Below are positions 1 through 64,000 of a stretch of 64,000 nt of DNA, one piece after another. The stretch is from contig CAZZHR010000002.1 in NCBI GenBank assembly GCA_964654205.1, positions 65,800 through 129,799 on the forward strand, given 5' to 3'. Position numbers and translations under genes: made by a program. Origin of the DNA: an uncultured Candidatus Saccharibacteria bacterium. Its GTDB lineage: Bacteria > Patescibacteriota > Minisyncoccia > Phycocordibacterales > UBA2100. A model generated the notes under the pieces. That model had not been told where the DNA came from, searched no databases, and saw nothing but the letters and a program-made list of their open reading frames with translations. Numbering within the stretch: position 1 is the stretch's first letter; every line of letters starts with the position of its first letter.

Positions 1-96
1 AAGTGCCCGATTGCGGTGCCGCTTGAACGTGCATCCGCAATTACCTCACGAAGCGTGCGCATGTCGCCCAGTATACCGCATCGATAAAAGGTCACG

Positions 97-105
97 TGGT
101 ACAAT
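97..105 (+). promoter_or_regulatory. Extended -10 box TGgTACAAT 6 nt upstream of the pfkB-family ATG (leaderless-type promoter)
   Basis: Sequence tggtacaat at 97-105, then ccgctc, then ATG at 112. No Shine-Dalgarno sequence between them. Confidence 0.4.
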
Positions 106-111
106 CCGCTC

Positions 112-1101
112 ATGCAATACGATGTCCTTGCCATCGGCGATCCCGTTATTGACTGCTTTATCAGACTGAAAGACGCGAAAGTCCACTGCAACATCGACAA
201 CGAGGACTGCGAGCTCTGCGTAAAATTCGGCCAAAAAATCCCCTTCGAATTCGCGGTCGAAGTGCCTGCGGTCGGCAATGCGTCGAATGCCGCTGTCGCG
301 TGCGCACGGCTCGGACTCGCATCCGCTTTCCGCGGTTCGGTGGGCGACGATGCCAACGGCCAGCTCATCATCGACACCTTCGCGAAAAACGGCGTCGCAA
401 CCGAACACATCGTGAAAGAGCCGGGCAAGGTGACGAATTACCACTACGTGCTCTGGTACGAGAGTGAGCGCACCATCCTCATCAAGCACGAGCACTTTAC
501 GTACTCGCTCCCGCAGCTCTCCGGTGCGCCGAAATGGATTTATCTCTCATCGCTCGGCGAAGGGACAGAAAAGTACCAGCACGAGATTGCTGCGTATGCG
601 CAAACGAGTGGTTCCAAACTCGCGTTCCAGCCCGGCACGTTCCAGATAAAACTCGGCGCCGACGAGCTCAAAGATATTTATGCGGCGGCAGAGATAAGCT
701 TCTGCAACAAAGAAGAGGCGCAGCAGATTTTGAAGACAGAGGAGAGCGACCTGAGAAAGCTGCTCGACGGAATGAGGAGCTTGGGTGTGAAGCAGATGGT
801 GATTACGGATGGCAGAAATGGCTCCTACGCGATGGATGAAAAGGGCTCCGCCTGGCACATACCCATGTATCCCGACCCGAAGCCGCCAGTGGAGCGCACC
901 GGCGCGGGCGATGCGACAGCCTCAACGACGGTCGCGTACCTGCTCAAAGGTCTTAGTCTCGAAGAAGCTCTCATGCGCGGGCTGATCAATTCGGCATACG
1001 TCGTGCAAGAAATAGGCGCGCAAAAAGGCCTGCTTACGCCGGAGCACATTGAGGAGCTCTACGCCGCCCGCCCCGCCGACTTTAAAGCAACGGCTCTCTA
1101 G
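112..1101 (+). CDS. PfkB-family carbohydrate kinase (ribokinase/fructokinase-like)
   Basis: 329-aa ORF. N-terminal DVLAIGDPVID motif and C-terminal TGAGDATAS (PfkB signature 2 with the catalytic Asp). Confidence 0.8.
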   Translation: MQYDVLAIGDPVIDCFIRLKDAKVHCNIDNEDCELCVKFGQKIPFEFAVEVPAVGNASNAAVACARLGLASAFRGSVGDDANGQLIIDTFAKNGVATEHIVKEPGKVTNYHYVLWYESERTILIKHEHFTYSLPQLSGAPKWIYLSSLGEGTEKYQHEIAAYAQTSGSKLAFQPGTFQIKLGADELKDIYAAAEISFCNKEEAQQILKTEESDLRKLLDGMRSLGVKQMVITDGRNGSYAMDEKGSAWHIPMYPDPKPPVERTGAGDATASTTVAYLLKGLSLEEALMRGLINSAYVVQEIGAQKGLLTPEHIEELYAARPADFKATAL

Positions 1102-1117
1102 AGCCATTTTCCCAATA

Positions 1118-1145
1118 TTGACTACCCGTCTAGTCGTGGTATAAT
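1118..1145 (+). promoter_or_regulatory. Sigma70-like promoter TTGACT-16nt-TGgTATAAT, with RBS AGGGAGG at 1155-1161, for the gene starting with GTG at 1171
   Basis: ttgact at 1118-1123. tggtataat at 1137-1145. agggagg lies 9 nt before the GTG at 1171. Confidence 0.45.
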
Positions 1146-1170
1146 TGCAAGAGCAGGGAGGCGTTGAACA

Positions 1171-1869
1171 GTGTGGTGGGTGTCACTCGATTTCTCGAAC
1201 CAACGAGGAACTGTGATGCGTATCAAACTGTGGACTATCGAGGCCAGGTTCTTCCGCACCTCGATTCACATGTCTCATTTCTTTGGCGCGCTCATCTTCG
1301 CGATGATCGTGGGTCCGGGAATTGAGATGCAAAGGATCGCCGAGGCGAGAGCCGAGGCGGCCCGTGAGGCGCGACTCGTGCAACTCCGCAAGGACGAGCA
1401 CGAAATCACGTGTCTCACAAACGTTGCTCACCACGAAGCTCGTGGTGAGATGGTGGGCGTGCGCGAGCTGGTCGCAAAGACTGTGCTTGCAATCGCCGGC
1501 GACAGGATGTCGAAGCTGCCGAAGACCGTGTGCGAACTCGCCAGGGTCAAAGGCATGTTCTCGAACATCCGATACGTCGAGGAGCCGCGCTTCGCTGACG
1601 CGAAATGGGCGGCGATTCACGGGGAAATGAGCGAGGTCTACTACGGACCCCGTACACTTCCCCGCGGCTGGGGGTGCGTGCGTGGGTTCCGAGTCTCCGA
1701 CGACCAATTGGAGAAACTCGGTCCCAAGGCGCTCGCACAGCTGGGCTTCACGGTGAACGCGAAGGGATTGAAGTACTTCGCGGCACACCGAGTACCCGTC
1801 GACACTCGCGGTCGCATAACGTTTTATGCACCGCGAGGCGGGTGCAGCGATCCGACTCCAACGACATAG
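1171..1869 (+). CDS. Membrane-anchored cell-wall hydrolase, SleB-like (Hydrolase_2 family)
   Basis: Motif CLTNVAHHEARGE matches the conserved CLA.N.Y.EARGE core of SleB-like hydrolases. N-terminal hydrophobic segment HFFGALIFAMIVGPGI. GTG start with a good RBS. Confidence 0.55.
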   Translation: MWWVSLDFSNQRGTVMRIKLWTIEARFFRTSIHMSHFFGALIFAMIVGPGIEMQRIAEARAEAAREARLVQLRKDEHEITCLTNVAHHEARGEMVGVRELVAKTVLAIAGDRMSKLPKTVCELARVKGMFSNIRYVEEPRFADAKWAAIHGEMSEVYYGPRTLPRGWGCVRGFRVSDDQLEKLGPKALAQLGFTVNAKGLKYFAAHRVPVDTRGRITFYAPRGGCSDPTPTT

Positions 1870-1897
1870 TTCCTCCGGCCACGTGGCCGGAATTCCT

Positions 1898-1931
1898 GAC
1901 GGCGCCCTCGTGGCGCCGTCTTCTTTTTTTT
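1898..1931 (+). terminator. Rho-independent terminator: stem gacggcgcc/ggcgccgtc followed by ttcttttttttg
   Basis: Perfect 9-bp GC stem, 5-nt loop and an 11-nt T tract immediately after the stop of the 1171..1869 gene. Confidence 0.65.
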
Positions 1932-1957
1932 GCATCCATGCCACTCTGAACCACATC

Positions 1958-1991
1958 CGTACCGATTCCTATCTATAGATAGGAATCGGTA
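1958..1991. repeat. 34-bp perfect palindrome gtaccgattcctatcta|tagataggaatcggtac
   Basis: Read directly from the sequence. The reverse complement of the left 17 nt equals the right 17 nt. AT-rich relative to its surroundings and not followed by a T tract. Confidence 0.8.
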
Positions 1992-2011
1992 CAGGCAGAT
2001 ACTGAAGTGAG

Positions 2012-2045
2012 TAGGGAACAGGGAGAATTAGGGAACCGGGAGAAT
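2012..2045. repeat. Tandem 17-bp direct repeat tagggaacagggagaat / tagggaaccgggagaat
   Basis: Two adjacent copies differing at one position, lying between convergent genes. Confidence 0.6.
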
Positions 2046-2091
2046 ATGGAGACTCGGGGATTCGCATTTCTTAGACCAGGGCGCGGGCGCT

Positions 2092-3099
2092 CTACGTGCG
2101 CCCCCTTCGCGGGATTACATTCTTTACTGCCGCGACAATATCCTTGACGCCGAGTCCGTATGCCTCGATGAGTTCTGCGGCCGTGCCAGACTCCCCGAAC
2201 TCGTCTTGTACCGCGACGAACTCCATCGGTGTCGGGGCTTCGCGCGCGAGCACTTCCGCTATCGCGCCGCCCAGTCCCCCGTTGACCTGATGTTCTTCCA
2301 CAGAGACGACGCAGCCCGCACGCTTCGCTTCGCGCACGATGGTCTCCGCGTCGATTGGTTTTATCGTATGAATATTAGTGACCGTGACCTGCATTCCCTC
2401 TCCTTCTAGCTGCTTCGCAGCTTTGAGCGCACCATGGAGGAGCGAGCCGGTGGCAAAGAGTGCGACCTGCGGAGAATCTGACTGCCATAGAACATTTGCC
2501 TTGCCGAGTGTGAATGGTGTTTCTGGCGTCGTCATCTGCGGCATCTTTTCACGCTCGACGCGGATGTAGACCGGCGTGTTCGTCTTCGCTGCTGCGATGG
2601 TAGCCTTTTTCGCCTCCTCTGCATCACATGGCGAGAGCACTATCATATTGGGCATCGCTCTCATGAGCGCGAGGTCTTCGAGCATCTGGTGCGTCGCGCC
2701 ATCGGGTCCCGTGAGAAGCCCCGCATGGGAGCCGACTATTTTTACCGGCACGTTGTTGAGCGCGATGGTCGTGCGTATCTGCTCCCAGTTGCGCCCGGGT
2801 GAGAACGCCGCGTACGAGGTGCAAAACGGGATTTTCCCGTAGTTCGCCATGCCCGAGGCCACCGTGACGAGATTTTGCTCCGCGACGCCCACTTGGATAA
2901 ACCGTGCAGGGAATTTTTTCGCGAAGAGGTCCATCTTCGTCGACTCAGTGAGGTCTGCCGAAAGCGCGACGATATTTTCATCCGCCTCGCCGGCTACGAC
3001 GAGTCCCTCGCCAAAACCCTGGCGCGTCGGGGAGAGCGTTCCGCCAGCCGGCGGAGCCCCCCAGATGTCCTCGCGCAGCTTCATTTCAGGATTCAACAT
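2092..3099 (-). CDS. tktB: Transketolase C-terminal subunit (pyrimidine-binding and C-terminal domains)
   Basis: Start re-derived at MLNPEMKLRED. The ORF as listed extends to 3174. Typical split-transketolase subunit B. Its ATG overlaps the stop of the upstream subunit gene. Confidence 0.85.
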   Translation of the reverse strand: MLNPEMKLREDIWGAPPAGGTLSPTRQGFGEGLVVAGEADENIVALSADLTESTKMDLFAKKFPARFIQVGVAEQNLVTVASGMANYGKIPFCTSYAAFSPGRNWEQIRTTIALNNVPVKIVGSHAGLLTGPDGATHQMLEDLALMRAMPNMIVLSPCDAEEAKKATIAAAKTNTPVYIRVEREKMPQMTTPETPFTLGKANVLWQSDSPQVALFATGSLLHGALKAAKQLEGEGMQVTVTNIHTIKPIDAETIVREAKRAGCVVSVEEHQVNGGLGGAIAEVLAREAPTPMEFVAVQDEFGESGTAAELIEAYGLGVKDIVAAVKNVIPRRGRT

Positions 3100-3101
3100 A
3101 T

Positions 3102-3938
3102 TTATTGAGCTACCGCGCGCAACTCTTCGAGGAACTTCGGCGCCTCGTCCTTCGTCGGCGGTTTGCCGTGCCATTTGTAGTCGTTCTCGATACTCTTGAT
3201 GCCCTTCCCTGGCGTCACATGCGCGAGGATGAGCGTCGGCTTGTCCTGGATCGACTTCGCTTCATCGCACGCAGCGATGAACTGCGCGATGTTATGACCA
3301 TCTATCTCTACGACGTGCCAGCCGAATGCCTCGTACTTTGCCCGCATCGGCTCGAGCGACATCACGTCTTCTGTGTTCCCCTCTATCTGGATATTGTTGC
3401 GGTCCATGATGGCGACGAGGTTCGATAATCGATAGTGTCCGGCGAACATCGCGCCCTCCCACGTGTTGCCCTCTTGCTGCTCACCATCGGACATCGCGCA
3501 AAAAATACGGAACTTTTTGTTGTCCATCCGCGCGGCGTACGCATACCCCGCCGCTTGTGAGAGCCCGCTCCCGAGCGGTCCCGAGGTCGTTTCCACACCT
3601 GGCAACTTCTCTCGCTCTGGGTGCCCCTGGAGACGCGAACCGAACTTGCGGAGCGTCAGGCATTCTTCTACCGGAAAGTATCCCGCATGCGCCATCGTCG
3701 CGTAGCGAACCGGCGTGATGTGACCGTTGGAAAGAAACAGGCGGTCACGCTCCTCCCATTCGGGATTCTTCGGGTCGTTTTTGAGTACGTGGAAATAGAG
3801 TGCGGTGAAAATGTCCGTCATGCCTAAGGGGCCGGCTGTGTGCCCCGAACCTGCCGCCGCCAGCATTTCAATAATCGTCTGTCGAACCTTGTTAGCCTGC
3901 TGTTCCAGCCTCTGTATTTCGGCATCCGTAAGAGCCAT
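3102..3938 (-). CDS. tktA: Transketolase N-terminal subunit (TPP-binding)
   Basis: Start re-derived at MALTDAEIQRLEQQ. The ORF as listed extends to 4112. Contains SGHTAGPLGMTDIF and GHPE motifs. Arranged head to tail with the C-terminal subunit. Confidence 0.85.
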   Translation of the reverse strand: MALTDAEIQRLEQQANKVRQTIIEMLAAAGSGHTAGPLGMTDIFTALYFHVLKNDPKNPEWEERDRLFLSNGHITPVRYATMAHAGYFPVEECLTLRKFGSRLQGHPEREKLPGVETTSGPLGSGLSQAAGYAYAARMDNKKFRIFCAMSDGEQQEGNTWEGAMFAGHYRLSNLVAIMDRNNIQIEGNTEDVMSLEPMRAKYEAFGWHVVEIDGHNIAQFIAACDEAKSIQDKPTLILAHVTPGKGIKSIENDYKWHGKPPTKDEAPKFLEELRAVAQ

Positions 3939-3945
3939 GACGCGA

Positions 3946-4668
3946 TTATACAGTCTCCGCGAGCACGGGGGGTGTGCATCCGCGCATGGCCCTCTCGTGG
4001 AGGCGAGCGAAGGCCTGGGCAGGATTGTCGCTCTTTGAGATTGCCGAGCCCACGCAGAGTCGATTTGCCCCGGCACGTACGAGGTCCTCGATGTTGGACT
4101 CCCCCACGCCACCGTCTACTGCCACCATGAGGTCGGGGTGTTTTGCATGCAGCTCTTCAACTCGTGAAAGCGCGGTGTCATTGAATGGCTGACCCTGGGG
4201 ACCAATCTTCGTTATAGACATCAGAAGCGCGTAATCAATAGCAGAAACAAATTCATCAATAGCAGCGAGTGGCGTATCAATCTTTAGCGCGAGACCAATC
4301 TCATTCGTTCCAGCACTGCGGCACAATGCGATTGTGCGCTGCACATCCTCTGCCGTGTCGAAGGATTCGACATGAAATACGATTCTCTTGAATCCAGCCT
4401 GAGCGAAGCACTCATAAACATCAAGATTCTGTTTTATCATCAAATGCAACTCCATCGAAACACTTCCTCCTAGCCTCAATTGCCGCAATTCCTCAAGCTG
4501 GGTCACATTGTTGAACGGCCATGTCTTTATATCTACGAACACGCCGTCGTCTATATCCACGTGCATCCAGTCGGTGTACGAACCGACGGATTGCACATAC
4601 GAAGCAACGTCGGACCACTCCCTCGGGACAACCGTCGGAAGTATGTGTGGGTCGCAAAGGTACCTCAT
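3946..4668 (-). CDS. rpe: Ribulose-phosphate 3-epimerase
   Basis: Start at MRYLCDPHILP. Motifs WMHVDIDDGVFV and AVDGGVG typical of Rpe TIM barrels. Confidence 0.8.
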   Translation of the reverse strand: MRYLCDPHILPTVVPREWSDVASYVQSVGSYTDWMHVDIDDGVFVDIKTWPFNNVTQLEELRQLRLGGSVSMELHLMIKQNLDVYECFAQAGFKRIVFHVESFDTAEDVQRTIALCRSAGTNEIGLALKIDTPLAAIDEFVSAIDYALLMSITKIGPQGQPFNDTALSRVEELHAKHPDLMVAVDGGVGESNIEDLVRAGANRLCVGSAISKSDNPAQAFARLHERAMRGCTPPVLAETV

Positions 4669-4670
4669 TT

Positions 4671-5126
4671 TTATTGTGGACCGACTCGGTAGCTGCCGGT
4701 TGGCTCCGTTGATGGAGAAGCACCTTCCGGTACATTGCACGTATCAGCGGGCGACGGTACGCTCGCTTCCATAACCGCACCAATGCAATACGAGACTACA
4801 GCAGAACCAATCGTGTACGGGGTGTAGTTGTAGTTGCTGCCCGTCGACGGGTCGGTAGGTACCTCTGAAATGTAGCTTGGCGCGAGACCCGCAAGAGCGC
4901 CTGGGTACGCGGGCAGTGACTGAGAAGAATAGTAGAGCTCGAGCGCGACTTGGAGCTGCTTGAGGTCCGAGATGCGACGCGTATCGCGCCCCTTCTCTCT
5001 CGCACTATTGAGTGATGCGAGCACAACAGAAGATAGGAGTCCGATGATAGCCACCACGACGAGAAGCTCTATGAGCGTGAACCCTCGCTGGGTGCTACGT
5101 CGCGATATGCGCAAATCTGTTGACAT
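4671..5126 (-). CDS. Type IV pilin / pseudopilin with class III signal (prepilin peptidase site G|FTLIELLVV)
   Basis: MSTDLRISRRSTQRG|FTLIELLVVVAIIGLL N-terminus. 151 aa. Embedded between rpe and rpiB. Confidence 0.7.
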   Translation of the reverse strand: MSTDLRISRRSTQRGFTLIELLVVVAIIGLLSSVVLASLNSAREKGRDTRRISDLKQLQVALELYYSSQSLPAYPGALAGLAPSYISEVPTDPSTGSNYNYTPYTIGSAVVSYCIGAVMEASVPSPADTCNVPEGASPSTEPTGSYRVGPQ

Positions 5127-5129
5127 GAT

Positions 5130-5348
5130 TTATTGCGGAAGGAGAGGGGGCGCGTCAGAACCACCGGTATTGAATAAGAGAAACGCTCCGACGAGCGCCA
5201 GAACACCAATGCCGATGAGTGTATAGATGGCTGTCTGCCTGTCTCCCACGAGTCCCCACGATACGAGCTTGTCCGCAAAGTCGCCGCGTTCCGCAGCGGG
5301 CGGTCTCCCGAATTCGTCGTTGTTGCTGTCAAAACGCATGTCGCTCAT
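5130..5348 (-). CDS. Small membrane protein (72 aa, C-terminal TM helix), hypothetical
   Basis: ORF immediately upstream of the pilin gene. Hydrophobic stretch IYTLIGIGVLALVGAFLLF. No recognisable domain. Confidence 0.35.
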   Translation of the reverse strand: MSDMRFDSNNDEFGRPPAAERGDFADKLVSWGLVGDRQTAIYTLIGIGVLALVGAFLLFNTGGSDAPPLLPQ

Positions 5349-5392
5349 ACCATGAAGTATACCCTGCGACAGGACAAATCAACACGGGTTGC

Positions 5393-5884
5393 TCACAGTT
5401 GCGTGTCGATGCTCGCGATTCGGCGCGCATGGCGTTCATCACCGGAAAAAGGGGCATCGAGCCAATCTTTGACGGCTTTCTTTGCATCGTCTATAGAGAG
5501 GAATCGGGCACCGAGGGAAAGTGCGTTCGCGTTGTTGTGCTCGCGCGTCGAGACTATCATGTTGAATGTCTTCCCTGCCGCATCGGTCTGTGTCGTGACG
5601 CCGCCGTAGTACACAACAGCGCGAACCCCCTTGAATCGGTTTGCGACGATGGCTTCACCTTGTCCCGAACCCCCCAAGATTACTGCTCTGCTGTCGAATC
5701 CACCCGCAACGTCGGCTGAAAGCTTCCGCGCAGCTCCGGCAACGATGCCGGGATAGTCGTCGGCCGCATCGTACGTGGATGCTCCGCAATCTTCTACCTC
5801 GTAGCCAAGCTCGTCTCGTACAAATGCCACGAGCGTATTTTTCAATTCGAACCCCGCGTGGTCTGCGGCGAAATAGACCTTCAT
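5393..5884 (-). CDS. rpiB: Ribose-5-phosphate isomerase B
   Basis: Start at MKVYFAADHAGFELK. RpiB/LacA/LacB signature AADHAG..GGSGQGEAIVANRFKGVRA. Confidence 0.8.
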   Translation of the reverse strand: MKVYFAADHAGFELKNTLVAFVRDELGYEVEDCGASTYDAADDYPGIVAGAARKLSADVAGGFDSRAVILGGSGQGEAIVANRFKGVRAVVYYGGVTTQTDAAGKTFNMIVSTREHNNANALSLGARFLSIDDAKKAVKDWLDAPFSGDERHARRIASIDTQL

Positions 5885-5885
5885 A

Positions 5886-6905
5886 CTACAGTCGCTTCGC
5901 GACTTCACTCACATGCTCGACGAGCGTGTGCACATATCCCATCTCGTTGTCGTACCACGCGAGCACCTTCACGAGCGTGCCATCTACAACACGAGTCATC
6001 GAGAGGTCGGCGATAGAGCCAAATGGCAGTCCAAGGATGTCGCTCGAGACAAGCGGTTCTTCGCTCACAGCGAAGACTCGCTTCCACCTGTCGCTCTGTG
6101 CCGCTGCCTTCAGGGTGGCGTTCACTTCTTCGGCGCTCGTCGCGCGCTTGGCAACAAAAGTGACATCGACGAGAGAGCCCGCGGGTACGGGCACGCGCAC
6201 CGATACGCCGTCGAACTTTCCCGCAAGCTGCGGATATGCAAGCGCAGTCGCCTTCGCAGCACCGGTCGAGGTCGGCACCATATTGAGCGCAGCAGCACGG
6301 CTTTCGCGGAGATCTTTAGACTTGCCGCCATCTACGAGTGCCTGTGATGCGGTGTATGCGTGCGTCGTATTGAGAATCGCTCGCTCGATGCCTATCGCTT
6401 CATCCAAGATGCCCACGAGGGGTGATGCGGCGTTGGTTGTGCAGGAGGCATTCGATGAAATGTCACACGTGCCCTGGCCGGGCAGGCCGAATTTCGATTC
6501 GTTCGCCCCGATGAGTATGGTCTCAAGCCCATCGCCTTTCCCAGGTGCAGAGATGACGACTTTCTTTGCACCCGCGGTGATGTGTCCGCGCGCTTTTTCA
6601 GCATCGGTGAAGAAACCTGTCGATTCGACGACAATGTCGATGCCGAGGTCTTTCCATGGGAGTTTTTCAGGCTCTTTCTCTGCAGTTATACGCACGTTCC
6701 TCCCCCCTATCACGAGCCCGCCATCGCCCACTGCGACTTCGAATTTCGCCTTTCCATAGACAGAATCGTAGGTGAGGAGATACGCGAGGCTCTCCGCGGG
6801 GGTGAGGTCGTTGACCGCGACGAGTTCGAGGCCAGGCCTATCGTGTATCGCCCGCGCGAACCCCCTGCCAATCCTGCCAAATCCATTGATTGCAATTTTT
6901 GCCAT
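5886..6905 (-). CDS. gap: Glyceraldehyde-3-phosphate dehydrogenase, type I
   Basis: Start at MAKIAINGFGRIGR. Catalytic ASCTTN motif and WYDNEMGY C-terminal signature. The ORF as listed carries a 5-prime extension to 7160. Confidence 0.85.
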   Translation of the reverse strand: MAKIAINGFGRIGRGFARAIHDRPGLELVAVNDLTPAESLAYLLTYDSVYGKAKFEVAVGDGGLVIGGRNVRITAEKEPEKLPWKDLGIDIVVESTGFFTDAEKARGHITAGAKKVVISAPGKGDGLETILIGANESKFGLPGQGTCDISSNASCTTNAASPLVGILDEAIGIERAILNTTHAYTASQALVDGGKSKDLRESRAAALNMVPTSTGAAKATALAYPQLAGKFDGVSVRVPVPAGSLVDVTFVAKRATSAEEVNATLKAAAQSDRWKRVFAVSEEPLVSSDILGLPFGSIADLSMTRVVDGTLVKVLAWYDNEMGYVHTLVEHVSEVAKRL

Positions 6906-7116
6906 GTGGCGAGTATACCACCCGCGCACAGGTGCTCTTGGGGAGATTTCTGGTGTTATTCCGTAGCGGGTGTGGATGTCGCCCCAGACGGTTCTGATGC
7001 TTCGTTGCTCTCTTCCGATTCCGTCCCCTCGTTGGTATCGGAGTCCTCGGATTCGGTACTCGTTGCCGCAGATGGCTCTTCCGGCACCTCTACTTCCCCG
7101 GCGTTGGGGTCGAACA

Positions 7117-7632
7117 CTATGACAGTACGTTCCGCGAACGTCGAAAAAGAACGTACGCACCGAAAAGGAGTAGGGGTGTGAGGATCACACCGCCCACCAA
7201 ATACGGCGCAGGAAAAACACGTTCACCTTCGACGACAGTGATGGAGAACTCGTTCGCGGCAAGCTCCTCGCCGTCTGCCGTTCTGTAACTCACACTCAGC
7301 GCAAACGTACCCTGCTCTGGGAACGTGTAAAGGAGCGTGGTCGGGCCGAAAGTTTGGAAACGGACTCCGGTCGCAAGAAGTGTTTTTCGCTCTCTCATTA
7401 CCCTCACCCACACATGGTCGAAATGCTCGAACGCGAGGTCTTCTTCTGCTCGCAGTTCAAACTCAAACCGTGACGCGCGCCCGGCTTCGAACGTAGGCTC
7501 ATCGTAGCCAATATCAATGAAAAAAGGTGACGATGTGGCTTCGAGGGAGTATCCGAGCGAATGCGCATTGACTATCGAGTAGGGAGCTACCGCGAGGAAA
7601 AGCAGGAGGATGCAGAACAGCACACGCCGCAT
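7117..7632 (-). CDS. Hypothetical secreted/membrane protein (signal peptide MRRVLFCILLLFLAVAPYSIVNA, C-terminal TM)
   Basis: Likely start at MRRVLF (7632). No known domain recognised. Confidence 0.45.
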   Translation of the reverse strand: MRRVLFCILLLFLAVAPYSIVNAHSLGYSLEATSSPFFIDIGYDEPTFEAGRASRFEFELRAEEDLAFEHFDHVWVRVMRERKTLLATGVRFQTFGPTTLLYTFPEQGTFALSVSYRTADGEELAANEFSITVVEGERVFPAPYLVGGVILTPLLLFGAYVLFRRSRNVLS

Positions 7633-7649
7633 GTCTGTCAGTCTATCAT

Positions 7650-7874
7650 TCAACGGTTCGCGTGCATCAGGCATTCCGCTCGGACGTACGGCGGAGTCGC
7701 GTCACAGAAATTCCTCAACCTCACAGTCTTTTGCGCATGCTGATGCAAGTCGACTTTTGCATGACCGAGTGCTGTGTCCATTATCCTGCGCGCCCACTCA
7801 AGCATGCGCGCAGCGAGTATCTCGCCGCTCTCGCGGATGAAGTGGGCAACAGCGCTGATAAAGGACTCGTTCAT
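7650..7874 (-). CDS. Small hypothetical protein (74 aa)
   Basis: Fills the gap between two same-strand genes and overlaps the downstream gene by about 25 nt. No domain recognised. Could be non-coding. Confidence 0.2.
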   Translation of the reverse strand: MNESFISAVAHFIRESGEILAARMLEWARRIMDTALGHAKVDLHQHAQKTVRLRNFCDATPPYVRAECLMHANR

Positions 7875-7875
7875 A

Positions 7876-9141
7876 TCAATTTTCAGGTGTGGTGGTCGCT
7901 TGCTGCACTTGTTCGCTCTCTGTAGCCACTGGCTCGGTAGTTGTCGCTGGGATTTCTATCTCCGTACTTCCTGCTTCGGTATTCGTGCTTCCCATTCCAC
8001 TCTCCGTACTCCCCCCTTCGTTCCCTCCGCTCTCATTCGACGCTTCTTCATTCATACCTCCTATTTCGTCTCCTTGTTCTTCTTGGACTTCTTCTTGGGC
8101 AGGCGTGCTCGTTGCCGAAATCGTGTCGCTCGACGCTTCTTCATTCGTACTTCCTCCTTCTCCTGCTGGACTTTCAACGTTCACATTTTCACTTTCAACC
8201 TGCGGCGGAGCCGCCGGCCTCACATTCCCCGCCTCGCTCACTTCGCCACCCGGATTCGCAGCATCACCCACGAGCACGATGCGGCGCACTGTTATCACTG
8301 CACCGCCTGGGTCTGTCGCGCTGTATTCAATCGAGTGCGCAGTCGTCGTCGAGGTATCGATGCCAGTCCATGTCGCTTTCTCGACGCCGTTGATGCGCAT
8401 ATACACGCCCGCGTTGGTCTGGTATGGATCGACGAGTACCGCGCCGAGGTCTGCGTAGCTCGCACCGAGCGGAATACGCGCCGGATTGTTGCCGAGGAGC
8501 TGCAGACCTATCTTGAGCCCGCTCGCGCTCGTACTTCCTGCTTCGTTACTCGTACTTCCGTTTCCGCTTCCATCTGCGGGACCAAAGACCGCGGCCGCTG
8601 CGGCCACCTGCGGCTGGACGACAGGGGTGTAGCCGGGGAGCGTCTCGGTGCTGTCATCGAGGAATTTGCCGATAAGGCCGCCGTACGACGTCGCTACGGT
8701 GAGCTGCGTCACTGCGCTCCGCGCGTTCTCTTGTGTCTTGCTCAGCCGCGAAGCCTCGCGTTCTATCACTTGCCTGAGCTGCTGCGTCACGTACAGGCCG
8801 AGGTCGCGATACTCGCCGAGGTCTGTCTTCGAGACCTGCATCGTTACTTTTTTGATTACGTCCTTCCAGACGTACTCGTCGACATCTATCGTGTGGAATT
8901 CGTACTCTACGAAATAGTCGTTCTCGTCTTCGGTGACCGCGGTGATGACAGCACGCGGGCTGTAGCTCGAGAGGTCCTTGCCGACGAGGTAGGTGTTGTC
9001 CACGGTGAGCACTTCATGCTGCTGCGAGTAGATGGCCTCCGGATTCGTCGCCGCAAAGACCCCCGTGCCGCCTAGAATCAGGATGCCGAGTGCCACCGGC
9101 ACGGCATTGTGATACTGAAAGAAGTGAAGAAGTGGGGTCAT
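7876..9141 (-). CDS. Membrane-anchored surface protein with an Ig-like (DUF5011-like) domain and an acidic S/T/E-rich disordered C-terminus
   Basis: N-terminal TM VPVALGILILGGTGVFAA. Segment IPLGASYADLGAVLVDPY...AVITVRRIV resembles bacterial Ig-like folds. The last ~100 aa are low-complexity and E/S/T/G-rich. Confidence 0.55.
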   Translation of the reverse strand: MTPLLHFFQYHNAVPVALGILILGGTGVFAATNPEAIYSQQHEVLTVDNTYLVGKDLSSYSPRAVITAVTEDENDYFVEYEFHTIDVDEYVWKDVIKKVTMQVSKTDLGEYRDLGLYVTQQLRQVIEREASRLSKTQENARSAVTQLTVATSYGGLIGKFLDDSTETLPGYTPVVQPQVAAAAAVFGPADGSGNGSTSNEAGSTSASGLKIGLQLLGNNPARIPLGASYADLGAVLVDPYQTNAGVYMRINGVEKATWTGIDTSTTTAHSIEYSATDPGGAVITVRRIVLVGDAANPGGEVSEAGNVRPAAPPQVESENVNVESPAGEGGSTNEEASSDTISATSTPAQEEVQEEQGDEIGGMNEEASNESGGNEGGSTESGMGSTNTEAGSTEIEIPATTTEPVATESEQVQQATTTPEN

Positions 9142-9151
9142 AGGTGAGAGG

Positions 9152-9598
9152 TTAGAGTTGATAGTTTTTAGTTGATAAGGGTGTACGCAACTTCCCGATA
9201 ATCGCCGTAAGCATTCGCTGTACTTCGTCGAGCAATTCGATGGATTTGGAGAAATCTATACTGGGAAAGAGCCGTTGCGCCGCGAGAAGCTGTGTTTCCA
9301 GCTCCGCGGCTGAACCAGCCGAGACGCATAAGAATTGCGCGTAATCCTTCCTTGTCCCCCTCTTTGTACCCTCGGCTATGTTTGAGGGGATTGATATTGC
9401 GGCGCGCCGCATCTGGCTCATCAGACCAAACTGCTCCGACTGTGGGAGTTTCGCGGTATCGCGGTACATCGTTTCGACAAGACTCATAGCCCTCTGCCAC
9501 ACGACCAAATCCTTGAAAGACCGCACAGGGGTAGGTGCGAGGTTAGAGTTTTTAGTTTTTAGGTTTGAGCTGTGTGTCGTTTTCATATTTCTTTTCAC
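9152..9598 (-). CDS. Four-helix-bundle protein (23S rRNA intervening-sequence protein family, TIGR02436-like)
   Basis: FKDLVVWQRAMSLV...FGLMSQMRRAAISIPSNIAEG matches the conserved core of this family. Confidence 0.65.
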   Translation of the reverse strand: MKRNMKTTHSSNLKTKNSNLAPTPVRSFKDLVVWQRAMSLVETMYRDTAKLPQSEQFGLMSQMRRAAISIPSNIAEGTKRGTRKDYAQFLCVSAGSAAELETQLLAAQRLFPSIDFSKSIELLDEVQRMLTAIIGKLRTPLSTKNYQL

Positions 9599-9611
9599 TA
9601 AAACCTCTAAC

Positions 9612-10112
9612 CTATAAACTCATCACTACCTTCCCAATAATGTCGACTTGTTGAACTGCTCCGAAGACGCGCCCATCGCTGCTCTTGCTGCGATTGTCAC
9701 CGAGCACAAGGTAATCTTCTGGCCCGAGTTGCATACGAAATGCTCCATTGTTCGTCCCGCCTATCATGCTTCCCGTCTCGTACCTCGTACTCTTTCCTTC
9801 GCTATCAGTGACCGTCACTCCATCTTCGCCAAGCTCTACAAGCTCACCGGGCAAGCCAATCACCCGTTTCACTTCAATCACCTCTTTCTGGTGCGGATTG
9901 CGATGCACGAGTATGTCGCCACGGCTAATGTGGAATCGGTGAGTCACCTTTTCGACGATAACAACGTCGTTCGCAGAAAACGTCGGCTCCATCGAGCCGC
10001 CAGAGACCACGTACGGACGGAAAATGAAAACCGAAGACAGCAGCGCGAGCGCAATGACAGTCGCAATCGTCTCTTTGTGCGTTCGTATCGTTGTGTGCAA
10101 TTGGTACGTCAT
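9612..10112 (-). CDS. lepB: Signal peptidase I
   Basis: N-terminal TM, catalytic-Ser box GGSMEPT and the VLGDNRSKSSDGR box. Start lies 3 nt after the stop of the giant upstream gene. Confidence 0.8.
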   Translation of the reverse strand: MTYQLHTTIRTHKETIATVIALALLSSVFIFRPYVVSGGSMEPTFSANDVVIVEKVTHRFHISRGDILVHRNPHQKEVIEVKRVIGLPGELVELGEDGVTVTDSEGKSTRYETGSMIGGTNNGAFRMQLGPEDYLVLGDNRSKSSDGRVFGAVQQVDIIGKVVMSL

Positions 10113-10114
10113 AT

Positions 10115-13100
10115 CTAAATTTCCATCCCGAGCATGAGCGCGAGGGCTTGGACGAAGCTGTTTGATGTGGCGGCAGGGGCGGCAGAATATTTGAACGGCT
10201 GCTCCGCGAACGCGGCGTAGACCATTGTGTCGCCGCTCGTGTTGAGGAAGGTGGTTCTTAACTTGAAACCATTGGCTAGAGAATCAATGACGTCTGCGGG
10301 TGCCGACTCTTGAGACGAACCATCGGCGCCCAAAACGCCACTTATTGGATTGTAGGTGTTCCTTGTTGTATCCAACATCCACCAACTACCCGTCGTTCCA
10401 ACCGCGGGCTTAAGCATGACAAACCGCGGCTTGAAGCCGGTGTAGACGAACGGACCGTCGGTCGAGCCATTGCCGGTGTAGGAGCCAAATGCCGACATGC
10501 CGGTCGTGGAGGCAAAGAGGTACGCCGCGTACTCGCTCCCGCCACCTACGCCGCCCGGTGTGCTCGAGGAATCGGTGAGTGCGCCGTTCTCCGTAAATGC
10601 TCCGCCTCGCCCCCTGTTGATGTGCCAATTGTCGCTCGTTCCAGAGAAGTACACATCGGGGACGAGTGTGGAACCGACCCCGATGACGGGCACGGGTTCG
10701 CCATTCGCGTCGATGAAGAAGCGCCTATTGGCTTCGACCGAGAGGTCCAGGCTCGTCCCGAACTTTATCCAAAGGTCTTTGATGTCTCCCGTGAGCTTGA
10801 AGCCCGCGTCCGGTTCCGCCCCCACCGCGAAGTTGCCTCTCGTCCAGTCGATCGTGTCGTTGGTAAGCGTGGAGCCGCCCGAATTGAAGTCGCTCACATC
10901 GTTGCGGTAGACCCAGGCGGAGCCGGTGTTTAGGTCGACCGAGAAGAGGTAGTGCACCCAGCCACTCGAGGCGAGCGTCTGCGTCGAGGAGTTCAGGATC
11001 ATGTCGAAGTTGTTGGACGCGTCGAGCCCCACGACCTGGATCACCTGCGTACCCGCCGTGCGTACGATGTAGAAGCCCGTGCCGAGGTCTCCCGTCGCTG
11101 CGATCGTCTGGTTGGTGCTATCTGCGCCCGTAATGTTGACCCAAAAAGAGACAGTTAACCGTTTGCCGTCCACGACGTCTGTGAGGTTTGCACCGCGCGT
11201 GAGGTAATCGTTGGTACCGTCGAAATGCGCGGCGCCGCCTTTGTTCACATCGGCATTCGTCCCCACGGTGAAGGCGCTTGCGGTAGGCGCGGTGTCGTTC
11301 CAGTAGGTCGCGTCGTCGGCAGTCGCAGCTGTGCTGTTGAGCAATAGATAGTCAGTCGCCGGTGCAGATGTATTGGACGAGTGATAGACCGCCCAATCGC
11401 CGGAGCCCGAAGCTTGTGTGTACGAGCGGAGCATCGCGCTCCCCTGATCGGCGATCGCCACGCTTGTGGCAGAGAGCGCCGCAACCGCGGGGTTCGGAGT
11501 CGTGCCGTCGACGATACCGCTCCCGTCGGCCACCTCTCTCCAATCGGTACCGTCGAAGGCGTACACACGGAGCTCGTTGGTCGTTGAGTCCACGAATGCC
11601 ACTCTGTTGCGGCCCAGCGCCGCCATGCCCGTCGAGCCTCCACTCGATTCGATTGTGAGAGAATTGCCCACCTGAGACCAATTCGTGCCGTCGAAATCAT
11701 ACGCGCGCAGCTGCTTTGTCCCCGAGTAGTCGTAGAGGGCTACGCGCGAAGCCGAGAGCGCCGCGAGGGAAGGGAGTGTGATGCCGCTGATGTTGAGCTC
11801 GTTCCCAGTCAGAGTCCAGTTGGTGCCGTCGAAATCATACGCGCGCAAGTCGTCGTTGGTGCCGTCGATAAAGGCTATGCGGTCGGACAGGAGCCCCGCA
11901 AGCGCGGGAGATCCCACGCCCGAGATGTTGAGCTCGTTGCCGGTCAGCGACCATGTAGAGCCGTTGAAATCGTATGCGCGCAAGTCGTCATTCCCGCTGT
12001 CAATAAATGCGACACGGCTCGAAAGCATAGTTGCGAGCGAGGGCGACCCTATACCCGAGATGCTGAGTCCGCTTCCTGTGAGAGACCAATTCGACGAGCT
12101 CAGGTCGTATGCGCGCAAAGACGCATTCCCGAAATCAACATATGCCACCCTCGTCGCGGAGAGCGCGGCAAGCGCGGGAGTATTGATACCGCTTATCGTG
12201 AGGCTGTTGCTCGTCTGTGCCCAGTCTCCGCGCACCTCTTTCACGAGCATGAAGTCCGGCGCTTTACCGAGCGAATGGCTCACCGTCCTGCTCTTACCCG
12301 TCCCCTTGTACGAGACGATGTCGAACCCGGCCTCCGCCGTCTCTTTCCAGAGCCATGAGATGTAGTTCTTGCCGCTCGTGTTGACGTTGGCCGAGCTCGC
12401 GCCGGAGCCGAGGCTGAAGCCGTTGTCGTCGTACGACGTGAGCGATTCCGTGTCGTCGACATCTTCACCGGCGGTCAGATTGGAGCTGAGCCACGCCTGC
12501 ACCCCGCGCAGAGCATCGAAGAGCGCATGGTTGGTCGAAGCGTCGGTACGGTTCTTTATCCACACGAGGTCGGGGCTAAAGCCGGTAACCGTTGTGCTTG
12601 TACCCGTCTGGTAGACAGACTTTGCCGCACCCGTGCCTGCGTACGCGATCGCATCAAAATAATTCTTCGGCACCACCACATCCGGCTCGGGCAAGTTGGC
12701 GGTCGAGAGTGCTTTGAAGCCAGAGGGCGGTTCGTATCTGAAATATCCCCCCGCCGCCGAGTAGTGCGTCGTCGTAGTTGTCCCTGGCTGACCAAAGTTT
12801 ATTGAAGCGCTTGCACCCGTGTAGACGGCGAGTGATGGAAATACAGGGTCAGCTCCGCTGAGTGTGGCGGCAGCTCCTGTGCCTCCTACTGGGTCACCAC
12901 TGTTCTGCCATGTCCCGTTTTTTGAGAAGTAAATCTTCTTGTTATCCAAATCAAGCGCTACACCGACGACATCGTTCGTTGTAAACGTATTGCCGTACGC
13001 GGCATTGGTCCCTCCGTTGTACGTCGTACCATCATGCCCGTAGTAGCTGATGCCCCCATTAGCAGACGAGCCGCCGGGAAATGCGCCGAGTGTCATCGGA

Positions 13101-14242
13101 GTGAACGCTGTGGAAGTTGCAACCCCGACGAGATAAAAATTACTGCCACTACTCTGTGCACCAGCTGTCACTTCCCAATACCATTTACCACTCGTGACAC
13201 CAATAATTGAGAGTGCCGTAAGAAAATTCCCAGCACTATGAGTCATACTCAAGTTGCCTTGAGAAAGAGTCAGCGAAGAGTTTTTGTAAATCGAGTTAAG
13301 TGTCGCAAACGCGTTCGTCGGGGTGTCGATGACTTGGTCGGTTGCGTCGAGGTTGTTGGCGGTCCAGTTGTTGCCGTTGCCGGATGTGTCGGTGCCAAGC
13401 GCCGCACTGTTGCCAAAGGCGAGCTTGAAGCCATTTGTCCCATACGTGCCCGTGTACGACTTCGGCCGCCAGTATCCATTGGCGTCGTACTCGCCGAAAG
13501 AGGTGGGCGTGAGCGCCTGCCCGTCGACAAAATGTAGGTCGGAGAGGTAGACATCAATCGAGCAACATGCACCCCCTTGTTGCTGACCGATACGATTGTT
13601 CGCATTGGCGAGCGCGAATTGGTACTCAGCGTTTTGTGCGGGATAATTCGCAGCGTCAAACGCCGTAATCTGCATCCCATCGATGTACATCTTCACTCTA
13701 TTCGCTGCAGTCGCATCTGTCGTGTCCCACACAACTACGACATGCATCCATTTTGATGGATCGCGAAAAAGTGCCGAGCTGCGAAGTTCGGCGGAAGTAG
13801 CCCCGCCGAAGGCGAAACTCAGGTTGTCCGCTGCAGCGCCGCCCGCCCCGAATTCAAGCCACGAAGAATTGCTCGACGAACCATCGTAGCCGGCAACTAT
13901 CGTTTGTCTCGTCCCCAAATTCCCCCTTTTTATCCACGTAGATATCGTTCCCTTCTTACGGTCAGCGGGTGCACCGGAGAATGTCTTGCTTAGGTTTGCA
14001 CTGTCATCGTCGTTGAAGCGAGCGCTGTTCGCGATCGTGTACGCCGCCTCCGCCTGCGGGAGTGTGAGAAGCGCAAACTGCGCGCCAAACCACGCCAGCG
14101 CGACAATCGCCGCCACAACCACCCGCCACCTCCACAGCCCGTTCAAAGCGTTCAAGGAGGCGTGCAAGGGGCGCCCTTGCACATGTGCAAGGGCGCCCCT
14201 TGCGCCGGAGATTTTGAGAAACTTGGTGAAGAGATTACTCAT
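10115..14242 (-). CDS. Giant secreted/surface protein (1375 aa): LamG/ConA-like, SPRY, seven ~40-aa tandem repeats, a second LamG-like domain
   Basis: SPRY signature GKWYWEV...VGVA...DVVGVALDLDNKKIYFSKNG. Seven repeats of I(S/T)G(I/V)G(S/T)P(S/A)LA..LS.R(V/I)AF(I/V)D.GN..LRAYDF(N/D)G(S/T)NW(S/T)LTGN.L. N-terminal TM. A likely alternative start is the GTG at 14122, preceded by GGAGG. Confidence 0.8.
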   Translation of the reverse strand: MSNLFTKFLKISGARGALAHVQGRPLHASLNALNGLWRWRVVVAAIVALAWFGAQFALLTLPQAEAAYTIANSARFNDDDSANLSKTFSGAPADRKKGTISTWIKRGNLGTRQTIVAGYDGSSSNSSWLEFGAGGAAADNLSFAFGGATSAELRSSALFRDPSKWMHVVVVWDTTDATAANRVKMYIDGMQITAFDAANYPAQNAEYQFALANANNRIGQQQGGACCSIDVYLSDLHFVDGQALTPTSFGEYDANGYWRPKSYTGTYGTNGFKLAFGNSAALGTDTSGNGNNWTANNLDATDQVIDTPTNAFATLNSIYKNSSLTLSQGNLSMTHSAGNFLTALSIIGVTSGKWYWEVTAGAQSSGSNFYLVGVATSTAFTPMTLGAFPGGSSANGGISYYGHDGTTYNGGTNAAYGNTFTTNDVVGVALDLDNKKIYFSKNGTWQNSGDPVGGTGAAATLSGADPVFPSLAVYTGASASINFGQPGTTTTTHYSAAGGYFRYEPPSGFKALSTANLPEPDVVVPKNYFDAIAYAGTGAAKSVYQTGTSTTVTGFSPDLVWIKNRTDASTNHALFDALRGVQAWLSSNLTAGEDVDDTESLTSYDDNGFSLGSGASSANVNTSGKNYISWLWKETAEAGFDIVSYKGTGKSRTVSHSLGKAPDFMLVKEVRGDWAQTSNSLTISGINTPALAALSATRVAYVDFGNASLRAYDLSSSNWSLTGSGLSISGIGSPSLATMLSSRVAFIDSGNDDLRAYDFNGSTWSLTGNELNISGVGSPALAGLLSDRIAFIDGTNDDLRAYDFDGTNWTLTGNELNISGITLPSLAALSASRVALYDYSGTKQLRAYDFDGTNWSQVGNSLTIESSGGSTGMAALGRNRVAFVDSTTNELRVYAFDGTDWREVADGSGIVDGTTPNPAVAALSATSVAIADQGSAMLRSYTQASGSGDWAVYHSSNTSAPATDYLLLNSTAATADDATYWNDTAPTASAFTVGTNADVNKGGAAHFDGTNDYLTRGANLTDVVDGKRLTVSFWVNITGADSTNQTIAATGDLGTGFYIVRTAGTQVIQVVGLDASNNFDMILNSSTQTLASSGWVHYLFSVDLNTGSAWVYRNDVSDFNSGGSTLTNDTIDWTRGNFAVGAEPDAGFKLTGDIKDLWIKFGTSLDLSVEANRRFFIDANGEPVPVIGVGSTLVPDVYFSGTSDNWHINRGRGGAFTENGALTDSSSTPGGVGGGSEYAAYLFASTTGMSAFGSYTGNGSTDGPFVYTGFKPRFVMLKPAVGTTGSWWMLDTTRNTYNPISGVLGADGSSQESAPADVIDSLANGFKLRTTFLNTSGDTMVYAAFAEQPFKYSAAPAATSNSFVQALALMLGMEI
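14162..14205. repeat. Two abutting copies of a 21-nt GC-rich near-palindromic REP-like element (GTGCAAGGGGCGCCCTTGCAC / GTGCAAGGGCGCCCCTTGCgC)
   Basis: Read directly from the sequence. A third copy lies at 14733-14753, inside the adjacent RAYT gene. Confidence 0.75.
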
Positions 14243-14901
14243 ACTTCGTCGAGCATTAATTCTCGGACTGTCGATTTCCGTGCGACGATGTCGTCGAAAG
14301 CGTCTTCAACGAAACGCTGGTACTCGCGCGCACTCTTGAAGTGCTCAAGGATTGTTGCCGTATCACACAATCCCCCGGTATCTGGCGAGAGGTACTCGGC
14401 ATAGCTACTATGCGGCCACTTTCGAGCGTCTCGCACAAGCTTCGCCACTTGGGGATTCACATGAATATAGGCCGAGAGGTGTTTGAGTTGCGTATCGTCT
14501 ACCACATGCACGGCCTTGATGCGATCCTGAAATACATGTCCCACATGATCGTACTTGCGATTGAAGTACATCGAGTAGCTCGTCAGTAGTTTCAGAAAAA
14601 GTTTACTAATCGATACATCTTTGTTCTGTCGTATGAGAAAATGGAAATGATTAGGCATAAGACAGTACACAGCAATCGAGAATGCATCTCTTTCGAATGG
14701 CTCGATGCGAATCTGGACGCGCTTCCCGCCGGTGTGCAAGGGCGCCCCTTGCACATCGCGACCGAGAGAGCGCATAAGTCGGTCTAGGAAAACTCGTGCA
14801 TCCTCATCATCTCGAAGGATGTCCATCTTGCCATTGCCGCGGCTGAAGAGGTGGTACCACTCTCCTGTCGAGAACTCTTTGTAGTCGCGTGAATTTGTCA
14901 T
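14239..14901 (-). CDS. REP-associated tyrosine transposase (RAYT; IS200/IS605-like Y1 HUH transposase, COG1943)
   Basis: GEWYHLFSRGNGK, HUH motif YCLMPNHFHFLI, KLLTSYSMYFNRKY, and catalytic-Tyr region WPHSSYAEY. Contains an in-frame REP copy. Confidence 0.75.
   Translation of the reverse strand: MTNSRDYKEFSTGEWYHLFSRGNGKMDILRDDEDARVFLDRLMRSLGRDVQGAPLHTGGKRVQIRIEPFERDAFSIAVYCLMPNHFHFLIRQNKDVSISKLFLKLLTSYSMYFNRKYDHVGHVFQDRIKAVHVVDDTQLKHLSAYIHVNPQVAKLVRDARKWPHSSYAEYLSPDTGGLCDTATILEHFKSAREYQRFVEDAFDDIVARKSTVRELMLDEV
14733..14753. repeat. REP-like 21-nt palindrome GTGCAAGGGCGCCCCTTGCAC inside the RAYT coding sequence
   Basis: Identical to the units at 14162-14205. Encodes DVQGAPLHT in the RAYT frame. 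Confidence 0.75.
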
Positions 14902-14911
14902 ACTCGATTAG

Positions 14912-17900
14912 TCATCTAAAGCCCGTGGCAGCCGCGCCGAATACGACGAGCGAGCTGGTCGCATTGGTCGCGACAAATGAGACGAGGTCACATTGGTTGG
15001 CCGTCGTGGTGAGTGTCGGTGCGCTTCCACCCTGCCAGCGCACGACCGCTGGCCAGGTCAGTGTGCGGCTTCCCGTGCCGTCTTGGCACACCACGAGACG
15101 GAGGATTTGCCCCGCGATGAAATTGGAGAATGTAATCGTGCGGTTGCCGCCGAGTGTCACCTTCTGCTGGTTGCCTTCAAGCCAGTTGATAGCCACGGTC
15201 GCGCCGTCGGAGAGACTCCTTTCCACCGTGGTGATAGCGCCACCCGCACCCACCGCAAATTTCGCAAACGGCGTCGATGTACCCACACCCACGTTGCCGT
15301 TGGCGTTGATGACAAAGAGGGACTGCGCTGTGGTGGAAGCGACCTGTATGAAGTTGGTCGAGCTATCCTGCGTCTCTATCGTGAGCTTGGCCGCAGGGGT
15401 CGTGGTGCCGATTCCTGCCGCTGTCTCTACATAGAGCTTGCCCGCTCCAGTCGGCGACGTGGGGCAGCCGGATGCGCAGACAAGGAGGTTGTCGTCGGAG
15501 AGCAGAATGTTTTTGTTGGACGTGTGTATCGTAAGGTCGCCAGTCGAGTCCACTTGGAGCGAGGCGACCGTGGAATCATTGTACGAAATCGCTACCTGAG
15601 GATTCGCCGCTGCAGCCGTCACCGAGAACTTGCGGTACGGCGATGTGGTGCCGACACCGAAGAATCCGGCACTCGTGGCGCGCATCACCTCGGTGAGCGC
15701 GCCACTTTGCAGTGTCGAGAACACGAGGTCGCCCTTCCCGAGCCCGCCGAAGTTCTGTTGCAAGATGCTCGTGATTGCAGAAGTCGTCGTACCCGTGCCG
15801 GTGACATCGAGCGCGCGGAATGAGAGCCGCGATGCGGTCGATGTCGCGCTCGCCGCATTGGTGAGGTAGAGCTGGTCGGCGGTCGCGCCGGAAGATGTGT
15901 TGTAGACATCGAGCTTCGTGCCCGGCGTCGTCGTACCGATGCCGACATTGCCCGTGCTGGTGATGCGCATTCGCTCTTGGCTCGACTCATATCCACCAGT
16001 CCTAAACTGAATACTGTCGGAGCCGCCTGATGCAACATTCCCGTTGGTAAAGAGCACCAGACTAGTATTCGAACCGAAACTCGTGTTTCCGCCGAGACCG
16101 TATCCGACACCAGACCCGTACGCACGGAAGTAGCCTGTCGCAGTATCGCTATGTACAGTGTATGTGCTCTGACCATTGCTATTTGCATTCGTCACCGTGA
16201 CCCCGTCGACGCTCGCTACATTGCTGTACACAGTGAGTTTTGTAGACGGAGTCGTCGTCCCTACCCCCACGTTGCCGGTGTTTGTCACCGCAAAGAGCGA
16301 GCTCGTCGCGCTCGCGGTCGAGCTCGCTATCTCGAAGAGCATCGTATTGGTCTCGCCCGACAGTGCGTGCACTGAGAGCTTAGCCCACGGCGACGACGTG
16401 CCGATACCGAAGCGCGCATTGACCGTATCCCACGTGAGCGTACTCGACGCCGCCATCACGCCGCCGTAGTTGAATTGTATGTTGCCGTTGCCGCCTGCCG
16501 GAGCCGAGCCGCCGGATGCGAGGAGGGAGCCGGAGAAGTATGTGTAGACTGCCGAACCATCGACAGCTGTACCCGTTGAAAGCACCGCTGCTTCGAGATA
16601 GTCGGATGTTCCATTCATGTCGACAATGGTGGTTACTTGCGCCGCATCTGCACCACCCGATCGATAGGGACCGTTTGCTATCGCGACACCGTTCTTACGG
16701 ACAGCTGCCTGACAGTTGTTTGTGGTATTTGTACATCCAACAGACGCGACAACGATATACTTGCCGGCTACCGTAGGTGTGAAGCGGTTGGTCGTTAGGT
16801 CAAAATTGTTGTTGGTATCGTAAGTTTCAGTCGTCCAATCGACCACAAGTACCGTATCGCTCACAGTGGTTGTCGCCGACCCATTGCGATGCACATGGAA
16901 CGCTACCGTAGAAGAAGCGGTTCCAACCGTGCGGTTCGTGTAGACCTTGACCGCGAATCCGCCTGCGCCGCCTGCGCCGCCTGCGCCTCCAGTGCCCGCA
17001 TTTCCAGCGCTACCCCCGGAGCCAACGGTGAAATAGAAAGTCCCCGTCGGACTGCCTACAAGCTCGTACGCGTATCCTCCGCCTCCACCTCCGCCTCCAC
17101 TCCATACGTTGTTGAGATCATTGATTCCGCCGCCAGCCCCTCCTCCTCCGAACGCGTTGCCTGCGCCGCCTGCTGCCGTAGTACCCGCTCCGCCACCCCC
17201 ACCGCGGGCACCATTGCCCCCCGCTCCTCCCACTGCGTACAGATCTTGCGTCTCCCCACCATCCGCATCAATACCAAGCGTGAGTCCGCCTGCACCACCA
17301 ACGAGATTTACTTCGCCACCGGAGCCAGAACCGCCAGATGCCGCAGGCCCATTGGAGCCAGACCCACCGCCTCCGCCCGTCGCACTTAAGTGCGGAGAGG
17401 AGCATGCGACAGAATTGCTTCCGAAGCATGTCGTACCTCCTACGCCACCATTGCCGCCGTTGCCTCCACCGCCACCCCCTCCACCGCCGCCCCAAACCTC
17501 CACTTCTATATATGACGTATCGCTCGGGAGCGTGAGCGTGCCACCGGAGAAGCTCGGTGCGCTGCCGGGGTCTCCGGTGAAGACCACCGACGAGGTTCCC
17601 ACAGTGGAAGTCGCGTATGTTCCTATGAGCGTGTTGCCACCACCTCCGCCTCCACTCGAGCCGCTCCCCGTCCCCGCACACTGTCCGCTCGGGAGCAGGA
17701 AGCAGCCGCTCGTGAGTTGGACGCCACCCGCAAAGGTGGATGTTGCCGAGCCGGTGATATTGAGGAGTGTTGATTGAATGCCGCCAGAGAATGTTGTGGT
17801 GGAAGGCGACCCAAACGTCGCTGCGCCGGTGGATGCCGAGAACGAGAGCGCGGCTACCGTAGAAGTCGACGAGTGCGTCGAGGTGGCGAGGTAGAAGGTG

Positions 17901-20900
17901 CTGCCGATGTTGCGGAGTGTCCAGAGATTGCTGCCGAGCCCGTCCGAGAGCGCGAGCTGCGGACCTGTCGAGCTCGCGACCGTAAGAATATGGTACGGTG
18001 TCGTCGTACCGATGCCGAACGTACCGTTGAAATAGCCGAGACCGTTGTCGAGAATGCGGAAGCGCGTCGTCGAGGCGGAGTCGAAGAATTCCGTGAGTAT
18101 GCCCGTGCCCGTCCCAGATCCCTGCACTGAGAGCTTAGCCCACGGTGACGTGGTGCCGATTCCGACGTTGCCCGTCGAACCCTGAATGAGCATTCTCGTC
18201 GCGTAACTCCCGGCCGTTGCGTTGGCCTTGAAATGGAGGTCGCCATTGTTGCCCGTCTGCCCTATCTCCGCCCAGCCCGTGCCAGTACCCGCGCCGCCGG
18301 TCGTGAATATCATGCTGCCGACGTTGCCTGTACCGGCTCTGTTGAGGAAGAGTCGGAAGTCGCCCGACGTGTCAAAGGCCGCACTCGTACCGAAGACGTC
18401 GAGCTTACTCCCCGGCGTCGTCGTACCGATTCCCACGCTGCCGGTGCTCTTTACCGCCAAAAGGTCACCGCCGGATCCGCTCGATGAGTTGAGCTGCAAG
18501 AGGTCCGCGCTGGAACCGGTATGAAGACTTCCAACGATGACGGGCTTCGCGATGTCGTGCTCGTTGTAGATGTTGAAGATACCTGTAAAGGTCGGGGAGG
18601 TTTTGCCAAAACCGATCTCCCCCGTGGGACTGACGATGAAGGCGTTGACGCCGTCGGTCCTGTTCTGGAAGAAGAGCGCCCCAGCAGGAGTATTGCCGCT
18701 ATCCCCCGCGAGGAAGCCCCATTTCTTACCGCCGGAGTCCGTATTCTGGAGATTGAACCACGGATCGCTGCCGCTCACATGGAACTTCGCGTCGCTTGAA
18801 GCTGCGCCCACGCCGAGCAGACCCTGCACGAGTAGGTTACCTGTCGTCGTCGCGCCGCCTGAGATCGTGAGGCCGCCCGCCTGTGTGCCGTCGCCGATGG
18901 TGGAACTTGCTGTGACACCGAGGCCGCCAGTTACAGCGAGTGTGGTCCACGGACTTACGTTGCCGATACCGACACTTCCACCACCGCTTTGAAGGACGAG
19001 ATTATTCCATGCACCGGCACCGCTGCTCTGTGCGCTGAGTCCAAAATAAGTATTGCCCGTGCTCGCGCCCGACGCTACAAAGAGCACCGAACCGGCTGAA
19101 CCAGAGACCCAATCGCTCGTCGTTATCGCAAGTTGTGAAGGCGCATTACCGCCAGTAATTTGCAACTTACCGTTGGTCGGACTCGCCGTGCCGATACCGA
19201 AGTTGCCGCTGATGCGGTCGACGAAGACGAGCGGCGAGGAGGTACCGACGGTAAAGAGCGAGGTCGATGGCGGCGTCGATGTGCCGACGGCGAGACCGCC
19301 GGAGGCGATTGTGCTCGTCGCCGTCGTCGAAGTGGCGACGAAATATGAAGCGTCGACGAATGACGTAAAGCGAGCATTGCCACTAACGTGAAGCTTATAG
19401 GTGGGAGAGGTATTACCTATACCTACAGAGCCAGCTGTATTGAGGAACAATAAGTCTGTCGCCGCGGCGCCCGTGCTGATGGAAAATCCAGAGCTATCGT
19501 TACCACTGATTCCGACTTTCCATTCTGGAGTCGTACCGCTTCTGACAAAGCTGACATTCGGTGCCACATTTCCGTTTATCAAAATTCCTTGATACGTCGT
19601 TCCTGCAGTCACATGGAGTGGCTGCTGCGGATTTGTTGTTCCAATTCCAACCCGACCGCTTGGGTTCCAAATGCCGGAGCCCGGGAAGAATGCGGTGCCA
19701 GAGACAGAGAGCGCGGTTGAGGACGCATACGGGAACGTGGACGCTGCTGTGGTAGAAGTCGCAGTGAAGATTGGCGCGGTGATGGTGTTGTATGCGGTGA
19801 GTGCGCCGCGCAGGAGTGAGCTGCCCGCGACTGAGAGGTTTCCGCTTGAGTCGATGGTCGTCGTCGCGCTGCCGCCGAAGTACGCAGTGCCAAAGTTGGA
19901 GAAGTTAGTACTCGACGCATTCCCCGAGAATATCTGGAGCGCCGTCCAGTTGTTGGAGACACTTGTGTCCACGGAGCCCCCACCGCCCGTGATACAAGCA
20001 CCGTCTACGGCAAAGCATCCGTCGGCGAGGTTTATTCCATTGGCAAATGTGGTAGTAGCCGAGCCGGTAAAGGTAATATCGCTCAGCGTAGTCCCAGAAA
20101 GGGTACCGCCCGTAATCGTCGAGTCGGAGATATCGACGCTGCTGAGCTGATCGATTTTGTTTGTGTGCGCGACCGTCTGATACACATTGGTAATACTTGC
20201 CGACTGCGCTGTAGAGACACCGGCGACGAGGCTTGTGAGTCGCTGTTCCACGGCTGCGATCCGCGTATCGAGGTCGGCATCCGTGATGCCGCCGACAGAT
20301 GCAACTATGCGCTCGGTCTCGACGATACGTTCAACGACTCGTTCGTTTGTCACCACAGTCGATGTGCTCACAACAACAGGCGTTTGCTGCGATTGCGCTA
20401 CGATAACCTGTGCGCGTTCATACGGATCCATCGTGTCGATGAATCCCGCATCGAGCGGTGTAAGTGCGAGCGAGTTCGTCGCGTCACTCGGGAACACGAT
20501 GTTGTAGACGAACGTGTCGACGCTCGTGTTGACTGCCTTCGCGATGGTGCGCAGCGCATCAGGGAAGAAAGAAAGTGTCGCGCTCGATACTTGTGCGAGC
20601 GCGACCTCGGGATTCTCAACCGCATAGTACGTCGCATCACTCGCCGCGCGCACCGCGCGCGTCGCCACTTCATCAACTCGTACGAGCGACTGCGCGACGC
20701 TCGCCGCCATCTCGCGCGTAGTCTCCGCTGCAAACCGCGCATAGGCTGGGTCGACAAACGCATACGTGCCAAATGTCATGGTGAACGCAACGAGCATCGC
20801 GACAAACTTCTGCAGAAACTCCGTCGCGGGAGAAATCGTGTACACCGGCACGTGCACATGTGCGTGACTCAAAGTACGAGCAACCGCCTCGTGCACGCCC

Positions 20901-21349
20901 GACGGCGCCGCTGCGATAGACGGCATCGCGTGAGCGACCTTCGCGCTCTGCGCCACCGCCGCAGCCTTCAATTTTTCCTGCACATGCTTCGCGTGCGCCG
21001 CCAACGTCTTCGTCACAGGTATTTGTCCGCTCACAGAAAGGGCGCTCTCGACACTCTTTACACTTTCAGATTTCAACTTTATATCTTGTGGCTTATTCTC
21101 CACCCCGTGATATTCACGCACCCGTTCATCCGACAGCTGCTCCCTGCGGATGGTTTTCGCATGCTCTTGCTCCACGAGGTATTTTTGGAGCGAGCCCTCA
21201 TCGACGTACCAGTTCTTGCCGATTCTTCTACCGCGAAGCCTTCCATCACGGCAAAGACGAGCGATGTAGTCGCGAGAGAGCCCTGCACTGGATGAAGCAT
21301 CCCCGGCCGAGAGGTGCTTCTGCCCGTCGAAATATATTTCGTTGCTCAT
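14912..21349 (-). CDS. Giant membrane protein (~2145 aa): cytoplasmic excisionase-type HTH (HTH_17-like), one TM, then a huge extracellular fibre-like region with >25 GN(V/I)GIGTT(S/T)P..KL.V repeats and a poly-Gly stretch
   Basis: Start set at the ATG at 21349 (MSNEIYFDG). The listed ORF begins at an upstream GTG. N-terminus LSRDYIARLCRDGRLRGRRIGKNWYVDEGSL aligns with the HTH repeats of the neighbouring gene. TM is FLQKFVAMLVAFTMTFGTYAFV. Repeats resemble tail-fibre proteins. Confidence 0.8.
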   Translation of the reverse strand: MSNEIYFDGQKHLSAGDASSSAGLSRDYIARLCRDGRLRGRRIGKNWYVDEGSLQKYLVEQEHAKTIRREQLSDERVREYHGVENKPQDIKLKSESVKSVESALSVSGQIPVTKTLAAHAKHVQEKLKAAAVAQSAKVAHAMPSIAAAPSGVHEAVARTLSHAHVHVPVYTISPATEFLQKFVAMLVAFTMTFGTYAFVDPAYARFAAETTREMAASVAQSLVRVDEVATRAVRAASDATYYAVENPEVALAQVSSATLSFFPDALRTIAKAVNTSVDTFVYNIVFPSDATNSLALTPLDAGFIDTMDPYERAQVIVAQSQQTPVVVSTSTVVTNERVVERIVETERIVASVGGITDADLDTRIAAVEQRLTSLVAGVSTAQSASITNVYQTVAHTNKIDQLSSVDISDSTITGGTLSGTTLSDITFTGSATTTFANGINLADGCFAVDGACITGGGGSVDTSVSNNWTALQIFSGNASSTNFSNFGTAYFGGSATTTIDSSGNLSVAGSSLLRGALTAYNTITAPIFTATSTTAASTFPYASSTALSVSGTAFFPGSGIWNPSGRVGIGTTNPQQPLHVTAGTTYQGILINGNVAPNVSFVRSGTTPEWKVGISGNDSSGFSISTGAAATDLLFLNTAGSVGIGNTSPTYKLHVSGNARFTSFVDASYFVATSTTATSTIASGGLAVGTSTPPSTSLFTVGTSSPLVFVDRISGNFGIGTASPTNGKLQITGGNAPSQLAITTSDWVSGSAGSVLFVASGASTGNTYFGLSAQSSGAGAWNNLVLQSGGGSVGIGNVSPWTTLAVTGGLGVTASSTIGDGTQAGGLTISGGATTTGNLLVQGLLGVGAASSDAKFHVSGSDPWFNLQNTDSGGKKWGFLAGDSGNTPAGALFFQNRTDGVNAFIVSPTGEIGFGKTSPTFTGIFNIYNEHDIAKPVIVGSLHTGSSADLLQLNSSSGSGGDLLAVKSTGSVGIGTTTPGSKLDVFGTSAAFDTSGDFRLFLNRAGTGNVGSMIFTTGGAGTGTGWAEIGQTGNNGDLHFKANATAGSYATRMLIQGSTGNVGIGTTSPWAKLSVQGSGTGTGILTEFFDSASTTRFRILDNGLGYFNGTFGIGTTTPYHILTVASSTGPQLALSDGLGSNLWTLRNIGSTFYLATSTHSSTSTVAALSFSASTGAATFGSPSTTTFSGGIQSTLLNITGSATSTFAGGVQLTSGCFLLPSGQCAGTGSGSSGGGGGGNTLIGTYATSTVGTSSVVFTGDPGSAPSFSGGTLTLPSDTSYIEVEVWGGGGGGGGGGNGGNGGVGGTTCFGSNSVACSSPHLSATGGGGGSGSNGPAASGGSGSGGEVNLVGGAGGLTLGIDADGGETQDLYAVGGAGGNGARGGGGGAGTTAAGGAGNAFGGGGAGGGINDLNNVWSGGGGGGGGYAYELVGSPTGTFYFTVGSGGSAGNAGTGGAGGAGGAGGFAVKVYTNRTVGTASSTVAFHVHRNGSATTTVSDTVLVVDWTTETYDTNNNFDLTTNRFTPTVAGKYIVVASVGCTNTTNNCQAAVRKNGVAIANGPYRSGGADAAQVTTIVDMNGTSDYLEAAVLSTGTAVDGSAVYTYFSGSLLASGGSAPAGGNGNIQFNYGGVMAASSTLTWDTVNARFGIGTSSPWAKLSVHALSGETNTMLFEIASSTASATSSLFAVTNTGNVGVGTTTPSTKLTVYSNVASVDGVTVTNANSNGQSTYTVHSDTATGYFRAYGSGVGYGLGGNTSFGSNTSLVLFTNGNVASGGSDSIQFRTGGYESSQERMRITSTGNVGIGTTTPGTKLDVYNTSSGATADQLYLTNAASATSTASRLSFRALDVTGTGTTTSAITSILQQNFGGLGKGDLVFSTLQSGALTEVMRATSAGFFGVGTTSPYRKFSVTAAAANPQVAISYNDSTVASLQVDSTGDLTIHTSNKNILLSDDNLLVCASGCPTSPTGAGKLYVETAAGIGTTTPAAKLTIETQDSSTNFIQVASTTAQSLFVINANGNVGVGTSTPFAKFAVGAGGAITTVERSLSDGATVAINWLEGNQQKVTLGGNRTITFSNFIAGQILRLVVCQDGTGSRTLTWPAVVRWQGGSAPTLTTTANQCDLVSFVATNATSSLVVFGAAATGFR

Positions 21350-21640
21350 GAGCGATGATGCCTGTGGCCGGACGCACGATTTATCTAATATTCTACTACT
21401 CTTTTCGCCAATTGGACGTGTATCGGACACTATTACGTGTGGACAAGCCTAAGCAGAATTTGTACCGGACATTTTTTACATTTTTTCCCACAAGTTCGTA
21501 TCAACGCACAAAAAATTCTCCGTTTTTTTGAAAAAAAGCCTCTTCACTACAACCTCTCACCTCTTACCTACCCCCCTCCTCCCGGCCGACTCGGGCATCC
21601 GAGGAGCGACGTAGAGCGGTATTCCGCGCGTGTGTGGCGC

Positions 21641-21670
21641 AGAAAATGAACGGCGCCCAATTGGGCGCCG
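21641..21670 (-). terminator. Rho-independent terminator (minus strand): cggcgcccaattgggcgccg followed by TTCATTTTCT
   Basis: 8-bp GC stem and a T-rich tract on the minus strand, 25 nt after the stop of the 21696..22682 gene. Confidence 0.55.
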
Positions 21671-21695
21671 CCTTAAGGCCTAGTCACTACACGAA

Positions 21696-22682
21696 TCAGC
21701 GCGAATAGCGTACTTCTTTGCTCACGATGGCTTCCAGAAGGTCGATGAGTACTTCGAGGCCACTCGCTGCATTTGCGGTCATGGTCTCAACCGCGCCAAC
21801 ATCTGCCGCCTCGAACATTGCGTAAAGTGATTCACTCTTGATCGACGCAAAGCCATACGACATCACGATGACCACGGTGAGAGCCACGCCCGCTTTTATC
21901 GCCAAAGACTTAGACATTCCGGGCATCCGTCCACGTCGCATGGGTGCCGTCTTGGCCACTGCATGCGGCACAGCACCTGCACGAGCCCGCGTCTCAACAA
22001 TGCGAATCAGTACAGCATTCGGAAGCGGCTCCAACGCCGCGCTTCGCACTTCATCATTCGCCACCGTTTTCACGTCGGCTGTCGCATTTTGAGTGTCGCC
22101 CTTCAGCTGAGGTTTGTTCACCATTGGCATAAGATGCTTCTCGTCCCGGATGTAGGTGTAGTACGAGGTAGGCCTCTCATCTGATCTCAGCCCTTGAGGC
22201 ACATTACTCGGTGCCGGTCGTACCAGGCCTACTGCATCCGCCTGGACTGCAGCGAGAAGCGAATCTTTCTGGGATTTATGCGTCAAAAGGCCGTTTCTCT
22301 CGACATACCAGCGATTCCCTATTTGCCGAGAGAGTATTTTGCCGGCCCGAGCGAGCTGACCAATGTAGTCAGGATTGTAGCCTGTCATTTTCGCGGCCTT
22401 TGCCGCCGAGACATAGTCCTTGCCATCGAAGGTAATGAGTGTGTCGGCTGCGTCCACAGGCCGTATAGGGGCTTCTGGTGGCCTTGGGACGAATGAATCA
22501 GCATTGCGCTTGTACGCTTCGAGTGAGGCAGGATTCACGTACCAGAGCCCGCCTACGCGCTGCGCGTCGATGACTCCACCGCGCGCAAGCTGGCCGACGT
22601 AGTCCTGCGCGTAGCCGTATTCCTTTGCCGCGCGCTTCGAAGATATATATGTCGTTCCGCCGAGATATAGCTGATCTGCCAT
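21696..22682 (-). CDS. Membrane-tethered protein with two tandem excisionase-type HTH (HTH_17-like) domains, one TM and a short external tail
   Basis: Two copies of the pattern ..Y(I/V)S...AAK..GY..DY(V/I)GQLAR.G.I...R(V/I)G..WYV. TM is LAIKAGVALTVVIVMSYGFASI, preceded by RRGRMPGMSK (N-in). Start at MADQLY with a TATACT -10 box 6 nt upstream. Confidence 0.6.
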   Translation of the reverse strand: MADQLYLGGTTYISSKRAAKEYGYAQDYVGQLARGGVIDAQRVGGLWYVNPASLEAYKRNADSFVPRPPEAPIRPVDAADTLITFDGKDYVSAAKAAKMTGYNPDYIGQLARAGKILSRQIGNRWYVERNGLLTHKSQKDSLLAAVQADAVGLVRPAPSNVPQGLRSDERPTSYYTYIRDEKHLMPMVNKPQLKGDTQNATADVKTVANDEVRSAALEPLPNAVLIRIVETRARAGAVPHAVAKTAPMRRGRMPGMSKSLAIKAGVALTVVIVMSYGFASIKSESLYAMFEAADVGAVETMTANAASGLEVLIDLLEAIVSKEVRYSR

Positions 22683-22756
22683 GATGCAAGTATACAATGA
22701 GCCGCATCTCGGCTTCCCGACTTTCCGAGATTATGTGGACAGCGCAGTTCCTTCGC

Positions 22757-24196
22757 TTACCTCATTACCCCTTTTATGAGAAGCTCTCTCAATACCTCGG
22801 GGTCAGCTGAACCTCTGAGCTGTCGCATACACTGTCCTAACAAAAACTCAAGAGCAGCAGCCTTTCCTGCCCTGTAACCAGCCGCTACATTTGGGTTCGC
22901 GTCGATGACGCTCTTTACGACACCCTCCATAAGCACCGTATCAGTCTTCTGCAACAAGTCGTGCTTCTCCGCGATTGCAATTGGATTACCGCCCCCTTGT
23001 ACCATGAGCGCGAGAATATCTTTTGCAGCTCGAGAGGTTACCTTCCTTTCAGCGACAAGGCCGATAAGCTCCGCAAAGCCATGTGCATCAACAGGGATTT
23101 CGGCGCTTAAAATCGAATCTCGCACTTCGATGTCTCGGACAATTTTTACCAAATCATTCGCAATATAGTTACTCGCAATTGCGAGCTGTCCTGCGGCAAG
23201 CTTTGCCGCAACGGCGTCAAAAAATCTTCCGAATCGCTCATCCTTTACGAACGAATCCGCATCCTCAGGCTTCACGCCAGCCGCCTTGTACCGCGCGCGC
23301 CTTTGCGCAGGCAACTCCGGCAACTTTAAATCTTTAAACATTTCTACCTCTGAAAGCCTCAGGCTCGGTAAATCAGGATCCGGGAAGTATCGATAATCTG
23401 CGCTACCTTCTTTGGTACGCTGCGGGAAAGTCGCCTGCTTCGTCTCATCCCAACCGAGTGTCTGCTTGGTAACCTCGCCTCCAGTCTCAAGAAGCTTCGT
23501 CTGGCGCTCTATCTCGTAGCGCACGGCGCGCTCCATCGCATTAAAAGAATTTAGGTTCTTGATCTCTACGTATCCCATGGAGCGCTCCCCCCTTTTCGCC
23601 ACAGAAACGTTTGCTTCTACGCGCATCTCCCCTTTTTCCATGTTTGCCTCGCTCACGCCAAGCGCCCTGAGCAGTAGCTGCAGCTCGCGCGCAAACTCAC
23701 CCGCCTGCTCCGCGCTATGAATCACCGGCTCCGTAACAAGCTCCATAAGCGGGACACCAGCTCTGTTGTAATCGATAGTGGTCTCACCTGACACCTCGTC
23801 GCCTGCCTGCGCAGGTAGGTGCATCGAACTTGCTGTATCTTCCTCCAAGTGTACGCGCGTAATCGCTACACCGGCAAGCTCCCCTCCTGAAACTAGCGGA
23901 TGCTCGTATTGCGAGATTTGATAGCCCTTTGGCAAATCCGGATAGAAATAGTTTTTACGGTCAAACTCTGCGTAGTCTGCGAGCTTCGAGCCAAGCGCAG
24001 TTCCCACACGCAGTACATGCATGACTGCCTGCTTATTTATTACCGGGAGCGTCCCCGGGTGCGCCATGCACACAGGGCAGATGTTTACGTTGGGTCTTGA
24101 TTCATCAGGGTCATTTTTTGAAGCACAAAACATCTTCGTCTCGGTTCGAAGTTCGGCGTGTATTTCGAGGCCTATGGTGGGCACATACTCAGCCAT
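22757..24196 (-). CDS. gatB: Asp-tRNA(Asn)/Glu-tRNA(Gln) amidotransferase subunit B
   Basis: MAEYVPTIGLEIHAEL, ICPVCMAHPGTLPV and the C-terminal GatB/YqeY region. 479 aa. Confidence 0.85.
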   Translation of the reverse strand: MAEYVPTIGLEIHAELRTETKMFCASKNDPDESRPNVNICPVCMAHPGTLPVINKQAVMHVLRVGTALGSKLADYAEFDRKNYFYPDLPKGYQISQYEHPLVSGGELAGVAITRVHLEEDTASSMHLPAQAGDEVSGETTIDYNRAGVPLMELVTEPVIHSAEQAGEFARELQLLLRALGVSEANMEKGEMRVEANVSVAKRGERSMGYVEIKNLNSFNAMERAVRYEIERQTKLLETGGEVTKQTLGWDETKQATFPQRTKEGSADYRYFPDPDLPSLRLSEVEMFKDLKLPELPAQRRARYKAAGVKPEDADSFVKDERFGRFFDAVAAKLAAGQLAIASNYIANDLVKIVRDIEVRDSILSAEIPVDAHGFAELIGLVAERKVTSRAAKDILALMVQGGGNPIAIAEKHDLLQKTDTVLMEGVVKSVIDANPNVAAGYRAGKAAALEFLLGQCMRQLRGSADPEVLRELLIKGVMR

Positions 24197-24625
24197 ATGG
24201 CGGCATCATACGACCTCTAAGCCATACGCGGAACACCCATAGAGCCAAAGCCCGCCAATCTGTCAGCACCCCACTCGCCCTGCCATTGCCACCCTATTGC
24301 TGCTCACAGATACCGAAGACTCCGCAGCGGCACCCGTTCGTGCTCTGTACTTCGCTCATCGCTCTTCTCCTGATTGCGAACCCTCGGCCTTACGAGTCTA
24401 CCGAGATGCGTCGCTATACAAAGCCATCTCGGATGCCGAGATAATGTACACGGCAGATGCGAATGTTGTGGGTAGTGTGCTGAATCTTGGCCGACGACGA
24501 GCTGCAGTCCGCGTCGCGTTCAGCATGCAAGTGGAGCTACTCAGTACCTCTTGCCTACCATTGCGGCAAGAACGCGTGAAAATATACGCAACATTAATCC
24601 GCTCATGTAAAGAGCGCTTTTCGTG

Positions 24626-27151
24626 CTACACGACAATGCGCCACCCGTCTGCGAGTAGGGGCTCGGCCTTCTTAAATTTCATTTCCTTGGTCTCAGTGCC
24701 ATTCGTAATAATGACTTTGTCGTTGCGACGGTATTCTTTCTTGCCCGCAATGGGCGCTTGTGCGGTGATACTCCGCGCCGCTCGCGATACCGCTTGTTCC
24801 CCCGCCGTCGCCGTGTGCACTCGCGGCGCCGCTCCGATATGTGGAATTAGTGTTCGTACGTGCGCAGCATACGTCTCCTCTAGCTGCTGGAAAAGCCTGC
24901 GACCTTCTTTTTTGTACTCGACGAGCGGATCGCGCTGTCCGTATGCGCGGAGATTCACGCTCGAGCGCAGGTACTCCATAGCTTCGAGATGCTCCACCCA
25001 GAGAAAGTCGATGCCCTGTAAGAGTATGCGGCGCACCGTCGGGACAAACGCATCCGTAAGCTCCTCTTTCTTTTTCTGTATAGCTTGAGCAAGAGCCTCA
25101 TCAGAGAGCGCGAGCCGCTCGAGCTCAGCCAGTACCGCCCCCTCTCCACCCGTCAGGAGGTCACGGCGACGTGTGTAGATGCTCTTGCGCTGGATGTTGA
25201 GCACATCGTCGTATGCGAGCACATGCTTGCGTGAGTCGAAGTGTATCTCCTCTATTCGCGTCTGCGCCTTCTCGAGCGAGCGCGTGATCATTTTGTTGAA
25301 TATCGGCTCGTCCTCGGGAATATTGAAGCTCCCCATCACCCGCTTGATGACGTCGCTCGCAAAAACGCGCATGAGACTGTCCTCAAGCGAAACGTAGAAC
25401 TGTGTCGCACCCGGGTCCCCTTGTCGGCCTGAGCGGCCACGCAGCTGGTTGTCGATGCGGCGCGCTTCGTGGCGCTCGGTGCCGAGCACAAAGAGGCCGC
25501 CGAGACTTTTTACTTCCTCGTAACTCTCCGGTGTCCCTGGATTGCCGCCGAGCTTAATGTCGACGCCTCGGCCGGCCATGTTGGTCGCGATGGTTACCGC
25601 GCCCTTCTTCCCGGCTTGCGCGACGATCTCACCCTCGCGCTCGTGATTCTTTGCGTTGAGCACTTCGTGCGGGATGCCCTCTTGCTTGAAGTACACCGAG
25701 AGCAGCTCGTTCTTTTCCACCGATACGGTACCGATGAGGACGGGCTGCCCCTTCTCGTGCAGCTCGCGCACGCGCTTCGCTATGGCTTTCATCTTGCCGT
25801 TCTCGGTCTGCAGGATGAGGTCGTCGAGGTCTGTTCGCTGAACGGGCTTGTTGGTCGGCACACTCGCTACGTTCAGGCCATATACCTTGTAGAATTCTTC
25901 GGACGAAGTGGCTGCGGTACCCGTCATGCCCGCGAGCTTGTCGTAGAGGCGGAAATAATTCTGGAAAGTTATCGATGCGAAAGTACGGCTCTCCTGTTGG
26001 ACTGAGACACCCTCCTTTGCCTCTATGGCCTGGTGGAGGCCATCAGACCACCTGCGCCCTGGCTGCATGCGACCCGTGAACTCGTCGACAATGATGACAG
26101 TCCCATCTCGCACTACGTAGTCCTTGTCTCGCTCAAAGAGAGCTTTTGCTCTCACGGCGGTCTCGAGGTGATGCACCATCTTGATGCCAGCATCCGTATA
26201 TATATTGTCTATCCCGAGCGCTGCCTGCGCCTTCTCGATACCTGCATCGGTCATCGCTATCTGTTTGTGCTTTTCGTCTACGGTGAAGTCCTCCTCGCGA
26301 ACCATGCCGCGCGCAATCTGCGCGAATCGCCCGTAGAGCGATTCTGCCTGCGAGACGGGTGCCGAGATAATCAGTGGCGTGCGTGCCTCGTCGATGAGGA
26401 TGGAATCTATCTCGTCGACTATTGCGAACCGGTACCCGCCATCCTGCGGGACGCGCTGACGCAAACCTGCTGCCTCGTATTCAAGGTTGTCGCGGAGGTA
26501 GTCGAAGCCGAATTCATTGTTGGTACCGTAGGTGATGTCGGCGGCATATGCTTCCCCGCGCGTACACGGACGAAGGAAATCTCGCGCCACCTTGAAGCTA
26601 CCTTCTGTATCCTGCTGCGCCTCTTCCTCCGCCTTGAGTTCCGGCGGAACATGCGATGGATCGTATATAAATGACGACTCGTGGTTGAGCACTCCCACGG
26701 TGAGGCCGAGTGCATAGTATATTTGCCCCATCCATGCGCCATCGCGGCGCGAGAGGTAGTCGTTGACAGTGATGACATGTACGCCTTTGCCCTCGAGGGC
26801 GTTGAGGTACGCTGGGAGCGTCGCGACGAGTGTCTTGCCCTCGCCCGTGCGCATCTCTGCGATGCCACCCTGGTGGAGTATCATCCCACCGATGAGCTGC
26901 ACGTCGAAGTGACGTTGACCGAGCGTCCTGCGCGACGCCTCCCTCACCGCGGCAAATGCCTCAGGCGCGAGGCTATCAAGGGATTCCCCGCCCGAAATGC
27001 GGACCTTGAATTCCGCGCTCTTTCCCTTGAGCGCCTCGTCGGTGAGCGCCGTAAACGTGTCTTCAAGTGCATTGACAGCAGCCACAATAGGCTGCGCCTT
27101 GCGGAGCGCCGCGACATTGGTATCTCCGAAGAGTCCTTTCCAAAATGACAT
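24626..27151 (-). CDS. secA: Preprotein translocase ATPase SecA (lacks the C-terminal zinc-finger)
   Basis: Start at MSFWKGLFG. Walker A MRTGEGKTLVATLP and DEAD-like DEIDSILIDEARTPL. C-terminus ends ...ADGWRIVV with no CxxC..C(H/C) motif. Confidence 0.9.
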   Translation of the reverse strand: MSFWKGLFGDTNVAALRKAQPIVAAVNALEDTFTALTDEALKGKSAEFKVRISGGESLDSLAPEAFAAVREASRRTLGQRHFDVQLIGGMILHQGGIAEMRTGEGKTLVATLPAYLNALEGKGVHVITVNDYLSRRDGAWMGQIYYALGLTVGVLNHESSFIYDPSHVPPELKAEEEAQQDTEGSFKVARDFLRPCTRGEAYAADITYGTNNEFGFDYLRDNLEYEAAGLRQRVPQDGGYRFAIVDEIDSILIDEARTPLIISAPVSQAESLYGRFAQIARGMVREEDFTVDEKHKQIAMTDAGIEKAQAALGIDNIYTDAGIKMVHHLETAVRAKALFERDKDYVVRDGTVIIVDEFTGRMQPGRRWSDGLHQAIEAKEGVSVQQESRTFASITFQNYFRLYDKLAGMTGTAATSSEEFYKVYGLNVASVPTNKPVQRTDLDDLILQTENGKMKAIAKRVRELHEKGQPVLIGTVSVEKNELLSVYFKQEGIPHEVLNAKNHEREGEIVAQAGKKGAVTIATNMAGRGVDIKLGGNPGTPESYEEVKSLGGLFVLGTERHEARRIDNQLRGRSGRQGDPGATQFYVSLEDSLMRVFASDVIKRVMGSFNIPEDEPIFNKMITRSLEKAQTRIEEIHFDSRKHVLAYDDVLNIQRKSIYTRRRDLLTGGEGAVLAELERLALSDEALAQAIQKKKEELTDAFVPTVRRILLQGIDFLWVEHLEAMEYLRSSVNLRAYGQRDPLVEYKKEGRRLFQQLEETYAAHVRTLIPHIGAAPRVHTATAGEQAVSRAARSITAQAPIAGKKEYRRNDKVIITNGTETKEMKFKKAEPLLADGWRIVV

Positions 27152-27159
27152 GGATACCC

Positions 27160-27168
27160 ATCCTACCA
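27160..27168 (-). promoter_or_regulatory. Extended -10 TGgTAGGAT 8 nt upstream of the secA ATG (minus strand)
   Basis: Minus-strand sequence GTGGTAGGATgggtatccATG. Lies immediately downstream of the terminator hairpin. Confidence 0.35.
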
Positions 27169-27194
27169 CTGTGCGACTTTTCAATCCATGAAAA

Positions 27195-27222
27195 GAAGAA
27201 GCCTCCTTTCGGAGGCTTCTTC
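27195..27222 (-). terminator. Rho-independent terminator (minus strand): gaagaagcctcc-tttc-ggaggcttcttc followed by TTTTC
   Basis: Perfect 12-bp stem. On the minus strand it is followed by CTTTTCATGG. Separates an upstream transcription unit from secA. Confidence 0.55.
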
Positions 27223-27226
27223 GGGA

Positions 27227-27298
27227 CTACGCGCGCTTCTTGCGCTTCGTGGCCTTCTTTTTCTTGGCTGTCTTTTTCGCCTTCTTTTTCTTTGCCAT
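27227..27298 (-). CDS. Possible tiny lysine-rich peptide, 23 aa (MAKKKKAKKTAKKKKATKRKKRA)
   Basis: An ATG...TAG ORF on the minus strand ending right at the terminator hairpin. No SD, but an AAATAT -10-like box 8 nt upstream. Below the 60-aa cutoff of the ORF track. Could equally be noise in a K-codon-rich AT stretch. Confidence 0.2.
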   Translation of the reverse strand: MAKKKKAKKTAKKKKATKRKKRA

Positions 27299-27757
27299 GG
27301 TCGTAAATATTTTGAGAGTATTAAACTCGACCTTCGCTTCGCGCGCGAAACGCTACAGCGTTTACATAATTATTGCACTCATGCATGTAAAGAAATGTTT
27401 TTTGAAAAAATTGTGTGGATAACTCTTTTATTTTTTAAAATGTATCTCTGATGTAGAAATCAGTTATATGAAATTACTTTCACAGGAAGATATTCAGTAC
27501 GTACTTGAGAAGACATTTCCTTCCGTACACTCCGCGTCGCTCGCCCATACGCAGAAACACCCTTCTGAGGGGTGTTTCTGAAAGACGCACAGCGGAGGAC
27601 GGGTGCGAGCTCCAAAAAAAGTGAAAGTCTTATGTGAGTGCCGCCGCCCTCCGCAATACGCCCTTTTAGTCCTACGACAAAGAGTAACACCCTGTCCTTG
27701 AGTGACAACCTCTATTCGTTGCACACTACTCAGATACGAGACTTGCGTATAATCAGC

Positions 27758-27775
27758 CATGGCGGATTATAAACA
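27758..27775. repeat. Copy 1 of an 18-bp direct repeat ATGGCGGATTATAAACAA flanking the PaaX-like gene
   Basis: Exact 18-nt match with 28454-28471. Each copy can pair with an adjacent inverted TTATAA-containing arm. Confidence 0.7.
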
Positions 27776-27786
27776 AGCGCGTGAGC

Positions 27787-28437
27787 CTATCGTTCTCCCA
27801 AACCGAAGTGCACTCGCAAGGGTTTATCGTACTCGATTGCGTCCGCAATAATGTATCTCACCTCCGTTCGCAGCGATGCGTCTAGCTTCAGAAGCGTTAT
27901 GATTTCTTCACAATCATACGGGTGCACCCATACGCTGTTTTGCAATCGGTGAAAACCAAGTCTCTTTAATATTTCGCGTACACGATCTCGCGTAGAGCGC
28001 CGCGCATGCGGAATGTCGAATATCACGACTCGCCAACGTCCGTCCCATCGACGCGGCCTAGGTATTTCTACGGCCGAAAGCCGGATGCGTTCCGCATGTG
28101 ACTTTCCCCTCTCCGTCAGTATGGGGTAACGTTTGCCCGAGTGCCGCATAAACTCGACCATCCCTTTTTTCTTCAATCTCGAGAGTGTCTCCCGCAGCCT
28201 CTGCGTGGGCTGCGGGGGCAGGATTACATCAAGGTGTTCTCTTTTGATGAGCGCAGCGACTTTCGGCGCCATCACCGCTACCGTGAGAATTCCTCCGAGA
28301 GCGAGCGTACCTATCACAGCTCTTTCTATCGATCCGCGTCTCAACCGCAGACGAACTCCACTCTCCTGGGATACGCGCGATTCTTGCTCACGCCTCTTCT
28401 GGGTATTCTGTTTTTGCCGCATGAGTGCATTGTACAA
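27787..28437 (-). CDS. PaaX-family-like protein (winged-helix N-domain plus Cas2-like/PaaX_C domain) with an N-terminal TM segment
   Basis: C-terminal WDGRWRVVIFDIPHARRSTRDRVREILKRLGFHRLQNSVWVHP matches the PaaX C-terminal signature (W.G.W..V.FD.PE..R...R..L...GF..LQ.SVW..P). TM is AVIGTLALGGILTVAVMAP. Confidence 0.5.
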   Translation of the reverse strand: MYNALMRQKQNTQKRREQESRVSQESGVRLRLRRGSIERAVIGTLALGGILTVAVMAPKVAALIKREHLDVILPPQPTQRLRETLSRLKKKGMVEFMRHSGKRYPILTERGKSHAERIRLSAVEIPRPRRWDGRWRVVIFDIPHARRSTRDRVREILKRLGFHRLQNSVWVHPYDCEEIITLLKLDASLRTEVRYIIADAIEYDKPLRVHFGLGER

Positions 28438-28453
28438 ACTTGTTTATAACTCG

Positions 28454-28471
28454 CTATGGCGGATTATAAAC
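28454..28471. repeat. Copy 2 of the 18-bp direct repeat ATGGCGGATTATAAACAA, preceded by the inverted arm TTGTTTATAA
   Basis: ttgtttataa-ctcgct-atggcggattataaacaa forms a 10-bp stem hairpin 14 nt upstream of the PaaX-like start. Confidence 0.7.
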
Positions 28472-28521
28472 AATTCAGGAATGTTCCCTTTAGTCCTGTT
28501 GTGCAGTGTGCATAAACTGAA

Positions 28522-28541
28522 TACCGCCCTTTCGGGCGGTA
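28522..28541 (-). terminator. Putative terminator hairpin taccgccc-tttc-gggcggta downstream of the O-antigen-ligase-like gene
   Basis: 8-bp GC stem. The T tract on the minus strand is weak (TTCAGTTTATG). Confidence 0.35.
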
Positions 28542-28622
28542 CTTCAGCGACTTTCAATCTGCGAGCCACACTTTGTGGCACTCACGTATTCATTATATGT
28601 ACCGCGCAGCGACGCGCAAGTA

Positions 28623-30854
28623 CTAGAGTACTTCGGCCGTACCGGTACGTATCTGCTCAATGACAGGATCCGCCTGCTCTCCAATACCCGGGATAGCGCG
28701 CTTCGCTTCTTCGAGCGCCGCGATCGCCGCCGCGCGATTGCCGGAGAGGTAGTGTATCGCGGCAAGCGTGAAATAGAGCTGCGCATCCTGTGGATTTGCG
28801 CGGATGGCAGCTTCCCAAATCGGCACCGCGCGCACGAGCTGGTTGGTCGAGCGATACGCGGCGAGCACGCGCGAATCGGCCGCCTGGCCTTTCTCGACGT
28901 ATGGTGCGAGCACCTCTTCTCCCTCAGCCATCTGGCCGTTCAAAATGAGCCCAGAGCCGTAAAGCACGGCCGCAGTCGCGAATGACGCGTCGAGTTCGTG
29001 CGCCTGTTTGTAATACGAGAGCGCCGAGGCGGTATCGCCGCGCGCTATCGCGTTCTCCGCAAGCTGGAACATTATTGCCTGCTTTTTCGGAGAGTCTTCG
29101 AGCGCCCGTTCGTACGCTGCCTTCGCATCGTCGTGCAATCCATAGGCTCCATAGAGCACGCCGAGAAAGAGTGGAAAACGCGCATCCAGCGGCGACATGT
29201 CCTCCTGTTTCCGCATTTCCGATTCCGCGAGCGCAAAGAACTGCTGCTTCGTGGCCTCGGGTATGTCGAGCTGGCTCGCCTGTGCTGCCATTTGCGCGAG
29301 CTGCTCCCGGGCTTCCTGCATGCCAAATGTGCCGAGCTCAATCGACTGCCTCATGTACTCCAGATTCGTTGCAATCTGACCCTGCGGTGCGATCGCCTGG
29401 AGCAGAAGCCTGTTCGCAGCGAGCGGCTTTTGGTTGACACCCCATGCGAGGAAAAGCAGCGCGAGTGCACATGCGAGCGCGATGTACGGGATGTACGCAC
29501 GGTTGACTACTGCGCTCCAGAGCACTTTTGCTTCTTGCGCCTTACTGGCTCGATATGCGATAAACGCGAGCACCGTCCCAAAGAGGATGTAGCTTGTCAC
29601 GTTGTCGAAGACGAAGAAGTTGTGCACGAAGTAGCCCGCGAGGAGTCCCGTGAGTATCGAGCGCTCCGCTATCGAGAATCCATCCGGCCGTCCCGTCAAG
29701 ACACTTCGCCAGAGCGCGAATAGCGCAGCGAAGAATATCGAGAGATACGCGAGCAGGCCGAGCGTTCCCCCTGCGACCCACCAGTCGAAAATGATGTTGT
29801 GCACGCGGTCAAACCACGGCTCCTGGCTGTGCATGCGCGGGTCGTAGTACTTGTCGAAAACGAGCGCGTAATTCTCCTGACCCCAGCCCAAAATGGGCTT
29901 CTCCTGTACACCCTGCCATGCCATCTGCCAGTTGATGAATCGCGCCTTCGTCGTCGCGTCGTCGAGTGAGATGGTCGCAAGACGCTGGAGGAAGCCGATG
30001 CGCTGCACCCACGTCTGCTCTTTCACTAAGAAGAACCCGCCGATAATGACGAGGAGCCCTACCACCATCGCCGCCGACGCTCTCCATGCGTTGCGCGAAT
30101 TTTGAGCCTGCATGAGCACGAGCAGCGCGGAAAGGAGCGCGCCGCCGACGAGACCGAGAATCGCACCGCGCGTACCGGTGAGGAGAAGTGCGATGGTGTC
30201 GAGCACAATGATAGAGCCGTACATAAGCGAGATGCCGACGCGCTTTCCCTCGCCCCTTTCCACCCACTGCTGCGCCCAGAGCATCGCCGCGAGGAATATG
30301 TGGAACAGCATGTATGCAGCGAAGTAGATGGGGTTGCCGAATGTCGCGTCGATGCGGCCGCTCAGTCCCGCTGCTCCACCCTGACCGAGTGCAATCTGGC
30401 CGGTAACTTGGAAGAGGCCGTATATCGAGAGGTACGCCGAGACGCCGAGCGTCGTCCACCACAGCCACCGCCAGAGTTTCTCCGTCTGGAGCATCGAGGC
30501 TGCAACCACGGTGTAGACGAGGAGATGGGCAAGCGTCACCCACCCGTCCATGCGCTCGTAGTTGCTCCAGATGCTCTTAAAGGGGTATTCGCCGAAGATG
30601 TCGGCAAGCCCGATGATGGCAACAAATACAGCGAGTGCCGCGAGCACCCATGAGCGCCGGGGTCTATACGCGGGATTGACGAGTGCGAGCGCGAGCCACG
30701 CTGCCGCGCTTATCTCGACAACGATGCGAAAGGCGAAGTTTTTACCCGTGATGTAGGGGAAAAAGAGCGACGAAGTGACGAGGAGGCACACGAAGGGGAG
30801 CGCAAATACGCCAGCAAGGGCAATGAATCGGAGCGTCTTCTCAAGGACAGTCAT
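28623..30854 (-). CDS. O-antigen ligase-like polytopic membrane protein (Wzy_C-type) fused to C-terminal TPR repeats
   Basis: Start re-derived at MTVLEKTLRFIALAG. At least 10 predicted TM helices with the O-antigen-ligase-type loop. C-terminal ~300 aa are TPR-like (AYERALEDSPKKQAIMFQLAENAIARGDTASALSYYKQAHEL...). Confidence 0.6.
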   Translation of the reverse strand: MTVLEKTLRFIALAGVFALPFVCLLVTSSLFFPYITGKNFAFRIVVEISAAAWLALALVNPAYRPRRSWVLAALAVFVAIIGLADIFGEYPFKSIWSNYERMDGWVTLAHLLVYTVVAASMLQTEKLWRWLWWTTLGVSAYLSIYGLFQVTGQIALGQGGAAGLSGRIDATFGNPIYFAAYMLFHIFLAAMLWAQQWVERGEGKRVGISLMYGSIIVLDTIALLLTGTRGAILGLVGGALLSALLVLMQAQNSRNAWRASAAMVVGLLVIIGGFFLVKEQTWVQRIGFLQRLATISLDDATTKARFINWQMAWQGVQEKPILGWGQENYALVFDKYYDPRMHSQEPWFDRVHNIIFDWWVAGGTLGLLAYLSIFFAALFALWRSVLTGRPDGFSIAERSILTGLLAGYFVHNFFVFDNVTSYILFGTVLAFIAYRASKAQEAKVLWSAVVNRAYIPYIALACALALLFLAWGVNQKPLAANRLLLQAIAPQGQIATNLEYMRQSIELGTFGMQEAREQLAQMAAQASQLDIPEATKQQFFALAESEMRKQEDMSPLDARFPLFLGVLYGAYGLHDDAKAAYERALEDSPKKQAIMFQLAENAIARGDTASALSYYKQAHELDASFATAAVLYGSGLILNGQMAEGEEVLAPYVEKGQAADSRVLAAYRSTNQLVRAVPIWEAAIRANPQDAQLYFTLAAIHYLSGNRAAAIAALEEAKRAIPGIGEQADPVIEQIRTGTAEVL

Positions 30855-30867
30855 AGCCGGGATTCTA

Positions 30868-31686
30868 TCACGAACGCTTCTTGCGCGTCGGCCGGCCATG
30901 GTCGTCTTCGATGCGGACAATGTCCTCCTCATCGAAATCGCCGTATGCGACCTCCACGACGATGCCGCCTTTCTTCGACTCGAGCCTGTGTACCTGTTTC
31001 TTGCCCACACAGTACGTCTCGCCCCTTTTGAGCCTCACCTGCTCCGCTTTGCCCTTTGCATCGTGGAGGGTCGCTAAGGCATCGCCCTCTACAAGGAGCC
31101 AGCACTCGCTGCGACGATGATGGTATTGCAGACTCAACCGACTCTTGGGCTTTATGTAAATGGTCTTGAGATTCCAGTCCTTGCCACTGTCCCAGCCGTA
31201 GTATTCGCCCCACGGCCGTACTGTTTTCTTCACCGGTTTTGCCGCTTTCGCGATCATCCAGGACGAAGACTGTACTTTCCCTCCGTGACCAACTCGGTAC
31301 TTCCGCGCGATGCCGAGCTCGATGCACACAGAGTCCTCTGGCGTATTCGACTGTACCCTGTCGCCGCCATTGGCGAAGACGTGCGGGCGCAGCTTCCGGA
31401 GCGTGCGCGAGACACTCATATCGGGGTCGTTCTCCGCGTGGTCGGTGAGCACCACCTTGTCGACGAACGGGAGCGACCGTATCATCTCTGCGCGCTCTTT
31501 CTCCGGCATAAAAGCGAAACCTTTCTTAGACTTGAGCCAATTGTCATTGTTGATGATGACAACAAGCTTGTCGCCGAGCTTCTTTGCCTCCTTAAACATA
31601 CGCACATGTCCGATATGGAGTGGGTCGAACCCCCCCGACACAGCGACCCATCGAACCTTTTTGCTACCGTATCGTGCCTTGGCCAT
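30868..31686 (-). CDS. Cytidylyltransferase-like nucleotidyltransferase (HxGH motif) fused to a mannose-6-phosphate-isomerase-type cupin domain
   Basis: N-terminal VAVSGGFDPLHIGHVRMF (RfaE-domain-II/TagD-like). C-terminal PWGEYYG...LSLQYHHRRSECWLLVEGDA...LKRGETYCV...HRLES...VVEVAYGDFDEEDIVRIEDDHGR matches the C-terminal cupin of type II PMI/GMP enzymes. Confidence 0.6.
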   Translation of the reverse strand: MAKARYGSKKVRWVAVSGGFDPLHIGHVRMFKEAKKLGDKLVVIINNDNWLKSKKGFAFMPEKERAEMIRSLPFVDKVVLTDHAENDPDMSVSRTLRKLRPHVFANGGDRVQSNTPEDSVCIELGIARKYRVGHGGKVQSSSWMIAKAAKPVKKTVRPWGEYYGWDSGKDWNLKTIYIKPKSRLSLQYHHRRSECWLLVEGDALATLHDAKGKAEQVRLKRGETYCVGKKQVHRLESKKGGIVVEVAYGDFDEEDIVRIEDDHGRPTRKKRS

Positions 31687-31718
31687 AGTGGCGTCATCCT
31701 AGCAGAGAGGGCGCACGC

Positions 31719-32459
31719 ATGCGAACTCCTCTATATAATAGGGCTGTGGCGCATATATCACTTATCTTACCCGCGATAGACGAGACGAATTCGCTAGAAG
31801 AGACTGTCCGACTTTCACGTAAGGCACTTTCGTCGCACGACCTCGAGTTTCTCATCGTGACATCTCCCGCCTTTACGACAGGTCCTTGTCTTCGCACAAT
31901 CGAGAATCTGACGACCAACAACCCCGACATTCGACACATCGTGCAAACACTGCCGGGTGTCGGCGGCGCCATACGTAATGCGTTCGATGTTGCGAAGGGC
32001 GAATACACGGTACTCATGGCGAGCGACCTTGAGACTGACCCCGTCGCACTTCCGGCACTCATACAAAAATTGGAGGATGGATTCGACATCGCCGCTACGA
32101 CCCGGTGGCGCGGTGGCGCACATTTCGTAGGCTACCATCCTGTGAAACTTGTATTCAACTACGCATTTCAAAAACTATTTCGCATACTCTACTGGACAGA
32201 CCTCACAGACATGACATACGCATACCGCGCGTACCGCACACCAATAGTAAAACGCATCAGGTGGGAAGAAACGCGGCATCCTTTCCTTTTCGAGAGTATC
32301 GTGAAGCCACTGCGGCTGGGGTACAGAGTGACCGAAGTCGACACCTCATGGAAAGCTCGTTCGGAAGGCGTCTCGCACGGACGACTCACGGACACTCTGA
32401 ACTACGCAAAAGTAGGTCTCAGAGTCCGCTTTATGCCCGCGTCGGAGTTGGTATACTAG
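31719..32459 (+). CDS. Glycosyltransferase family 2, polyprenyl-phosphate sugar synthase type (DPM1/ArnC-like)
   Basis: ISLILPAIDE...VLMASDLETDP (DxD) GT-A signature. 246 aa, size and motifs typical of Dpm1/ArnC/GtrB. Confidence 0.7.
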   Translation: MRTPLYNRAVAHISLILPAIDETNSLEETVRLSRKALSSHDLEFLIVTSPAFTTGPCLRTIENLTTNNPDIRHIVQTLPGVGGAIRNAFDVAKGEYTVLMASDLETDPVALPALIQKLEDGFDIAATTRWRGGAHFVGYHPVKLVFNYAFQKLFRILYWTDLTDMTYAYRAYRTPIVKRIRWEETRHPFLFESIVKPLRLGYRVTEVDTSWKARSEGVSHGRLTDTLNYAKVGLRVRFMPASELVY

Positions 32460-32559
32460 CCGCAACTCATATGCGTCCAGCTCTCATCACCCCGATACCA
32501 CAATGCTACGCATTGGCTACGGGGCAGGCCGGCGGCATACCTGGTGAGATTTCCTGACT

Positions 32560-33627
32560 ATGAAAAACAAACCGACACTGATTACTGGAGGTTGCGGCTT
32601 CGTTGGACGCCACCTCACGAAAAGCCTCATCGAACGAGGCTATCGAGAAATATGGATTATTGACAACATCGCTCTTGAGAGTGCACACCGTCCACACAGC
32701 TGGCTCTCGGCACGATGGCAAGAGTCCAGTGAGGGCGACGCGCTCATGTATAAGAAAGATGATGTATCGATACGATTCCTCGAGCGCGACGCGCTCGAAG
32801 TGTTCGCTACCCAGCCCGCCGGCGAATTTCCTCAGTTCGGCGATGTCTTCCACCTTGCTTCTATTGTAGGCGGGCGAACGCTTATCGATGGTGACCCCCT
32901 CCTCGTCGCACGTGACCTCGGTATCGATGCCGCGCTATTTCTTTGGCTCTCCCGTGATTCTATGCGCGCCGAACGCGTACTGTACGCTTCATCATCCGCT
33001 GCCTATCCCACGAGACTCCAGGGAGAGAGTGGTGCTGTCGCGCTCAAAGAGTCATTCATAGAATTCTCGGGCGGAACGCTTGGCCAGCCGGACATGACAT
33101 ACGGCTGGGCGAAACTCACCGGCGAGTACCTCGCAAAGCTCGCGCACGAAAAGTACGGCATGCACGTCGCCTGCGTCCGACCATTTTCCGGATATGGGGA
33201 GGATCAAGACCTCACATATCCCACCCCATCTATCGCTCTGCGTGTCGCACGCGGTGACGACCCCATAGAGGTTTGGGGTACCGGTACGCAAGGGCGCGAT
33301 TTCGTGCACATTGACGACTGCGTCGACGCATTCTTCGCTGTACTCGAGAAAGTGTCCGACGGCTCCGCCATCAATATCGGCACTGGGACGCCCACGACAT
33401 TCATTGAATTGATAGAACGCATGCTTACACTCGAAGGTCGTGCAGCAGGAATCAAGCCTCTTTCTGACAAACCGGTCGGAGTGACGACGCGATATGCGGA
33501 CACTACTATGATGGACGAGCGAGTACAGTGGCAGCCGAAAATATCGCTCGACGAGGGACTGCGCCGTGTACTCGACGGTGCGAGACAACGCCTCGCGGGA
33601 AACCCGCTTCCATTCTGCATCGTATGA
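32560..33627 (+). CDS. NAD-dependent epimerase/dehydratase (extended SDR)
   Basis: TGGCGFVGRHL glycine-rich loop, YASSSAAYP catalytic region. 355 aa. Confidence 0.75.
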   Translation: MKNKPTLITGGCGFVGRHLTKSLIERGYREIWIIDNIALESAHRPHSWLSARWQESSEGDALMYKKDDVSIRFLERDALEVFATQPAGEFPQFGDVFHLASIVGGRTLIDGDPLLVARDLGIDAALFLWLSRDSMRAERVLYASSSAAYPTRLQGESGAVALKESFIEFSGGTLGQPDMTYGWAKLTGEYLAKLAHEKYGMHVACVRPFSGYGEDQDLTYPTPSIALRVARGDDPIEVWGTGTQGRDFVHIDDCVDAFFAVLEKVSDGSAINIGTGTPTTFIELIERMLTLEGRAAGIKPLSDKPVGVTTRYADTTMMDERVQWQPKISLDEGLRRVLDGARQRLAGNPLPFCIV

Positions 33628-34724
33628 AGACGGCAATCGTCACCACAACGATATACGTGCCGAGACTCTTGGCTTCCTATGCCGACGACGCAAAGAAGCA
33701 CGGACACAACCCTATCTTTATCGTAGTCGCGGACAAGAAAACACCGCCGGAGGCCGAGGCGTTCTGCGCAGAACTCGCGAAAACATCGGGGTTTCGCGTC
33801 GAGTACTTTACGGTCGAGCGTCAGGACGAATACCTCTCTCGCTTCCCTGCACTGAAGGCTCACTTACCGTGGAATTGCATCCAGAGGCGCAATGTCGGGC
33901 TCCTCTATGCGTTTGAAGAAGGTTGCGAGACGATTATTACGATTGACGACGACAACTTCCGCGTAACTGAAGACTACATAGGAGCGCATGTTGTCAGCGG
34001 CGAGCGCGAGTGCGACGTAATCTCGACGACAACAGGCTGGCTCAACGTGTGTACTACTCTGAAAGAAAAGCACGGCCGGACTTTCTATCACCGCGGCTTC
34101 CCCCTCGAGAAGCGTCATCTTGAAGAAAACTGGAAGACACAAACACAGACCGTGCGGCCAGTCGTCAACGCCGGTCTCTGGCTCGGCGACCCGGACGTCG
34201 ACGCCATGGAGCGGCTCTACTGGTCCAATGAGCCGACAGAAGCGACCGAATACACAAGCACGCAAAACTACGCTCCGTCAAAGGGCATATGGACGCCTTT
34301 CAATTCACAGAACACCGCCATTGCGCGCCGAGCTATCCCCGCGTATTTTCTCAGTCCCATGGTCGGCCGGTACGATGACATTTGGGCCGCCTACATCATC
34401 AAAAGAATCGCGGACCACCTTGGCGAGTCCATCGTTTTCGGCGAACCTATCGTTCGACAAGAGCGGAACCCGCACAACTATTGGAAAGATCTCGACAATG
34501 AACGCTACGGGCATGCGCTCACTCTTCGTTTTACGCAGGTGCTCGATTCGATTGACCTAGAGGGAAAGGATTACGGCGAGTGCTACGCGGAACTCGTCGA
34601 CTCGCTGCCGACTACATTTACGTCGCTTGGCAAACTCTCCGACGTGGAGGACGCGTTCGTCGCCGGGTATTTTGAGGGTATGAGAGTATGGCGCGAGACA
34701 TTCCCTACCCAGCCCGGACAGTAA
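33624..34724 (+). CDS. GT-A-like glycosyltransferase, possibly reversibly-glycosylated-polypeptide (GT75)-like
   Basis: Start at the ATG overlapping the upstream stop (ATGA). MKTAIVTTTIYVPRLL then IITIDDDNF (DxD-like). Family assignment is tentative. Confidence 0.45.
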   Translation: MKTAIVTTTIYVPRLLASYADDAKKHGHNPIFIVVADKKTPPEAEAFCAELAKTSGFRVEYFTVERQDEYLSRFPALKAHLPWNCIQRRNVGLLYAFEEGCETIITIDDDNFRVTEDYIGAHVVSGERECDVISTTTGWLNVCTTLKEKHGRTFYHRGFPLEKRHLEENWKTQTQTVRPVVNAGLWLGDPDVDAMERLYWSNEPTEATEYTSTQNYAPSKGIWTPFNSQNTAIARRAIPAYFLSPMVGRYDDIWAAYIIKRIADHLGESIVFGEPIVRQERNPHNYWKDLDNERYGHALTLRFTQVLDSIDLEGKDYGECYAELVDSLPTTFTSLGKLSDVEDAFVAGYFEGMRVWRETFPTQPGQ

Positions 34725-35055
34725 CGACGACACCAAGCAGTATCATCGCCAGGCCTATGGCCTGGAAAAGGGTGATGCGCTCGCCGAGGAGAATCGCTGC
34801 ACCTGTAGTGAGCACAAACGTCATACCTATCATAATGGGGTAGCCTACGGCGAGCGGCACAGAGCGCAGCGCGAGGAGGTAGAAACCGAGATTGAGTGCA
34901 AAGAGGACAGCAGCGCTCGCAGCGTACAGATGAGCAGCCGTGAACTCAAACCTAAACAATGCAGAAAAGGAAAACTGATTCGCAGCAGCAAACTTGAGCA
35001 GCACGTTCGCTGCAGCGTTGAGCGTGAAAGCGAGTGCGAGAAACATTAGGTTCAT
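34705..35055 (-). CDS. Four-TM SMR/DMT-type membrane protein, ArnE/ArnF-like (undecaprenyl-phosphate sugar flippase subunit-like)
   Basis: 116 aa with four hydrophobic helices. Placed between a GT2 and a GT-C glycosyltransferase, as arnE/arnF are. Confidence 0.5.
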   Translation of the reverse strand: MNLMFLALAFTLNAAANVLLKFAAANQFSFSALFRFEFTAAHLYAASAAVLFALNLGFYLLALRSVPLAVGYPIMIGMTFVLTTGAAILLGERITLFQAIGLAMILLGVVVTVRAG

Positions 35056-35069
35056 AGCGTAAGTCTATA

Positions 35070-36614
35070 CTATTCGTCCGACGGTAGCGTGCGCCAAATA
35101 CCGATACCTTTCTCGCCGCCTACCCTATGAATCTCCGAAAGATTCGCCCATGGGCTCTCGACACCCAAGAACTGCCTGTAACGATACTGGATATAGAGAT
35201 CAAAATCTGCAAGATAACCAATATGCTCCTCATCGAGATACGCCCAGAGTCTGCGCTCTCGGAGAGCAGAGGCCGCTTCATTGTTCACAAGCCCGTCGAG
35301 ATTAACGATTCTATGCTCGGAGAAATAGGCTTGCACGCCCGCGTTGAATACACCTATCGTAGAATTCTCGGGCAGGTTCTCGTTCATCCAATGCGCAGCC
35401 TCGTACATGACAAGTTGCTGCGACTGCGCATACCGAAGATCTTTTTCCCAAGCGAAAACAAAAAGGGCTCCGACAGCAAGCGCACAAACTGCTGACGGGA
35501 GTGGTCGCAGCCACCCCCCTTCCCGCCACCTTCCGAGCATCCAGGCTACGAATAGGACGAAGAAGATATTGAACGCCACAAAGTACCATTCTCGAAACGT
35601 CCATCGAATGCTCGCGCTGGTTATGAAATGAAGCAATGTCCCCGCAAAAAGAAAAGCTTCTACTGGCATTTTCAGATTCACAAACCGCTCTCGTGCAGAG
35701 ATTGCCCACGCAATAACTGCACCAATAAACATGAGCGCCAAGAGAGGCGCGCCAGTTTGGTCGATAACCTGGCGTACTGCGCGCTCTGTCATGTATACGA
35801 CTGCTTTCATCTGCACGAAAAGACCCTCTCCGTTGTCTACTTTCACCAATTCATGATTTACGATAGTTGAGGAAACAGACGAAGATGTGAACAGCATGCC
35901 GAAATTCACGAAATTCCACGCAAGCCACGGTGCAACAAAGACTGTCGCTACTAGGCCAGCAGCAATTGAGTGTCGAATACCGACTACGAAGCCGTGTCGA
36001 TACATTAGAAACACGAAAAAGAGCAAGAGGTAGAATACATTGTCGAGTCGGGCAAGCATGAGGAGACCCGCCGCGGCTCCGACGAACAGAAGTCGAAGCA
36101 TTGTCGGCGACTCACTGTAACGGACAGCGGCGAGCACGGTAGTAGATAGAAGCGCCAATGACAGCGGCGTTTCAAGTCCTGACGACATTCCGTAGAGGAC
36201 AAATGGATTGAAGAGCCAGAGTGCTAGTGCACTGGCTTGTACCCAGACACTATTCGTGTACCGGCGCAGAATGAATAAAAGGGTCACTGCGGTCAATGCG
36301 CTCAGAAGCACCGAGAGTGCAAGCGCCGCCCGGACGGGTTCGATATCCATTTCACTGCCCGTGGAAAATATTGAGAAGATTCCCGTGAGCATGACGAGCC
36401 AAAGCGGATGAAATCCATTCGTCGGATTCTCGCCGTCAAAGGTCACGCCGTTCCCCTCAATGATATTGCGCGCGATTTGGAAATAGTAGAATGAATCATC
36501 AGGGATAAGATCCGAGAGCCAGAAAGAGAGCGGCTGAAAGACCATCCACAGCTGGAGTATTAAGCCGACTGCAACAGTCAGGTACGGCAGCGGTCGCGCA
36601 GTCATACGAGTCAA
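35070..36614 (-). CDS. GT-C fold membrane glycosyltransferase (ArnT/PMT-like)
   Basis: 514 aa. About 11 N-terminal TM helices and a C-terminal soluble domain. Early loop LIPDDSFYYFQIARNI resembles the DD/DE-containing first periplasmic loop of GT-C enzymes. Confidence 0.5.
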   Translation of the reverse strand: MTRMTARPLPYLTVAVGLILQLWMVFQPLSFWLSDLIPDDSFYYFQIARNIIEGNGVTFDGENPTNGFHPLWLVMLTGIFSIFSTGSEMDIEPVRAALALSVLLSALTAVTLLFILRRYTNSVWVQASALALWLFNPFVLYGMSSGLETPLSLALLSTTVLAAVRYSESPTMLRLLFVGAAAGLLMLARLDNVFYLLLFFVFLMYRHGFVVGIRHSIAAGLVATVFVAPWLAWNFVNFGMLFTSSSVSSTIVNHELVKVDNGEGLFVQMKAVVYMTERAVRQVIDQTGAPLLALMFIGAVIAWAISARERFVNLKMPVEAFLFAGTLLHFITSASIRWTFREWYFVAFNIFFVLFVAWMLGRWREGGWLRPLPSAVCALAVGALFVFAWEKDLRYAQSQQLVMYEAAHWMNENLPENSTIGVFNAGVQAYFSEHRIVNLDGLVNNEAASALRERRLWAYLDEEHIGYLADFDLYIQYRYRQFLGVESPWANLSEIHRVGGEKGIGIWRTLPSDE

Positions 36615-36650
36615 TGGATTCTAGCGAGTACAGTATGGCATACTACCCGC

Positions 36651-37913
36651 ATGAAACAACGCCTGCTGGGACTGATAGATCAGGCGAGCGGGTTGCTCCG
36701 CACGGATCTCCGCTATTCGATGTCGGGCGGCTTTTTTCTTACGGCCATGCAAATCACGAGCGCTATCATCAGCTTTGGCCTCACAGTAGCGTTCGCCAAC
36801 CTGCTCCCGGTTGATACATATGGTACGTACCGGTACATGCTCGCAGCATACGCCATCCTTTCCATCTTCGCGCTCCCAGGCATAGAGACCGCCCTCATGC
36901 GAGCAGTATCCGTCGGCAAGGAAGGTGCGTTCGCAGAAAGTCTGCGGACCAAATTCCGGTGGGGATTACTAGGCTCGCTCGCCGCCGTCTTCTACGCTGG
37001 TTATCTTTTCTCTCAGGACAGCATGGTAATGGCCGGCCTTTTCATTGTCGTTGCACTCATGCTCCCGGCGATGGAATCCCTAGCCCTGTACAGCACCTTC
37101 TTCAACGGCAAGAAGCTTTTTCGACAGTGGGCTGCGTTCGATATTGCCGCGCAGCTGCTGTCAGTAACGGCGCTCGTTGGGGCGATGATCGCTACGAAAA
37201 ACATCGTAGCGCTCCTGCTCGCCTACTTCCTGCCATACATCATCGTCCGCGTAATCGGAAGCTGGTACGTGAAGGAGTATCACGTGACAAGCGACACACC
37301 AGACAGCGAGCTCATGCCGTACGCTAAATCTGTTACATTCTTTCAAATCATTTCGAAGATTTCTTCCTCGCTCGACCAAATAGTCCTCTACCACGTGCTA
37401 GGTCCCGCGCAGGTCGCCATCTATTCGCTCGCGATGGCTATCCCGAATCGGGCTCAGGGATTATTCAAAATCAGCGGTATTCTCGCGTTCCCCAAATTCG
37501 CCGCCCGAACGAGCGGAGAAGTCGTGTATACGCTACCGAGAAAGATGCTTCTTTTCGGTGCCGGCATCATGCTTGTGTGTGTGGTGTACGTGCTTATAGC
37601 GCCGTACCTATTTGCACTTCTCTTCCCACAATATATGGCATCTCTCACCTACTCGCAGGTCGCGATATTCTTTACACTTTCTGCCGTGACCTACCCGTTT
37701 AGTTCGTTCCTATTTTCGCATAAAAGACTCGCGGAGAATTACGCAATCTCGCTCGGGAGCTTCTTCAGTAAAATTATTGCGCTCGCCGTATTCGTTCCTT
37801 TTTACGGTATCTGGGGCGCGATTATTAGCGTCCTAGTCGCGTCCGCTACCACAACCACGATATCGGTCATCGTACTGTGGCGCGAGCGACGCAGCTCTCC
37901 TGTCGCTTCCTAG
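36651..37913 (+). CDS. Oligosaccharide/polysaccharide flippase, Wzx/MOP family
   Basis: 420 aa, about 12 TM. N-terminal region typical of RfbX/Wzx polysaccharide biosynthesis proteins. Confidence 0.65.
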   Translation: MKQRLLGLIDQASGLLRTDLRYSMSGGFFLTAMQITSAIISFGLTVAFANLLPVDTYGTYRYMLAAYAILSIFALPGIETALMRAVSVGKEGAFAESLRTKFRWGLLGSLAAVFYAGYLFSQDSMVMAGLFIVVALMLPAMESLALYSTFFNGKKLFRQWAAFDIAAQLLSVTALVGAMIATKNIVALLLAYFLPYIIVRVIGSWYVKEYHVTSDTPDSELMPYAKSVTFFQIISKISSSLDQIVLYHVLGPAQVAIYSLAMAIPNRAQGLFKISGILAFPKFAARTSGEVVYTLPRKMLLFGAGIMLVCVVYVLIAPYLFALLFPQYMASLTYSQVAIFFTLSAVTYPFSSFLFSHKRLAENYAISLGSFFSKIIALAVFVPFYGIWGAIISVLVASATTTTISVIVLWRERRSSPVAS

Positions 37914-38865
37914 CAATGCAGTACAAGGATATGTAGCGCTTTCTTGTCGGGAGCATGACGAGGTAGATGATGATAGCTGGTATCCCAAATAGAACCGCGT
38001 CCTTCATCGACGCAAGTGTCGCAGTAACAGATATGACTCGCTCCTTCGGACTTCCTATATGAATGTGGCCATCATTCCGGAGTGCGCGCTTGGTTTTGTC
38101 GACAAGACCGAAGGAGAATGCTGTGCCATAGAGGAACCGCAACTTCACAATAAGGTAACGCAGCCCACCGAAGTATCGAGTCATGTAGACAATTTCGAAC
38201 CCATGTCGCTCAAGATACATTTGAAGAGAGTGTCTGTCCCAGCACGTGAGGTGTCGGGGTGGAAGGTCGCCGCGCATGAGCCAGTCGGCATGGTGCCTAT
38301 AAGGCATCGACATGGCGACGTATCCCCCATCTCGAAGTGATTGTTTGACCGCTTCGATAAAGTCGGCGTGATTATCGATATGTTCAAACACGTCAAAAAA
38401 TGTTACGAGGTCGAACTTTCTCTCTGGATGCTTGCGCGCATACTCAATGATGTCCCCGAGCTCGACATTGGGCAGTTGAAAAAGTGTGTTCGCGACCCGT
38501 ACCGCATCTCGATCAAAATCCAGCCCATAGGGATCCCATTTTTGAGAACGTGCGTAGTACAGAAAATTGCCCGTCCCACAGCCGACGTCGAGCACGCGGC
38601 CATACATCGGTGCGAGTTTCGAGATAACTTTGAGATGGTTCCAATTCGGCTTCATAAGCGGATCTCTGTTGCGACCGGCGTATCGTGTATCTTTTTCGTA
38701 CCATTCAGCGCCTGGATTTTTCAAAGGGGACCAAAACCACGCATCGCATGTGCCGCAGTCAAAGAGCATATAGGTTATGCCACTATCTTCGTGTGTGCGA
38801 CCGCGCGGTCTCGCATCGGTTGCTCCGCATAAAGGACATATCGATGCAGGTACCGTCTGTGCCAT
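37867..38865 (-). CDS. Class I SAM-dependent methyltransferase with an N-terminal Cys4 zinc-ribbon
   Basis: CPLCGAT...CGTCD, then VLDVGCGTGNF (motif I) and FDLVTFFDVFEHI. The start is uncertain (38865 or 38895). The listed ORF extends to 39357 without a plausible N-terminal domain. Confidence 0.55.
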   Translation of the reverse strand: MAQTVPASICPLCGATDARPRGRTHEDSGITYMLFDCGTCDAWFWSPLKNPGAEWYEKDTRYAGRNRDPLMKPNWNHLKVISKLAPMYGRVLDVGCGTGNFLYYARSQKWDPYGLDFDRDAVRVANTLFQLPNVELGDIIEYARKHPERKFDLVTFFDVFEHIDNHADFIEAVKQSLRDGGYVAMSMPYRHHADWLMRGDLPPRHLTCWDRHSLQMYLERHGFEIVYMTRYFGGLRYLIVKLRFLYGTAFSFGLVDKTKRALRNDGHIHIGSPKERVISVTATLASMKDAVLFGIPAIIIYLVMLPTRKRYISLYCIARKRQESCVARATVR

Positions 38866-38976
38866 ACAAGAAGTGAATGCGTGACACTTTAGCATGAATT
38901 GAACCGAGTGGCTTAGTCTGATAAGGTTGCTCTGGATGGGCTCTTTGACAGAGGGCCGCAACGAAGGGGTGAAACG

Positions 38977-40740
38977 ATGAAGAAAAAGTTCATCCTCGCG
39001 GCTCGCTATTACAGCATCGAGCCGCTGGGGATCCTGTACTTGGCCGGTCTCGTGAAAGCGATGCCGGACTGGGACTGCAAGGTGGTGCTCGTTCGCGAGT
39101 ACAATTTTGAGGAGCTCTACGATGCCGTGCGAAGCTGGCAGCCTGACCTGGTCGGCTTCCAGATCTGGACGGGATACCACATTCCCGCCTTCGCCGCCTG
39201 CGACCGCATACGGGGTATGGGCGTGCCCGTCGTGATAGGCGGCCCGCACGCTACGTACTTCTCGGATGAATGCAAGAAGCATGCAGAGTGGGTAGTCCAA
39301 GGAAGCGGCTTCGGCCTCCTCCAGAAGATACTCACGGGTCTTGGTGGCGGCGTTCACTTCGACAAGTCGGGCCGAGAAGAGGTTTTCCCCCTTCCTGACC
39401 GCGACGTCGTCTACAATGCGTATCCCGAGTTGGGTAACAGCCCGATTAAGAGCATCTTCGGCTCAGTCGGGTGCCCAATGACGTGCACGTACTGTTATGC
39501 GCCCTCGTTCAACGAGATGCATGGTGGCTTCAAACTAACCGTGCGTCCCGTCGACGACATCGTGCGCGAGGCGAAGGCGATCATGGAGCAGTGGCCACTT
39601 CGAATGGTCTACTTCCAGGACGACATTTTCGGGTACAACATCCGTTGGCTCGAGGAGTTCTCCAAGAAGTGGAAATCCGAGGTTGGAGTCCCGTACCACT
39701 GCCAGATCCGATTGGAGCTGACCCGACACGACAAAGGCGATCAGCGCCTAGACCTCTTCGCTGAAGGCGGCTGCAGCGGCATTACGCTCGCGATAGAAAG
39801 TGGCAACGCTTTTCTTCGCGACCGCGTGCTCTTCCGCCACATGCCCGACGAACTCATCGTCGAGGGATGCCGGAAGATCATGGATCGAGGGATGACGCTC
39901 CGGACGGAGCAGATTCTCGCGGTGCCCTTTAGCGACACGGTCACAGACCTCGCGACGCTCGACCTCAATAACCGTATCAGACCTACGATGGCGTGGACAT
40001 CGATCCTCGCCCCCTATGCCGGGACGGACATGGGCACGATCGCGAAGAATTTCGGATTCTATGACGGCAACAACGATGACCTGTCGGAATCTTTCTTCGA
40101 CAGGAGCGTACTCCGACATGTCGAAGGAGGCCCGCGGGACATCGAGGCAATCGTTGAAAAATCCGGAACTCCCGCGAACGTGCACGCGGCGAAGCAACCG
40201 CTTTTGAGCCTTCGGGCGCACAGGCGCAACAGCTACGACGCAGATGTGGTCGACAAGACTGGATTGAAGCACGGCACTATTCGGTATCTGGACCAGGTCG
40301 ACAACGAGAGGTACTGCAGGGACACCGTTCGTCTTCAGCGCCTGTTCAACTGGCTGGCAATGGTGCCGCAGGCAGCGAAGCTCGGACGCATGCTTGTGGA
40401 CATTCCGGAGGAGGAGTGGACATGGGCACGCATCGGCCGCGAGAGCGAGAAGCACCTGCACGATACGGGCGTCGGCGACGTGGAGTCATGGAAGCGCGAG
40501 CTTGCACGCGAAATGTCCGTCGAGGTATTGCCCGAGCCGATCGCTCAAAACATTCCGTTCTTCGCGCACTTCCCTGCGGGAGGCGTGCTCGCGCGGAGCG
40601 TGGTGGAAAAAGATGTCCTGCGTTCCACGAGAACGACGGGCGAGGCACTCGATGAACTCGGGACACTCGCGCGCCGGCACCTCTTCCACTTCGGCCTCTA
40701 CAAGATCGAAGAAGGATTGGCGCCGATCGCAAGTCGCTGA
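38977..40740 (+). CDS. B12-binding domain radical SAM enzyme (class B rSAM)
   Basis: N-terminal B12-binding-like Rossmann fold (VVIGGPHATY) and CPMTCTYCYAP (CxxxCxxC) cluster motif. 587 aa. Confidence 0.7.
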   Translation: MKKKFILAARYYSIEPLGILYLAGLVKAMPDWDCKVVLVREYNFEELYDAVRSWQPDLVGFQIWTGYHIPAFAACDRIRGMGVPVVIGGPHATYFSDECKKHAEWVVQGSGFGLLQKILTGLGGGVHFDKSGREEVFPLPDRDVVYNAYPELGNSPIKSIFGSVGCPMTCTYCYAPSFNEMHGGFKLTVRPVDDIVREAKAIMEQWPLRMVYFQDDIFGYNIRWLEEFSKKWKSEVGVPYHCQIRLELTRHDKGDQRLDLFAEGGCSGITLAIESGNAFLRDRVLFRHMPDELIVEGCRKIMDRGMTLRTEQILAVPFSDTVTDLATLDLNNRIRPTMAWTSILAPYAGTDMGTIAKNFGFYDGNNDDLSESFFDRSVLRHVEGGPRDIEAIVEKSGTPANVHAAKQPLLSLRAHRRNSYDADVVDKTGLKHGTIRYLDQVDNERYCRDTVRLQRLFNWLAMVPQAAKLGRMLVDIPEEEWTWARIGRESEKHLHDTGVGDVESWKRELAREMSVEVLPEPIAQNIPFFAHFPAGGVLARSVVEKDVLRSTRTTGEALDELGTLARRHLFHFGLYKIEEGLAPIASR

Positions 40741-40821
40741 ATTCGTTGCTTCACAGTTCTTCCGCCCCGGGCTTGTCCCGGGGCCTTTTCTTTTACTACG
40801 ATTCCTGGCTATACTCGCCGC

Positions 40822-41259
40822 ATGACAAAGAAACACCCTATCACCGTGGTTGTATCCGGAGGTTTCGACCCTGTACATATCGGCCACGTCCGAATGTTTC
40901 GCGAAGCCAAAAAGCTCGGAGACACGCTTATTGTGGTCTTGAATAATGACAATTGGGTGAAGGACAAAAAGGGGTACGTATTCATGCCCGCCAAGGAGCG
41001 GAAAGAAGTTATTGAAAGCATTAAATATGTTGATAAGGTCGCACTCTCATCTCACATACCAGGCGACGCGGACAAGACCATCGCGCGTGAACTGAGGCGT
41101 ATTAGACCCGATATTTTTGCCAATGGTGGTGGTGCGAAGCATATGCCTGGTAATGAACTCGACACCTGTCGTGAACTCGGCATTCAACTCGCTTACGACG
41201 TGGGGGGCAGAAAGAAAGTTCAGTCGAGCTCGCGGCTCGTACAAAATTCAAGGCACTGA
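40822..41259 (+). CDS. Cytidylyltransferase-like nucleotidyltransferase (stand-alone paralog of the N-domain of the 30868..31686 gene)
   Basis: VVVSGGFDPVHIGHVRMFREAKKLGD is nearly identical in motif to the fusion protein. 145 aa. Confidence 0.65.
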   Translation: MTKKHPITVVVSGGFDPVHIGHVRMFREAKKLGDTLIVVLNNDNWVKDKKGYVFMPAKERKEVIESIKYVDKVALSSHIPGDADKTIARELRRIRPDIFANGGGAKHMPGNELDTCRELGIQLAYDVGGRKKVQSSSRLVQNSRH

Positions 41260-41329
41260 TTGACAATAGTGATGTAAATCTGCATAGTTGCACCGGACCA
41301 TCCCGAAACGATTGGTGTGGGAGACAATA

Positions 41330-42205
41330 ATGCTGACATTAGATGCGGCCACGCTGCTCTCGCGAGCTGCGTACGGCCAAGACATGTTCGTCACGGAAGC
41401 CCAGGTGGCAGAGCGCGGCGAGCGACTCGCGATCAATGTTCCGGAAGGGGCGCGCGTCGCCACCAGTCGCGCGGAGCGGTGGGAGCTCTCGGCTACGAAC
41501 AATCCGAAGTGGCGCTGGTCGCAAGGCGGTGCGCTTCCACTCATGCGTCTGCGCGACGCGATCGTCGCTCCGCTTCAGCTCTCGGATTCGACGTTGCCCT
41601 TGTACGCCAATCACCTTACGGCGGCGACAGGGCTCGCGAGCTCACCCGAGGAATGGGTCAATCCCAGACGCCTTATGCGTGAAGCGTTCGAAGAGATCGC
41701 GATCGCGACGCCGACCGGTATAGCGATTCCCATCTTCAACGACCCCGAACTCGACACGCTTTCCTTCGGCACATTACCTGGGGTTCTGTCGCTCATCGAG
41801 ATGCAGAGTGACTTGCCAGACCTCTTCCACCTCGGTGTGTTCAACCGCGTGCGGGCGCAACACCTGCCACTTCGCGGCGAACGCTCGATTAGCGTGAGTA
41901 TTTTCGGAAGGATCGTCTCGCACATGCGAGCGGTCGCGGTCTTGGACGAGACGACGCGCGGAGTCGATATTATGCATGCGTATCAAATCGATCTGCGTGC
42001 GTGGAGGCTCGACGAGATCTCGCTCTTTTGCGCCGAGTCACGCGACGGTGTGCCGACCAATAGTGAGATCGCTTGTCTCGAGTTCAATGACGACTTCGAG
42101 CCTCTGCGAATCATCCGGTCGTTCAAGACAGGCAAGGCGATTGAGGGCACGGGCTCGATGGAGCGGATCTCGCCGGTTCTGAGGGCGACGCTCGCATCGC
42201 TCTGA
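41330..42205 (+). CDS. Hypothetical protein (~292 aa), no recognisable domain. Conspicuously GC-rich compared with its neighbours
   Basis: Long ORF with coherent codon usage. The start could be 41288 or 41330. Embedded in the glycan locus. Confidence 0.45.
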   Translation: MLTLDAATLLSRAAYGQDMFVTEAQVAERGERLAINVPEGARVATSRAERWELSATNNPKWRWSQGGALPLMRLRDAIVAPLQLSDSTLPLYANHLTAATGLASSPEEWVNPRRLMREAFEEIAIATPTGIAIPIFNDPELDTLSFGTLPGVLSLIEMQSDLPDLFHLGVFNRVRAQHLPLRGERSISVSIFGRIVSHMRAVAVLDETTRGVDIMHAYQIDLRAWRLDEISLFCAESRDGVPTNSEIACLEFNDDFEPLRIIRSFKTGKAIEGTGSMERISPVLRATLASL

Positions 42206-42285
42206 AGCACACGCAATCTTGCGAGCCCCGGCGACGCCGGGGCTTGTTCTTTTATATGAGCGCGCAATCGGCTACTATGCATGTA

Positions 42286-43419
42286 ATGAACAGAATCAGG
42301 GTCGCCATAATGACCGACGATTTTGATCCGCGACCAGAGCGGACTTTGTACTATCGCCGCCTCATTGAGCGCCTCATTGCATCCCCAGAGCTGGAAGTTA
42401 CCCTCGTCCATGCGAAAGCGGTGCCAGATGAACCGCTCTATGCGCAGACGCGCGAGGTCATCATGCCGCGTGTACAGCTGCCATTCGGTTCGCGATTCGT
42501 GGCATTTTTGCGCTACTGTTTGACCACCGAGGACCGATACGACATCGTGCACTGGCTGAAACCTCGTATTTTTCCTTTCTTCTGGCTTTTCCCAGCGAGG
42601 CGGATCATCGTTATGGCGCATGGCGGTGGTGACGTGTTTGTTCCAGGCATATGGACCCTCTCACGTCGCATATTTAACTGGACAATGATCTATTTTGGCA
42701 ACCGTATCCATACACTTATTGCAGTATCTGAGTACGCGAATAAAGAAATTGTGTACGCTTACAGAGCGCATCCGGAAAAAGTTGTGACCATCTATAACCC
42801 TGTCGATCCTCTGTACACACAGCCCTTTTCAGAAACTGTCGAGGCAGAGATCCGCCGCGAACACGGGCTAAGGGAGCCCTACTTCTTTTCGATAAGCCGA
42901 TTCCGCCTGCATAAAAATATTGGCCGTACTGTCGAGGCATTCGTGAGATACAGGACAGAACATCCCGAGAGTCGTGAACATCTTGCGCTCGGAGGTGGCT
43001 CGCTCGACGAGTTCGAGACGGCGTACGGCCCTCTTCTCGATTCCCCGTATACTAAGGATATCCACTTCCTAGGATATATCCCTTCCGAACATCTCCCAGC
43101 TCTCTACAGAGGCGCCACTGCGCTCGTATTCATATCGCTCAATGAGGGCTTTGGACTACCTGTCGTCGAGGCTATGGCCTGCAAGACGCCTGTCATCGTT
43201 TCGAATGTGACGTCGCTTCCTGAGATTGCAGGCGACGCTGGTGTCATAGTGGATCCGCAGAGCACCAGCGACGTAGCCGCCGCTATGTCCAGGGTCGCTC
43301 TCGATGAGCCATTTAGGAGGCAGCTCGTGGAGCGTGGGTACAAACGCAGTACATTCTTTACGTGGGACAAGAACTTCGCCTCTGTTCTCGCACTCTACAA
43401 ACGCGCTCTCTCTCAATGA
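42286..43419 (+). CDS. Glycosyltransferase family 4 (GT-B)
   Basis: C-terminal ISLNEGFGLPVVEAMACKTPVIVSNVTSLPEI (E-x7-E-type GT4 motif). The start may be 42244. Confidence 0.7.
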   Translation: MNRIRVAIMTDDFDPRPERTLYYRRLIERLIASPELEVTLVHAKAVPDEPLYAQTREVIMPRVQLPFGSRFVAFLRYCLTTEDRYDIVHWLKPRIFPFFWLFPARRIIVMAHGGGDVFVPGIWTLSRRIFNWTMIYFGNRIHTLIAVSEYANKEIVYAYRAHPEKVVTIYNPVDPLYTQPFSETVEAEIRREHGLREPYFFSISRFRLHKNIGRTVEAFVRYRTEHPESREHLALGGGSLDEFETAYGPLLDSPYTKDIHFLGYIPSEHLPALYRGATALVFISLNEGFGLPVVEAMACKTPVIVSNVTSLPEIAGDAGVIVDPQSTSDVAAAMSRVALDEPFRRQLVERGYKRSTFFTWDKNFASVLALYKRALSQ

Positions 43420-43811
43420 CTATGGAACTCCGCACACCACTTCCCGAAGCTCTCGATCGACTCTCAATCCTCACACTCAAGCTCGAACACACACCCGAGA
43501 ATGATCCTCGACGTACGAGCGTGAAGAAGGAATATGATTTTTATCGCGCCGTGGTGGAAAGCTATCGCACGGATGGTACTCCTGTACAGAACGCGTGGCT
43601 CGATGAGCTTGTAGCGGTCAATCGCACATGCTGGGATATGGAGGACGCCATCCGTGAAGGCAAGGAGGGAGGCCTTACACTAGAGGAAGTAGGTAGGCGT
43701 GCGCTTGAACTAAGAGATCTCAATAAACAACGCATCTCCGTGAAGAATCGGATTGCGAAGGAGTGCGGCCTCGACTTTTTCGAGGTCAAAATACGGCACG
43801 CGTCTGAATAG
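43416..43811 (+). CDS. Small hypothetical protein (131 aa), translationally coupled (ATGA) to the upstream GT4
   Basis: ATG overlaps the GT4 stop. Helical and charged. No known domain. Confidence 0.4.
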   Translation: MTMELRTPLPEALDRLSILTLKLEHTPENDPRRTSVKKEYDFYRAVVESYRTDGTPVQNAWLDELVAVNRTCWDMEDAIREGKEGGLTLEEVGRRALELRDLNKQRISVKNRIAKECGLDFFEVKIRHASE

Positions 43812-43814
43812 CTC

Positions 43815-44942
43815 CTAGGTTCGCTCTAACGCCTCTTTGACAATCTTGATCACGTAATCCACCTCGTTTTTCTTGAGCTTCGCATACATCGGGAGTGACA
43901 CAGTGCTGCCCGCAATCTTCTCCGCTATGGGAAAATCCCGTGTCTTGAATCCGAACTTCTTCTTGTAGAGCGTAAAAAGGTGGATAGGCGGATAGTTGAT
44001 GACGGCGCCAACACCGTGAGTATTCAAGTATGCGAGTACCGCGTCGCGCTTTTTCGCCTCCACCCAAATGGGAAAGAGATGGTATCCGTGAATCGCGCCA
44101 CGAAGCGCCTCCGGCATTTGAATAGCCAGATTCTTGAAACCGGCGCGATACTTTTTTGCCACCGCTTCTCTTTTTGCGCGCGTCGAATCCGCTTTTCTCA
44201 ACTGCGGCAAGAGCATGGCACCCTGTATATTGTTCATGTTTGCTTTCCATCCAGCCACGTTAATATCGTATGTCTTAAGCCCCGTCCTCTCGCGTTGGGC
44301 GAGCTCCGACGTGATGCCATGTGAACGCAATTGACGCATGAGCGCTGCGACATCATCGCTCTGCGTTGCAAACGCCCCGCCTTCGCCGCTTGTAATTCCT
44401 TTTGTCGCATAAAAACTAAAGCAGGCGCCGAATGACTTTTCGCCCGGCCGAATGCCATCGCGCTTAGCCTCAAGAGCATGTGCAGCGTCCTCGATGACAA
44501 TGAGCTTGTTCCTTTTTGCGATGGAAAGGATTTTCTTCATATCAACCATTTGCCCGTACAGATGGACGGGCAGTATGGCTTTAGTGCGCTTCGTAATGGC
44601 TTTTTCTATGAGGTCCGCGTTGATATTGCCCGTATGCGACTCAACATCAACGAAAACCGGTTTTGCTCCGGTCATCAAAATGACATTCGAACTCGCGACA
44701 AACGACATGGGTGTCGTGATGACCTCGTCTCCTTCCCCTACGCCGGCAGCAAGCAGCGCGAGATGCAACGCGCTCGTACAGCTCATAAGCCCGATTGCAT
44801 GTTTTGTGCCAAGGTATCGAGCGAGTGCCTTCTCAAACGCGTCCACGTCCGCGCCTGTCGTGAGGAAAAGTGACTGCAGCACACCATCGACGGCGGCGCG
44901 TTCCTTTTCTCCCACATTATGTTTAAAAAAAGCCACTTTCAT
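43815..44942 (-). CDS. DegT/DnrJ/EryC1/StrS-family PLP-dependent sugar aminotransferase
   Basis: Motifs DEVITTPMSFVASSN, PVHLYGQ, FSFYATKGITSGEGG (PLP-Lys region). 375 aa. Confidence 0.85.
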   Translation of the reverse strand: MKVAFFKHNVGEKERAAVDGVLQSLFLTTGADVDAFEKALARYLGTKHAIGLMSCTSALHLALLAAGVGEGDEVITTPMSFVASSNVILMTGAKPVFVDVESHTGNINADLIEKAITKRTKAILPVHLYGQMVDMKKILSIAKRNKLIVIEDAAHALEAKRDGIRPGEKSFGACFSFYATKGITSGEGGAFATQSDDVAALMRQLRSHGITSELAQRERTGLKTYDINVAGWKANMNNIQGAMLLPQLRKADSTRAKREAVAKKYRAGFKNLAIQMPEALRGAIHGYHLFPIWVEAKKRDAVLAYLNTHGVGAVINYPPIHLFTLYKKKFGFKTRDFPIAEKIAGSTVSLPMYAKLKKNEVDYVIKIVKEALERT

Positions 44943-44943
44943 A

Positions 44944-45930
44944 CTAGACCCTTGATACTTCGGAGAATATCTGTTTGAAAACTTCTATATTGTAGTAGCG
45001 CAGATTGGCGTAGTCGAAAGAAGCATCGTAGTGTTCGTCCAAACCTTTCAGTATCGATGCCACGGAGCCAGTTGGTCTAAATTTGAGCTCTTTCTTAGCC
45101 TTTTCTATGGTCGCGGTGTAATTGCGAAGATCTGGTGAGTTGAGTATCTCGAGTGCTATCTCTACACCGTGCTTCTTTTTAAAGTGCGCTTGTATCTCTT
45201 CGGCTACCGCTCCCACTGTGACGTTGCAACTCGCAATGTTAAACGTACCAGAAACAGCTTGTGGTGCCTCGATAGCGAGGATGTACGCCTGCACGGCGTC
45301 ATCCATATCAAGAAGCGGGCGACCTATCTTGGGATTGTCTACGACTATCTTTTTTCTCAGGCGGGCATTTTTGTACATCGCATTCACAAGGAGGTCGAAG
45401 CGCATGCGCGGACTCCAACCTGATACGGTACCTTTCCGAATCGCAATGACCGAAAAATCTTTGCTCGCGAGAGGCATAAGTGCTTGATTCGCCTGCGCCT
45501 TGGACGCGCCATACGGATACGCAGACGTGAGCGGCGCGTTTTCGTCGCACACTTTCCCGTCGGCATTGCCATACACAGAACACGAATCGGCGAATATGAA
45601 TCGATTGACCCCCGCATGGAGAGCTGCAAATGCCGAATACGCTGGAACGCCAAGATTGCTGATAAAGTTGTACGCGCTCGCATACTGCGCCATCGGATCG
45701 CTCGAGAGACCGGCGAGAAATACGACCGTATCAAACCCTTTAAAAAAATCCTGCGGCACCTTGAGTACGTCGGATTTTACTAGTGTTACGGACTCATCGA
45801 GATGGTTCCCAAACCAGCACGGATCGACGACCGTGACTTTGTACCCGCGCTCAAGCAGCTCGGGAACAAGTCTGGTCCCGATGTATCCTGCCCCACCTAT
45901 TACGCACAGGCTTCGAGGGCTCTTTGTCAT
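44944..45930 (-). CDS. NAD-dependent sugar epimerase/dehydratase (SDR)
   Basis: VIGGAGYIGTRL and YGASKAQA catalytic YxxxK. 328 aa. Confidence 0.75.
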   Translation of the reverse strand: MTKSPRSLCVIGGAGYIGTRLVPELLERGYKVTVVDPCWFGNHLDESVTLVKSDVLKVPQDFFKGFDTVVFLAGLSSDPMAQYASAYNFISNLGVPAYSAFAALHAGVNRFIFADSCSVYGNADGKVCDENAPLTSAYPYGASKAQANQALMPLASKDFSVIAIRKGTVSGWSPRMRFDLLVNAMYKNARLRKKIVVDNPKIGRPLLDMDDAVQAYILAIEAPQAVSGTFNIASCNVTVGAVAEEIQAHFKKKHGVEIALEILNSPDLRNYTATIEKAKKELKFRPTGSVASILKGLDEHYDASFDYANLRYYNIEVFKQIFSEVSRV

Positions 45931-45983
45931 GTTGGCTGTATAGTACGCACAATCGTGGTGTAAATCAAACGTACACGTCTCTC

Positions 45984-46649
45984 CTACTGTCCCGTGTCAC
46001 CCTGCTTATATATTTTTAGAATGTACGTGTGTCCATCGTGTGTAAAATGCGCAGGATATCGTTCGTTGTCGACCACTCGAAGCAAGTTGAATTGCTGGAG
46101 AATGGTTTGATGTATGTCGAGTTCGCTATCTTTGGATTTACGCTTCTTGTACCACGTACTTTCCCCCCGCTGCTCTCTCGGCTCATTGTGTGGATATGCA
46201 TCGATGAATTTAAGTGCGAGTTCAATGGTTTTTTGTCCTTGCGCTTGCTTCAGCTCTTCATTGAGTTCATGTCCTTGAAAATGAATAGTGTCCTTATAGT
46301 AGTACGGTCCCGAATCTACTTTTGCCACAGCCTCGAAGAGCGTTACAGGGATATCATTTTTACCCTCCAATATTTGCCAGGTCAGCGGTGAAAATCCTTG
46401 GCCGAGCGGGAGATCGCTCGGGTGAATCACGATGTTGTGCCTGTGTTTTTGTAGCGTGGACTCCGGCACAATCTTGTCGCAGCTAAGTATGAAGAGGATG
46501 TCGCCTTTCTCTATATCATTTTCCACCCCGAAAATTCTTACTGAGTGTCCTCGCGACTCGATGGCCAACTTAAGTTCAGCAATGTAGGGGTGTATCCAGC
46601 TATTTGGATTATCAACGAATATCGATATTGAGAGGTTTTGCTTTGCCAT
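45984..46649 (-). CDS. Formyltransferase (sugar N-formyltransferase / Fmt-like N-domain)
   Basis: HNIVIHPSDLPLGQGFSPLTWQILEG matches the HxSLLP..RG core of formyl transferases. Start at MAKQNLSISIF. Confidence 0.65.
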   Translation of the reverse strand: MAKQNLSISIFVDNPNSWIHPYIAELKLAIESRGHSVRIFGVENDIEKGDILFILSCDKIVPESTLQKHRHNIVIHPSDLPLGQGFSPLTWQILEGKNDIPVTLFEAVAKVDSGPYYYKDTIHFQGHELNEELKQAQGQKTIELALKFIDAYPHNEPREQRGESTWYKKRKSKDSELDIHQTILQQFNLLRVVDNERYPAHFTHDGHTYILKIYKQGDTGQ

Positions 46650-46659
46650 AGCGCAATTA

Positions 46660-47793
46660 TCATCGTCGCGAGCGCTTGTGGTCAAGGAGTTGCGAAAAGA
46701 GTCTCGCCAGTGCGGCCGCGGAGTTTTCTATCGTACGGTCGCCGTAGCGCACCCTTGCTTCTCGGGCGAGGCGCGCCATAAGAGCATCATCAGAGAGTGC
46801 GCGAACAAGCGCGCGGGCAAGCCCCTCTACATCTCGAGGCTCCGCGAGAAGTCCTGTTTCTTCGTGCTTTATGACGTCCGGGATACCGCCCACGTTCGAC
46901 GCCACGATGGGTAGATCTGAAAAGAACGCTTCCGCAAGTACCATGCCTTGCCCTTCCCACACCGAAGGAAATACGAAGATGTCCGCACTTCTCATAAGGT
47001 CTGGTACATCTTTGCGGGCGCCTAGGAAGATGACTCTGTGCTCAATGCCGAGTTCTTTTGCCTCCTGTTTGAGCGAGGCTTCAAGCCCACCTATTCCCGC
47101 TATTGCAAAATATGTGTCTGGCTTATCTTTAAGAACCAGCGGCATCGCCCTTAAGAGGTACGTATGACCTTTTTGTTCTATGAGGCGCCCCACTGTGAGT
47201 ACGAAATGCGCACCCTCTGGTATTCCGATTTCGCGCCGTATCTTTACCCTATCTATCGGCGTAGTGAATTTCGAAAGGTCGACCGCGTTCATTGATATTT
47301 CGTGGATTTTCTTTTGGGGAAAACCAATCACATCACGTGCGTAGACAGATATTGCCTGTGTTTGCGAGAGACACGCATCTGTACATTTAGATAAAACCCA
47401 GTCAGTCCAGATGTATTTTTTGGGAAGTGACGGGATGAGGTTCTGTACGGCCGTCACGATAAGTCGCGTACGAGCAAGGAGGGCTGCCAACCTACCGAAG
47501 AGATCCGACATGAACAGTTGTGTGAAGACGACATCAAATTTCTCCCTACGTATGTACCGATATAGTCGAAAGAACCCGGGTACGTCCCAAAAACCCCTGA
47601 AACCGAAATCAATGTATACGACCGACGGTTTCAGCAGGTCTTTGAAGAAAGAGTACTTTTGCTCGGTGCGGAGTGTCGCGACGGTCACATCTACGTCCTT
47701 CTTTTCTAGTTCGTTCGCGAAGTTTACGACGAGCCGTTGTACACCACCGGGCGCGAGCTCATTCGTCAGCAGAAGCAGCTTGAACTTACTCAT
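46660..47793 (-). CDS. Glycosyltransferase family 4
   Basis: FVFPSVWEGQGMVLAEAFFSDLPIVASNVGGIPDVI (GT4 E-x7-E region). Confidence 0.75.
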   Translation of the reverse strand: MSKFKLLLLTNELAPGGVQRLVVNFANELEKKDVDVTVATLRTEQKYSFFKDLLKPSVVYIDFGFRGFWDVPGFFRLYRYIRREKFDVVFTQLFMSDLFGRLAALLARTRLIVTAVQNLIPSLPKKYIWTDWVLSKCTDACLSQTQAISVYARDVIGFPQKKIHEISMNAVDLSKFTTPIDRVKIRREIGIPEGAHFVLTVGRLIEQKGHTYLLRAMPLVLKDKPDTYFAIAGIGGLEASLKQEAKELGIEHRVIFLGARKDVPDLMRSADIFVFPSVWEGQGMVLAEAFFSDLPIVASNVGGIPDVIKHEETGLLAEPRDVEGLARALVRALSDDALMARLAREARVRYGDRTIENSAAALARLFSQLLDHKRSRR

Positions 47794-48419
47794 GAAGAAG
47801 TGCTCTTTACTGCCGCGACGAGGTATCCGAGCGGATAGCGATTGGTTGAGAATGTCTGCTTTTTGTCCAGACCCACGAGCACGTCATCGAGTACAGAACT
47901 CACCAGGCCATGTGCCTGCGCAAGAAGCGGAACCTTCGAAAGAACGTTATGCGCCACGTGGGACGCCGCCGTAAAGGGACCCTTTCCGATAGGCGTTACC
48001 TGCACGTTGTGGAACTCCGCATCCGCGAATATTTTCTTCAGGGTTTCATCAGTGTAGCGAAAGTAATCGTGCGGCGAGGGGTGTACTTGCATGATGAATG
48101 GCACCGCGAGCAGTATCTTCCCGCCGGGCTTGAGTATGCGGCGACACTCTGAAAGGAATTGCTCGTGATTGTAGATGTGCTCCATGATGTTCATGCATAT
48201 GACACCGTCGTACGACGCGTCTGGGAGCGGAAACTTTTCTTCCAGATCGAAAATGTGCTCCGCGCCCGTCTCCCGCGAGAGATTCACGACCTCCACCTTT
48301 TTCTCTCCGCGCAGAAGCGCGTGATAGCCCGAGCGACTATCGCCCCCGACGTCTAACACACGGCCAGTGAGCTCGTGCTTTTCGAGCTCTCTGTACAGTC
48401 GACGTCTCCAGGGACTCAT
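47790..48419 (-). CDS. Class I SAM-dependent methyltransferase
   Basis: VLDVGGDSRSGY (motif I), DGVICMNIMEHI and ILKPGGKILLAVP. Confidence 0.7.
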   Translation of the reverse strand: MSPWRRRLYRELEKHELTGRVLDVGGDSRSGYHALLRGEKKVEVVNLSRETGAEHIFDLEEKFPLPDASYDGVICMNIMEHIYNHEQFLSECRRILKPGGKILLAVPFIMQVHPSPHDYFRYTDETLKKIFADAEFHNVQVTPIGKGPFTAASHVAHNVLSKVPLLAQAHGLVSSVLDDVLVGLDKKQTFSTNRYPLGYLVAAVKSTSS

Positions 48420-49444
48420 ATATGCATTTCTCTTCTTAGCATCCCGACCAGTGTACCCAAACTATGATCACGCGCCACTTGCTCACGCAGTTCATTCGTG
48501 CCCGCCGAGCCAAGGAACTGCTCGATCCGATCCGACAGCTGATGAGCATCACCCGCTTTGAACCATAGCTTGTCTCCTGCGAATTGCCGATAATCCTCAC
48601 TGCATGCGATGCTTGTGCATCCACAGGCAACCGCTTCGAAGATGGTCTTGTCGAACATACCGCTCGCGCTCGCGTTGACGAATACCTCGTGCACGGAATA
48701 GATAGCTGGCGTTTCGCTGTTCTTCACGCCTGGATAGAATACTACGTTGTCGGAAAGGTTATTCTCGCGGACGAAACGCTTTTGGTCTTCGAGATACCCA
48801 GCACCTTTTGGCAGTGCGTCGCCGTACATCGAAGCCGTAAAATCAATTCCTCTGCTCTTCAAAATCTTGAACGCCTCGAGCATCACGTGGATATTTTTCG
48901 ATGGTGCAATGCGGCCGAGCGAAAGGATACTGCGCGGTTTACGCTCCATCCCAGGCACTGGCCTGAACATATCAGTGTCAATGCCGACAGGCATCAGTAC
49001 ATTCTTTCGATATTTCGCGACGTACGAGCTTTTCGACGTACAGAATGTTTTATGCGAGAGCGCTACGGCTATATCTGTGACAATCCCGGGCGCCCAGTGA
49101 TTGCGCCAGAGATACACGCGCTTGCCCATGAGCCGCCAGAAGATACCGCCGAGCACGACGTACTCCGGATTCATATGTACGAAGACCGCGTCGTACTCGC
49201 GTCGAAGCGTCCACGCGAGTCGATAAAACCGAAGTATATAAAGCAACCGGTTACCACCAGATTCTTTGCCGAGCGAGTACACCTGTACATTCGCCGGGAC
49301 ATCGTGTGCTCCGACACGCAGCCCCACCGCGTGAATGTGCGGGAACTTCGCCGCAAAAGCACGCAGCCACCCATGGAAAAACCCCAACACGGGGTCTTTC
49401 GTATCTATCGCCTGTGTAAACACGAGAAGCCTCGTCCCGTTCAT
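48416..49444 (-). CDS. Glycosyltransferase family 4
   Basis: GT-B C-terminal region VFVNASASGMFDKTIFEAVACGCTSIACSE. Genes overlap by 4 nt in an operon. Confidence 0.7.
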   Translation of the reverse strand: MNGTRLLVFTQAIDTKDPVLGFFHGWLRAFAAKFPHIHAVGLRVGAHDVPANVQVYSLGKESGGNRLLYILRFYRLAWTLRREYDAVFVHMNPEYVVLGGIFWRLMGKRVYLWRNHWAPGIVTDIAVALSHKTFCTSKSSYVAKYRKNVLMPVGIDTDMFRPVPGMERKPRSILSLGRIAPSKNIHVMLEAFKILKSRGIDFTASMYGDALPKGAGYLEDQKRFVRENNLSDNVVFYPGVKNSETPAIYSVHEVFVNASASGMFDKTIFEAVACGCTSIACSEDYRQFAGDKLWFKAGDAHQLSDRIEQFLGSAGTNELREQVARDHSLGTLVGMLRREMHI

Positions 49445-51441
49445 GATGTGTAGTGCGAATGTTCTCCGCCCTCCCTCGTCAACATTTCGAGCATGTTGGG
49501 GACGACAGAGGAGAGCGCGTGCTCGCGGCGCACGTAGGCACGCGCAAGAGCGCGCGCATGCTCGCGCTTCTCTTCCGAGAGCGCGAGCGCGGCCTTGATA
49601 GCTACGGCTACGCTCTCAGGCGTGACTTCCTCGAGGAACAGCCTCGGCTCGATGACCCGTTGCACCTCCTTTTCTGAGGTAATCACAAGACAGCCGGCCG
49701 CCATCGCCTCATAGAGCGTCTTTTTTGAGCCGTGCGCGGAACCCGCGTGAATGAAAATCTCATGCGATGCGTAGATGCCCGGCGTCTTCTCATGGAGCAC
49801 CGTCCCGCGATACGCGACTGCTCCGCTGCGTTCTGCGTCGGTGAACTGGGAGCGGAGCTTCGCCGCGTACGCTTCATCTCCCGGTCGCGGCTCCCCGTAG
49901 ACATCGAGCGAGAAGTTGTGGACGTTCTCGCGCACCTGCGCGGCGGCCGCGATGACCGACTCGAGTCGCTTCGATTGATGGATGCGGCCCATAAAAAGCA
50001 GCGACTCTTTCGGCGCAGAGCGTAATGCGGAATACATGTCCGTATCGATGCCCATCGGGACGTACCGCGCGTGTGCAAGCCGGGCGGCATACGAATCCTT
50101 GCTCGAATAGAAGACGATGTCGGCGAGCTGCATCGCCATGCGCGCCATCCATGTCGCGCGCGCGTCGTTGTGCCAGAAACCGACGCGCTTGCCGAGCAGC
50201 TTCCAGAGCCACCCGCCGACGACGGCAAACTCGGACGAGAGATGGACGAGTACCGCGTCGTACTCGCGGCGATGCTTCCACGCCACGGAAAGCAGGCGCG
50301 CCGAGTACACGAGTCGGCGGAAGAACCGCCCCACGGCCGACATCGATTCCTTGCCGAGACTGTGTTCAGTCACGTTGGGTGGGAGCCCCCTGTCGCCGTA
50401 GCCGAGGCAGACGACGTGCAGCCTGTGTGCGTGACGTGCAAACTCCCTAAGCCAGCCGTGGAAGTAGCCGAGGAGCGGGTCGGAGCGGTCTACCGATTCA
50501 GTGCAGACGAGCACTTTCACCTCGCCGCGCAGCGAGCTCAATTTCGGGAGCTCCATCCGTTCGAACGGCTCTTTGAGCACCGACTTTCCATACACGCCCT
50601 CAAGGAGGTCGAGGTCTTTGCCCGTGCCGCGGAGGAGTTCGATATTTTTACGCTCCATGGCTTCCAAGAGCGCCGTACCTGCTTCATTGCCAATCTTTGT
50701 GCTGTATTCGCCTCGGAGAGCCGCGACATCTTTGATAAAACAGTGGCCGCCCGCGCCGCGTCCGCTTTTGTGTATCGGGCGAGCGTAGCGATTGTTGACG
50801 AGAGGGTCCGCTTCGATGGCGCGCTGAATCATGTGCCAATTGCAGCCGTGGTGCGCCGCGAGGTCGTACATGAGGTTGAAAAAGAGTATTTGCGTGTAGC
50901 CGCTCCCGTTGTGCGAGTACTTGATGATCTCGGCTTCCGTGCTCGAGCATGTCTGCGCATATGGCGCAGTCGGAAGGACAGAGTGGATGAGCGCTGCGGC
51001 AGCCTTCTGCTTCGGCGTGTCTTCTGTGAGCCCTACGATGTTCATAAAAGGATGCGCCGCGTCGTGCGCCGCGGTCGCCTCGCTGAGAAATTCCGGCGAG
51101 TAGATGACTGTCTTGTCGGGGAACTCGGTCTGTAATACTTTTGCAGTGCCAGGCACGATGGTCGATTTTATGACTGCAACTTTGTTTTTTCCCACGAGCT
51201 CAATTGCGGATCGGACGATCGAGTAGTCGAATCCCGATGGCGTGGTCGGAGTCGGCACTGCGATAAAGACGAGGTCGCACTCAAGCACCTTGTCCCTATT
51301 TCGCACATAGGGCTCTTCGAGGGCATAGCGGACGCACGCATAGCCGCGGCGCTCGAAATCGTCGGCATAATTCTTGCCGATGAATCCCTGCCCTATGAAC
51401 CCGATGAGCGGCGTGTCTTTCATGGCGACGTATACTAGCAA
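49441..51441 (-). CDS. Fusion protein: N-terminal nucleotide-sugar dehydrogenase (UDP-glucose 6-dehydrogenase family) + C-terminal GT4 glycosyltransferase
   Basis: N-terminal GFIGQGFIGKNY Rossmann fold and GGHCFIKD catalytic-Cys motif. C-terminal FIHAGSAHGSKKTLYEAMAAGCLVITSE (GT4). One uninterrupted 666-aa ORF. Confidence 0.55.
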   Translation of the reverse strand: MLVYVAMKDTPLIGFIGQGFIGKNYADDFERRGYACVRYALEEPYVRNRDKVLECDLVFIAVPTPTTPSGFDYSIVRSAIELVGKNKVAVIKSTIVPGTAKVLQTEFPDKTVIYSPEFLSEATAAHDAAHPFMNIVGLTEDTPKQKAAAALIHSVLPTAPYAQTCSSTEAEIIKYSHNGSGYTQILFFNLMYDLAAHHGCNWHMIQRAIEADPLVNNRYARPIHKSGRGAGGHCFIKDVAALRGEYSTKIGNEAGTALLEAMERKNIELLRGTGKDLDLLEGVYGKSVLKEPFERMELPKLSSLRGEVKVLVCTESVDRSDPLLGYFHGWLREFARHAHRLHVVCLGYGDRGLPPNVTEHSLGKESMSAVGRFFRRLVYSARLLSVAWKHRREYDAVLVHLSSEFAVVGGWLWKLLGKRVGFWHNDARATWMARMAMQLADIVFYSSKDSYAARLAHARYVPMGIDTDMYSALRSAPKESLLFMGRIHQSKRLESVIAAAAQVRENVHNFSLDVYGEPRPGDEAYAAKLRSQFTDAERSGAVAYRGTVLHEKTPGIYASHEIFIHAGSAHGSKKTLYEAMAAGCLVITSEKEVQRVIEPRLFLEEVTPESVAVAIKAALALSEEKREHARALARAYVRREHALSSVVPNMLEMLTREGGEHSHYTS

Positions 51442-52515
51442 TTATCGCACCCCCGCGGAAGCTACATCAGCGCAGTACGCGGATACATAGTCTTCGAAGC
51501 TTTTGTAAGGATAATCGGCCAAGAACGCGTCATAAGGACCCTCGGCAAACCAGCGCTTGAGCGCATCTCTGTAATCCTTTTCTTCTGTGACGATTGCTCC
51601 CGCTTCTCTGGCGATACCCACGTCGGTCGATAGGACCGGCTTCCCGGCAGCGAGCGCCTCGATGATGACGAGGCCATACCCTTCGTAGCGCGACGTGACA
51701 AGCACGAGGTCGGCGAGCGCGTAGTATGGCGCACTGTCTGTCTCGCCCTCAAAAAAGACGCGCTCGGCCACTTTGAGTTCATGAGCGAGCTTGTCGAGGT
51801 ACGGCCGTTCGCTGCCACCACCCACGATGACGAGGCACGCATCCGTCGGTGCCGCAGCCGCGAACGCCCGGAGCGCGAGGCATGGATTCTTTTCCGCCTC
51901 AAAGCGACCTACATAGAGCAGGCGTTTCGAAAACCGGGCAAACTTTTGCACAAGCTCCGTATCGGGTCTCGCATTGCGTACACGATCAATATCGACAAAG
52001 ATGGGCAGCACCGTTATCGGACATGTGAGCTCGAATGTATCCTGCAGTGAGCGCTTAATGCGCTCGGAAACGACACGAACACGTGATGAGCGTTGCAATA
52101 CGATTCCCGCCATACGGACGCGCAATCTGTTGATCCAAGAATGATTCGCATACGCCGGAGAAAGAAAGTCTGTGTGGACTTGCACATGCAGCGGCTTGCC
52201 GACAAAACGTGATATCACGAGTGCCGTGAGCCCAGCCTCGAATGGATCCTGTGCGGATACGACATCCGGCCATGGCAACCGCGTCGCGAGGAGTAGCGCA
52301 TCTATGCTATACAGCAACTTCGAGAACGACCTCGTAGGATGCACATGAAGCGCCCCATCGCGGATTTCTGTGAACCCATCGTTTTCGAGCGAGAAACCAA
52401 TGATGTCGAGTGCGCCGAATTTCTCAGCGTACGCTTTCTGCCGCGCGTATGCGGGAGAGCCGGGCACCAGGATGCCCCGCTTTGACCTGTCGGCTCCGAT
52501 CTGCAAGACATGCAT
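51442..52515 (-). CDS. Glycosyltransferase family 4
   Basis: LVLVTSRYEGYGLVIIEALAAGKPVLSTDVGIAREAG. Confidence 0.7.
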   Translation of the reverse strand: MHVLQIGADRSKRGILVPGSPAYARQKAYAEKFGALDIIGFSLENDGFTEIRDGALHVHPTRSFSKLLYSIDALLLATRLPWPDVVSAQDPFEAGLTALVISRFVGKPLHVQVHTDFLSPAYANHSWINRLRVRMAGIVLQRSSRVRVVSERIKRSLQDTFELTCPITVLPIFVDIDRVRNARPDTELVQKFARFSKRLLYVGRFEAEKNPCLALRAFAAAAPTDACLVIVGGGSERPYLDKLAHELKVAERVFFEGETDSAPYYALADLVLVTSRYEGYGLVIIEALAAGKPVLSTDVGIAREAGAIVTEEKDYRDALKRWFAEGPYDAFLADYPYKSFEDYVSAYCADVASAGVR

Positions 52516-52529
52516 ACCTCTACAGAGTA

Positions 52530-53687
52530 TCAGCGTGCCGTGAGAATGTCCTCATACAATGTGATGAATGAATTCACCACGTTCGTAAGCTGGAACTGTT
52601 TAGACCTCTCATATGCAGACTTGGCCATTTTATTCCGCAGATCAAGGTTCACTAGAAGTTCCCGAATTTTCTCAGAGAATGCGTCTTCGTCACTCGGATC
52701 GACGAGGAAACCCGTAATCCCATCTTGCACCAATTCCGAGCAACCCCCCACATCGGTGGACACAATAGGAAGGCCGAAGTGCATGGCTTCGATGAAGACG
52801 TTGGGGAATCCCTCTTCGAGAGACGCAGACACGTAGAGCGCGGCGCCTTGAAACTGCGCATACACGTCTGCTGACGATAGGCGTCCTGTAAACGTGACCG
52901 GCACTCGGAGCCGCTTTGCTTCTGACTCGGATTCCTCGCGGATCCTGTCCTGGCCGTCACCGATGAGCACGAGATGTGCATGGGGGGTTTTCGCCTTGGC
53001 GAACGCACGGATTATCGTCGGTATTCTTTTGTGCGGAATGAACCGATTCGCTGACACGACGACAGGCTTGCTATCGTGAGTGAATGTCTTGTACCCGCCG
53101 CCCTCGATGTCGAGCGCATTTGGAATGATTCGGATACTCGCATCCTCGCCTGCTATCGCGCGAATGTTCTTCGCACGGAACTGTGAGGGTGCCCACACCA
53201 CAGAAAAAAGCAGAAGGCCGTGGCGTTCTATCCAAGTCAGGAACCTCGAAAAAACCGAGAAAGAGTAGGTGCCGCCGAAGTCACGGCTTTTTACGTCACT
53301 CGTTGCGTATGTTTCCCACACCCAGTCGCCTGCGAACTTTATGATACTGGGCATGCCTGCGATTTTCGCAAAAAGGCCTGCCACGAATGACAGTGCGCTC
53401 ACGCTGTGCGCATGTAGGATGTCCGGTCGCTCACGCACGATGACCCATGCCAGACATGCAGAACCGACGAGCCAGCGGATGGGCTTATCGAGCGGCGTGC
53501 GAGTGTAGCGCCAACGGTATCGGTACACCGTGTATCCGTCTGGATTCGACAACTCAAAGCGATCCCCTACAGTGACAACAACGGGTGTTACGCCCCTATC
53601 ATTGAGTACACGGCAAAGGTGCCACGACTGCGTTGCGGGCCCTCCTATCATGGGTGGGAAAATGGGCGCGTACATCAAGACTTTCAT
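52530..53687 (-). CDS. Glycosyltransferase family 4
   Basis: LYVSASLEEGFPNVFIEAMHFGLPIVSTDVGGCSELV. Confidence 0.7.
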   Translation of the reverse strand: MKVLMYAPIFPPMIGGPATQSWHLCRVLNDRGVTPVVVTVGDRFELSNPDGYTVYRYRWRYTRTPLDKPIRWLVGSACLAWVIVRERPDILHAHSVSALSFVAGLFAKIAGMPSIIKFAGDWVWETYATSDVKSRDFGGTYSFSVFSRFLTWIERHGLLLFSVVWAPSQFRAKNIRAIAGEDASIRIIPNALDIEGGGYKTFTHDSKPVVVSANRFIPHKRIPTIIRAFAKAKTPHAHLVLIGDGQDRIREESESEAKRLRVPVTFTGRLSSADVYAQFQGAALYVSASLEEGFPNVFIEAMHFGLPIVSTDVGGCSELVQDGITGFLVDPSDEDAFSEKIRELLVNLDLRNKMAKSAYERSKQFQLTNVVNSFITLYEDILTAR

Positions 53688-53762
53688 ATCTCGATACTAT
53701 ACATGCCTCCTCGCCCGCTCATTGTCCCATTCGTCCGACTGTCACCAGCGACCCGAGCTACG

Positions 53763-54818
53763 CTAGCCACGTTTGGTGGCAAATTTTACCTTTTTGAAGT
53801 ACGCCTGCTGAAGGTCGAGTTGCATCTTCTCAAAGGTGCCCGGCGGCAAAGCTTTAGTCGCAGCAATAATACGACGGATACCCTCCTCCAAGGAGACCTC
53901 TGGCGTGAATCCGAGTACTTTCTTTACTTTCTTCATATCTGCAAGCAGTCGGTACGCATAGATCTGAATAGGGACATTTACACGCACGGGCTTCGGAGTC
54001 TTGACTCCGAGCTGCTTAGCAATGATAGCAAGTACGTCATTGAACGTGTGCTCAATGCCGAAGCCAAGGTTCAGTTCGCAGGTCGGGATATTCTTTTCCA
54101 TCGCCATAATGAAAGCGCGGGCTACGTCGTCGACATAGATGAAATCACGCGTCTGCTTGCCGTCGCCCCATATGACCGGCTTCTGTCCGCCCATGAGCGC
54201 CCACGTAAGGAGCGACGTGATGTTGGCATACCCCAGCTTCGTATGCTCTCCGACTCCGTAGACGGAGAATGGTCGGAAGGCGATGCATTTGAAACCCCAC
54301 CTGTTGCTATAGCGCCTTGCTTCAAGTTCGCACCAATGTTTCGAGCCTGCTTTACTGTCGGGCGGATCGATGGGCATGTCCTCGCGAAATGGCACGCGCG
54401 GCGGCTTGTTCCATTCCTCATAGACGGCGGACGTGGATGCCCATACTATCTTTCTTTTCCCATGCTTGCGCATCGCCTCAAGGATTGTCTTGAACCCGCG
54501 CATCGTAAAGTCGCAGGACTCTACGTCGTTCTCTTCGTACATGATGAACGACGACGGCGCAGCGAGATGGATGATATGGTCTGCTTTTGAGACCAAGTCC
54601 GAAACGAGCTTGTAGTCACGGACGTCGCCCTCTTTCCAGGCTATGTGCGGGGAATTGAGTATTTGGTCGCGATTCGAGAACCGGAAATTATCGAGCGCCG
54701 TGACCCGGTATCCCTTTTCGATAAGTTGCCTCACGAGAGAGCGCCCGATAAAACCTGCTGCGCCTGTCACGAATACGTTTTCACGCAGACCAGACTTTTT
54801 TCGAAACTGTTTTTTCAT
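53763..54818 (-). CDS. NAD-dependent epimerase/dehydratase (SDR)
   Basis: VFVTGAAGFIGRSLV and catalytic YxxxK region DSKAGSKHWCE. Start probably at MKKQF. Confidence 0.7.
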   Translation of the reverse strand: MKKQFRKKSGLRENVFVTGAAGFIGRSLVRQLIEKGYRVTALDNFRFSNRDQILNSPHIAWKEGDVRDYKLVSDLVSKADHIIHLAAPSSFIMYEENDVESCDFTMRGFKTILEAMRKHGKRKIVWASTSAVYEEWNKPPRVPFREDMPIDPPDSKAGSKHWCELEARRYSNRWGFKCIAFRPFSVYGVGEHTKLGYANITSLLTWALMGGQKPVIWGDGKQTRDFIYVDDVARAFIMAMEKNIPTCELNLGFGIEHTFNDVLAIIAKQLGVKTPKPVRVNVPIQIYAYRLLADMKKVKKVLGFTPEVSLEEGIRRIIAATKALPPGTFEKMQLDLQQAYFKKVKFATKRG

Positions 54819-54854
54819 ATGGCGAGGATAGTACCATGGCGGCACTCAAAGTAA

Positions 54855-54876
54855 AACGGGGCGCGAGGGCGCCCCG
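54855..54876 (-). terminator. Terminator hairpin cggggcgc-gag-ggcgccccg with a T-rich tail on the minus strand
   Basis: On the minus strand the stem is followed by TTTTACTTTGAG. Lies downstream of the small ORF at 54902..55072. Confidence 0.5.
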
Positions 54877-54901
54877 TTCCAATCTTGGGCAGGCGGGAAC
54901 G

Positions 54902-55072
54902 CTACCGCGTTGGCGGACCCGCGAGAAGATAGGGACTCCTCAGAATGAGCTCGGTGATGATGAGAGACGACTGAATCCAGGCGATGGCAATGGTAGCCGG
55001 CGCAAGCGTCAGCATTGCGTACTCCTTCATTCCGAACTCGTTTCCTTGGAGAGGAGAGACAAATGGGAACAT
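54902..55072 (-). CDS. Small hydrophobic protein (56 aa, MFPFVSPLQGNEFGMKEYAMLTLAPATIAIAWIQSSLIITELIL...)
   Basis: Consensus RBS AAGGAGG 8 nt upstream of the ATG. Sits between the GT4 stop and a terminator hairpin. Confidence 0.35.
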   Translation of the reverse strand: MFPFVSPLQGNEFGMKEYAMLTLAPATIAIAWIQSSLIITELILRSPYLLAGPPTR

Positions 55073-55130
55073 TACAGCTCCCTCCTTTCCTACCCAATCA
55101 AACACCCATATCGGTGTTCTCACCAGCGAG

Positions 55131-56354
55131 TTATCCCCTGTTCGTCAGTGGGTCGAAAACCTCCCTTTTCATGCGCTCTGCTATCAGACCCCAGTCGTAC
55201 CGCTCCGCCGCAAGCTCCCTGGCGTTCTTTACGATGCGTGCGGTGAGCGACGGCTCACCCATGTAGCGCCGCACAGCTTTAGCGACTGATTCCGGATTGC
55301 TGACTTCGCAGAAGATGCCTGTCGGTTCCATGTCGGGATTTCTCTCCGGGTCGAAAAGAAAATCTGGTATGCCGCCGACCGGAGTCGCCACCACGGGAAT
55401 GCCCGCAGCGAACGCTTCAACAAACGCATTGCCAAAACCCTCGATAAGCGATGGTCGCACAAAAATGTCGCACATTTTGTAGTACGCCGGCAATTCGTCG
55501 TGACCGATGTGCCCCGCAAAAATTACGCGCCCCCGCACGCCAGATTCCTGCGCTATGCGCTCGAGCTTGGCTTCGTCTTCTCCAGAGCCGGCAATGAGCA
55601 GCTTTACATTCTCGGGCAGGTGCGCGAGCGAGCGAATCGTGTCCTCGACACCGCGCGAGAGTACGAGGCGCGATGCGGTGAAGAGGAATACGTCACCCAT
55701 TTTTTTGTCGTACTTTTCCTTCAACGTGAGGAGTTCATCTTCCGGTATCACACGAGAAAACTTCGCCACGTCGACTGCGTTGGGAATCACTGCTACGTGC
55801 CCCTTGTACCCTATGTTCCGCACCTCCCGCTCCAGAAAATGCGATATAACCTTGATGCGGTCGGCTCTATGGTAGACACGTTTGTACAGCCACCACAGCA
55901 CATAGAGAATCGGTCGACGCTTCGGCATGTCGCTAAACGCTCGGCCGTCCTGTAGCTCAAGCACATACGGCGTCTTGGGGTGCAGATAATTGAAGATCAT
56001 GCCCGCGAAACCCGCCTGGTTCGCCATCATCGACCAGACCGTGTCGTACACATACTTCTGGTCGAGCATCATCGCTTTCACAAATGCCGTAAAAGGGAAC
56101 AGTAGCTTGGCGAACTTGAGAGTAAGCGGCATCATGCGATCCGACACCTTTGGATTTGCAGCAGACGGGCCGATGCGGTGAATCGTTATGTTGCCCCGCC
56201 TCTCGACTTTCGGCAGGGCTCTGTCGAAGCGGAGCGTCACCATGTGAAATTCATACTCGCTGGAATCAATGCGGTCGGTAATTTCTTTTATCGCCACCTC
56301 CGCGCCGCCAACGAAGGGATGGTAAGTGAGCGAGATAATCAGAACGCGTCTCAT
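55131..56354 (-). CDS. Glycosyltransferase family 4
   Basis: IFVRPSLIEGFGNAFVEAFAAGIPVVATPVGGIPDFLFDP. Confidence 0.75.
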   Translation of the reverse strand: MRRVLIISLTYHPFVGGAEVAIKEITDRIDSSEYEFHMVTLRFDRALPKVERRGNITIHRIGPSAANPKVSDRMMPLTLKFAKLLFPFTAFVKAMMLDQKYVYDTVWSMMANQAGFAGMIFNYLHPKTPYVLELQDGRAFSDMPKRRPILYVLWWLYKRVYHRADRIKVISHFLEREVRNIGYKGHVAVIPNAVDVAKFSRVIPEDELLTLKEKYDKKMGDVFLFTASRLVLSRGVEDTIRSLAHLPENVKLLIAGSGEDEAKLERIAQESGVRGRVIFAGHIGHDELPAYYKMCDIFVRPSLIEGFGNAFVEAFAAGIPVVATPVGGIPDFLFDPERNPDMEPTGIFCEVSNPESVAKAVRRYMGEPSLTARIVKNARELAAERYDWGLIAERMKREVFDPLTNRG

Positions 56355-57238
56355 GCCTTCTGTGCCTTTAGTGAATCTATATACTGTTTTACCGTCATCT
56401 GCGGCTTCCAGCCGAATTCCTTTTCCACTCGTGTCGTATCGACGATCGAGTCCATGCGGTTCCCCTTCCGCTCCGGCAGCATGACGATGTTGTCAGTAAA
56501 CATCTTCGCGATATCGAGCACCGTGTGCGATTCAGGACTTCCGAGACCGTACTCATCGCCCTGCCCTTTCTCCCCCACATCGACGAGGCCGCGCGCGATG
56601 TCGCCGGCAAAGGTAAAGTTGCGCTTCTGCGTACCAGGTGAGACCACGGTGATGGGCTCGCCTTTCCAGTACTGCGTCTTGAAACGTCCGATGACGCTCG
56701 CATACGGGCCTTCCGCGAGCTCTTGTTTTCCGTACGCATTGTAGAAATACGTGATGGCGTACGGCATGCTGAACCATGTGCCGTAGTTGCGCACGAGTTC
56801 GGTATTGCTCGCCTTCATCCACGCGTAGGGCGATTGGTCGCGCCCCATGCCGCCATCTGAGAACTTGGTCGACGAACCGGCATACACGATTTTGCACTTC
56901 TGGCCAGATAGATTGCGCTTGCGCCAATACTCGAAGACGCGGAACGTGCCGTGGACGTTGCTCTCCCACACGAGCGGCAAGTCGTCGAAGCTTTGTTCGA
57001 CGCGCGAGTACTCGCCGAGATGGAAAATGATAGCGGGGTTTTCTTTGCCGAGAAGCTGTTCGATGTCTTTCGTATGTCCCTCTACGTACTCCGCTCCCGC
57101 GAAATGATTGTCCTTGCTGCCGATGAAGTAATTGTCGAGCGATACCACCCGATACCCCTTTTCGAGGAGCATCTCGATAAGGTGTGAACCAATCAGACCG
57201 GCGCCACCTGTCACAATGACCGTTTTTTTCTCACTCAT
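56351..57238 (-). CDS. NAD-dependent epimerase/dehydratase (SDR; UDP-glucuronate decarboxylase / 4-epimerase-like)
   Basis: VIVTGGAGLIGSHLIEML and YAWMKASNTEL (YxxxK). Confidence 0.75.
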   Translation of the reverse strand: MSEKKTVIVTGGAGLIGSHLIEMLLEKGYRVVSLDNYFIGSKDNHFAGAEYVEGHTKDIEQLLGKENPAIIFHLGEYSRVEQSFDDLPLVWESNVHGTFRVFEYWRKRNLSGQKCKIVYAGSSTKFSDGGMGRDQSPYAWMKASNTELVRNYGTWFSMPYAITYFYNAYGKQELAEGPYASVIGRFKTQYWKGEPITVVSPGTQKRNFTFAGDIARGLVDVGEKGQGDEYGLGSPESHTVLDIAKMFTDNIVMLPERKGNRMDSIVDTTRVEKEFGWKPQMTVKQYIDSLKAQKA

Positions 57239-57272
57239 GTGTTGAAGCGTACAGTGTGTCGTTACAAAAGCA

Positions 57273-57300
57273 AAGTCGCCGTTTTCTCAAACGGCGACTT
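57273..57300 (-). terminator. Rho-independent terminator (minus strand): aagtcgccgttt-tctc-aaacggcgactt then TTGCTTTTGT
   Basis: Perfect 12-bp stem with a T-rich tail on the minus strand, after the stop of the 57371..57868 gene. Confidence 0.55.
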
Positions 57301-57370
57301 GTAACATGTGTCGTTCACTGGCCGCGGAGCTTGCGAATCTCGTCGGAAGTAAGCCCGAGGTCGCTCGGCG

Positions 57371-57868
57371 TCACCACGCCGCTCGCGAGCACATCGTTGC
57401 GTAGGTGGTCGAGCGCATGATCGGGCTCGGCCCAGACTCGCTCGCGGTGATGCGAACGAACTCCATAGCATGCGCAATCACCGCTGCGCGAAAATACGCG
57501 TCCACGACCTGCTTGGGCATGCCGATGTCAGCGTAGCTCAGGCCTTTCCGCAGTAGATCGTCGAGTTCGCGCCGCCCATGATGCGGATATTCGCCCGGAA
57601 GGGTCTGCCACCGATAGATGCAGTAGCGTACGCTGAAGATGTTCGCGCGCTTGCGAGCGCTCTTCAGCATCGTCTGCGTCACCCTGGTGCCGTCACCGAG
57701 GGTTACGACATGACCGTCCTCGATGAGCCGCGAGAAATCTTCGATGAAGTCGGGCATCTTCAGTGTAAACCAGTTCGACCTCTCCGTTGGCCAGAACCCT
57801 TCGCCGGTCGAAAGGAGCTCTTCGAGCTCTTTCGTGTTGTGTCGTGGTCGCAGTTTGGTGACGCTCAT
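57371..57868 (-). CDS. Hypothetical protein (165 aa), no recognised domain
   Basis: Clean ORF with its own terminator. The composition matches its neighbours. Confidence 0.45.
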   Translation of the reverse strand: MSVTKLRPRHNTKELEELLSTGEGFWPTERSNWFTLKMPDFIEDFSRLIEDGHVVTLGDGTRVTQTMLKSARKRANIFSVRYCIYRWQTLPGEYPHHGRRELDDLLRKGLSYADIGMPKQVVDAYFRAAVIAHAMEFVRITASESGPSPIMRSTTYATMCSRAAW

Positions 57869-57927
57869 CTGCGCCTCCCGGTTGCCAATACTCCTACCAT
57901 TATACCACGAATGCCAGACTCAAGCAA

Positions 57928-59136
57928 CTACACCGTATCCTCAACGATGCCCCACTCGCCCTGCCGCTTCCGGCGCACCGCCATCACAGCGCCACCAGTG
58001 AGGAGCGCGAGTGCGACGGGAGCAAACCACCACATGCTCATGCCGAACGATGCGCTTGCGGCAGCGACGGTAGGACGCACCACATCCGTGGCCGATTCTG
58101 GTACCACCTCCACCGCTTCAGTTTCCTCGTCGGGGGCAGCGGGAGAGAGTTGCACGGACGCGCGAGATGCGGGCTTAGGCGCTACACTCGACTGCACCGC
58201 TTGGAATTCGCTCGGCGAGGGCGCTGACGCTGGCGCACTCTGTGTGGGCGCATCACCCGCTTTCATCGCGAGTACGCCGTTGGGGTACGCGAGCTCCGCC
58301 TCCGCTCCTGCAAAAAAGCCGAGTGTTTTCGGAGATACCCGCATCGACGAGCCGGCAAGAATGAAGGAGTTGTCGGGCAGAAGAAATTCGCGCATGAATG
58401 CGCGAATAATCCATGAGGATAGGTCGAGATCTCGATCTGCATGGTTCTCGATTATCACGCTTCCGTCGGACTCAGCGCGAAACGCCAGCCGCGCTGGTTC
58501 TGCTGTGACGACGATACGGTCGCTTGCGGACTCAATGTCCTTAGCAACGGAGAGCACGACGACGTATTTCCCAGGGTACTCATAGTGGTGCGTCACGGTC
58601 GCACCTTCTGCCGTACCCCCATCGCCGAAGTTCCAGTTGAACCGCACATTGTCGAGGGGCTCCTTCTTCTTATTGTAGGCGCGTGCGCGATACGTCGTGT
58701 GCGCACCGACGATGACGACTCTGTCCTCGCCCGCGTCGACGAAGACTGAGGGGTCTGGCGGCGCTACGTATGACGAGACGGGTGCAATCTGCTGTGTCGT
58801 CGCTGTGGTCTGGGTATTCGTCGACTGAGTAGTGGTCGTGCTGGTGTCGGTTCCCGATGTTGTCTGTGCTTGTGATGATCCTCCTGGAGCTTCGCCGACG
58901 GTGATGAGATGTTTAAAATTGTCGAAAGTCGACGGTCCGATGCCATTGACATTGATGATGTCCTCAATTGTCGCGAAGGGGCCGTTCGTCGTCCTGTAAT
59001 CGATTATTCTCTGGGCCAAGGTAGGCCCAATGCCCGGGAGAGTATCGAGCGTTGCGAGGTCCGCCGTGTTGATATTGATGAGCGCATGCGCCGGGAGCGG
59101 CGCAAGAAGCAATATGAGTGCGACAAGCCATCGCAT
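57928..59136 (-). CDS. Surface DNA-binding protein: signal peptide + ComEA-type helix-hairpin-helix domain + S/T-rich linker + PKD domain + lamin-tail (LTD)-like domain + C-terminal TM anchor
   Basis: ININTADLATLDTLPGIGPTLAQRIIDYRTTNGPFATIEDIINVNGIGPSTF is a ComEA HhH signature. FNWNFGDGGTAEGATVTHHYEYPGKYVVVLSV is a PKD signature. VIIENHADRDLDLSSWII is LTD-like. C-terminal WWFAPVALALLTGGAVMAVRRKRQ is the anchor. Confidence 0.7.
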   Translation of the reverse strand: MRWLVALILLLAPLPAHALININTADLATLDTLPGIGPTLAQRIIDYRTTNGPFATIEDIINVNGIGPSTFDNFKHLITVGEAPGGSSQAQTTSGTDTSTTTTQSTNTQTTATTQQIAPVSSYVAPPDPSVFVDAGEDRVVIVGAHTTYRARAYNKKKEPLDNVRFNWNFGDGGTAEGATVTHHYEYPGKYVVVLSVAKDIESASDRIVVTAEPARLAFRAESDGSVIIENHADRDLDLSSWIIRAFMREFLLPDNSFILAGSSMRVSPKTLGFFAGAEAELAYPNGVLAMKAGDAPTQSAPASAPSPSEFQAVQSSVAPKPASRASVQLSPAAPDEETEAVEVVPESATDVVRPTVAAASASFGMSMWWFAPVALALLTGGAVMAVRRKRQGEWGIVEDTV

Positions 59137-59198
59137 GCACGGTATTATGCGACACGAATCAATGAGAGAGTGTTTGACTATTGAATCGCTGTGGATTC

Positions 59199-61079
59199 TC
59201 AGTTAACACCCTTGTCCTTTGTATCGCCGCCGTTGACGACGCGCTGGAGCACTTGGTTGGATACTTCAGGATTCGCTTGTGACCGCTCCCCGGCGTGATT
59301 CTGTTGCATCTCTGTAGGCTTTTGATGCGGCGTCGCATGGCGAGGACCGCCCTGAGACTTATCAAAGCGTTGCTCACCCCGGCCATGATTGTGGTGCGGC
59401 TGGTGGTCGCGCGACTGCTGTTTATGCGCCTGCTTATCGCGCAATAGCTCGAGCGGCGAGCGAGCGGGTGCTTGAGCTGATGAAATACCCTCGGCACGTG
59501 CCTTTTCTATCGCGTCGCGAAGAGAGTTCCGTCCCGCCTCGGCGCGAGGTTGGGTTGTCACCTGCTCGCGCCGCGGCTCCACCCTGGCAATGGTCGGCTG
59601 CAGTACGGGCGCAGGCGCAGGTGACGGGCGCGACTCGCGCAATCTCTCTGCCGGAGAGATGCTCGGGGGAGGTGTAAAGCCACCATTCGGCCGATAGTCG
59701 CGCCGTTCTTTTTTTTCTTTTGGCGGCGGGATGAACTCTTCTTGCTTAGATTTTATGAGCTCCTCTATCTTCGCCCTTGGTACGCCGAAGGCGTGTCGCG
59801 ACGACATGATGACATCGTCGCGGTATGTGATGTTGGGCGGCTCAATAGGCGGTATGGTCTCTGCCGAAAAGGGCGGCGAACCCACACCATCTATCATGAG
59901 CGTGAGGTAAATCTGCCCGAGGCCGAGATTCACGAGGTCCTCCGGTTCGAACGTGGGCTGGAAGACAGTCTCGAGAACTTCCGCGTCGAATGGACCCACC
60001 CGGAAGACAATGAGCGTGCCGACGTTGCCGAAGACCGCGTCGCGGACTTCCTCTTCCATCTGCTCGATGTACTGGTTGGCCAGCGTGAGCGCGAGCTTGT
60101 ACTTGCGGGATTCTGAGAGAATATCGGCGAATGCCTCGTTCATCATCGACTGGAATTCGTCGACATAAAAGTAGAAGCGAGGCAGTTTCGCAAGACGCAT
60201 CGGCGGTTCGTCTGCACGCGACATCGCAGCAAGGTAAATCTTGACGGTGAGCGCCGAGCCGAGGAGAGAGGCGTTCGTCTCGCCCATGCGTCCTTTTGAG
60301 AGATTGACGATGAAGATTTTCTTCTCATCCATCACTTTGCGCAAATCGAAGGAAGATTTTGCCTGGCCTACAATGTTGCGAATGAGAGGGTTTGAGACGA
60401 ATTGGCCGATTTTGTTCTGGATTGCCGGCAGAGCTTCGCGTGTGTATGTGTCGGTAAAATTCGCAAATTCCTCCACCCAGAACGCTTTGACGATAGGGTC
60501 TGAAACCTTTTCAAGCACCGCATTGCGATACGTTTTGTTGATGAGCATGCGGTTCACGTCGAGCAGCGTCGAGCCTGGATACTCGAGGAGTGCGAGCAGA
60601 GTGTTTTGCAAGATATACTCCATGCGGGCGCTCCACGCGTCCACCCAGATGCGTTTGAGTGCCCCCATGAGACCGGAGACGACGAGGTGCCGCTTGTCAT
60701 ACCCCACGTCCTCCATCACGTTGAATCCAAGGGGGTATTCGGTATCAAACGGCGCGAAGTAGATGACATCACTGATACGCTCCTGCGGGATGAAATCGAG
60801 GAGCTTTTCGGCGGTCGAGCCGTGGGGGTCGATAAAGGCGATGCCTTCCCCATTTTGAATATCCTGAATCGCCATGTTCTCGAGCATGGTCGATTTGCCC
60901 ATGCCGGTCTTGCCGATAACATAGATATGCTTTCCGCGGTCTATCGCGCGGATACCGAACATTTCCCTCTTTCCCCGCGTGTGCGTCGATGCGAAGTAGG
61001 TGATTCGCCTATCGTCGTCGAACTGGTCAGGGTGGGGCTTGTGCTCGCCTGAAGCGTGACTGTCGTGGTGCTCAGACAT
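59199..61079 (-). CDS. TraD/VirD4/TraG-like P-loop ATPase (type IV secretion coupling-protein family) lacking TM segments, with a long disordered basic Q/P/R-rich C-terminus
   Basis: Walker A YVIGKTGMGKSTML. Walker-B-like FYFYVDEFQSM. Internal region typical of TrwB/TraD AAA-like domains. The last ~170 aa are low-complexity. Confidence 0.6.
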   Translation of the reverse strand: MSEHHDSHASGEHKPHPDQFDDDRRITYFASTHTRGKREMFGIRAIDRGKHIYVIGKTGMGKSTMLENMAIQDIQNGEGIAFIDPHGSTAEKLLDFIPQERISDVIYFAPFDTEYPLGFNVMEDVGYDKRHLVVSGLMGALKRIWVDAWSARMEYILQNTLLALLEYPGSTLLDVNRMLINKTYRNAVLEKVSDPIVKAFWVEEFANFTDTYTREALPAIQNKIGQFVSNPLIRNIVGQAKSSFDLRKVMDEKKIFIVNLSKGRMGETNASLLGSALTVKIYLAAMSRADEPPMRLAKLPRFYFYVDEFQSMMNEAFADILSESRKYKLALTLANQYIEQMEEEVRDAVFGNVGTLIVFRVGPFDAEVLETVFQPTFEPEDLVNLGLGQIYLTLMIDGVGSPPFSAETIPPIEPPNITYRDDVIMSSRHAFGVPRAKIEELIKSKQEEFIPPPKEKKERRDYRPNGGFTPPPSISPAERLRESRPSPAPAPVLQPTIARVEPRREQVTTQPRAEAGRNSLRDAIEKARAEGISSAQAPARSPLELLRDKQAHKQQSRDHQPHHNHGRGEQRFDKSQGGPRHATPHQKPTEMQQNHAGERSQANPEVSNQVLQRVVNGGDTKDKGVN

Positions 61080-61087
61080 ACGGGAAG

Positions 61088-61194
61088 TATACCCCGTGAG
61101 ATAGGCGCTCCTCCGGTCTTTAATGCAAATTGGAGCAAAGCAGGATCGACCATGTTTCTAGGCTCACCCCGCACGCATATCTCACGGGGTATAC
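61088..61194. repeat. Perfect 16-bp inverted repeat GTATACCCCGTGAGAT (61088-61103) / ATCTCACGGGGTATAC (61179-61194) separated by 75 bp; the left arm overlaps the -10 (TATACT) of the TraD-like gene
   Basis: Read directly from the sequence. On the minus strand GGTATACT-tcccgtt-ATG gives a leaderless-type promoter inside the left arm. Confidence 0.65.
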
Positions 61195-61220
61195 CAAGAA
61201 GCGTCCCTCAGGGACGCTTC

Positions 61221-62489
61221 TTATTGCGCCGAGAGCGCCTGTTTCAAGCTGCTGTATCGATTCGCGGGATCCCAGAAGTACCACGAGGTGAGCCCTGCGT
61301 CGTACGTTGCGCGTGTCTGGTCGAGGATGTCTTGCGCGGTATACGTCTTGCCGTAATTAAAATCCTGCAGCCACGGGCGCAGCATCTTGGGGTCATACAC
61401 CGGTTTCTCGTACACTGCCGGCGTCGACGTGCCGATACGCGTAAAGGCGAGCGACGGGACGGTCGTCGTGGGCGCTTTGAGTCGCCGCACCGCTTCGGCC
61501 ATGGATTGGTACACGACTTTGTACGGGTCACTGTTCGGGTCACTCAGTCCTGCAAAGCCCTTGTTGTAGTGCGATGGGTACACCATGGGCGCGATGTAGT
61601 CGAAATATGGAAGCGCGCGCTCGAGCTGTTGGCCGATACCGAGGTCGTCGGTGAGCACGGTCGTGTAGCCAAAGAGGTCTGCGCTCATGACCGGCACGTG
61701 GCCGCCGTGGTGCGCCGTATCAAATCCCTTTACTTGCTTGTGGAGATACGAGAAGAATTTCTCCAGCTCGCCTGCCCGGTCTGTCGAGGGATAGACGATG
61801 TCGCTCATGACGCCGTCGGATGGCCAACGGACGTAATCGTAATTCAGTTCGTCGAAGCCGAGCTCGTAGCTCTCTCGGCTAAGCTCCACAATGTAGTCCC
61901 AGTGCGGCTCCGAATTGACCGCGATAAATGAGAGGCCCTTGTGGTCTTTCCATGGCTCACCGGGCCGCGCCTTCGACTGCACCGCTCGCTCAGGATGCAC
62001 CTTCGACATGAAGGGGTCTTGGAACACCGTGATGCGTCCTATCACGTAGATTCCTTTTTCATGGAGCGTCGCGATGAACTCGCGCATATCGCCCGCTCCG
62101 CACTTGGCGGCATCCCACGCTGGTTTCAATTCCTCACTCTCGGGCTTGAACGCGATGGTACCTGAGTAATCTTTTATATCGATAACGACCGCGTTGAGCT
62201 TCGTCGAGTCCAAGAGTTCTACAAGGGTGTTGCGGAGCGAGGGCGTCCCCACGGCGCACTGCGTCATGTATATCGCGTACATGGGCTCCGGCGCGGCCAC
62301 GTGACTTACGCGCGCCTTCGGAGCCTCGGGAATCACCACCTTCGGCGTACTGGTCGCACCAGCGCGGATAAATTCTGCCGACGGATTAGAGAGAGAAATG
62401 AACACGCCCGCCGCAACGACGGCGGGTGCCGCGATGCCGAGGAAAACGACGCCTATCCTCGACGCGCTCGTTCGTTTAGAGCTGGACAT
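61221..62489 (-). CDS. Putative glycoside hydrolase, DUF4015-like, with N-terminal signal-anchor
   Basis: LNAVVIDIKDYSGTIAFKP and GIYVIGRITVFQDP resemble the DUF4015 putative-glycosidase TIM-barrel core. TM is IGVVFLGIAAPAVVAAGVFISL. The start could be 62489 or 62543. Confidence 0.55.
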   Translation of the reverse strand: MSSSKRTSASRIGVVFLGIAAPAVVAAGVFISLSNPSAEFIRAGATSTPKVVIPEAPKARVSHVAAPEPMYAIYMTQCAVGTPSLRNTLVELLDSTKLNAVVIDIKDYSGTIAFKPESEELKPAWDAAKCGAGDMREFIATLHEKGIYVIGRITVFQDPFMSKVHPERAVQSKARPGEPWKDHKGLSFIAVNSEPHWDYIVELSRESYELGFDELNYDYVRWPSDGVMSDIVYPSTDRAGELEKFFSYLHKQVKGFDTAHHGGHVPVMSADLFGYTTVLTDDLGIGQQLERALPYFDYIAPMVYPSHYNKGFAGLSDPNSDPYKVVYQSMAEAVRRLKAPTTTVPSLAFTRIGTSTPAVYEKPVYDPKMLRPWLQDFNYGKTYTAQDILDQTRATYDAGLTSWYFWDPANRYSSLKQALSAQ

Positions 62490-62724
62490 GCTCGTGACGC
62501 GGTTGCGAGACGTTCTCGGTTTCTGGTCGGCGCGGATTCTCAATGTGGCCGTACCTCCTGCGCACTACGATGCCGAGCGCGATGACGAAAACGCCAACAG
62601 CAAAGAAAATCCACGTGTCCCAGGTGTTGGGAAAGCCCAAAAAAGGAAGTGCTGCGACGAGGACGCCGGAGAGCATGATGAGCGCATCGAGTGTCATGTG
62701 GCCTAGTATATAGCCACGCGGCAT
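62476..62724 (-). CDS. Small two-TM membrane protein (82 aa), hypothetical
   Basis: LDALIMLSGVLVAALPFLGF and IFFAVGVFVIALGIVV hydrophobic helices. Immediately upstream of the glycosidase gene. Confidence 0.35.
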   Translation of the reverse strand: MPRGYILGHMTLDALIMLSGVLVAALPFLGFPNTWDTWIFFAVGVFVIALGIVVRRRYGHIENPRRPETENVSQPRHEHVQL

Positions 62725-62771
62725 ACGCTCCTAGTGCACAAACATCTTTATAGTCCTGTGTACCCCTCCCT

Positions 62772-62816
62772 CCCATGAGTGACCTCGTAGGTCACTCATG
62801 GGAGGTCACTCATGGG
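62772..62816. repeat. Inverted repeat CCCATGAGTGACC-tcgta-GGTCACTCATGGG followed by a second direct copy of the right arm (GGTCACTCATGGG)
   Basis: 13-bp perfect stem with a 5-nt loop at 62772-62802. Arm duplicated at 62804-62816. Lies directly downstream of the rsmI stop. Confidence 0.65.
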
Positions 62817-62823
62817 TGCGCTT

Positions 62824-63549
62824 TTATGCCGAGGACTGCGGCTCGATGATGACGACAAATTCTCCCCGCTCGGCCTTGCGCTTCTTCAGGTCTGCGGCGA
62901 GTTCTTTCGGCGTACCAGAGAGCATTTCTTCATGGAGTTTCGTGAGCTCGCGACCGATGTGCACTTTGCGAACTTTTACCACCTCAAGCTCCGAGAGGAG
63001 CTTCTGAATGCGGTGAGGCGACTCGAAAAGTACGACCGGGATGCCGCCCTGTGGTGAGCCTGGTCGAACCATCGCGGCGACTCTTTTTACAAATGTCTGA
63101 CGTCCTTTTTTGTGCGGCGCGAATCCAAGGAATGCGAACTCCGGCGACGCAAGCCCTGCAATCGAGAGCGCCGCGGTGAGCGAGCTTGGCCCTGGGATTG
63201 CGTCGACGAGTCCGCCGCCCTCGCGCACAAGTGCGACGAGGCGCGCGCCGGGGTCGGATATGCCCGGCGTCCCCGCGTCCGACACGTAGACCACATGCTC
63301 ACCGCTGAGCACGCGCTCGAGCACTTCTTTCGACTTCTTGCCCTCCATCGCCGCATCGAGTCGCTGGAGCGATTTTCTGATGCCATAGTGTGCGAGCAAC
63401 TTCGACACGACACGCGTGTCTTCTGCGTAGATAACACTGCACTCTTTCAAGTTCCACAGCGCCCGGAATGTGATATCGCCCATGTTGCCGATGGGCGTGG
63501 CGACGATAGAGAGTTTCCCCTGCTCGGTCTCCCTTGAGACTTCGTTCAT
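62824..63549 (-). CDS. rsmI: 16S rRNA (cytidine1402-2'-O)-methyltransferase RsmI (tetrapyrrole-methylase fold)
   Basis: LSIVATPIGNMGDITFRALWNLKECSVIYAEDTR matches the RsmI N-terminal signature. 241 aa. Confidence 0.8.
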   Translation of the reverse strand: MNEVSRETEQGKLSIVATPIGNMGDITFRALWNLKECSVIYAEDTRVVSKLLAHYGIRKSLQRLDAAMEGKKSKEVLERVLSGEHVVYVSDAGTPGISDPGARLVALVREGGGLVDAIPGPSSLTAALSIAGLASPEFAFLGFAPHKKGRQTFVKRVAAMVRPGSPQGGIPVVLFESPHRIQKLLSELEVVKVRKVHIGRELTKLHEEMLSGTPKELAADLKKRKAERGEFVVIIEPQSSA

Positions 63550-63581
63550 ACGCAGACCCTACCACTGATACAAAAAAGAGA

Positions 63582-63611
63582 GAAGCCGCGGCGCTTTCGC
63601 GCCGCGGCTTC
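63582..63611 (-). terminator. Rho-independent terminator (minus strand): gaagccgcggcgc-tttc-gcgccgcggcttc then TCTCTTTTTTGT
   Basis: 13-bp GC stem with a canonical T tract on the minus strand, right after the stop of the small basic ORF. Confidence 0.65.
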
Positions 63612-63629
63612 GAGACGATGCCGTGATTG

Positions 63630-63872
63630 TTACTTTTTGCCCGGCGTTCCGAGCAGAAGCTCACCGTACTCGACGAGCTTGCGCCGATTTCGCGGCGTCA
63701 GGCCGTCATAGATGACCTGGACTCTCGACGGGGCGTGGTTCTCATGGCACTGCTTGAGCTGCCGCTTCGCGAGCCCAAGTGCGCTTTCAAGCGCGTAGAC
63801 CGCTTTTGAGGCGGAGCGGTCGAGCCCACGGAACCGGTGGGTCACCCTGCGGGTGATTTTTTTCCTTGGCAT
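63630..63872 (-). CDS. Small basic protein (~80 aa, MPRKKITRRVTHRFRGLDRSASKAVYALESALGLAKRQL...), hypothetical
   Basis: Start at MPRKK. The listed ORF extends to 63929. Arg/Lys-rich and helical. Followed by a strong terminator. No family recognised with confidence. Confidence 0.4.
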   Translation of the reverse strand: MPRKKITRRVTHRFRGLDRSASKAVYALESALGLAKRQLKQCHENHAPSRVQVIYDGLTPRNRRKLVEYGELLLGTPGKK

Positions 63873-64000
63873 TTCAACGTTCTCCTCGCTTCCAGCCCCT
63901 ATGGCCGGTATGTTTGTATTATAGCACACCTTGCGGATAATGCAAGTTCGCCCTATTCCTTGCCTTCGTTCTTAGAAATATGCGCAACGAGCGGTGGAAT

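Follow-up and report, generated by a model that had tools for sequence, protein, structure and literature searches.

The locus and its genes

The window (the whole stretch of DNA that was analysed, 64 kb) belongs to the chromosome of an ultra-small, Kaiserbacteria-like bacterium (Paceibacteria, CPR). It contains a gene for a protein of 626 amino acids, predicted to be a soluble P-loop ATPase resembling T4CPs, and directly downstream, on the same strand, a gene for a predicted surface protein of 402 amino acids (Table 1). An ORFan of 165 amino acids, unrelated to the pair and passed over in the earlier note, also falls within the coordinates studied. The genes around the pair have cell-wall and glycosylation functions. 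Genes for comEC, the pilus and a T4SS, which the earlier note had suggested looking for, as well as comFA, were absent among the ORFs of the window in Pfam scans.

Table 1. Coordinates of genes and sequence features at the locus
Feature	Position	Strand	Basis or remark
Unrelated ORFan, 165 aa	57371-57868		within studied coordinates
Sec-exported surface protein, 402 aa, C-terminally anchored	57928-59136	(-)	profile matches, model
C-terminal TM helix and cytoplasmic tail, RRKRQGEWGIVEDTV	57931-58035	(-)	helix ~residues 368-391; 371-391 in the model
Second beta-sandwich, LTD-like, residues 216-300	58237-58491	(-)	sub-threshold Pfam LTD; hhalign; pLDDT ~96
PKD domain, residues ~121-215	58492-58776	(-)	PKD_4 E 4e-13; Foldseek to ColG/ColH PKD
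ComEA-type helix-hairpin-helix (HhH), residues 19-80	58897-59082	(-)	HHH_3, TIGR00426; pLDDT ~95
Candidate -10 box CATAAT of surface-protein gene, 7 nt before ATG	59144-59149	(-)	pattern match only
Soluble VirD4/TrwB-like (T4CP-like) P-loop ATPase, 626 aa, subfamily II	59199-61079	(-)	Pfam
Disordered basic ATPase tail, 171 aa, last peptide NPEVSNQVLQRVVNGG	59202-59714	(-)	composition
Walker B FYFYVDE, residues 302-308	60156-60176	(-)	aligns with TrwB Walker B region
Walker A GKTGMGKS, residues 56-63	60891-60914	(-)	translation regex; invariant in alignments A1 and A2
-10 box TATACT, leaderless geometry, 6 nt before ATG (61079)	61086-61091	(-)	sequence
Promoter-proximal inverted-repeat arm, TATCTCACGGGGTATAC	61087-61103	(-)	
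Insertion, 102 nt (96 nt plus duplicated GTATAC)	61087-61188	(-)	alignment A5 against three closest relatives
Distal inverted-repeat arm, GTATACCCCGTGAGATA	61178-61194	(-)	
Terminator-like hairpin, 13-bp stem, weak T tail, right after DUF4015 stop codon	61196-61222	(-)	kept in L084

A soluble member of the orphan VirD4/TrwB-like ATPases

The ATPase scored above the Pfam gathering thresholds for TrwB_AAD_bind (33.9 bits), T4SS-DNA_transf (27.5 bits) and TraG-D_C (24.4 bits), and its best sequence match in the PDB was TrwB. The best NCBIfam matches were likewise TraD, VirD4 and TrwB families, although every NCBIfam score was far under its cut-off (for example 44.8 vs 366). No TM segment was found (maximum KD19 1.27), and the tail is P/Q/R-rich with 30 K+R against 20 D+E, in agreement with the earlier description of a TraD/VirD4-type ATPase without TM helices and with a disordered basic tail of about 170 residues. 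The structure model (pLDDT 46) was too poor for judging the fold.

It was also observed that FtsK_SpoIIIE did not match at E <= 0.01 and that DUF87 scored under the Pfam cut-off. Homology to other P-loop ATPases was detected by PADLOC, with mad8 of the MADS defence system at E 1.4e-16 and HerA models weaker; however, no other mad genes, NurA or defence partners were found, either among the window ORFs (Pfam) or among four local proteins (PADLOC). NCBIfam additionally gave weak matches to CedD, an archaeal DNA-import ATPase.

Compared with the T4CPs TrwB of R388, TraD and VirD4, the protein shares a homologous P-loop NBD and has, between its two Walker motifs, a helical stretch at the place of their all-alpha domain. 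Unlike them, it lacks an N-terminal TM anchor and carries the basic disordered tail with a conserved end peptide, and no VirB4, MPF or relaxase genes lie near it. The setting of the ATPase is chromosomal, syntenic and of housekeeping type in no fewer than 150 loci, and VirB4, relaxase and integrase were all absent from them.

More than 8000 homologues of the ATPase were found; at E<1e-30 they fall into 5698 clusters of 50% identity, and relatives in Kaiserbacteria/Paceibacterota were 62-93% identical. Two subfamilies were distinguished, one tethered through DUF8128/TM and one soluble, without the N-terminal TM/DUF8128 module; a C-terminal motif, (P)(F)EVSxDxLRKVLKG, is common to subfamily II even though the tails vary. 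Judged by sequence, the 626-residue protein is a member of the soluble subfamily of a Patescibacteria-wide family of orphan VirD4/TrwB-like ATPases. This is the same protein family as the orphan T4CP homologues described by Quinonero-Coronel et al. 2025 (PMC12102498), of which 5713 occur in 2918 Patescibacteria genomes and only 148 lie near virB4; they are abundant in CPR with no function assigned, and are dispensable in Ca. Southlakia epibionticum. The ATPase family is thus already known, while the passages of that source that were consulted make no mention of three features seen here, namely the split into DUF8128-linked and soluble forms, the C-terminal peptide and the conserved surface partner of LTD/PKD/HhH type.

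The surface protein

The 402-residue protein is arranged as a signal peptide (a signal-like N-terminal hydrophobic segment ending in AHA), HhH, a T/S/Q-rich linker, PKD, an LTD-like domain, a further linker, a TM helix and a short cytoplasmic tail. HHH_3 matched residues 19-78 (E 6.9e-21) and TIGR00426, the ComEA HhH region, scored 59.6 bits (cut-off 53.1), whereas the full-length comEA model reached 67.5, under its cut-off of 152. The AlphaFold2 model had a pLDDT of ~95 across the HhH and beta-sandwich domains, and the top Foldseek matches were collagenase PKD domains. The signal peptide, ComEA-type HhH, PKD and C-terminal TM of the earlier note were accordingly recovered, but its lamin-tail-like domain was weaker: Pfam LTD matched at E 0.039 and its 14.8 bits fell short of the cut-off, 34.3. 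The LTD-like identity of this region is weakly supported by hhalign to the N-terminal LTDs of the partner family (P 3.5e-4 over the signature strand) and by cross-matching of the LTD profile to the equivalent region in distant relatives.

As in ComEA, the Gram-positive competence receptor, an HhH is predicted to lie outside the membrane on a membrane-anchored protein. In contrast to ComEA, the topology is reversed (cleavable signal peptide, N-terminal HhH, C-terminal anchor), there are additional PKD and LTD-like domains, no comEC or comF is adjacent, and the orthologues mostly bear an LTD or Ig-like head instead of HhH. No more than 31% of CPR genomes have an annotated ComEA, from which an alternative DNA-binding mechanism has been proposed (PMC6744442). 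LTDs accompany extracellular nucleases, and Shewanella ExeM, a secreted/envelope nuclease with an N-terminal LTD and a link to extracellular DNA, degrades DNA more slowly in vitro when its LTD is removed (PMC6085458). Relatives of the 402-residue protein resemble ExeM in having a clear N-terminal LTD, but the protein itself has no nuclease domain and its LTD-like domain is weak.

Conservation of the pair

A surface gene of the LTD/PKD family was found directly downstream of the ATPase in 69/71 close (species-level) loci and in 26/43 more distant loci of the soluble type; in the other 17, GT4 genes follow the ATPase directly. Neither outcome that the earlier note had set against its own reading was observed, as the ATPase is T4CP-like rather than FtsK/HerA-type and the pair is conserved as neighbours. 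Part of this conservation is lineage synteny, because most close loci share a larger block of RsmI, a small membrane protein, DUF4015, ATPase, partner, epimerase and GT4 genes. The pair nevertheless persists in L088 (pilin upstream, DprA nearby), L089 and L138, contexts which share no other gene. Partners accompany 95/114 soluble-type ATPases but only 1/26 of the DUF8128 type, and all 97 LTD/PKD/HhH-family ORFs in 1.83 Mb of sampled flanks lie directly downstream of an ATPase on the same strand, with none elsewhere in those flanks.

Within the partner family the HhH head was present in 4/62 species-level orthologues, the others having mostly an LTD or Ig-like head or being short LTD-only proteins. 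On sequence grounds, the partner is a fast-evolving exported protein with a constant body of PKD and LTD type and an exchangeable N-terminal head; here the head is a ComEA-type HhH, while most relatives have an LTD and some an Ig-like domain. A TM helix followed by a basic stretch and a [DE][WF]x[IV]x[ED] tail was found in 62/65 species loci, once per locus and always in the gene after the ATPase.

Promoter and inverted repeat

The earlier note was correct in placing a leaderless TATACT box close to the ATG of the ATPase gene, from which 6 nt separate it. This promoter proved ordinary: TATA(C/A)T lies 6-8 nt ahead of the ATG in 75/80 ATPase orthologues and leaderless -10 geometry occurs at ~20 of the 48 genes in the window, so that genes of this genome normally begin at such a box.

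The box does sit in one arm of a perfect inverted repeat, as claimed, but the arms are of 17 nt (previously given as 16 bp) and lie 74 nt apart; when extended they span 21 nt at 95%, 66 nt apart. The insertion carrying the repeat is missing from all three closest relatives in alignment A5, and the intergenic region upstream of the ATPase, 141 nt here, measures 39 nt in the relative L084 and 51 nt in L085. The alignment indicates that the repeat is a recent insertion of a lineage-specific paired motif, TATCTCAYGGGGT, into the -10 region and not a conserved operator of the module; the earlier note had suggested an operator or a DNA-looping arrangement. This dispersed motif was found at 29 sites in 1.17 Mb (~3 expected by chance), including ~12 inverted pairs separated by 9-74 nt, and 14 sites abut ATAnT-N6-8-ATG. 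Genes 3' of the sites include the ATPase gene, those for MurC, MurD, Mpl-like ligases and an aminotransferase, and the small gene that precedes DUF4015; the sites were sampled near ATPase loci only, so that this apparent regulon is biased.

It is about as likely as not that the repeat is an operator pair for a lineage-specific regulator of envelope genes, the alternative being a small mobile MITE/REPIN-like element targeting GTATAC/-10 boxes. As an operator it would comprise two inverted sites, with the spacer from -24 to -13 occupied by the proximal site, which is consistent with the excess of sites over chance, their inverted pairing, their abutting of leaderless starts and the Mur-ligase and ATPase genes behind them; a Y/R position does not co-vary between the arms, which argues for recognition by a protein and not for a hairpin. 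An operator belonging to the ATPase/partner module is opposed by the presence of the motif at only ~6/80 orthologous ATPase promoters and at a single site in the window. Mobility would account for an intergenic doublet of inverted arms of ~100 nt, present or absent in close relatives, with copies dispersed across the lineage and a possible target duplication of GTATAC, as in REPIN/MITE elements; a short palindrome at the same site in L085, which also encodes an IS200-like Y1 transposase, and three tandem copies in L006 point the same way. Unlike such elements, the copies have unrelated interiors and varying spacing, with the proximal arm always set against a -10 box at leaderless genes, and the window holds a single copy; the GTATAC duplication is also indistinguishable from a longer palindromic arm. 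A further counterpoint is the absence of the motif from 661 kb of more distant relatives.

Possible roles of the pair

Capture and translocation of DNA by the ATPase and its partner is the leading model, put forward tentatively from the adjacency of the two genes. In its favour are the ATPase family and its atypical build, the conservation of the pair, the exchange of heads, a ComEC gene 1.8 kb from a related ATPase in L090, the weak CedD matches and the published findings cited above on orphan T4CP homologues, on the scarcity of ComEA in CPR and on LTDs of extracellular nucleases. Of the DNA uptake or transfer module envisaged in the earlier note, the orphan T4CP-like ATPase with a conserved partner stands, but the HhH, the only direct DNA link of the pair, is a rare head, and the window lacks the comEC, comFA, pilus and T4SS genes. 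Also counting against the model, adjacency is the sole evidence linking the two proteins, most close loci share the syntenic block, the partner is missing from 17/43 distant loci, its acidic-aromatic tail is lineage-specific and varies independently of the C-terminal motif of the ATPase, and bacterial LTDs have no established function (PMC6085458). The ATPase is moreover conserved far beyond its neighbours, among cell-wall genes, and a housekeeping role fits equally. It is almost equally possible that the proteins are not functionally coupled, the ATPase being a core cell-cycle or envelope-linked housekeeping motor of CPR bacteria and the partner an adhesin or S-layer-like protein, variable and probably glycosylated, that shares the envelope cluster by chance. 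Between species the ATPase core keeps 71-91% identity, compared with ~52% for DUF4015 and ~63% for RsmI; the conserved block includes Mur ligases, PBP/L,D-transpeptidase, epimerase and GT4 genes beside RsmI and DUF4015; one 13-mer promoter motif is common to the ATPase, MurC, MurD, Mpl-like and pre-DUF4015 genes, albeit in a sample biased to the ATPase vicinity; and the partner, with its T/S/Q-rich linkers, has glycosyltransferase genes as neighbours. Such independence is hard to square with a partner family confined to the +1 position, retained in unrelated contexts and complementary to DUF8128.

An improbable alternative is that the ATPase is a T4CP-type substrate receptor and motor for a protein, which would recognise the EWDIVEE-type tail of the partner and place or energise it, or dock on it as a replacement for TM/DUF8128. 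Binding of short C-terminal peptides is known in this superfamily (EccC with EsxB, TraD with TraM), the tail is kept on very different ectodomains, and the partner goes with soluble rather than DUF8128-tethered ATPases. However, in L088, L097, L102, L136 and L140 the partner ends at the TM helix or 3-4 residues beyond while the ATPase retains the same C-terminal motif, and the partner needs no extra motor because it has an ordinary Sec signal peptide and stop-transfer anchor. A classical conjugative or T4SS coupling protein, acting with a DNA receptor on a mobile element, agrees with the best Pfam and NCBIfam matches but is extremely unlikely and effectively refuted by the missing TM anchor, the low NCBIfam scores, the housekeeping synteny without VirB4, relaxase or integrase and the scarcity of such genes near virB4 (PMC12102498).

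Under the DNA-capture model, the surface protein would use its HhH or LTD head to keep extracellular DNA, or some other polymer, bound to the cell surface. At the same site, on the inner side of the membrane, a cytoplasmic, hexameric ATPase would operate, perhaps recruited by the anchor and tail of its partner; like T4CPs, which act on DNA, it might act on the DNA that enters. The pair would then be a DNA-scavenging aid for an organism unable to make nucleotides, and not a conjugation or T4SS device.

Gene order and setting

The 626-aa VirD4/TrwB-like ATPase and the 402-aa surface protein are encoded in a series of same-strand genes that begins with a putative DUF4015 glycoside hydrolase and ends with an epimerase and a GT4 glycosyltransferase (see the table below). 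The G+C content of the window is approximately 56%, and neither a tRNA scan nor an Rfam scan at gathering thresholds returned a match in it. Relatives of both proteins carry the names Candidatus Kaiserbacteria, Paceibacterota or Parcubacteria.

Positions of features in the window
Feature	Position (nt)	Strand	Remark
ORF with DUF7483 and SPRY domain	10115-14242		1375 aa
ORF with N-terminal HTH_17	14912-21430		2172 aa
Third HTH_17 protein	21696-22697		
Glycosyltransferase-rich flank	32560-57238		
Epimerase, then GT4 glycosyltransferase		(-)	after 165-aa ORF
Segment not present in L084	57239-57927		approximately 690 nt
Terminator-like hairpin	57273-57300		
165-aa ORF	57371-57868	(-)	after surface-protein gene
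Surface-protein gene	57928-59136	(-)	after ATPase gene
Conserved terminal peptide of ATPase	59202-59250		
ATPase gene	59199-61079	(-)	after DUF4015
TATACT box	61086-61091		
Inverted repeat, proximal arm	61087-61103		
Inverted repeat, distal arm	61178-61194		
DUF4015 putative glycoside hydrolase	61221-62543	(-)	first in gene order
Two-TM protein gene	62476-62724		82 aa; before DUF4015

A small gene (69-85 aa) for a protein with two transmembrane (TM) helices was found to precede DUF4015 across the lineage, as it does in the window, and in L016 (position 6505) and L034 (position 2825), two of the homologous loci from relatives used for neighbourhood comparison (all designated L plus a number), its promoter carries the TATCTCAYGGGGTATACT motif also seen at the ATPase. 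The segment between the surface-protein gene and the epimerase is absent from the closest relative, L084, in which the epimerase starts 20 nt after the surface gene; in the window it contains the 165-aa ORF with a Shine-Dalgarno-like GGGAGG, together with the terminator-like hairpin. This ORF had no Pfam or PHROG match and its sole match among 5.8 billion proteins was itself; it is without a homologue anywhere and was rejected as a member of the module. Two giant ORFs adjoin, the larger of which matched only HTH_17, at its N-terminus.

The ATPase is a homologue of type IV coupling proteins

The ATPase exceeded the cut-offs of three type IV coupling protein (T4CP) families in Pfam (PF10412, 33.9 bits against 20.5; PF02534, 27.5 against 20.1; PF12696, 24.4 against 22) and its top PDB match in a profile search was TrwB (E 2e-5), which bears out the TraD/VirD4-type assignment made in the earlier note from the sequence alone. 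Walker A (residue 56) and Walker B (residue 302) are both intact; the conserved core begins at approximately residue 25, and the Pfam match covers profile positions 16-310, with helices predicted at residues 130-252, where the all-alpha domain of T4CPs would sit. No TM segment was detected (highest 19-residue Kyte-Doolittle score 1.27), and the C-terminal tail of 171 aa is P/Q/R-rich with a net positive charge, also as had been described. The full-length TraD/VirD4 models of NCBIfam remained under their cut-offs (best TIGR03743, 44.8 bits against 366). An FtsK/HerA-type housekeeping family, named in the earlier note as the competing assignment, was not recovered: the HerA (DUF87) model scored 18.1 bits against a threshold of 23.2 and FtsK_SpoIIIE gave no match at E <= 0.01, while HerA in the PDB gave E 0.03. 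The AlphaFold2 model of the ATPase (36 close homologues) reached a mean pLDDT of only 46, too low for a meaningful fold comparison.

The nucleotide-binding domain with its Walker motifs is thus held in common with T4CPs, whereas the N-terminal TM anchor of T4CPs is lacking in the window protein and the linkage to VirB4, mating-pair formation (MPF) or relaxase genes was not seen, none being present in the scanned ORFs of the window or in those related loci that were annotated. The genomic context and the missing anchor exclude classical conjugation. The family is itself that of the published Patescibacteria 'T4CP homologues', and both the family and its orphan status are already known: a 2025 study reports 5713 T4CP homologues in 2918 Patescibacteria genomes, only 148 of them near virB4 (PMC12102498). 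More than 8000 close homologues were scored here, and a search of 1.84 billion representatives returned 21,155 matches, 5698 of them at E < 1e-30. Among species representatives the core is 71-91% identical, and the neighbours are far less conserved.

The ATPase also matched the PHROG family phrog_5156 (unknown function) with E 4e-56, and shares 23-29% identity with gp156 of Bacillus phage G and with proteins of CP-51-like phages, the phage profile having approximately 414 additional N-terminal positions. A match to PADLOC mad8 (E 1.4e-16) was obtained, and a MADS defence role was rejected on context, the neighbours of the ATPase being without a PADLOC match. Substitution for FtsK is not favoured, as the literature places FtsK in Saccharibacteria (a statement about that lineage and not this one).

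The disordered tail varies in sequence, but its last residues form a conserved peptide, (P)(F)EVSxDxLRKVLKG, in the window and in the orthologues of L001-L140. In style this peptide may be likened to the FtsZ C-terminal peptide (D-I-P-x-F-L-R-K), which recruits division proteins.

Neighbourhood analysis of 171 loci split the ATPases into two subfamilies. Subfamily I is membrane-tethered through a TM plus DUF8128 module, which supplies the anchor; the module is part of the ATPase itself (as in the 956-aa P0300) or comes from a separate gene directly upstream, and subfamily I genes usually lie after a sigma-70 gene and before pgk. Subfamily II, to which the window ATPase belongs, is without the module, has the long tail, and occurs in a block of RsmI, small membrane protein, DUF4015, ATPase, (partner) and epimerase/GT4. 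DUF8128 is a TM-anchored domain of approximately 420 aa for which no relative was detected among PDB structures or in NCBIfam; it was seen at L082 (5402-8272), L090 (679-2091), L169 (3406-4977) and 24 metagenome loci, almost always with sigma-70 before it and pgk after it. It might correspond to an N-terminal domain of VirB4.

The surface protein is a minority form of a lamin-tail family

The surface protein was matched by HHH_3 (PF12836; 74.6 bits, cut-off 27, E 6.9e-21), by the ComEA helix-hairpin-helix (HhH) region model TIGR00426 (59.6 bits against a curated cut-off of 53.1) and by PKD_4 (49.6 bits, cut-off 27, E 4e-13), and has a signal-peptide-like N-terminus ending in AHA and a TM helix at its C-terminus. 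The signal peptide, ComEA-type HhH, PKD domain and C-terminal anchor assigned earlier therefore stand, while the lamin tail domain (LTD) assigned with them is weak: Pfam LTD (PF00932) was below threshold (14.8 bits against 34.3, E 0.039). Aligned by hhalign with the N-terminal LTDs of relatives, residues 216-300 gave P 3.5e-4 (probability 37%) over 50 columns with the signature strand, controls against PKD and Ig heads gave nothing, and the LTD profile also matched the second-sandwich region in L088, L089, L111 and L136. In the AlphaFold2 model (36 homologues) the HhH and two consecutive beta-sandwiches were predicted with pLDDT of approximately 95, with disordered, T/S/Q-rich linkers and residues 371-391 helical; the best Foldseek matches were collagenase PKD domains (ColG PKD, TM-target 0.70). 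The second beta-sandwich is weakly LTD-like on these profile comparisons.

The HhH domain, confidently modelled and of a type that would bind double-stranded DNA, is common to the surface protein and ComEA, but the layouts differ: ComEA has an N-terminal anchor and a C-terminal HhH, whereas the surface protein has an N-terminal HhH behind the signal peptide, a C-terminal anchor, and PKD and LTD-like domains in addition. The full-length comEA model TIGR01259 gave 67.5 bits against a cut-off of 152. No comEC or comF gene was found in the 64-kb window; ComEC was found near the ATPase in only one related locus, L090.

Homologues of the surface protein share the PKD and LTD-like body, a low-complexity stalk and the C-terminal TM helix, and differ in the N-terminal head. 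When architectures were tallied over 62 species-level loci, 27 were LTD-PKD-LTD-like, 24 were a short LTD-only form, 6 were Ig-like-PKD-LTD-like, 4 were HhH-PKD-LTD-like and 1 was of another architecture; the form seen in the window is therefore uncommon within what is an LTD-type surface protein family. Heads of the HhH kind recur in relatives of differing evolutionary distance (L041, L049, L051, L055, L063, L084, L095, L097, L098 and L108). The protein may be a glycoprotein, because its linkers are T/S/Q-rich and its neighbourhood is rich in glycosyltransferases, the adjacent flank encoding a long series of GT4 glycosyltransferases and epimerases together with a PMT_2-like protein, a flippase and an O-antigen-ligase/TPR protein.

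The pair is conserved in position

A TM-plus-tail gene directly follows the ATPase in 62 of the 65 species loci with enough downstream DNA. When 1.83 Mb was screened with the domain profiles, all 97 ORFs of the LTD/PKD/HhH family were found immediately downstream of an ATPase on the same strand, and none elsewhere in the flanks. The partner was present at 69 of 71 informative close loci, and, among the more distant loci of subfamily II, at 26 of 43; of the subfamily I loci, 1 of 26 has it. The pair is thus real as a positional association, as the earlier note had supposed. Much of this conservation is shared synteny; the pair is also kept where no other neighbour is shared, namely in L088 (pilin gene upstream, PheST and DprA downstream), L089 (TGT upstream) and L138 (in the order sigma-70, DUF8128, ATPase, LTD protein). 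Obligatory coupling is disfavoured by 17 distant subfamily II loci in which GT4 genes directly follow the ATPase without a partner. In L085 and L086 a gene for an IS200-like Y1 transposase (7937-8611; weak PF01797 match), read from the other strand, separates the ATPase gene from the surface-protein gene.

Probable leaderless start and inverted repeat

The TATACT box lies 6 nt ahead of the ATPase ATG. A -10 box (TAnnnT) 6-8 nt before the start codon was found for approximately 20 of 48 window genes (for example at 112, 22757-24196, 24626-27184, 52530-53687 and 62824-63549), among which Shine-Dalgarno matches are rare, and for 75 of 80 ATPase orthologues (TATACT in 60, TATAAT in 12), often with an extended -10 TGn upstream; the surface gene has a candidate -10 box of its own. 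A leaderless start is well supported, yet ordinary here, because so many window genes and orthologues share the geometry. Judged from these gene starts, most transcripts of this genome would by default be leaderless.

The earlier note had placed the box within a perfect 16-bp inverted repeat with the partner arm 75 bp upstream; the position is confirmed, and the arms are corrected to 17 bp and the gap to 74 nt. Its reading of the repeat as an operator of this module was not upheld. In the closest relatives, L084, L085 and L001, the intergenic region is short (39 nt in L084, 51 nt in L085), with the order hairpin, cttcttGGTATACT, 6 nt, ATG in L084 and L001, and L085 retaining GGTATACT but preceded by other sequence. 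Exactly following GGTATAC, the window carries 102 nt that all three relatives lack, and GTATAC occurs there in duplicate; GTATAC is palindromic, which makes a target duplication ambiguous. The arms are instances of the 13-mer TATCTCAYGGGGT, of which 29 sites were found in 1.17 Mb of Kaiserbacteria-like loci (approximately 3 expected by chance), one occurrence in the window, and none in 661 kb of more distant relatives. Approximately 12 occur as inverted pairs whose gaps span 9-74 nt, and 14 sites abut ATAnT-N6-8-ATG; among the genes served are the ATPase in five other species, MurD, MurC, ligases resembling Mpl, an aminotransferase and the small gene that precedes DUF4015. With the insertion missing in close relatives and the motif dispersed at other promoters, the repeat is not an operator dedicated to the ATPase and its partner.

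We read the repeat as a lineage-specific, protein-recognised pair of sites, which a small mobile element with GTATAC in -10 boxes as its target may have spread. Terminal inverted repeats, a possible target duplication and presence/absence polymorphism are shared with MITE/REPIN elements, but these have many copies with related interiors, whereas the repeat has a single copy in 64 kb and the interiors of motif copies in relatives are unrelated. The Y/R position shows no co-variation between arms. The RNA fold of the repeat is strong (z -7.9); an RNA hairpin was rejected as its main reading, as transcription would begin only past the proximal arm, several copies have A-C mismatches at the Y/R position, and it is the sequence of the arms that is conserved, without covariation.

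A 63-nt unit is repeated three times in tandem ahead of the ATPase gene in L006 (1470-1630), each copy holding the perfect palindrome ATCTCACGGGGTATACCCCATGAGAT, which equals both window arms back to back, and the last copy supplies the -10 box. Where the window has its 102-nt insertion, L085 and L086 show a short palindrome, ATACCCC-TC-GGGGTAT.

Possible function of the pair

The exposed head of the partner (HhH here, LTD elsewhere) would tether extracellular DNA, the T4CP-derived motor would act on DNA there from the cytoplasmic side, and the pair would serve DNA scavenging and not conjugation. T4CPs show DNA-dependent biochemistry, which, together with the exchange of HhH and LTD heads on one scaffold, points to such a role. 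Also consistent with it are the link between LTDs and extracellular nucleases (PMC6085458), the scarcity of ComEA in CPR genomes, where it is annotated in about a third (PMC6744442), and the scattered competence neighbours in L088 and L090. The scavenging model as a whole is tentative. The stronger proposal, a CPR-specific two-protein machine in which the surface partner captures extracellular DNA for a T4CP-type motor docked on the receptor's own anchor, is unlikely as it stands.

Almost as probable as the scavenging model is a housekeeping motor tied to the envelope/division gene set beside an unrelated, variable glycoprotein. A physical partnership is hinted at most strongly by the near-exclusive split in which soluble ATPases have a TM-anchored partner and DUF8128-tethered ones do not. 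The ATPase might also recognise the partner's cytoplasmic tail or use the partner as a membrane dock. Behind the anchor, partners of the close lineage carry a conserved tail of basic residues and then [DE][WF]x[IV]x[ED] (EWDIVEE), found once per locus and solely on the partner gene. No co-variation was found between this acidic tail and the C-terminal motif of the ATPase. Recognition or docking of this kind is considered quite improbable. The scavenging model is preferred by a narrow margin.

In limited literature searches, no description was found of the two ATPase subfamilies, the conserved LTD/PKD/HhH partner and the swapping of its head, the peptide that closes the ATPase tail or the paired promoter motif. 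The promoter analysis is separately useful as a comparative view of leaderless gene starts and a paired motif in the lineage.

CPR/Patescibacteria are unable to synthesise nucleotides and presumably depend on DNA that they scavenge, and they carry thousands of VirD4-like ATPases outside any secretion system, on whose role the partnership offers a concrete, testable handle. The pair would also give bacterial lamin-tail domains a first context. If true, the two-protein machine would offer nucleotide-scavenging organisms another route than the ComEA/ComFA arm of competence, and the DUF8128-linked paralogue would be a membrane-tethered version of the same motor.
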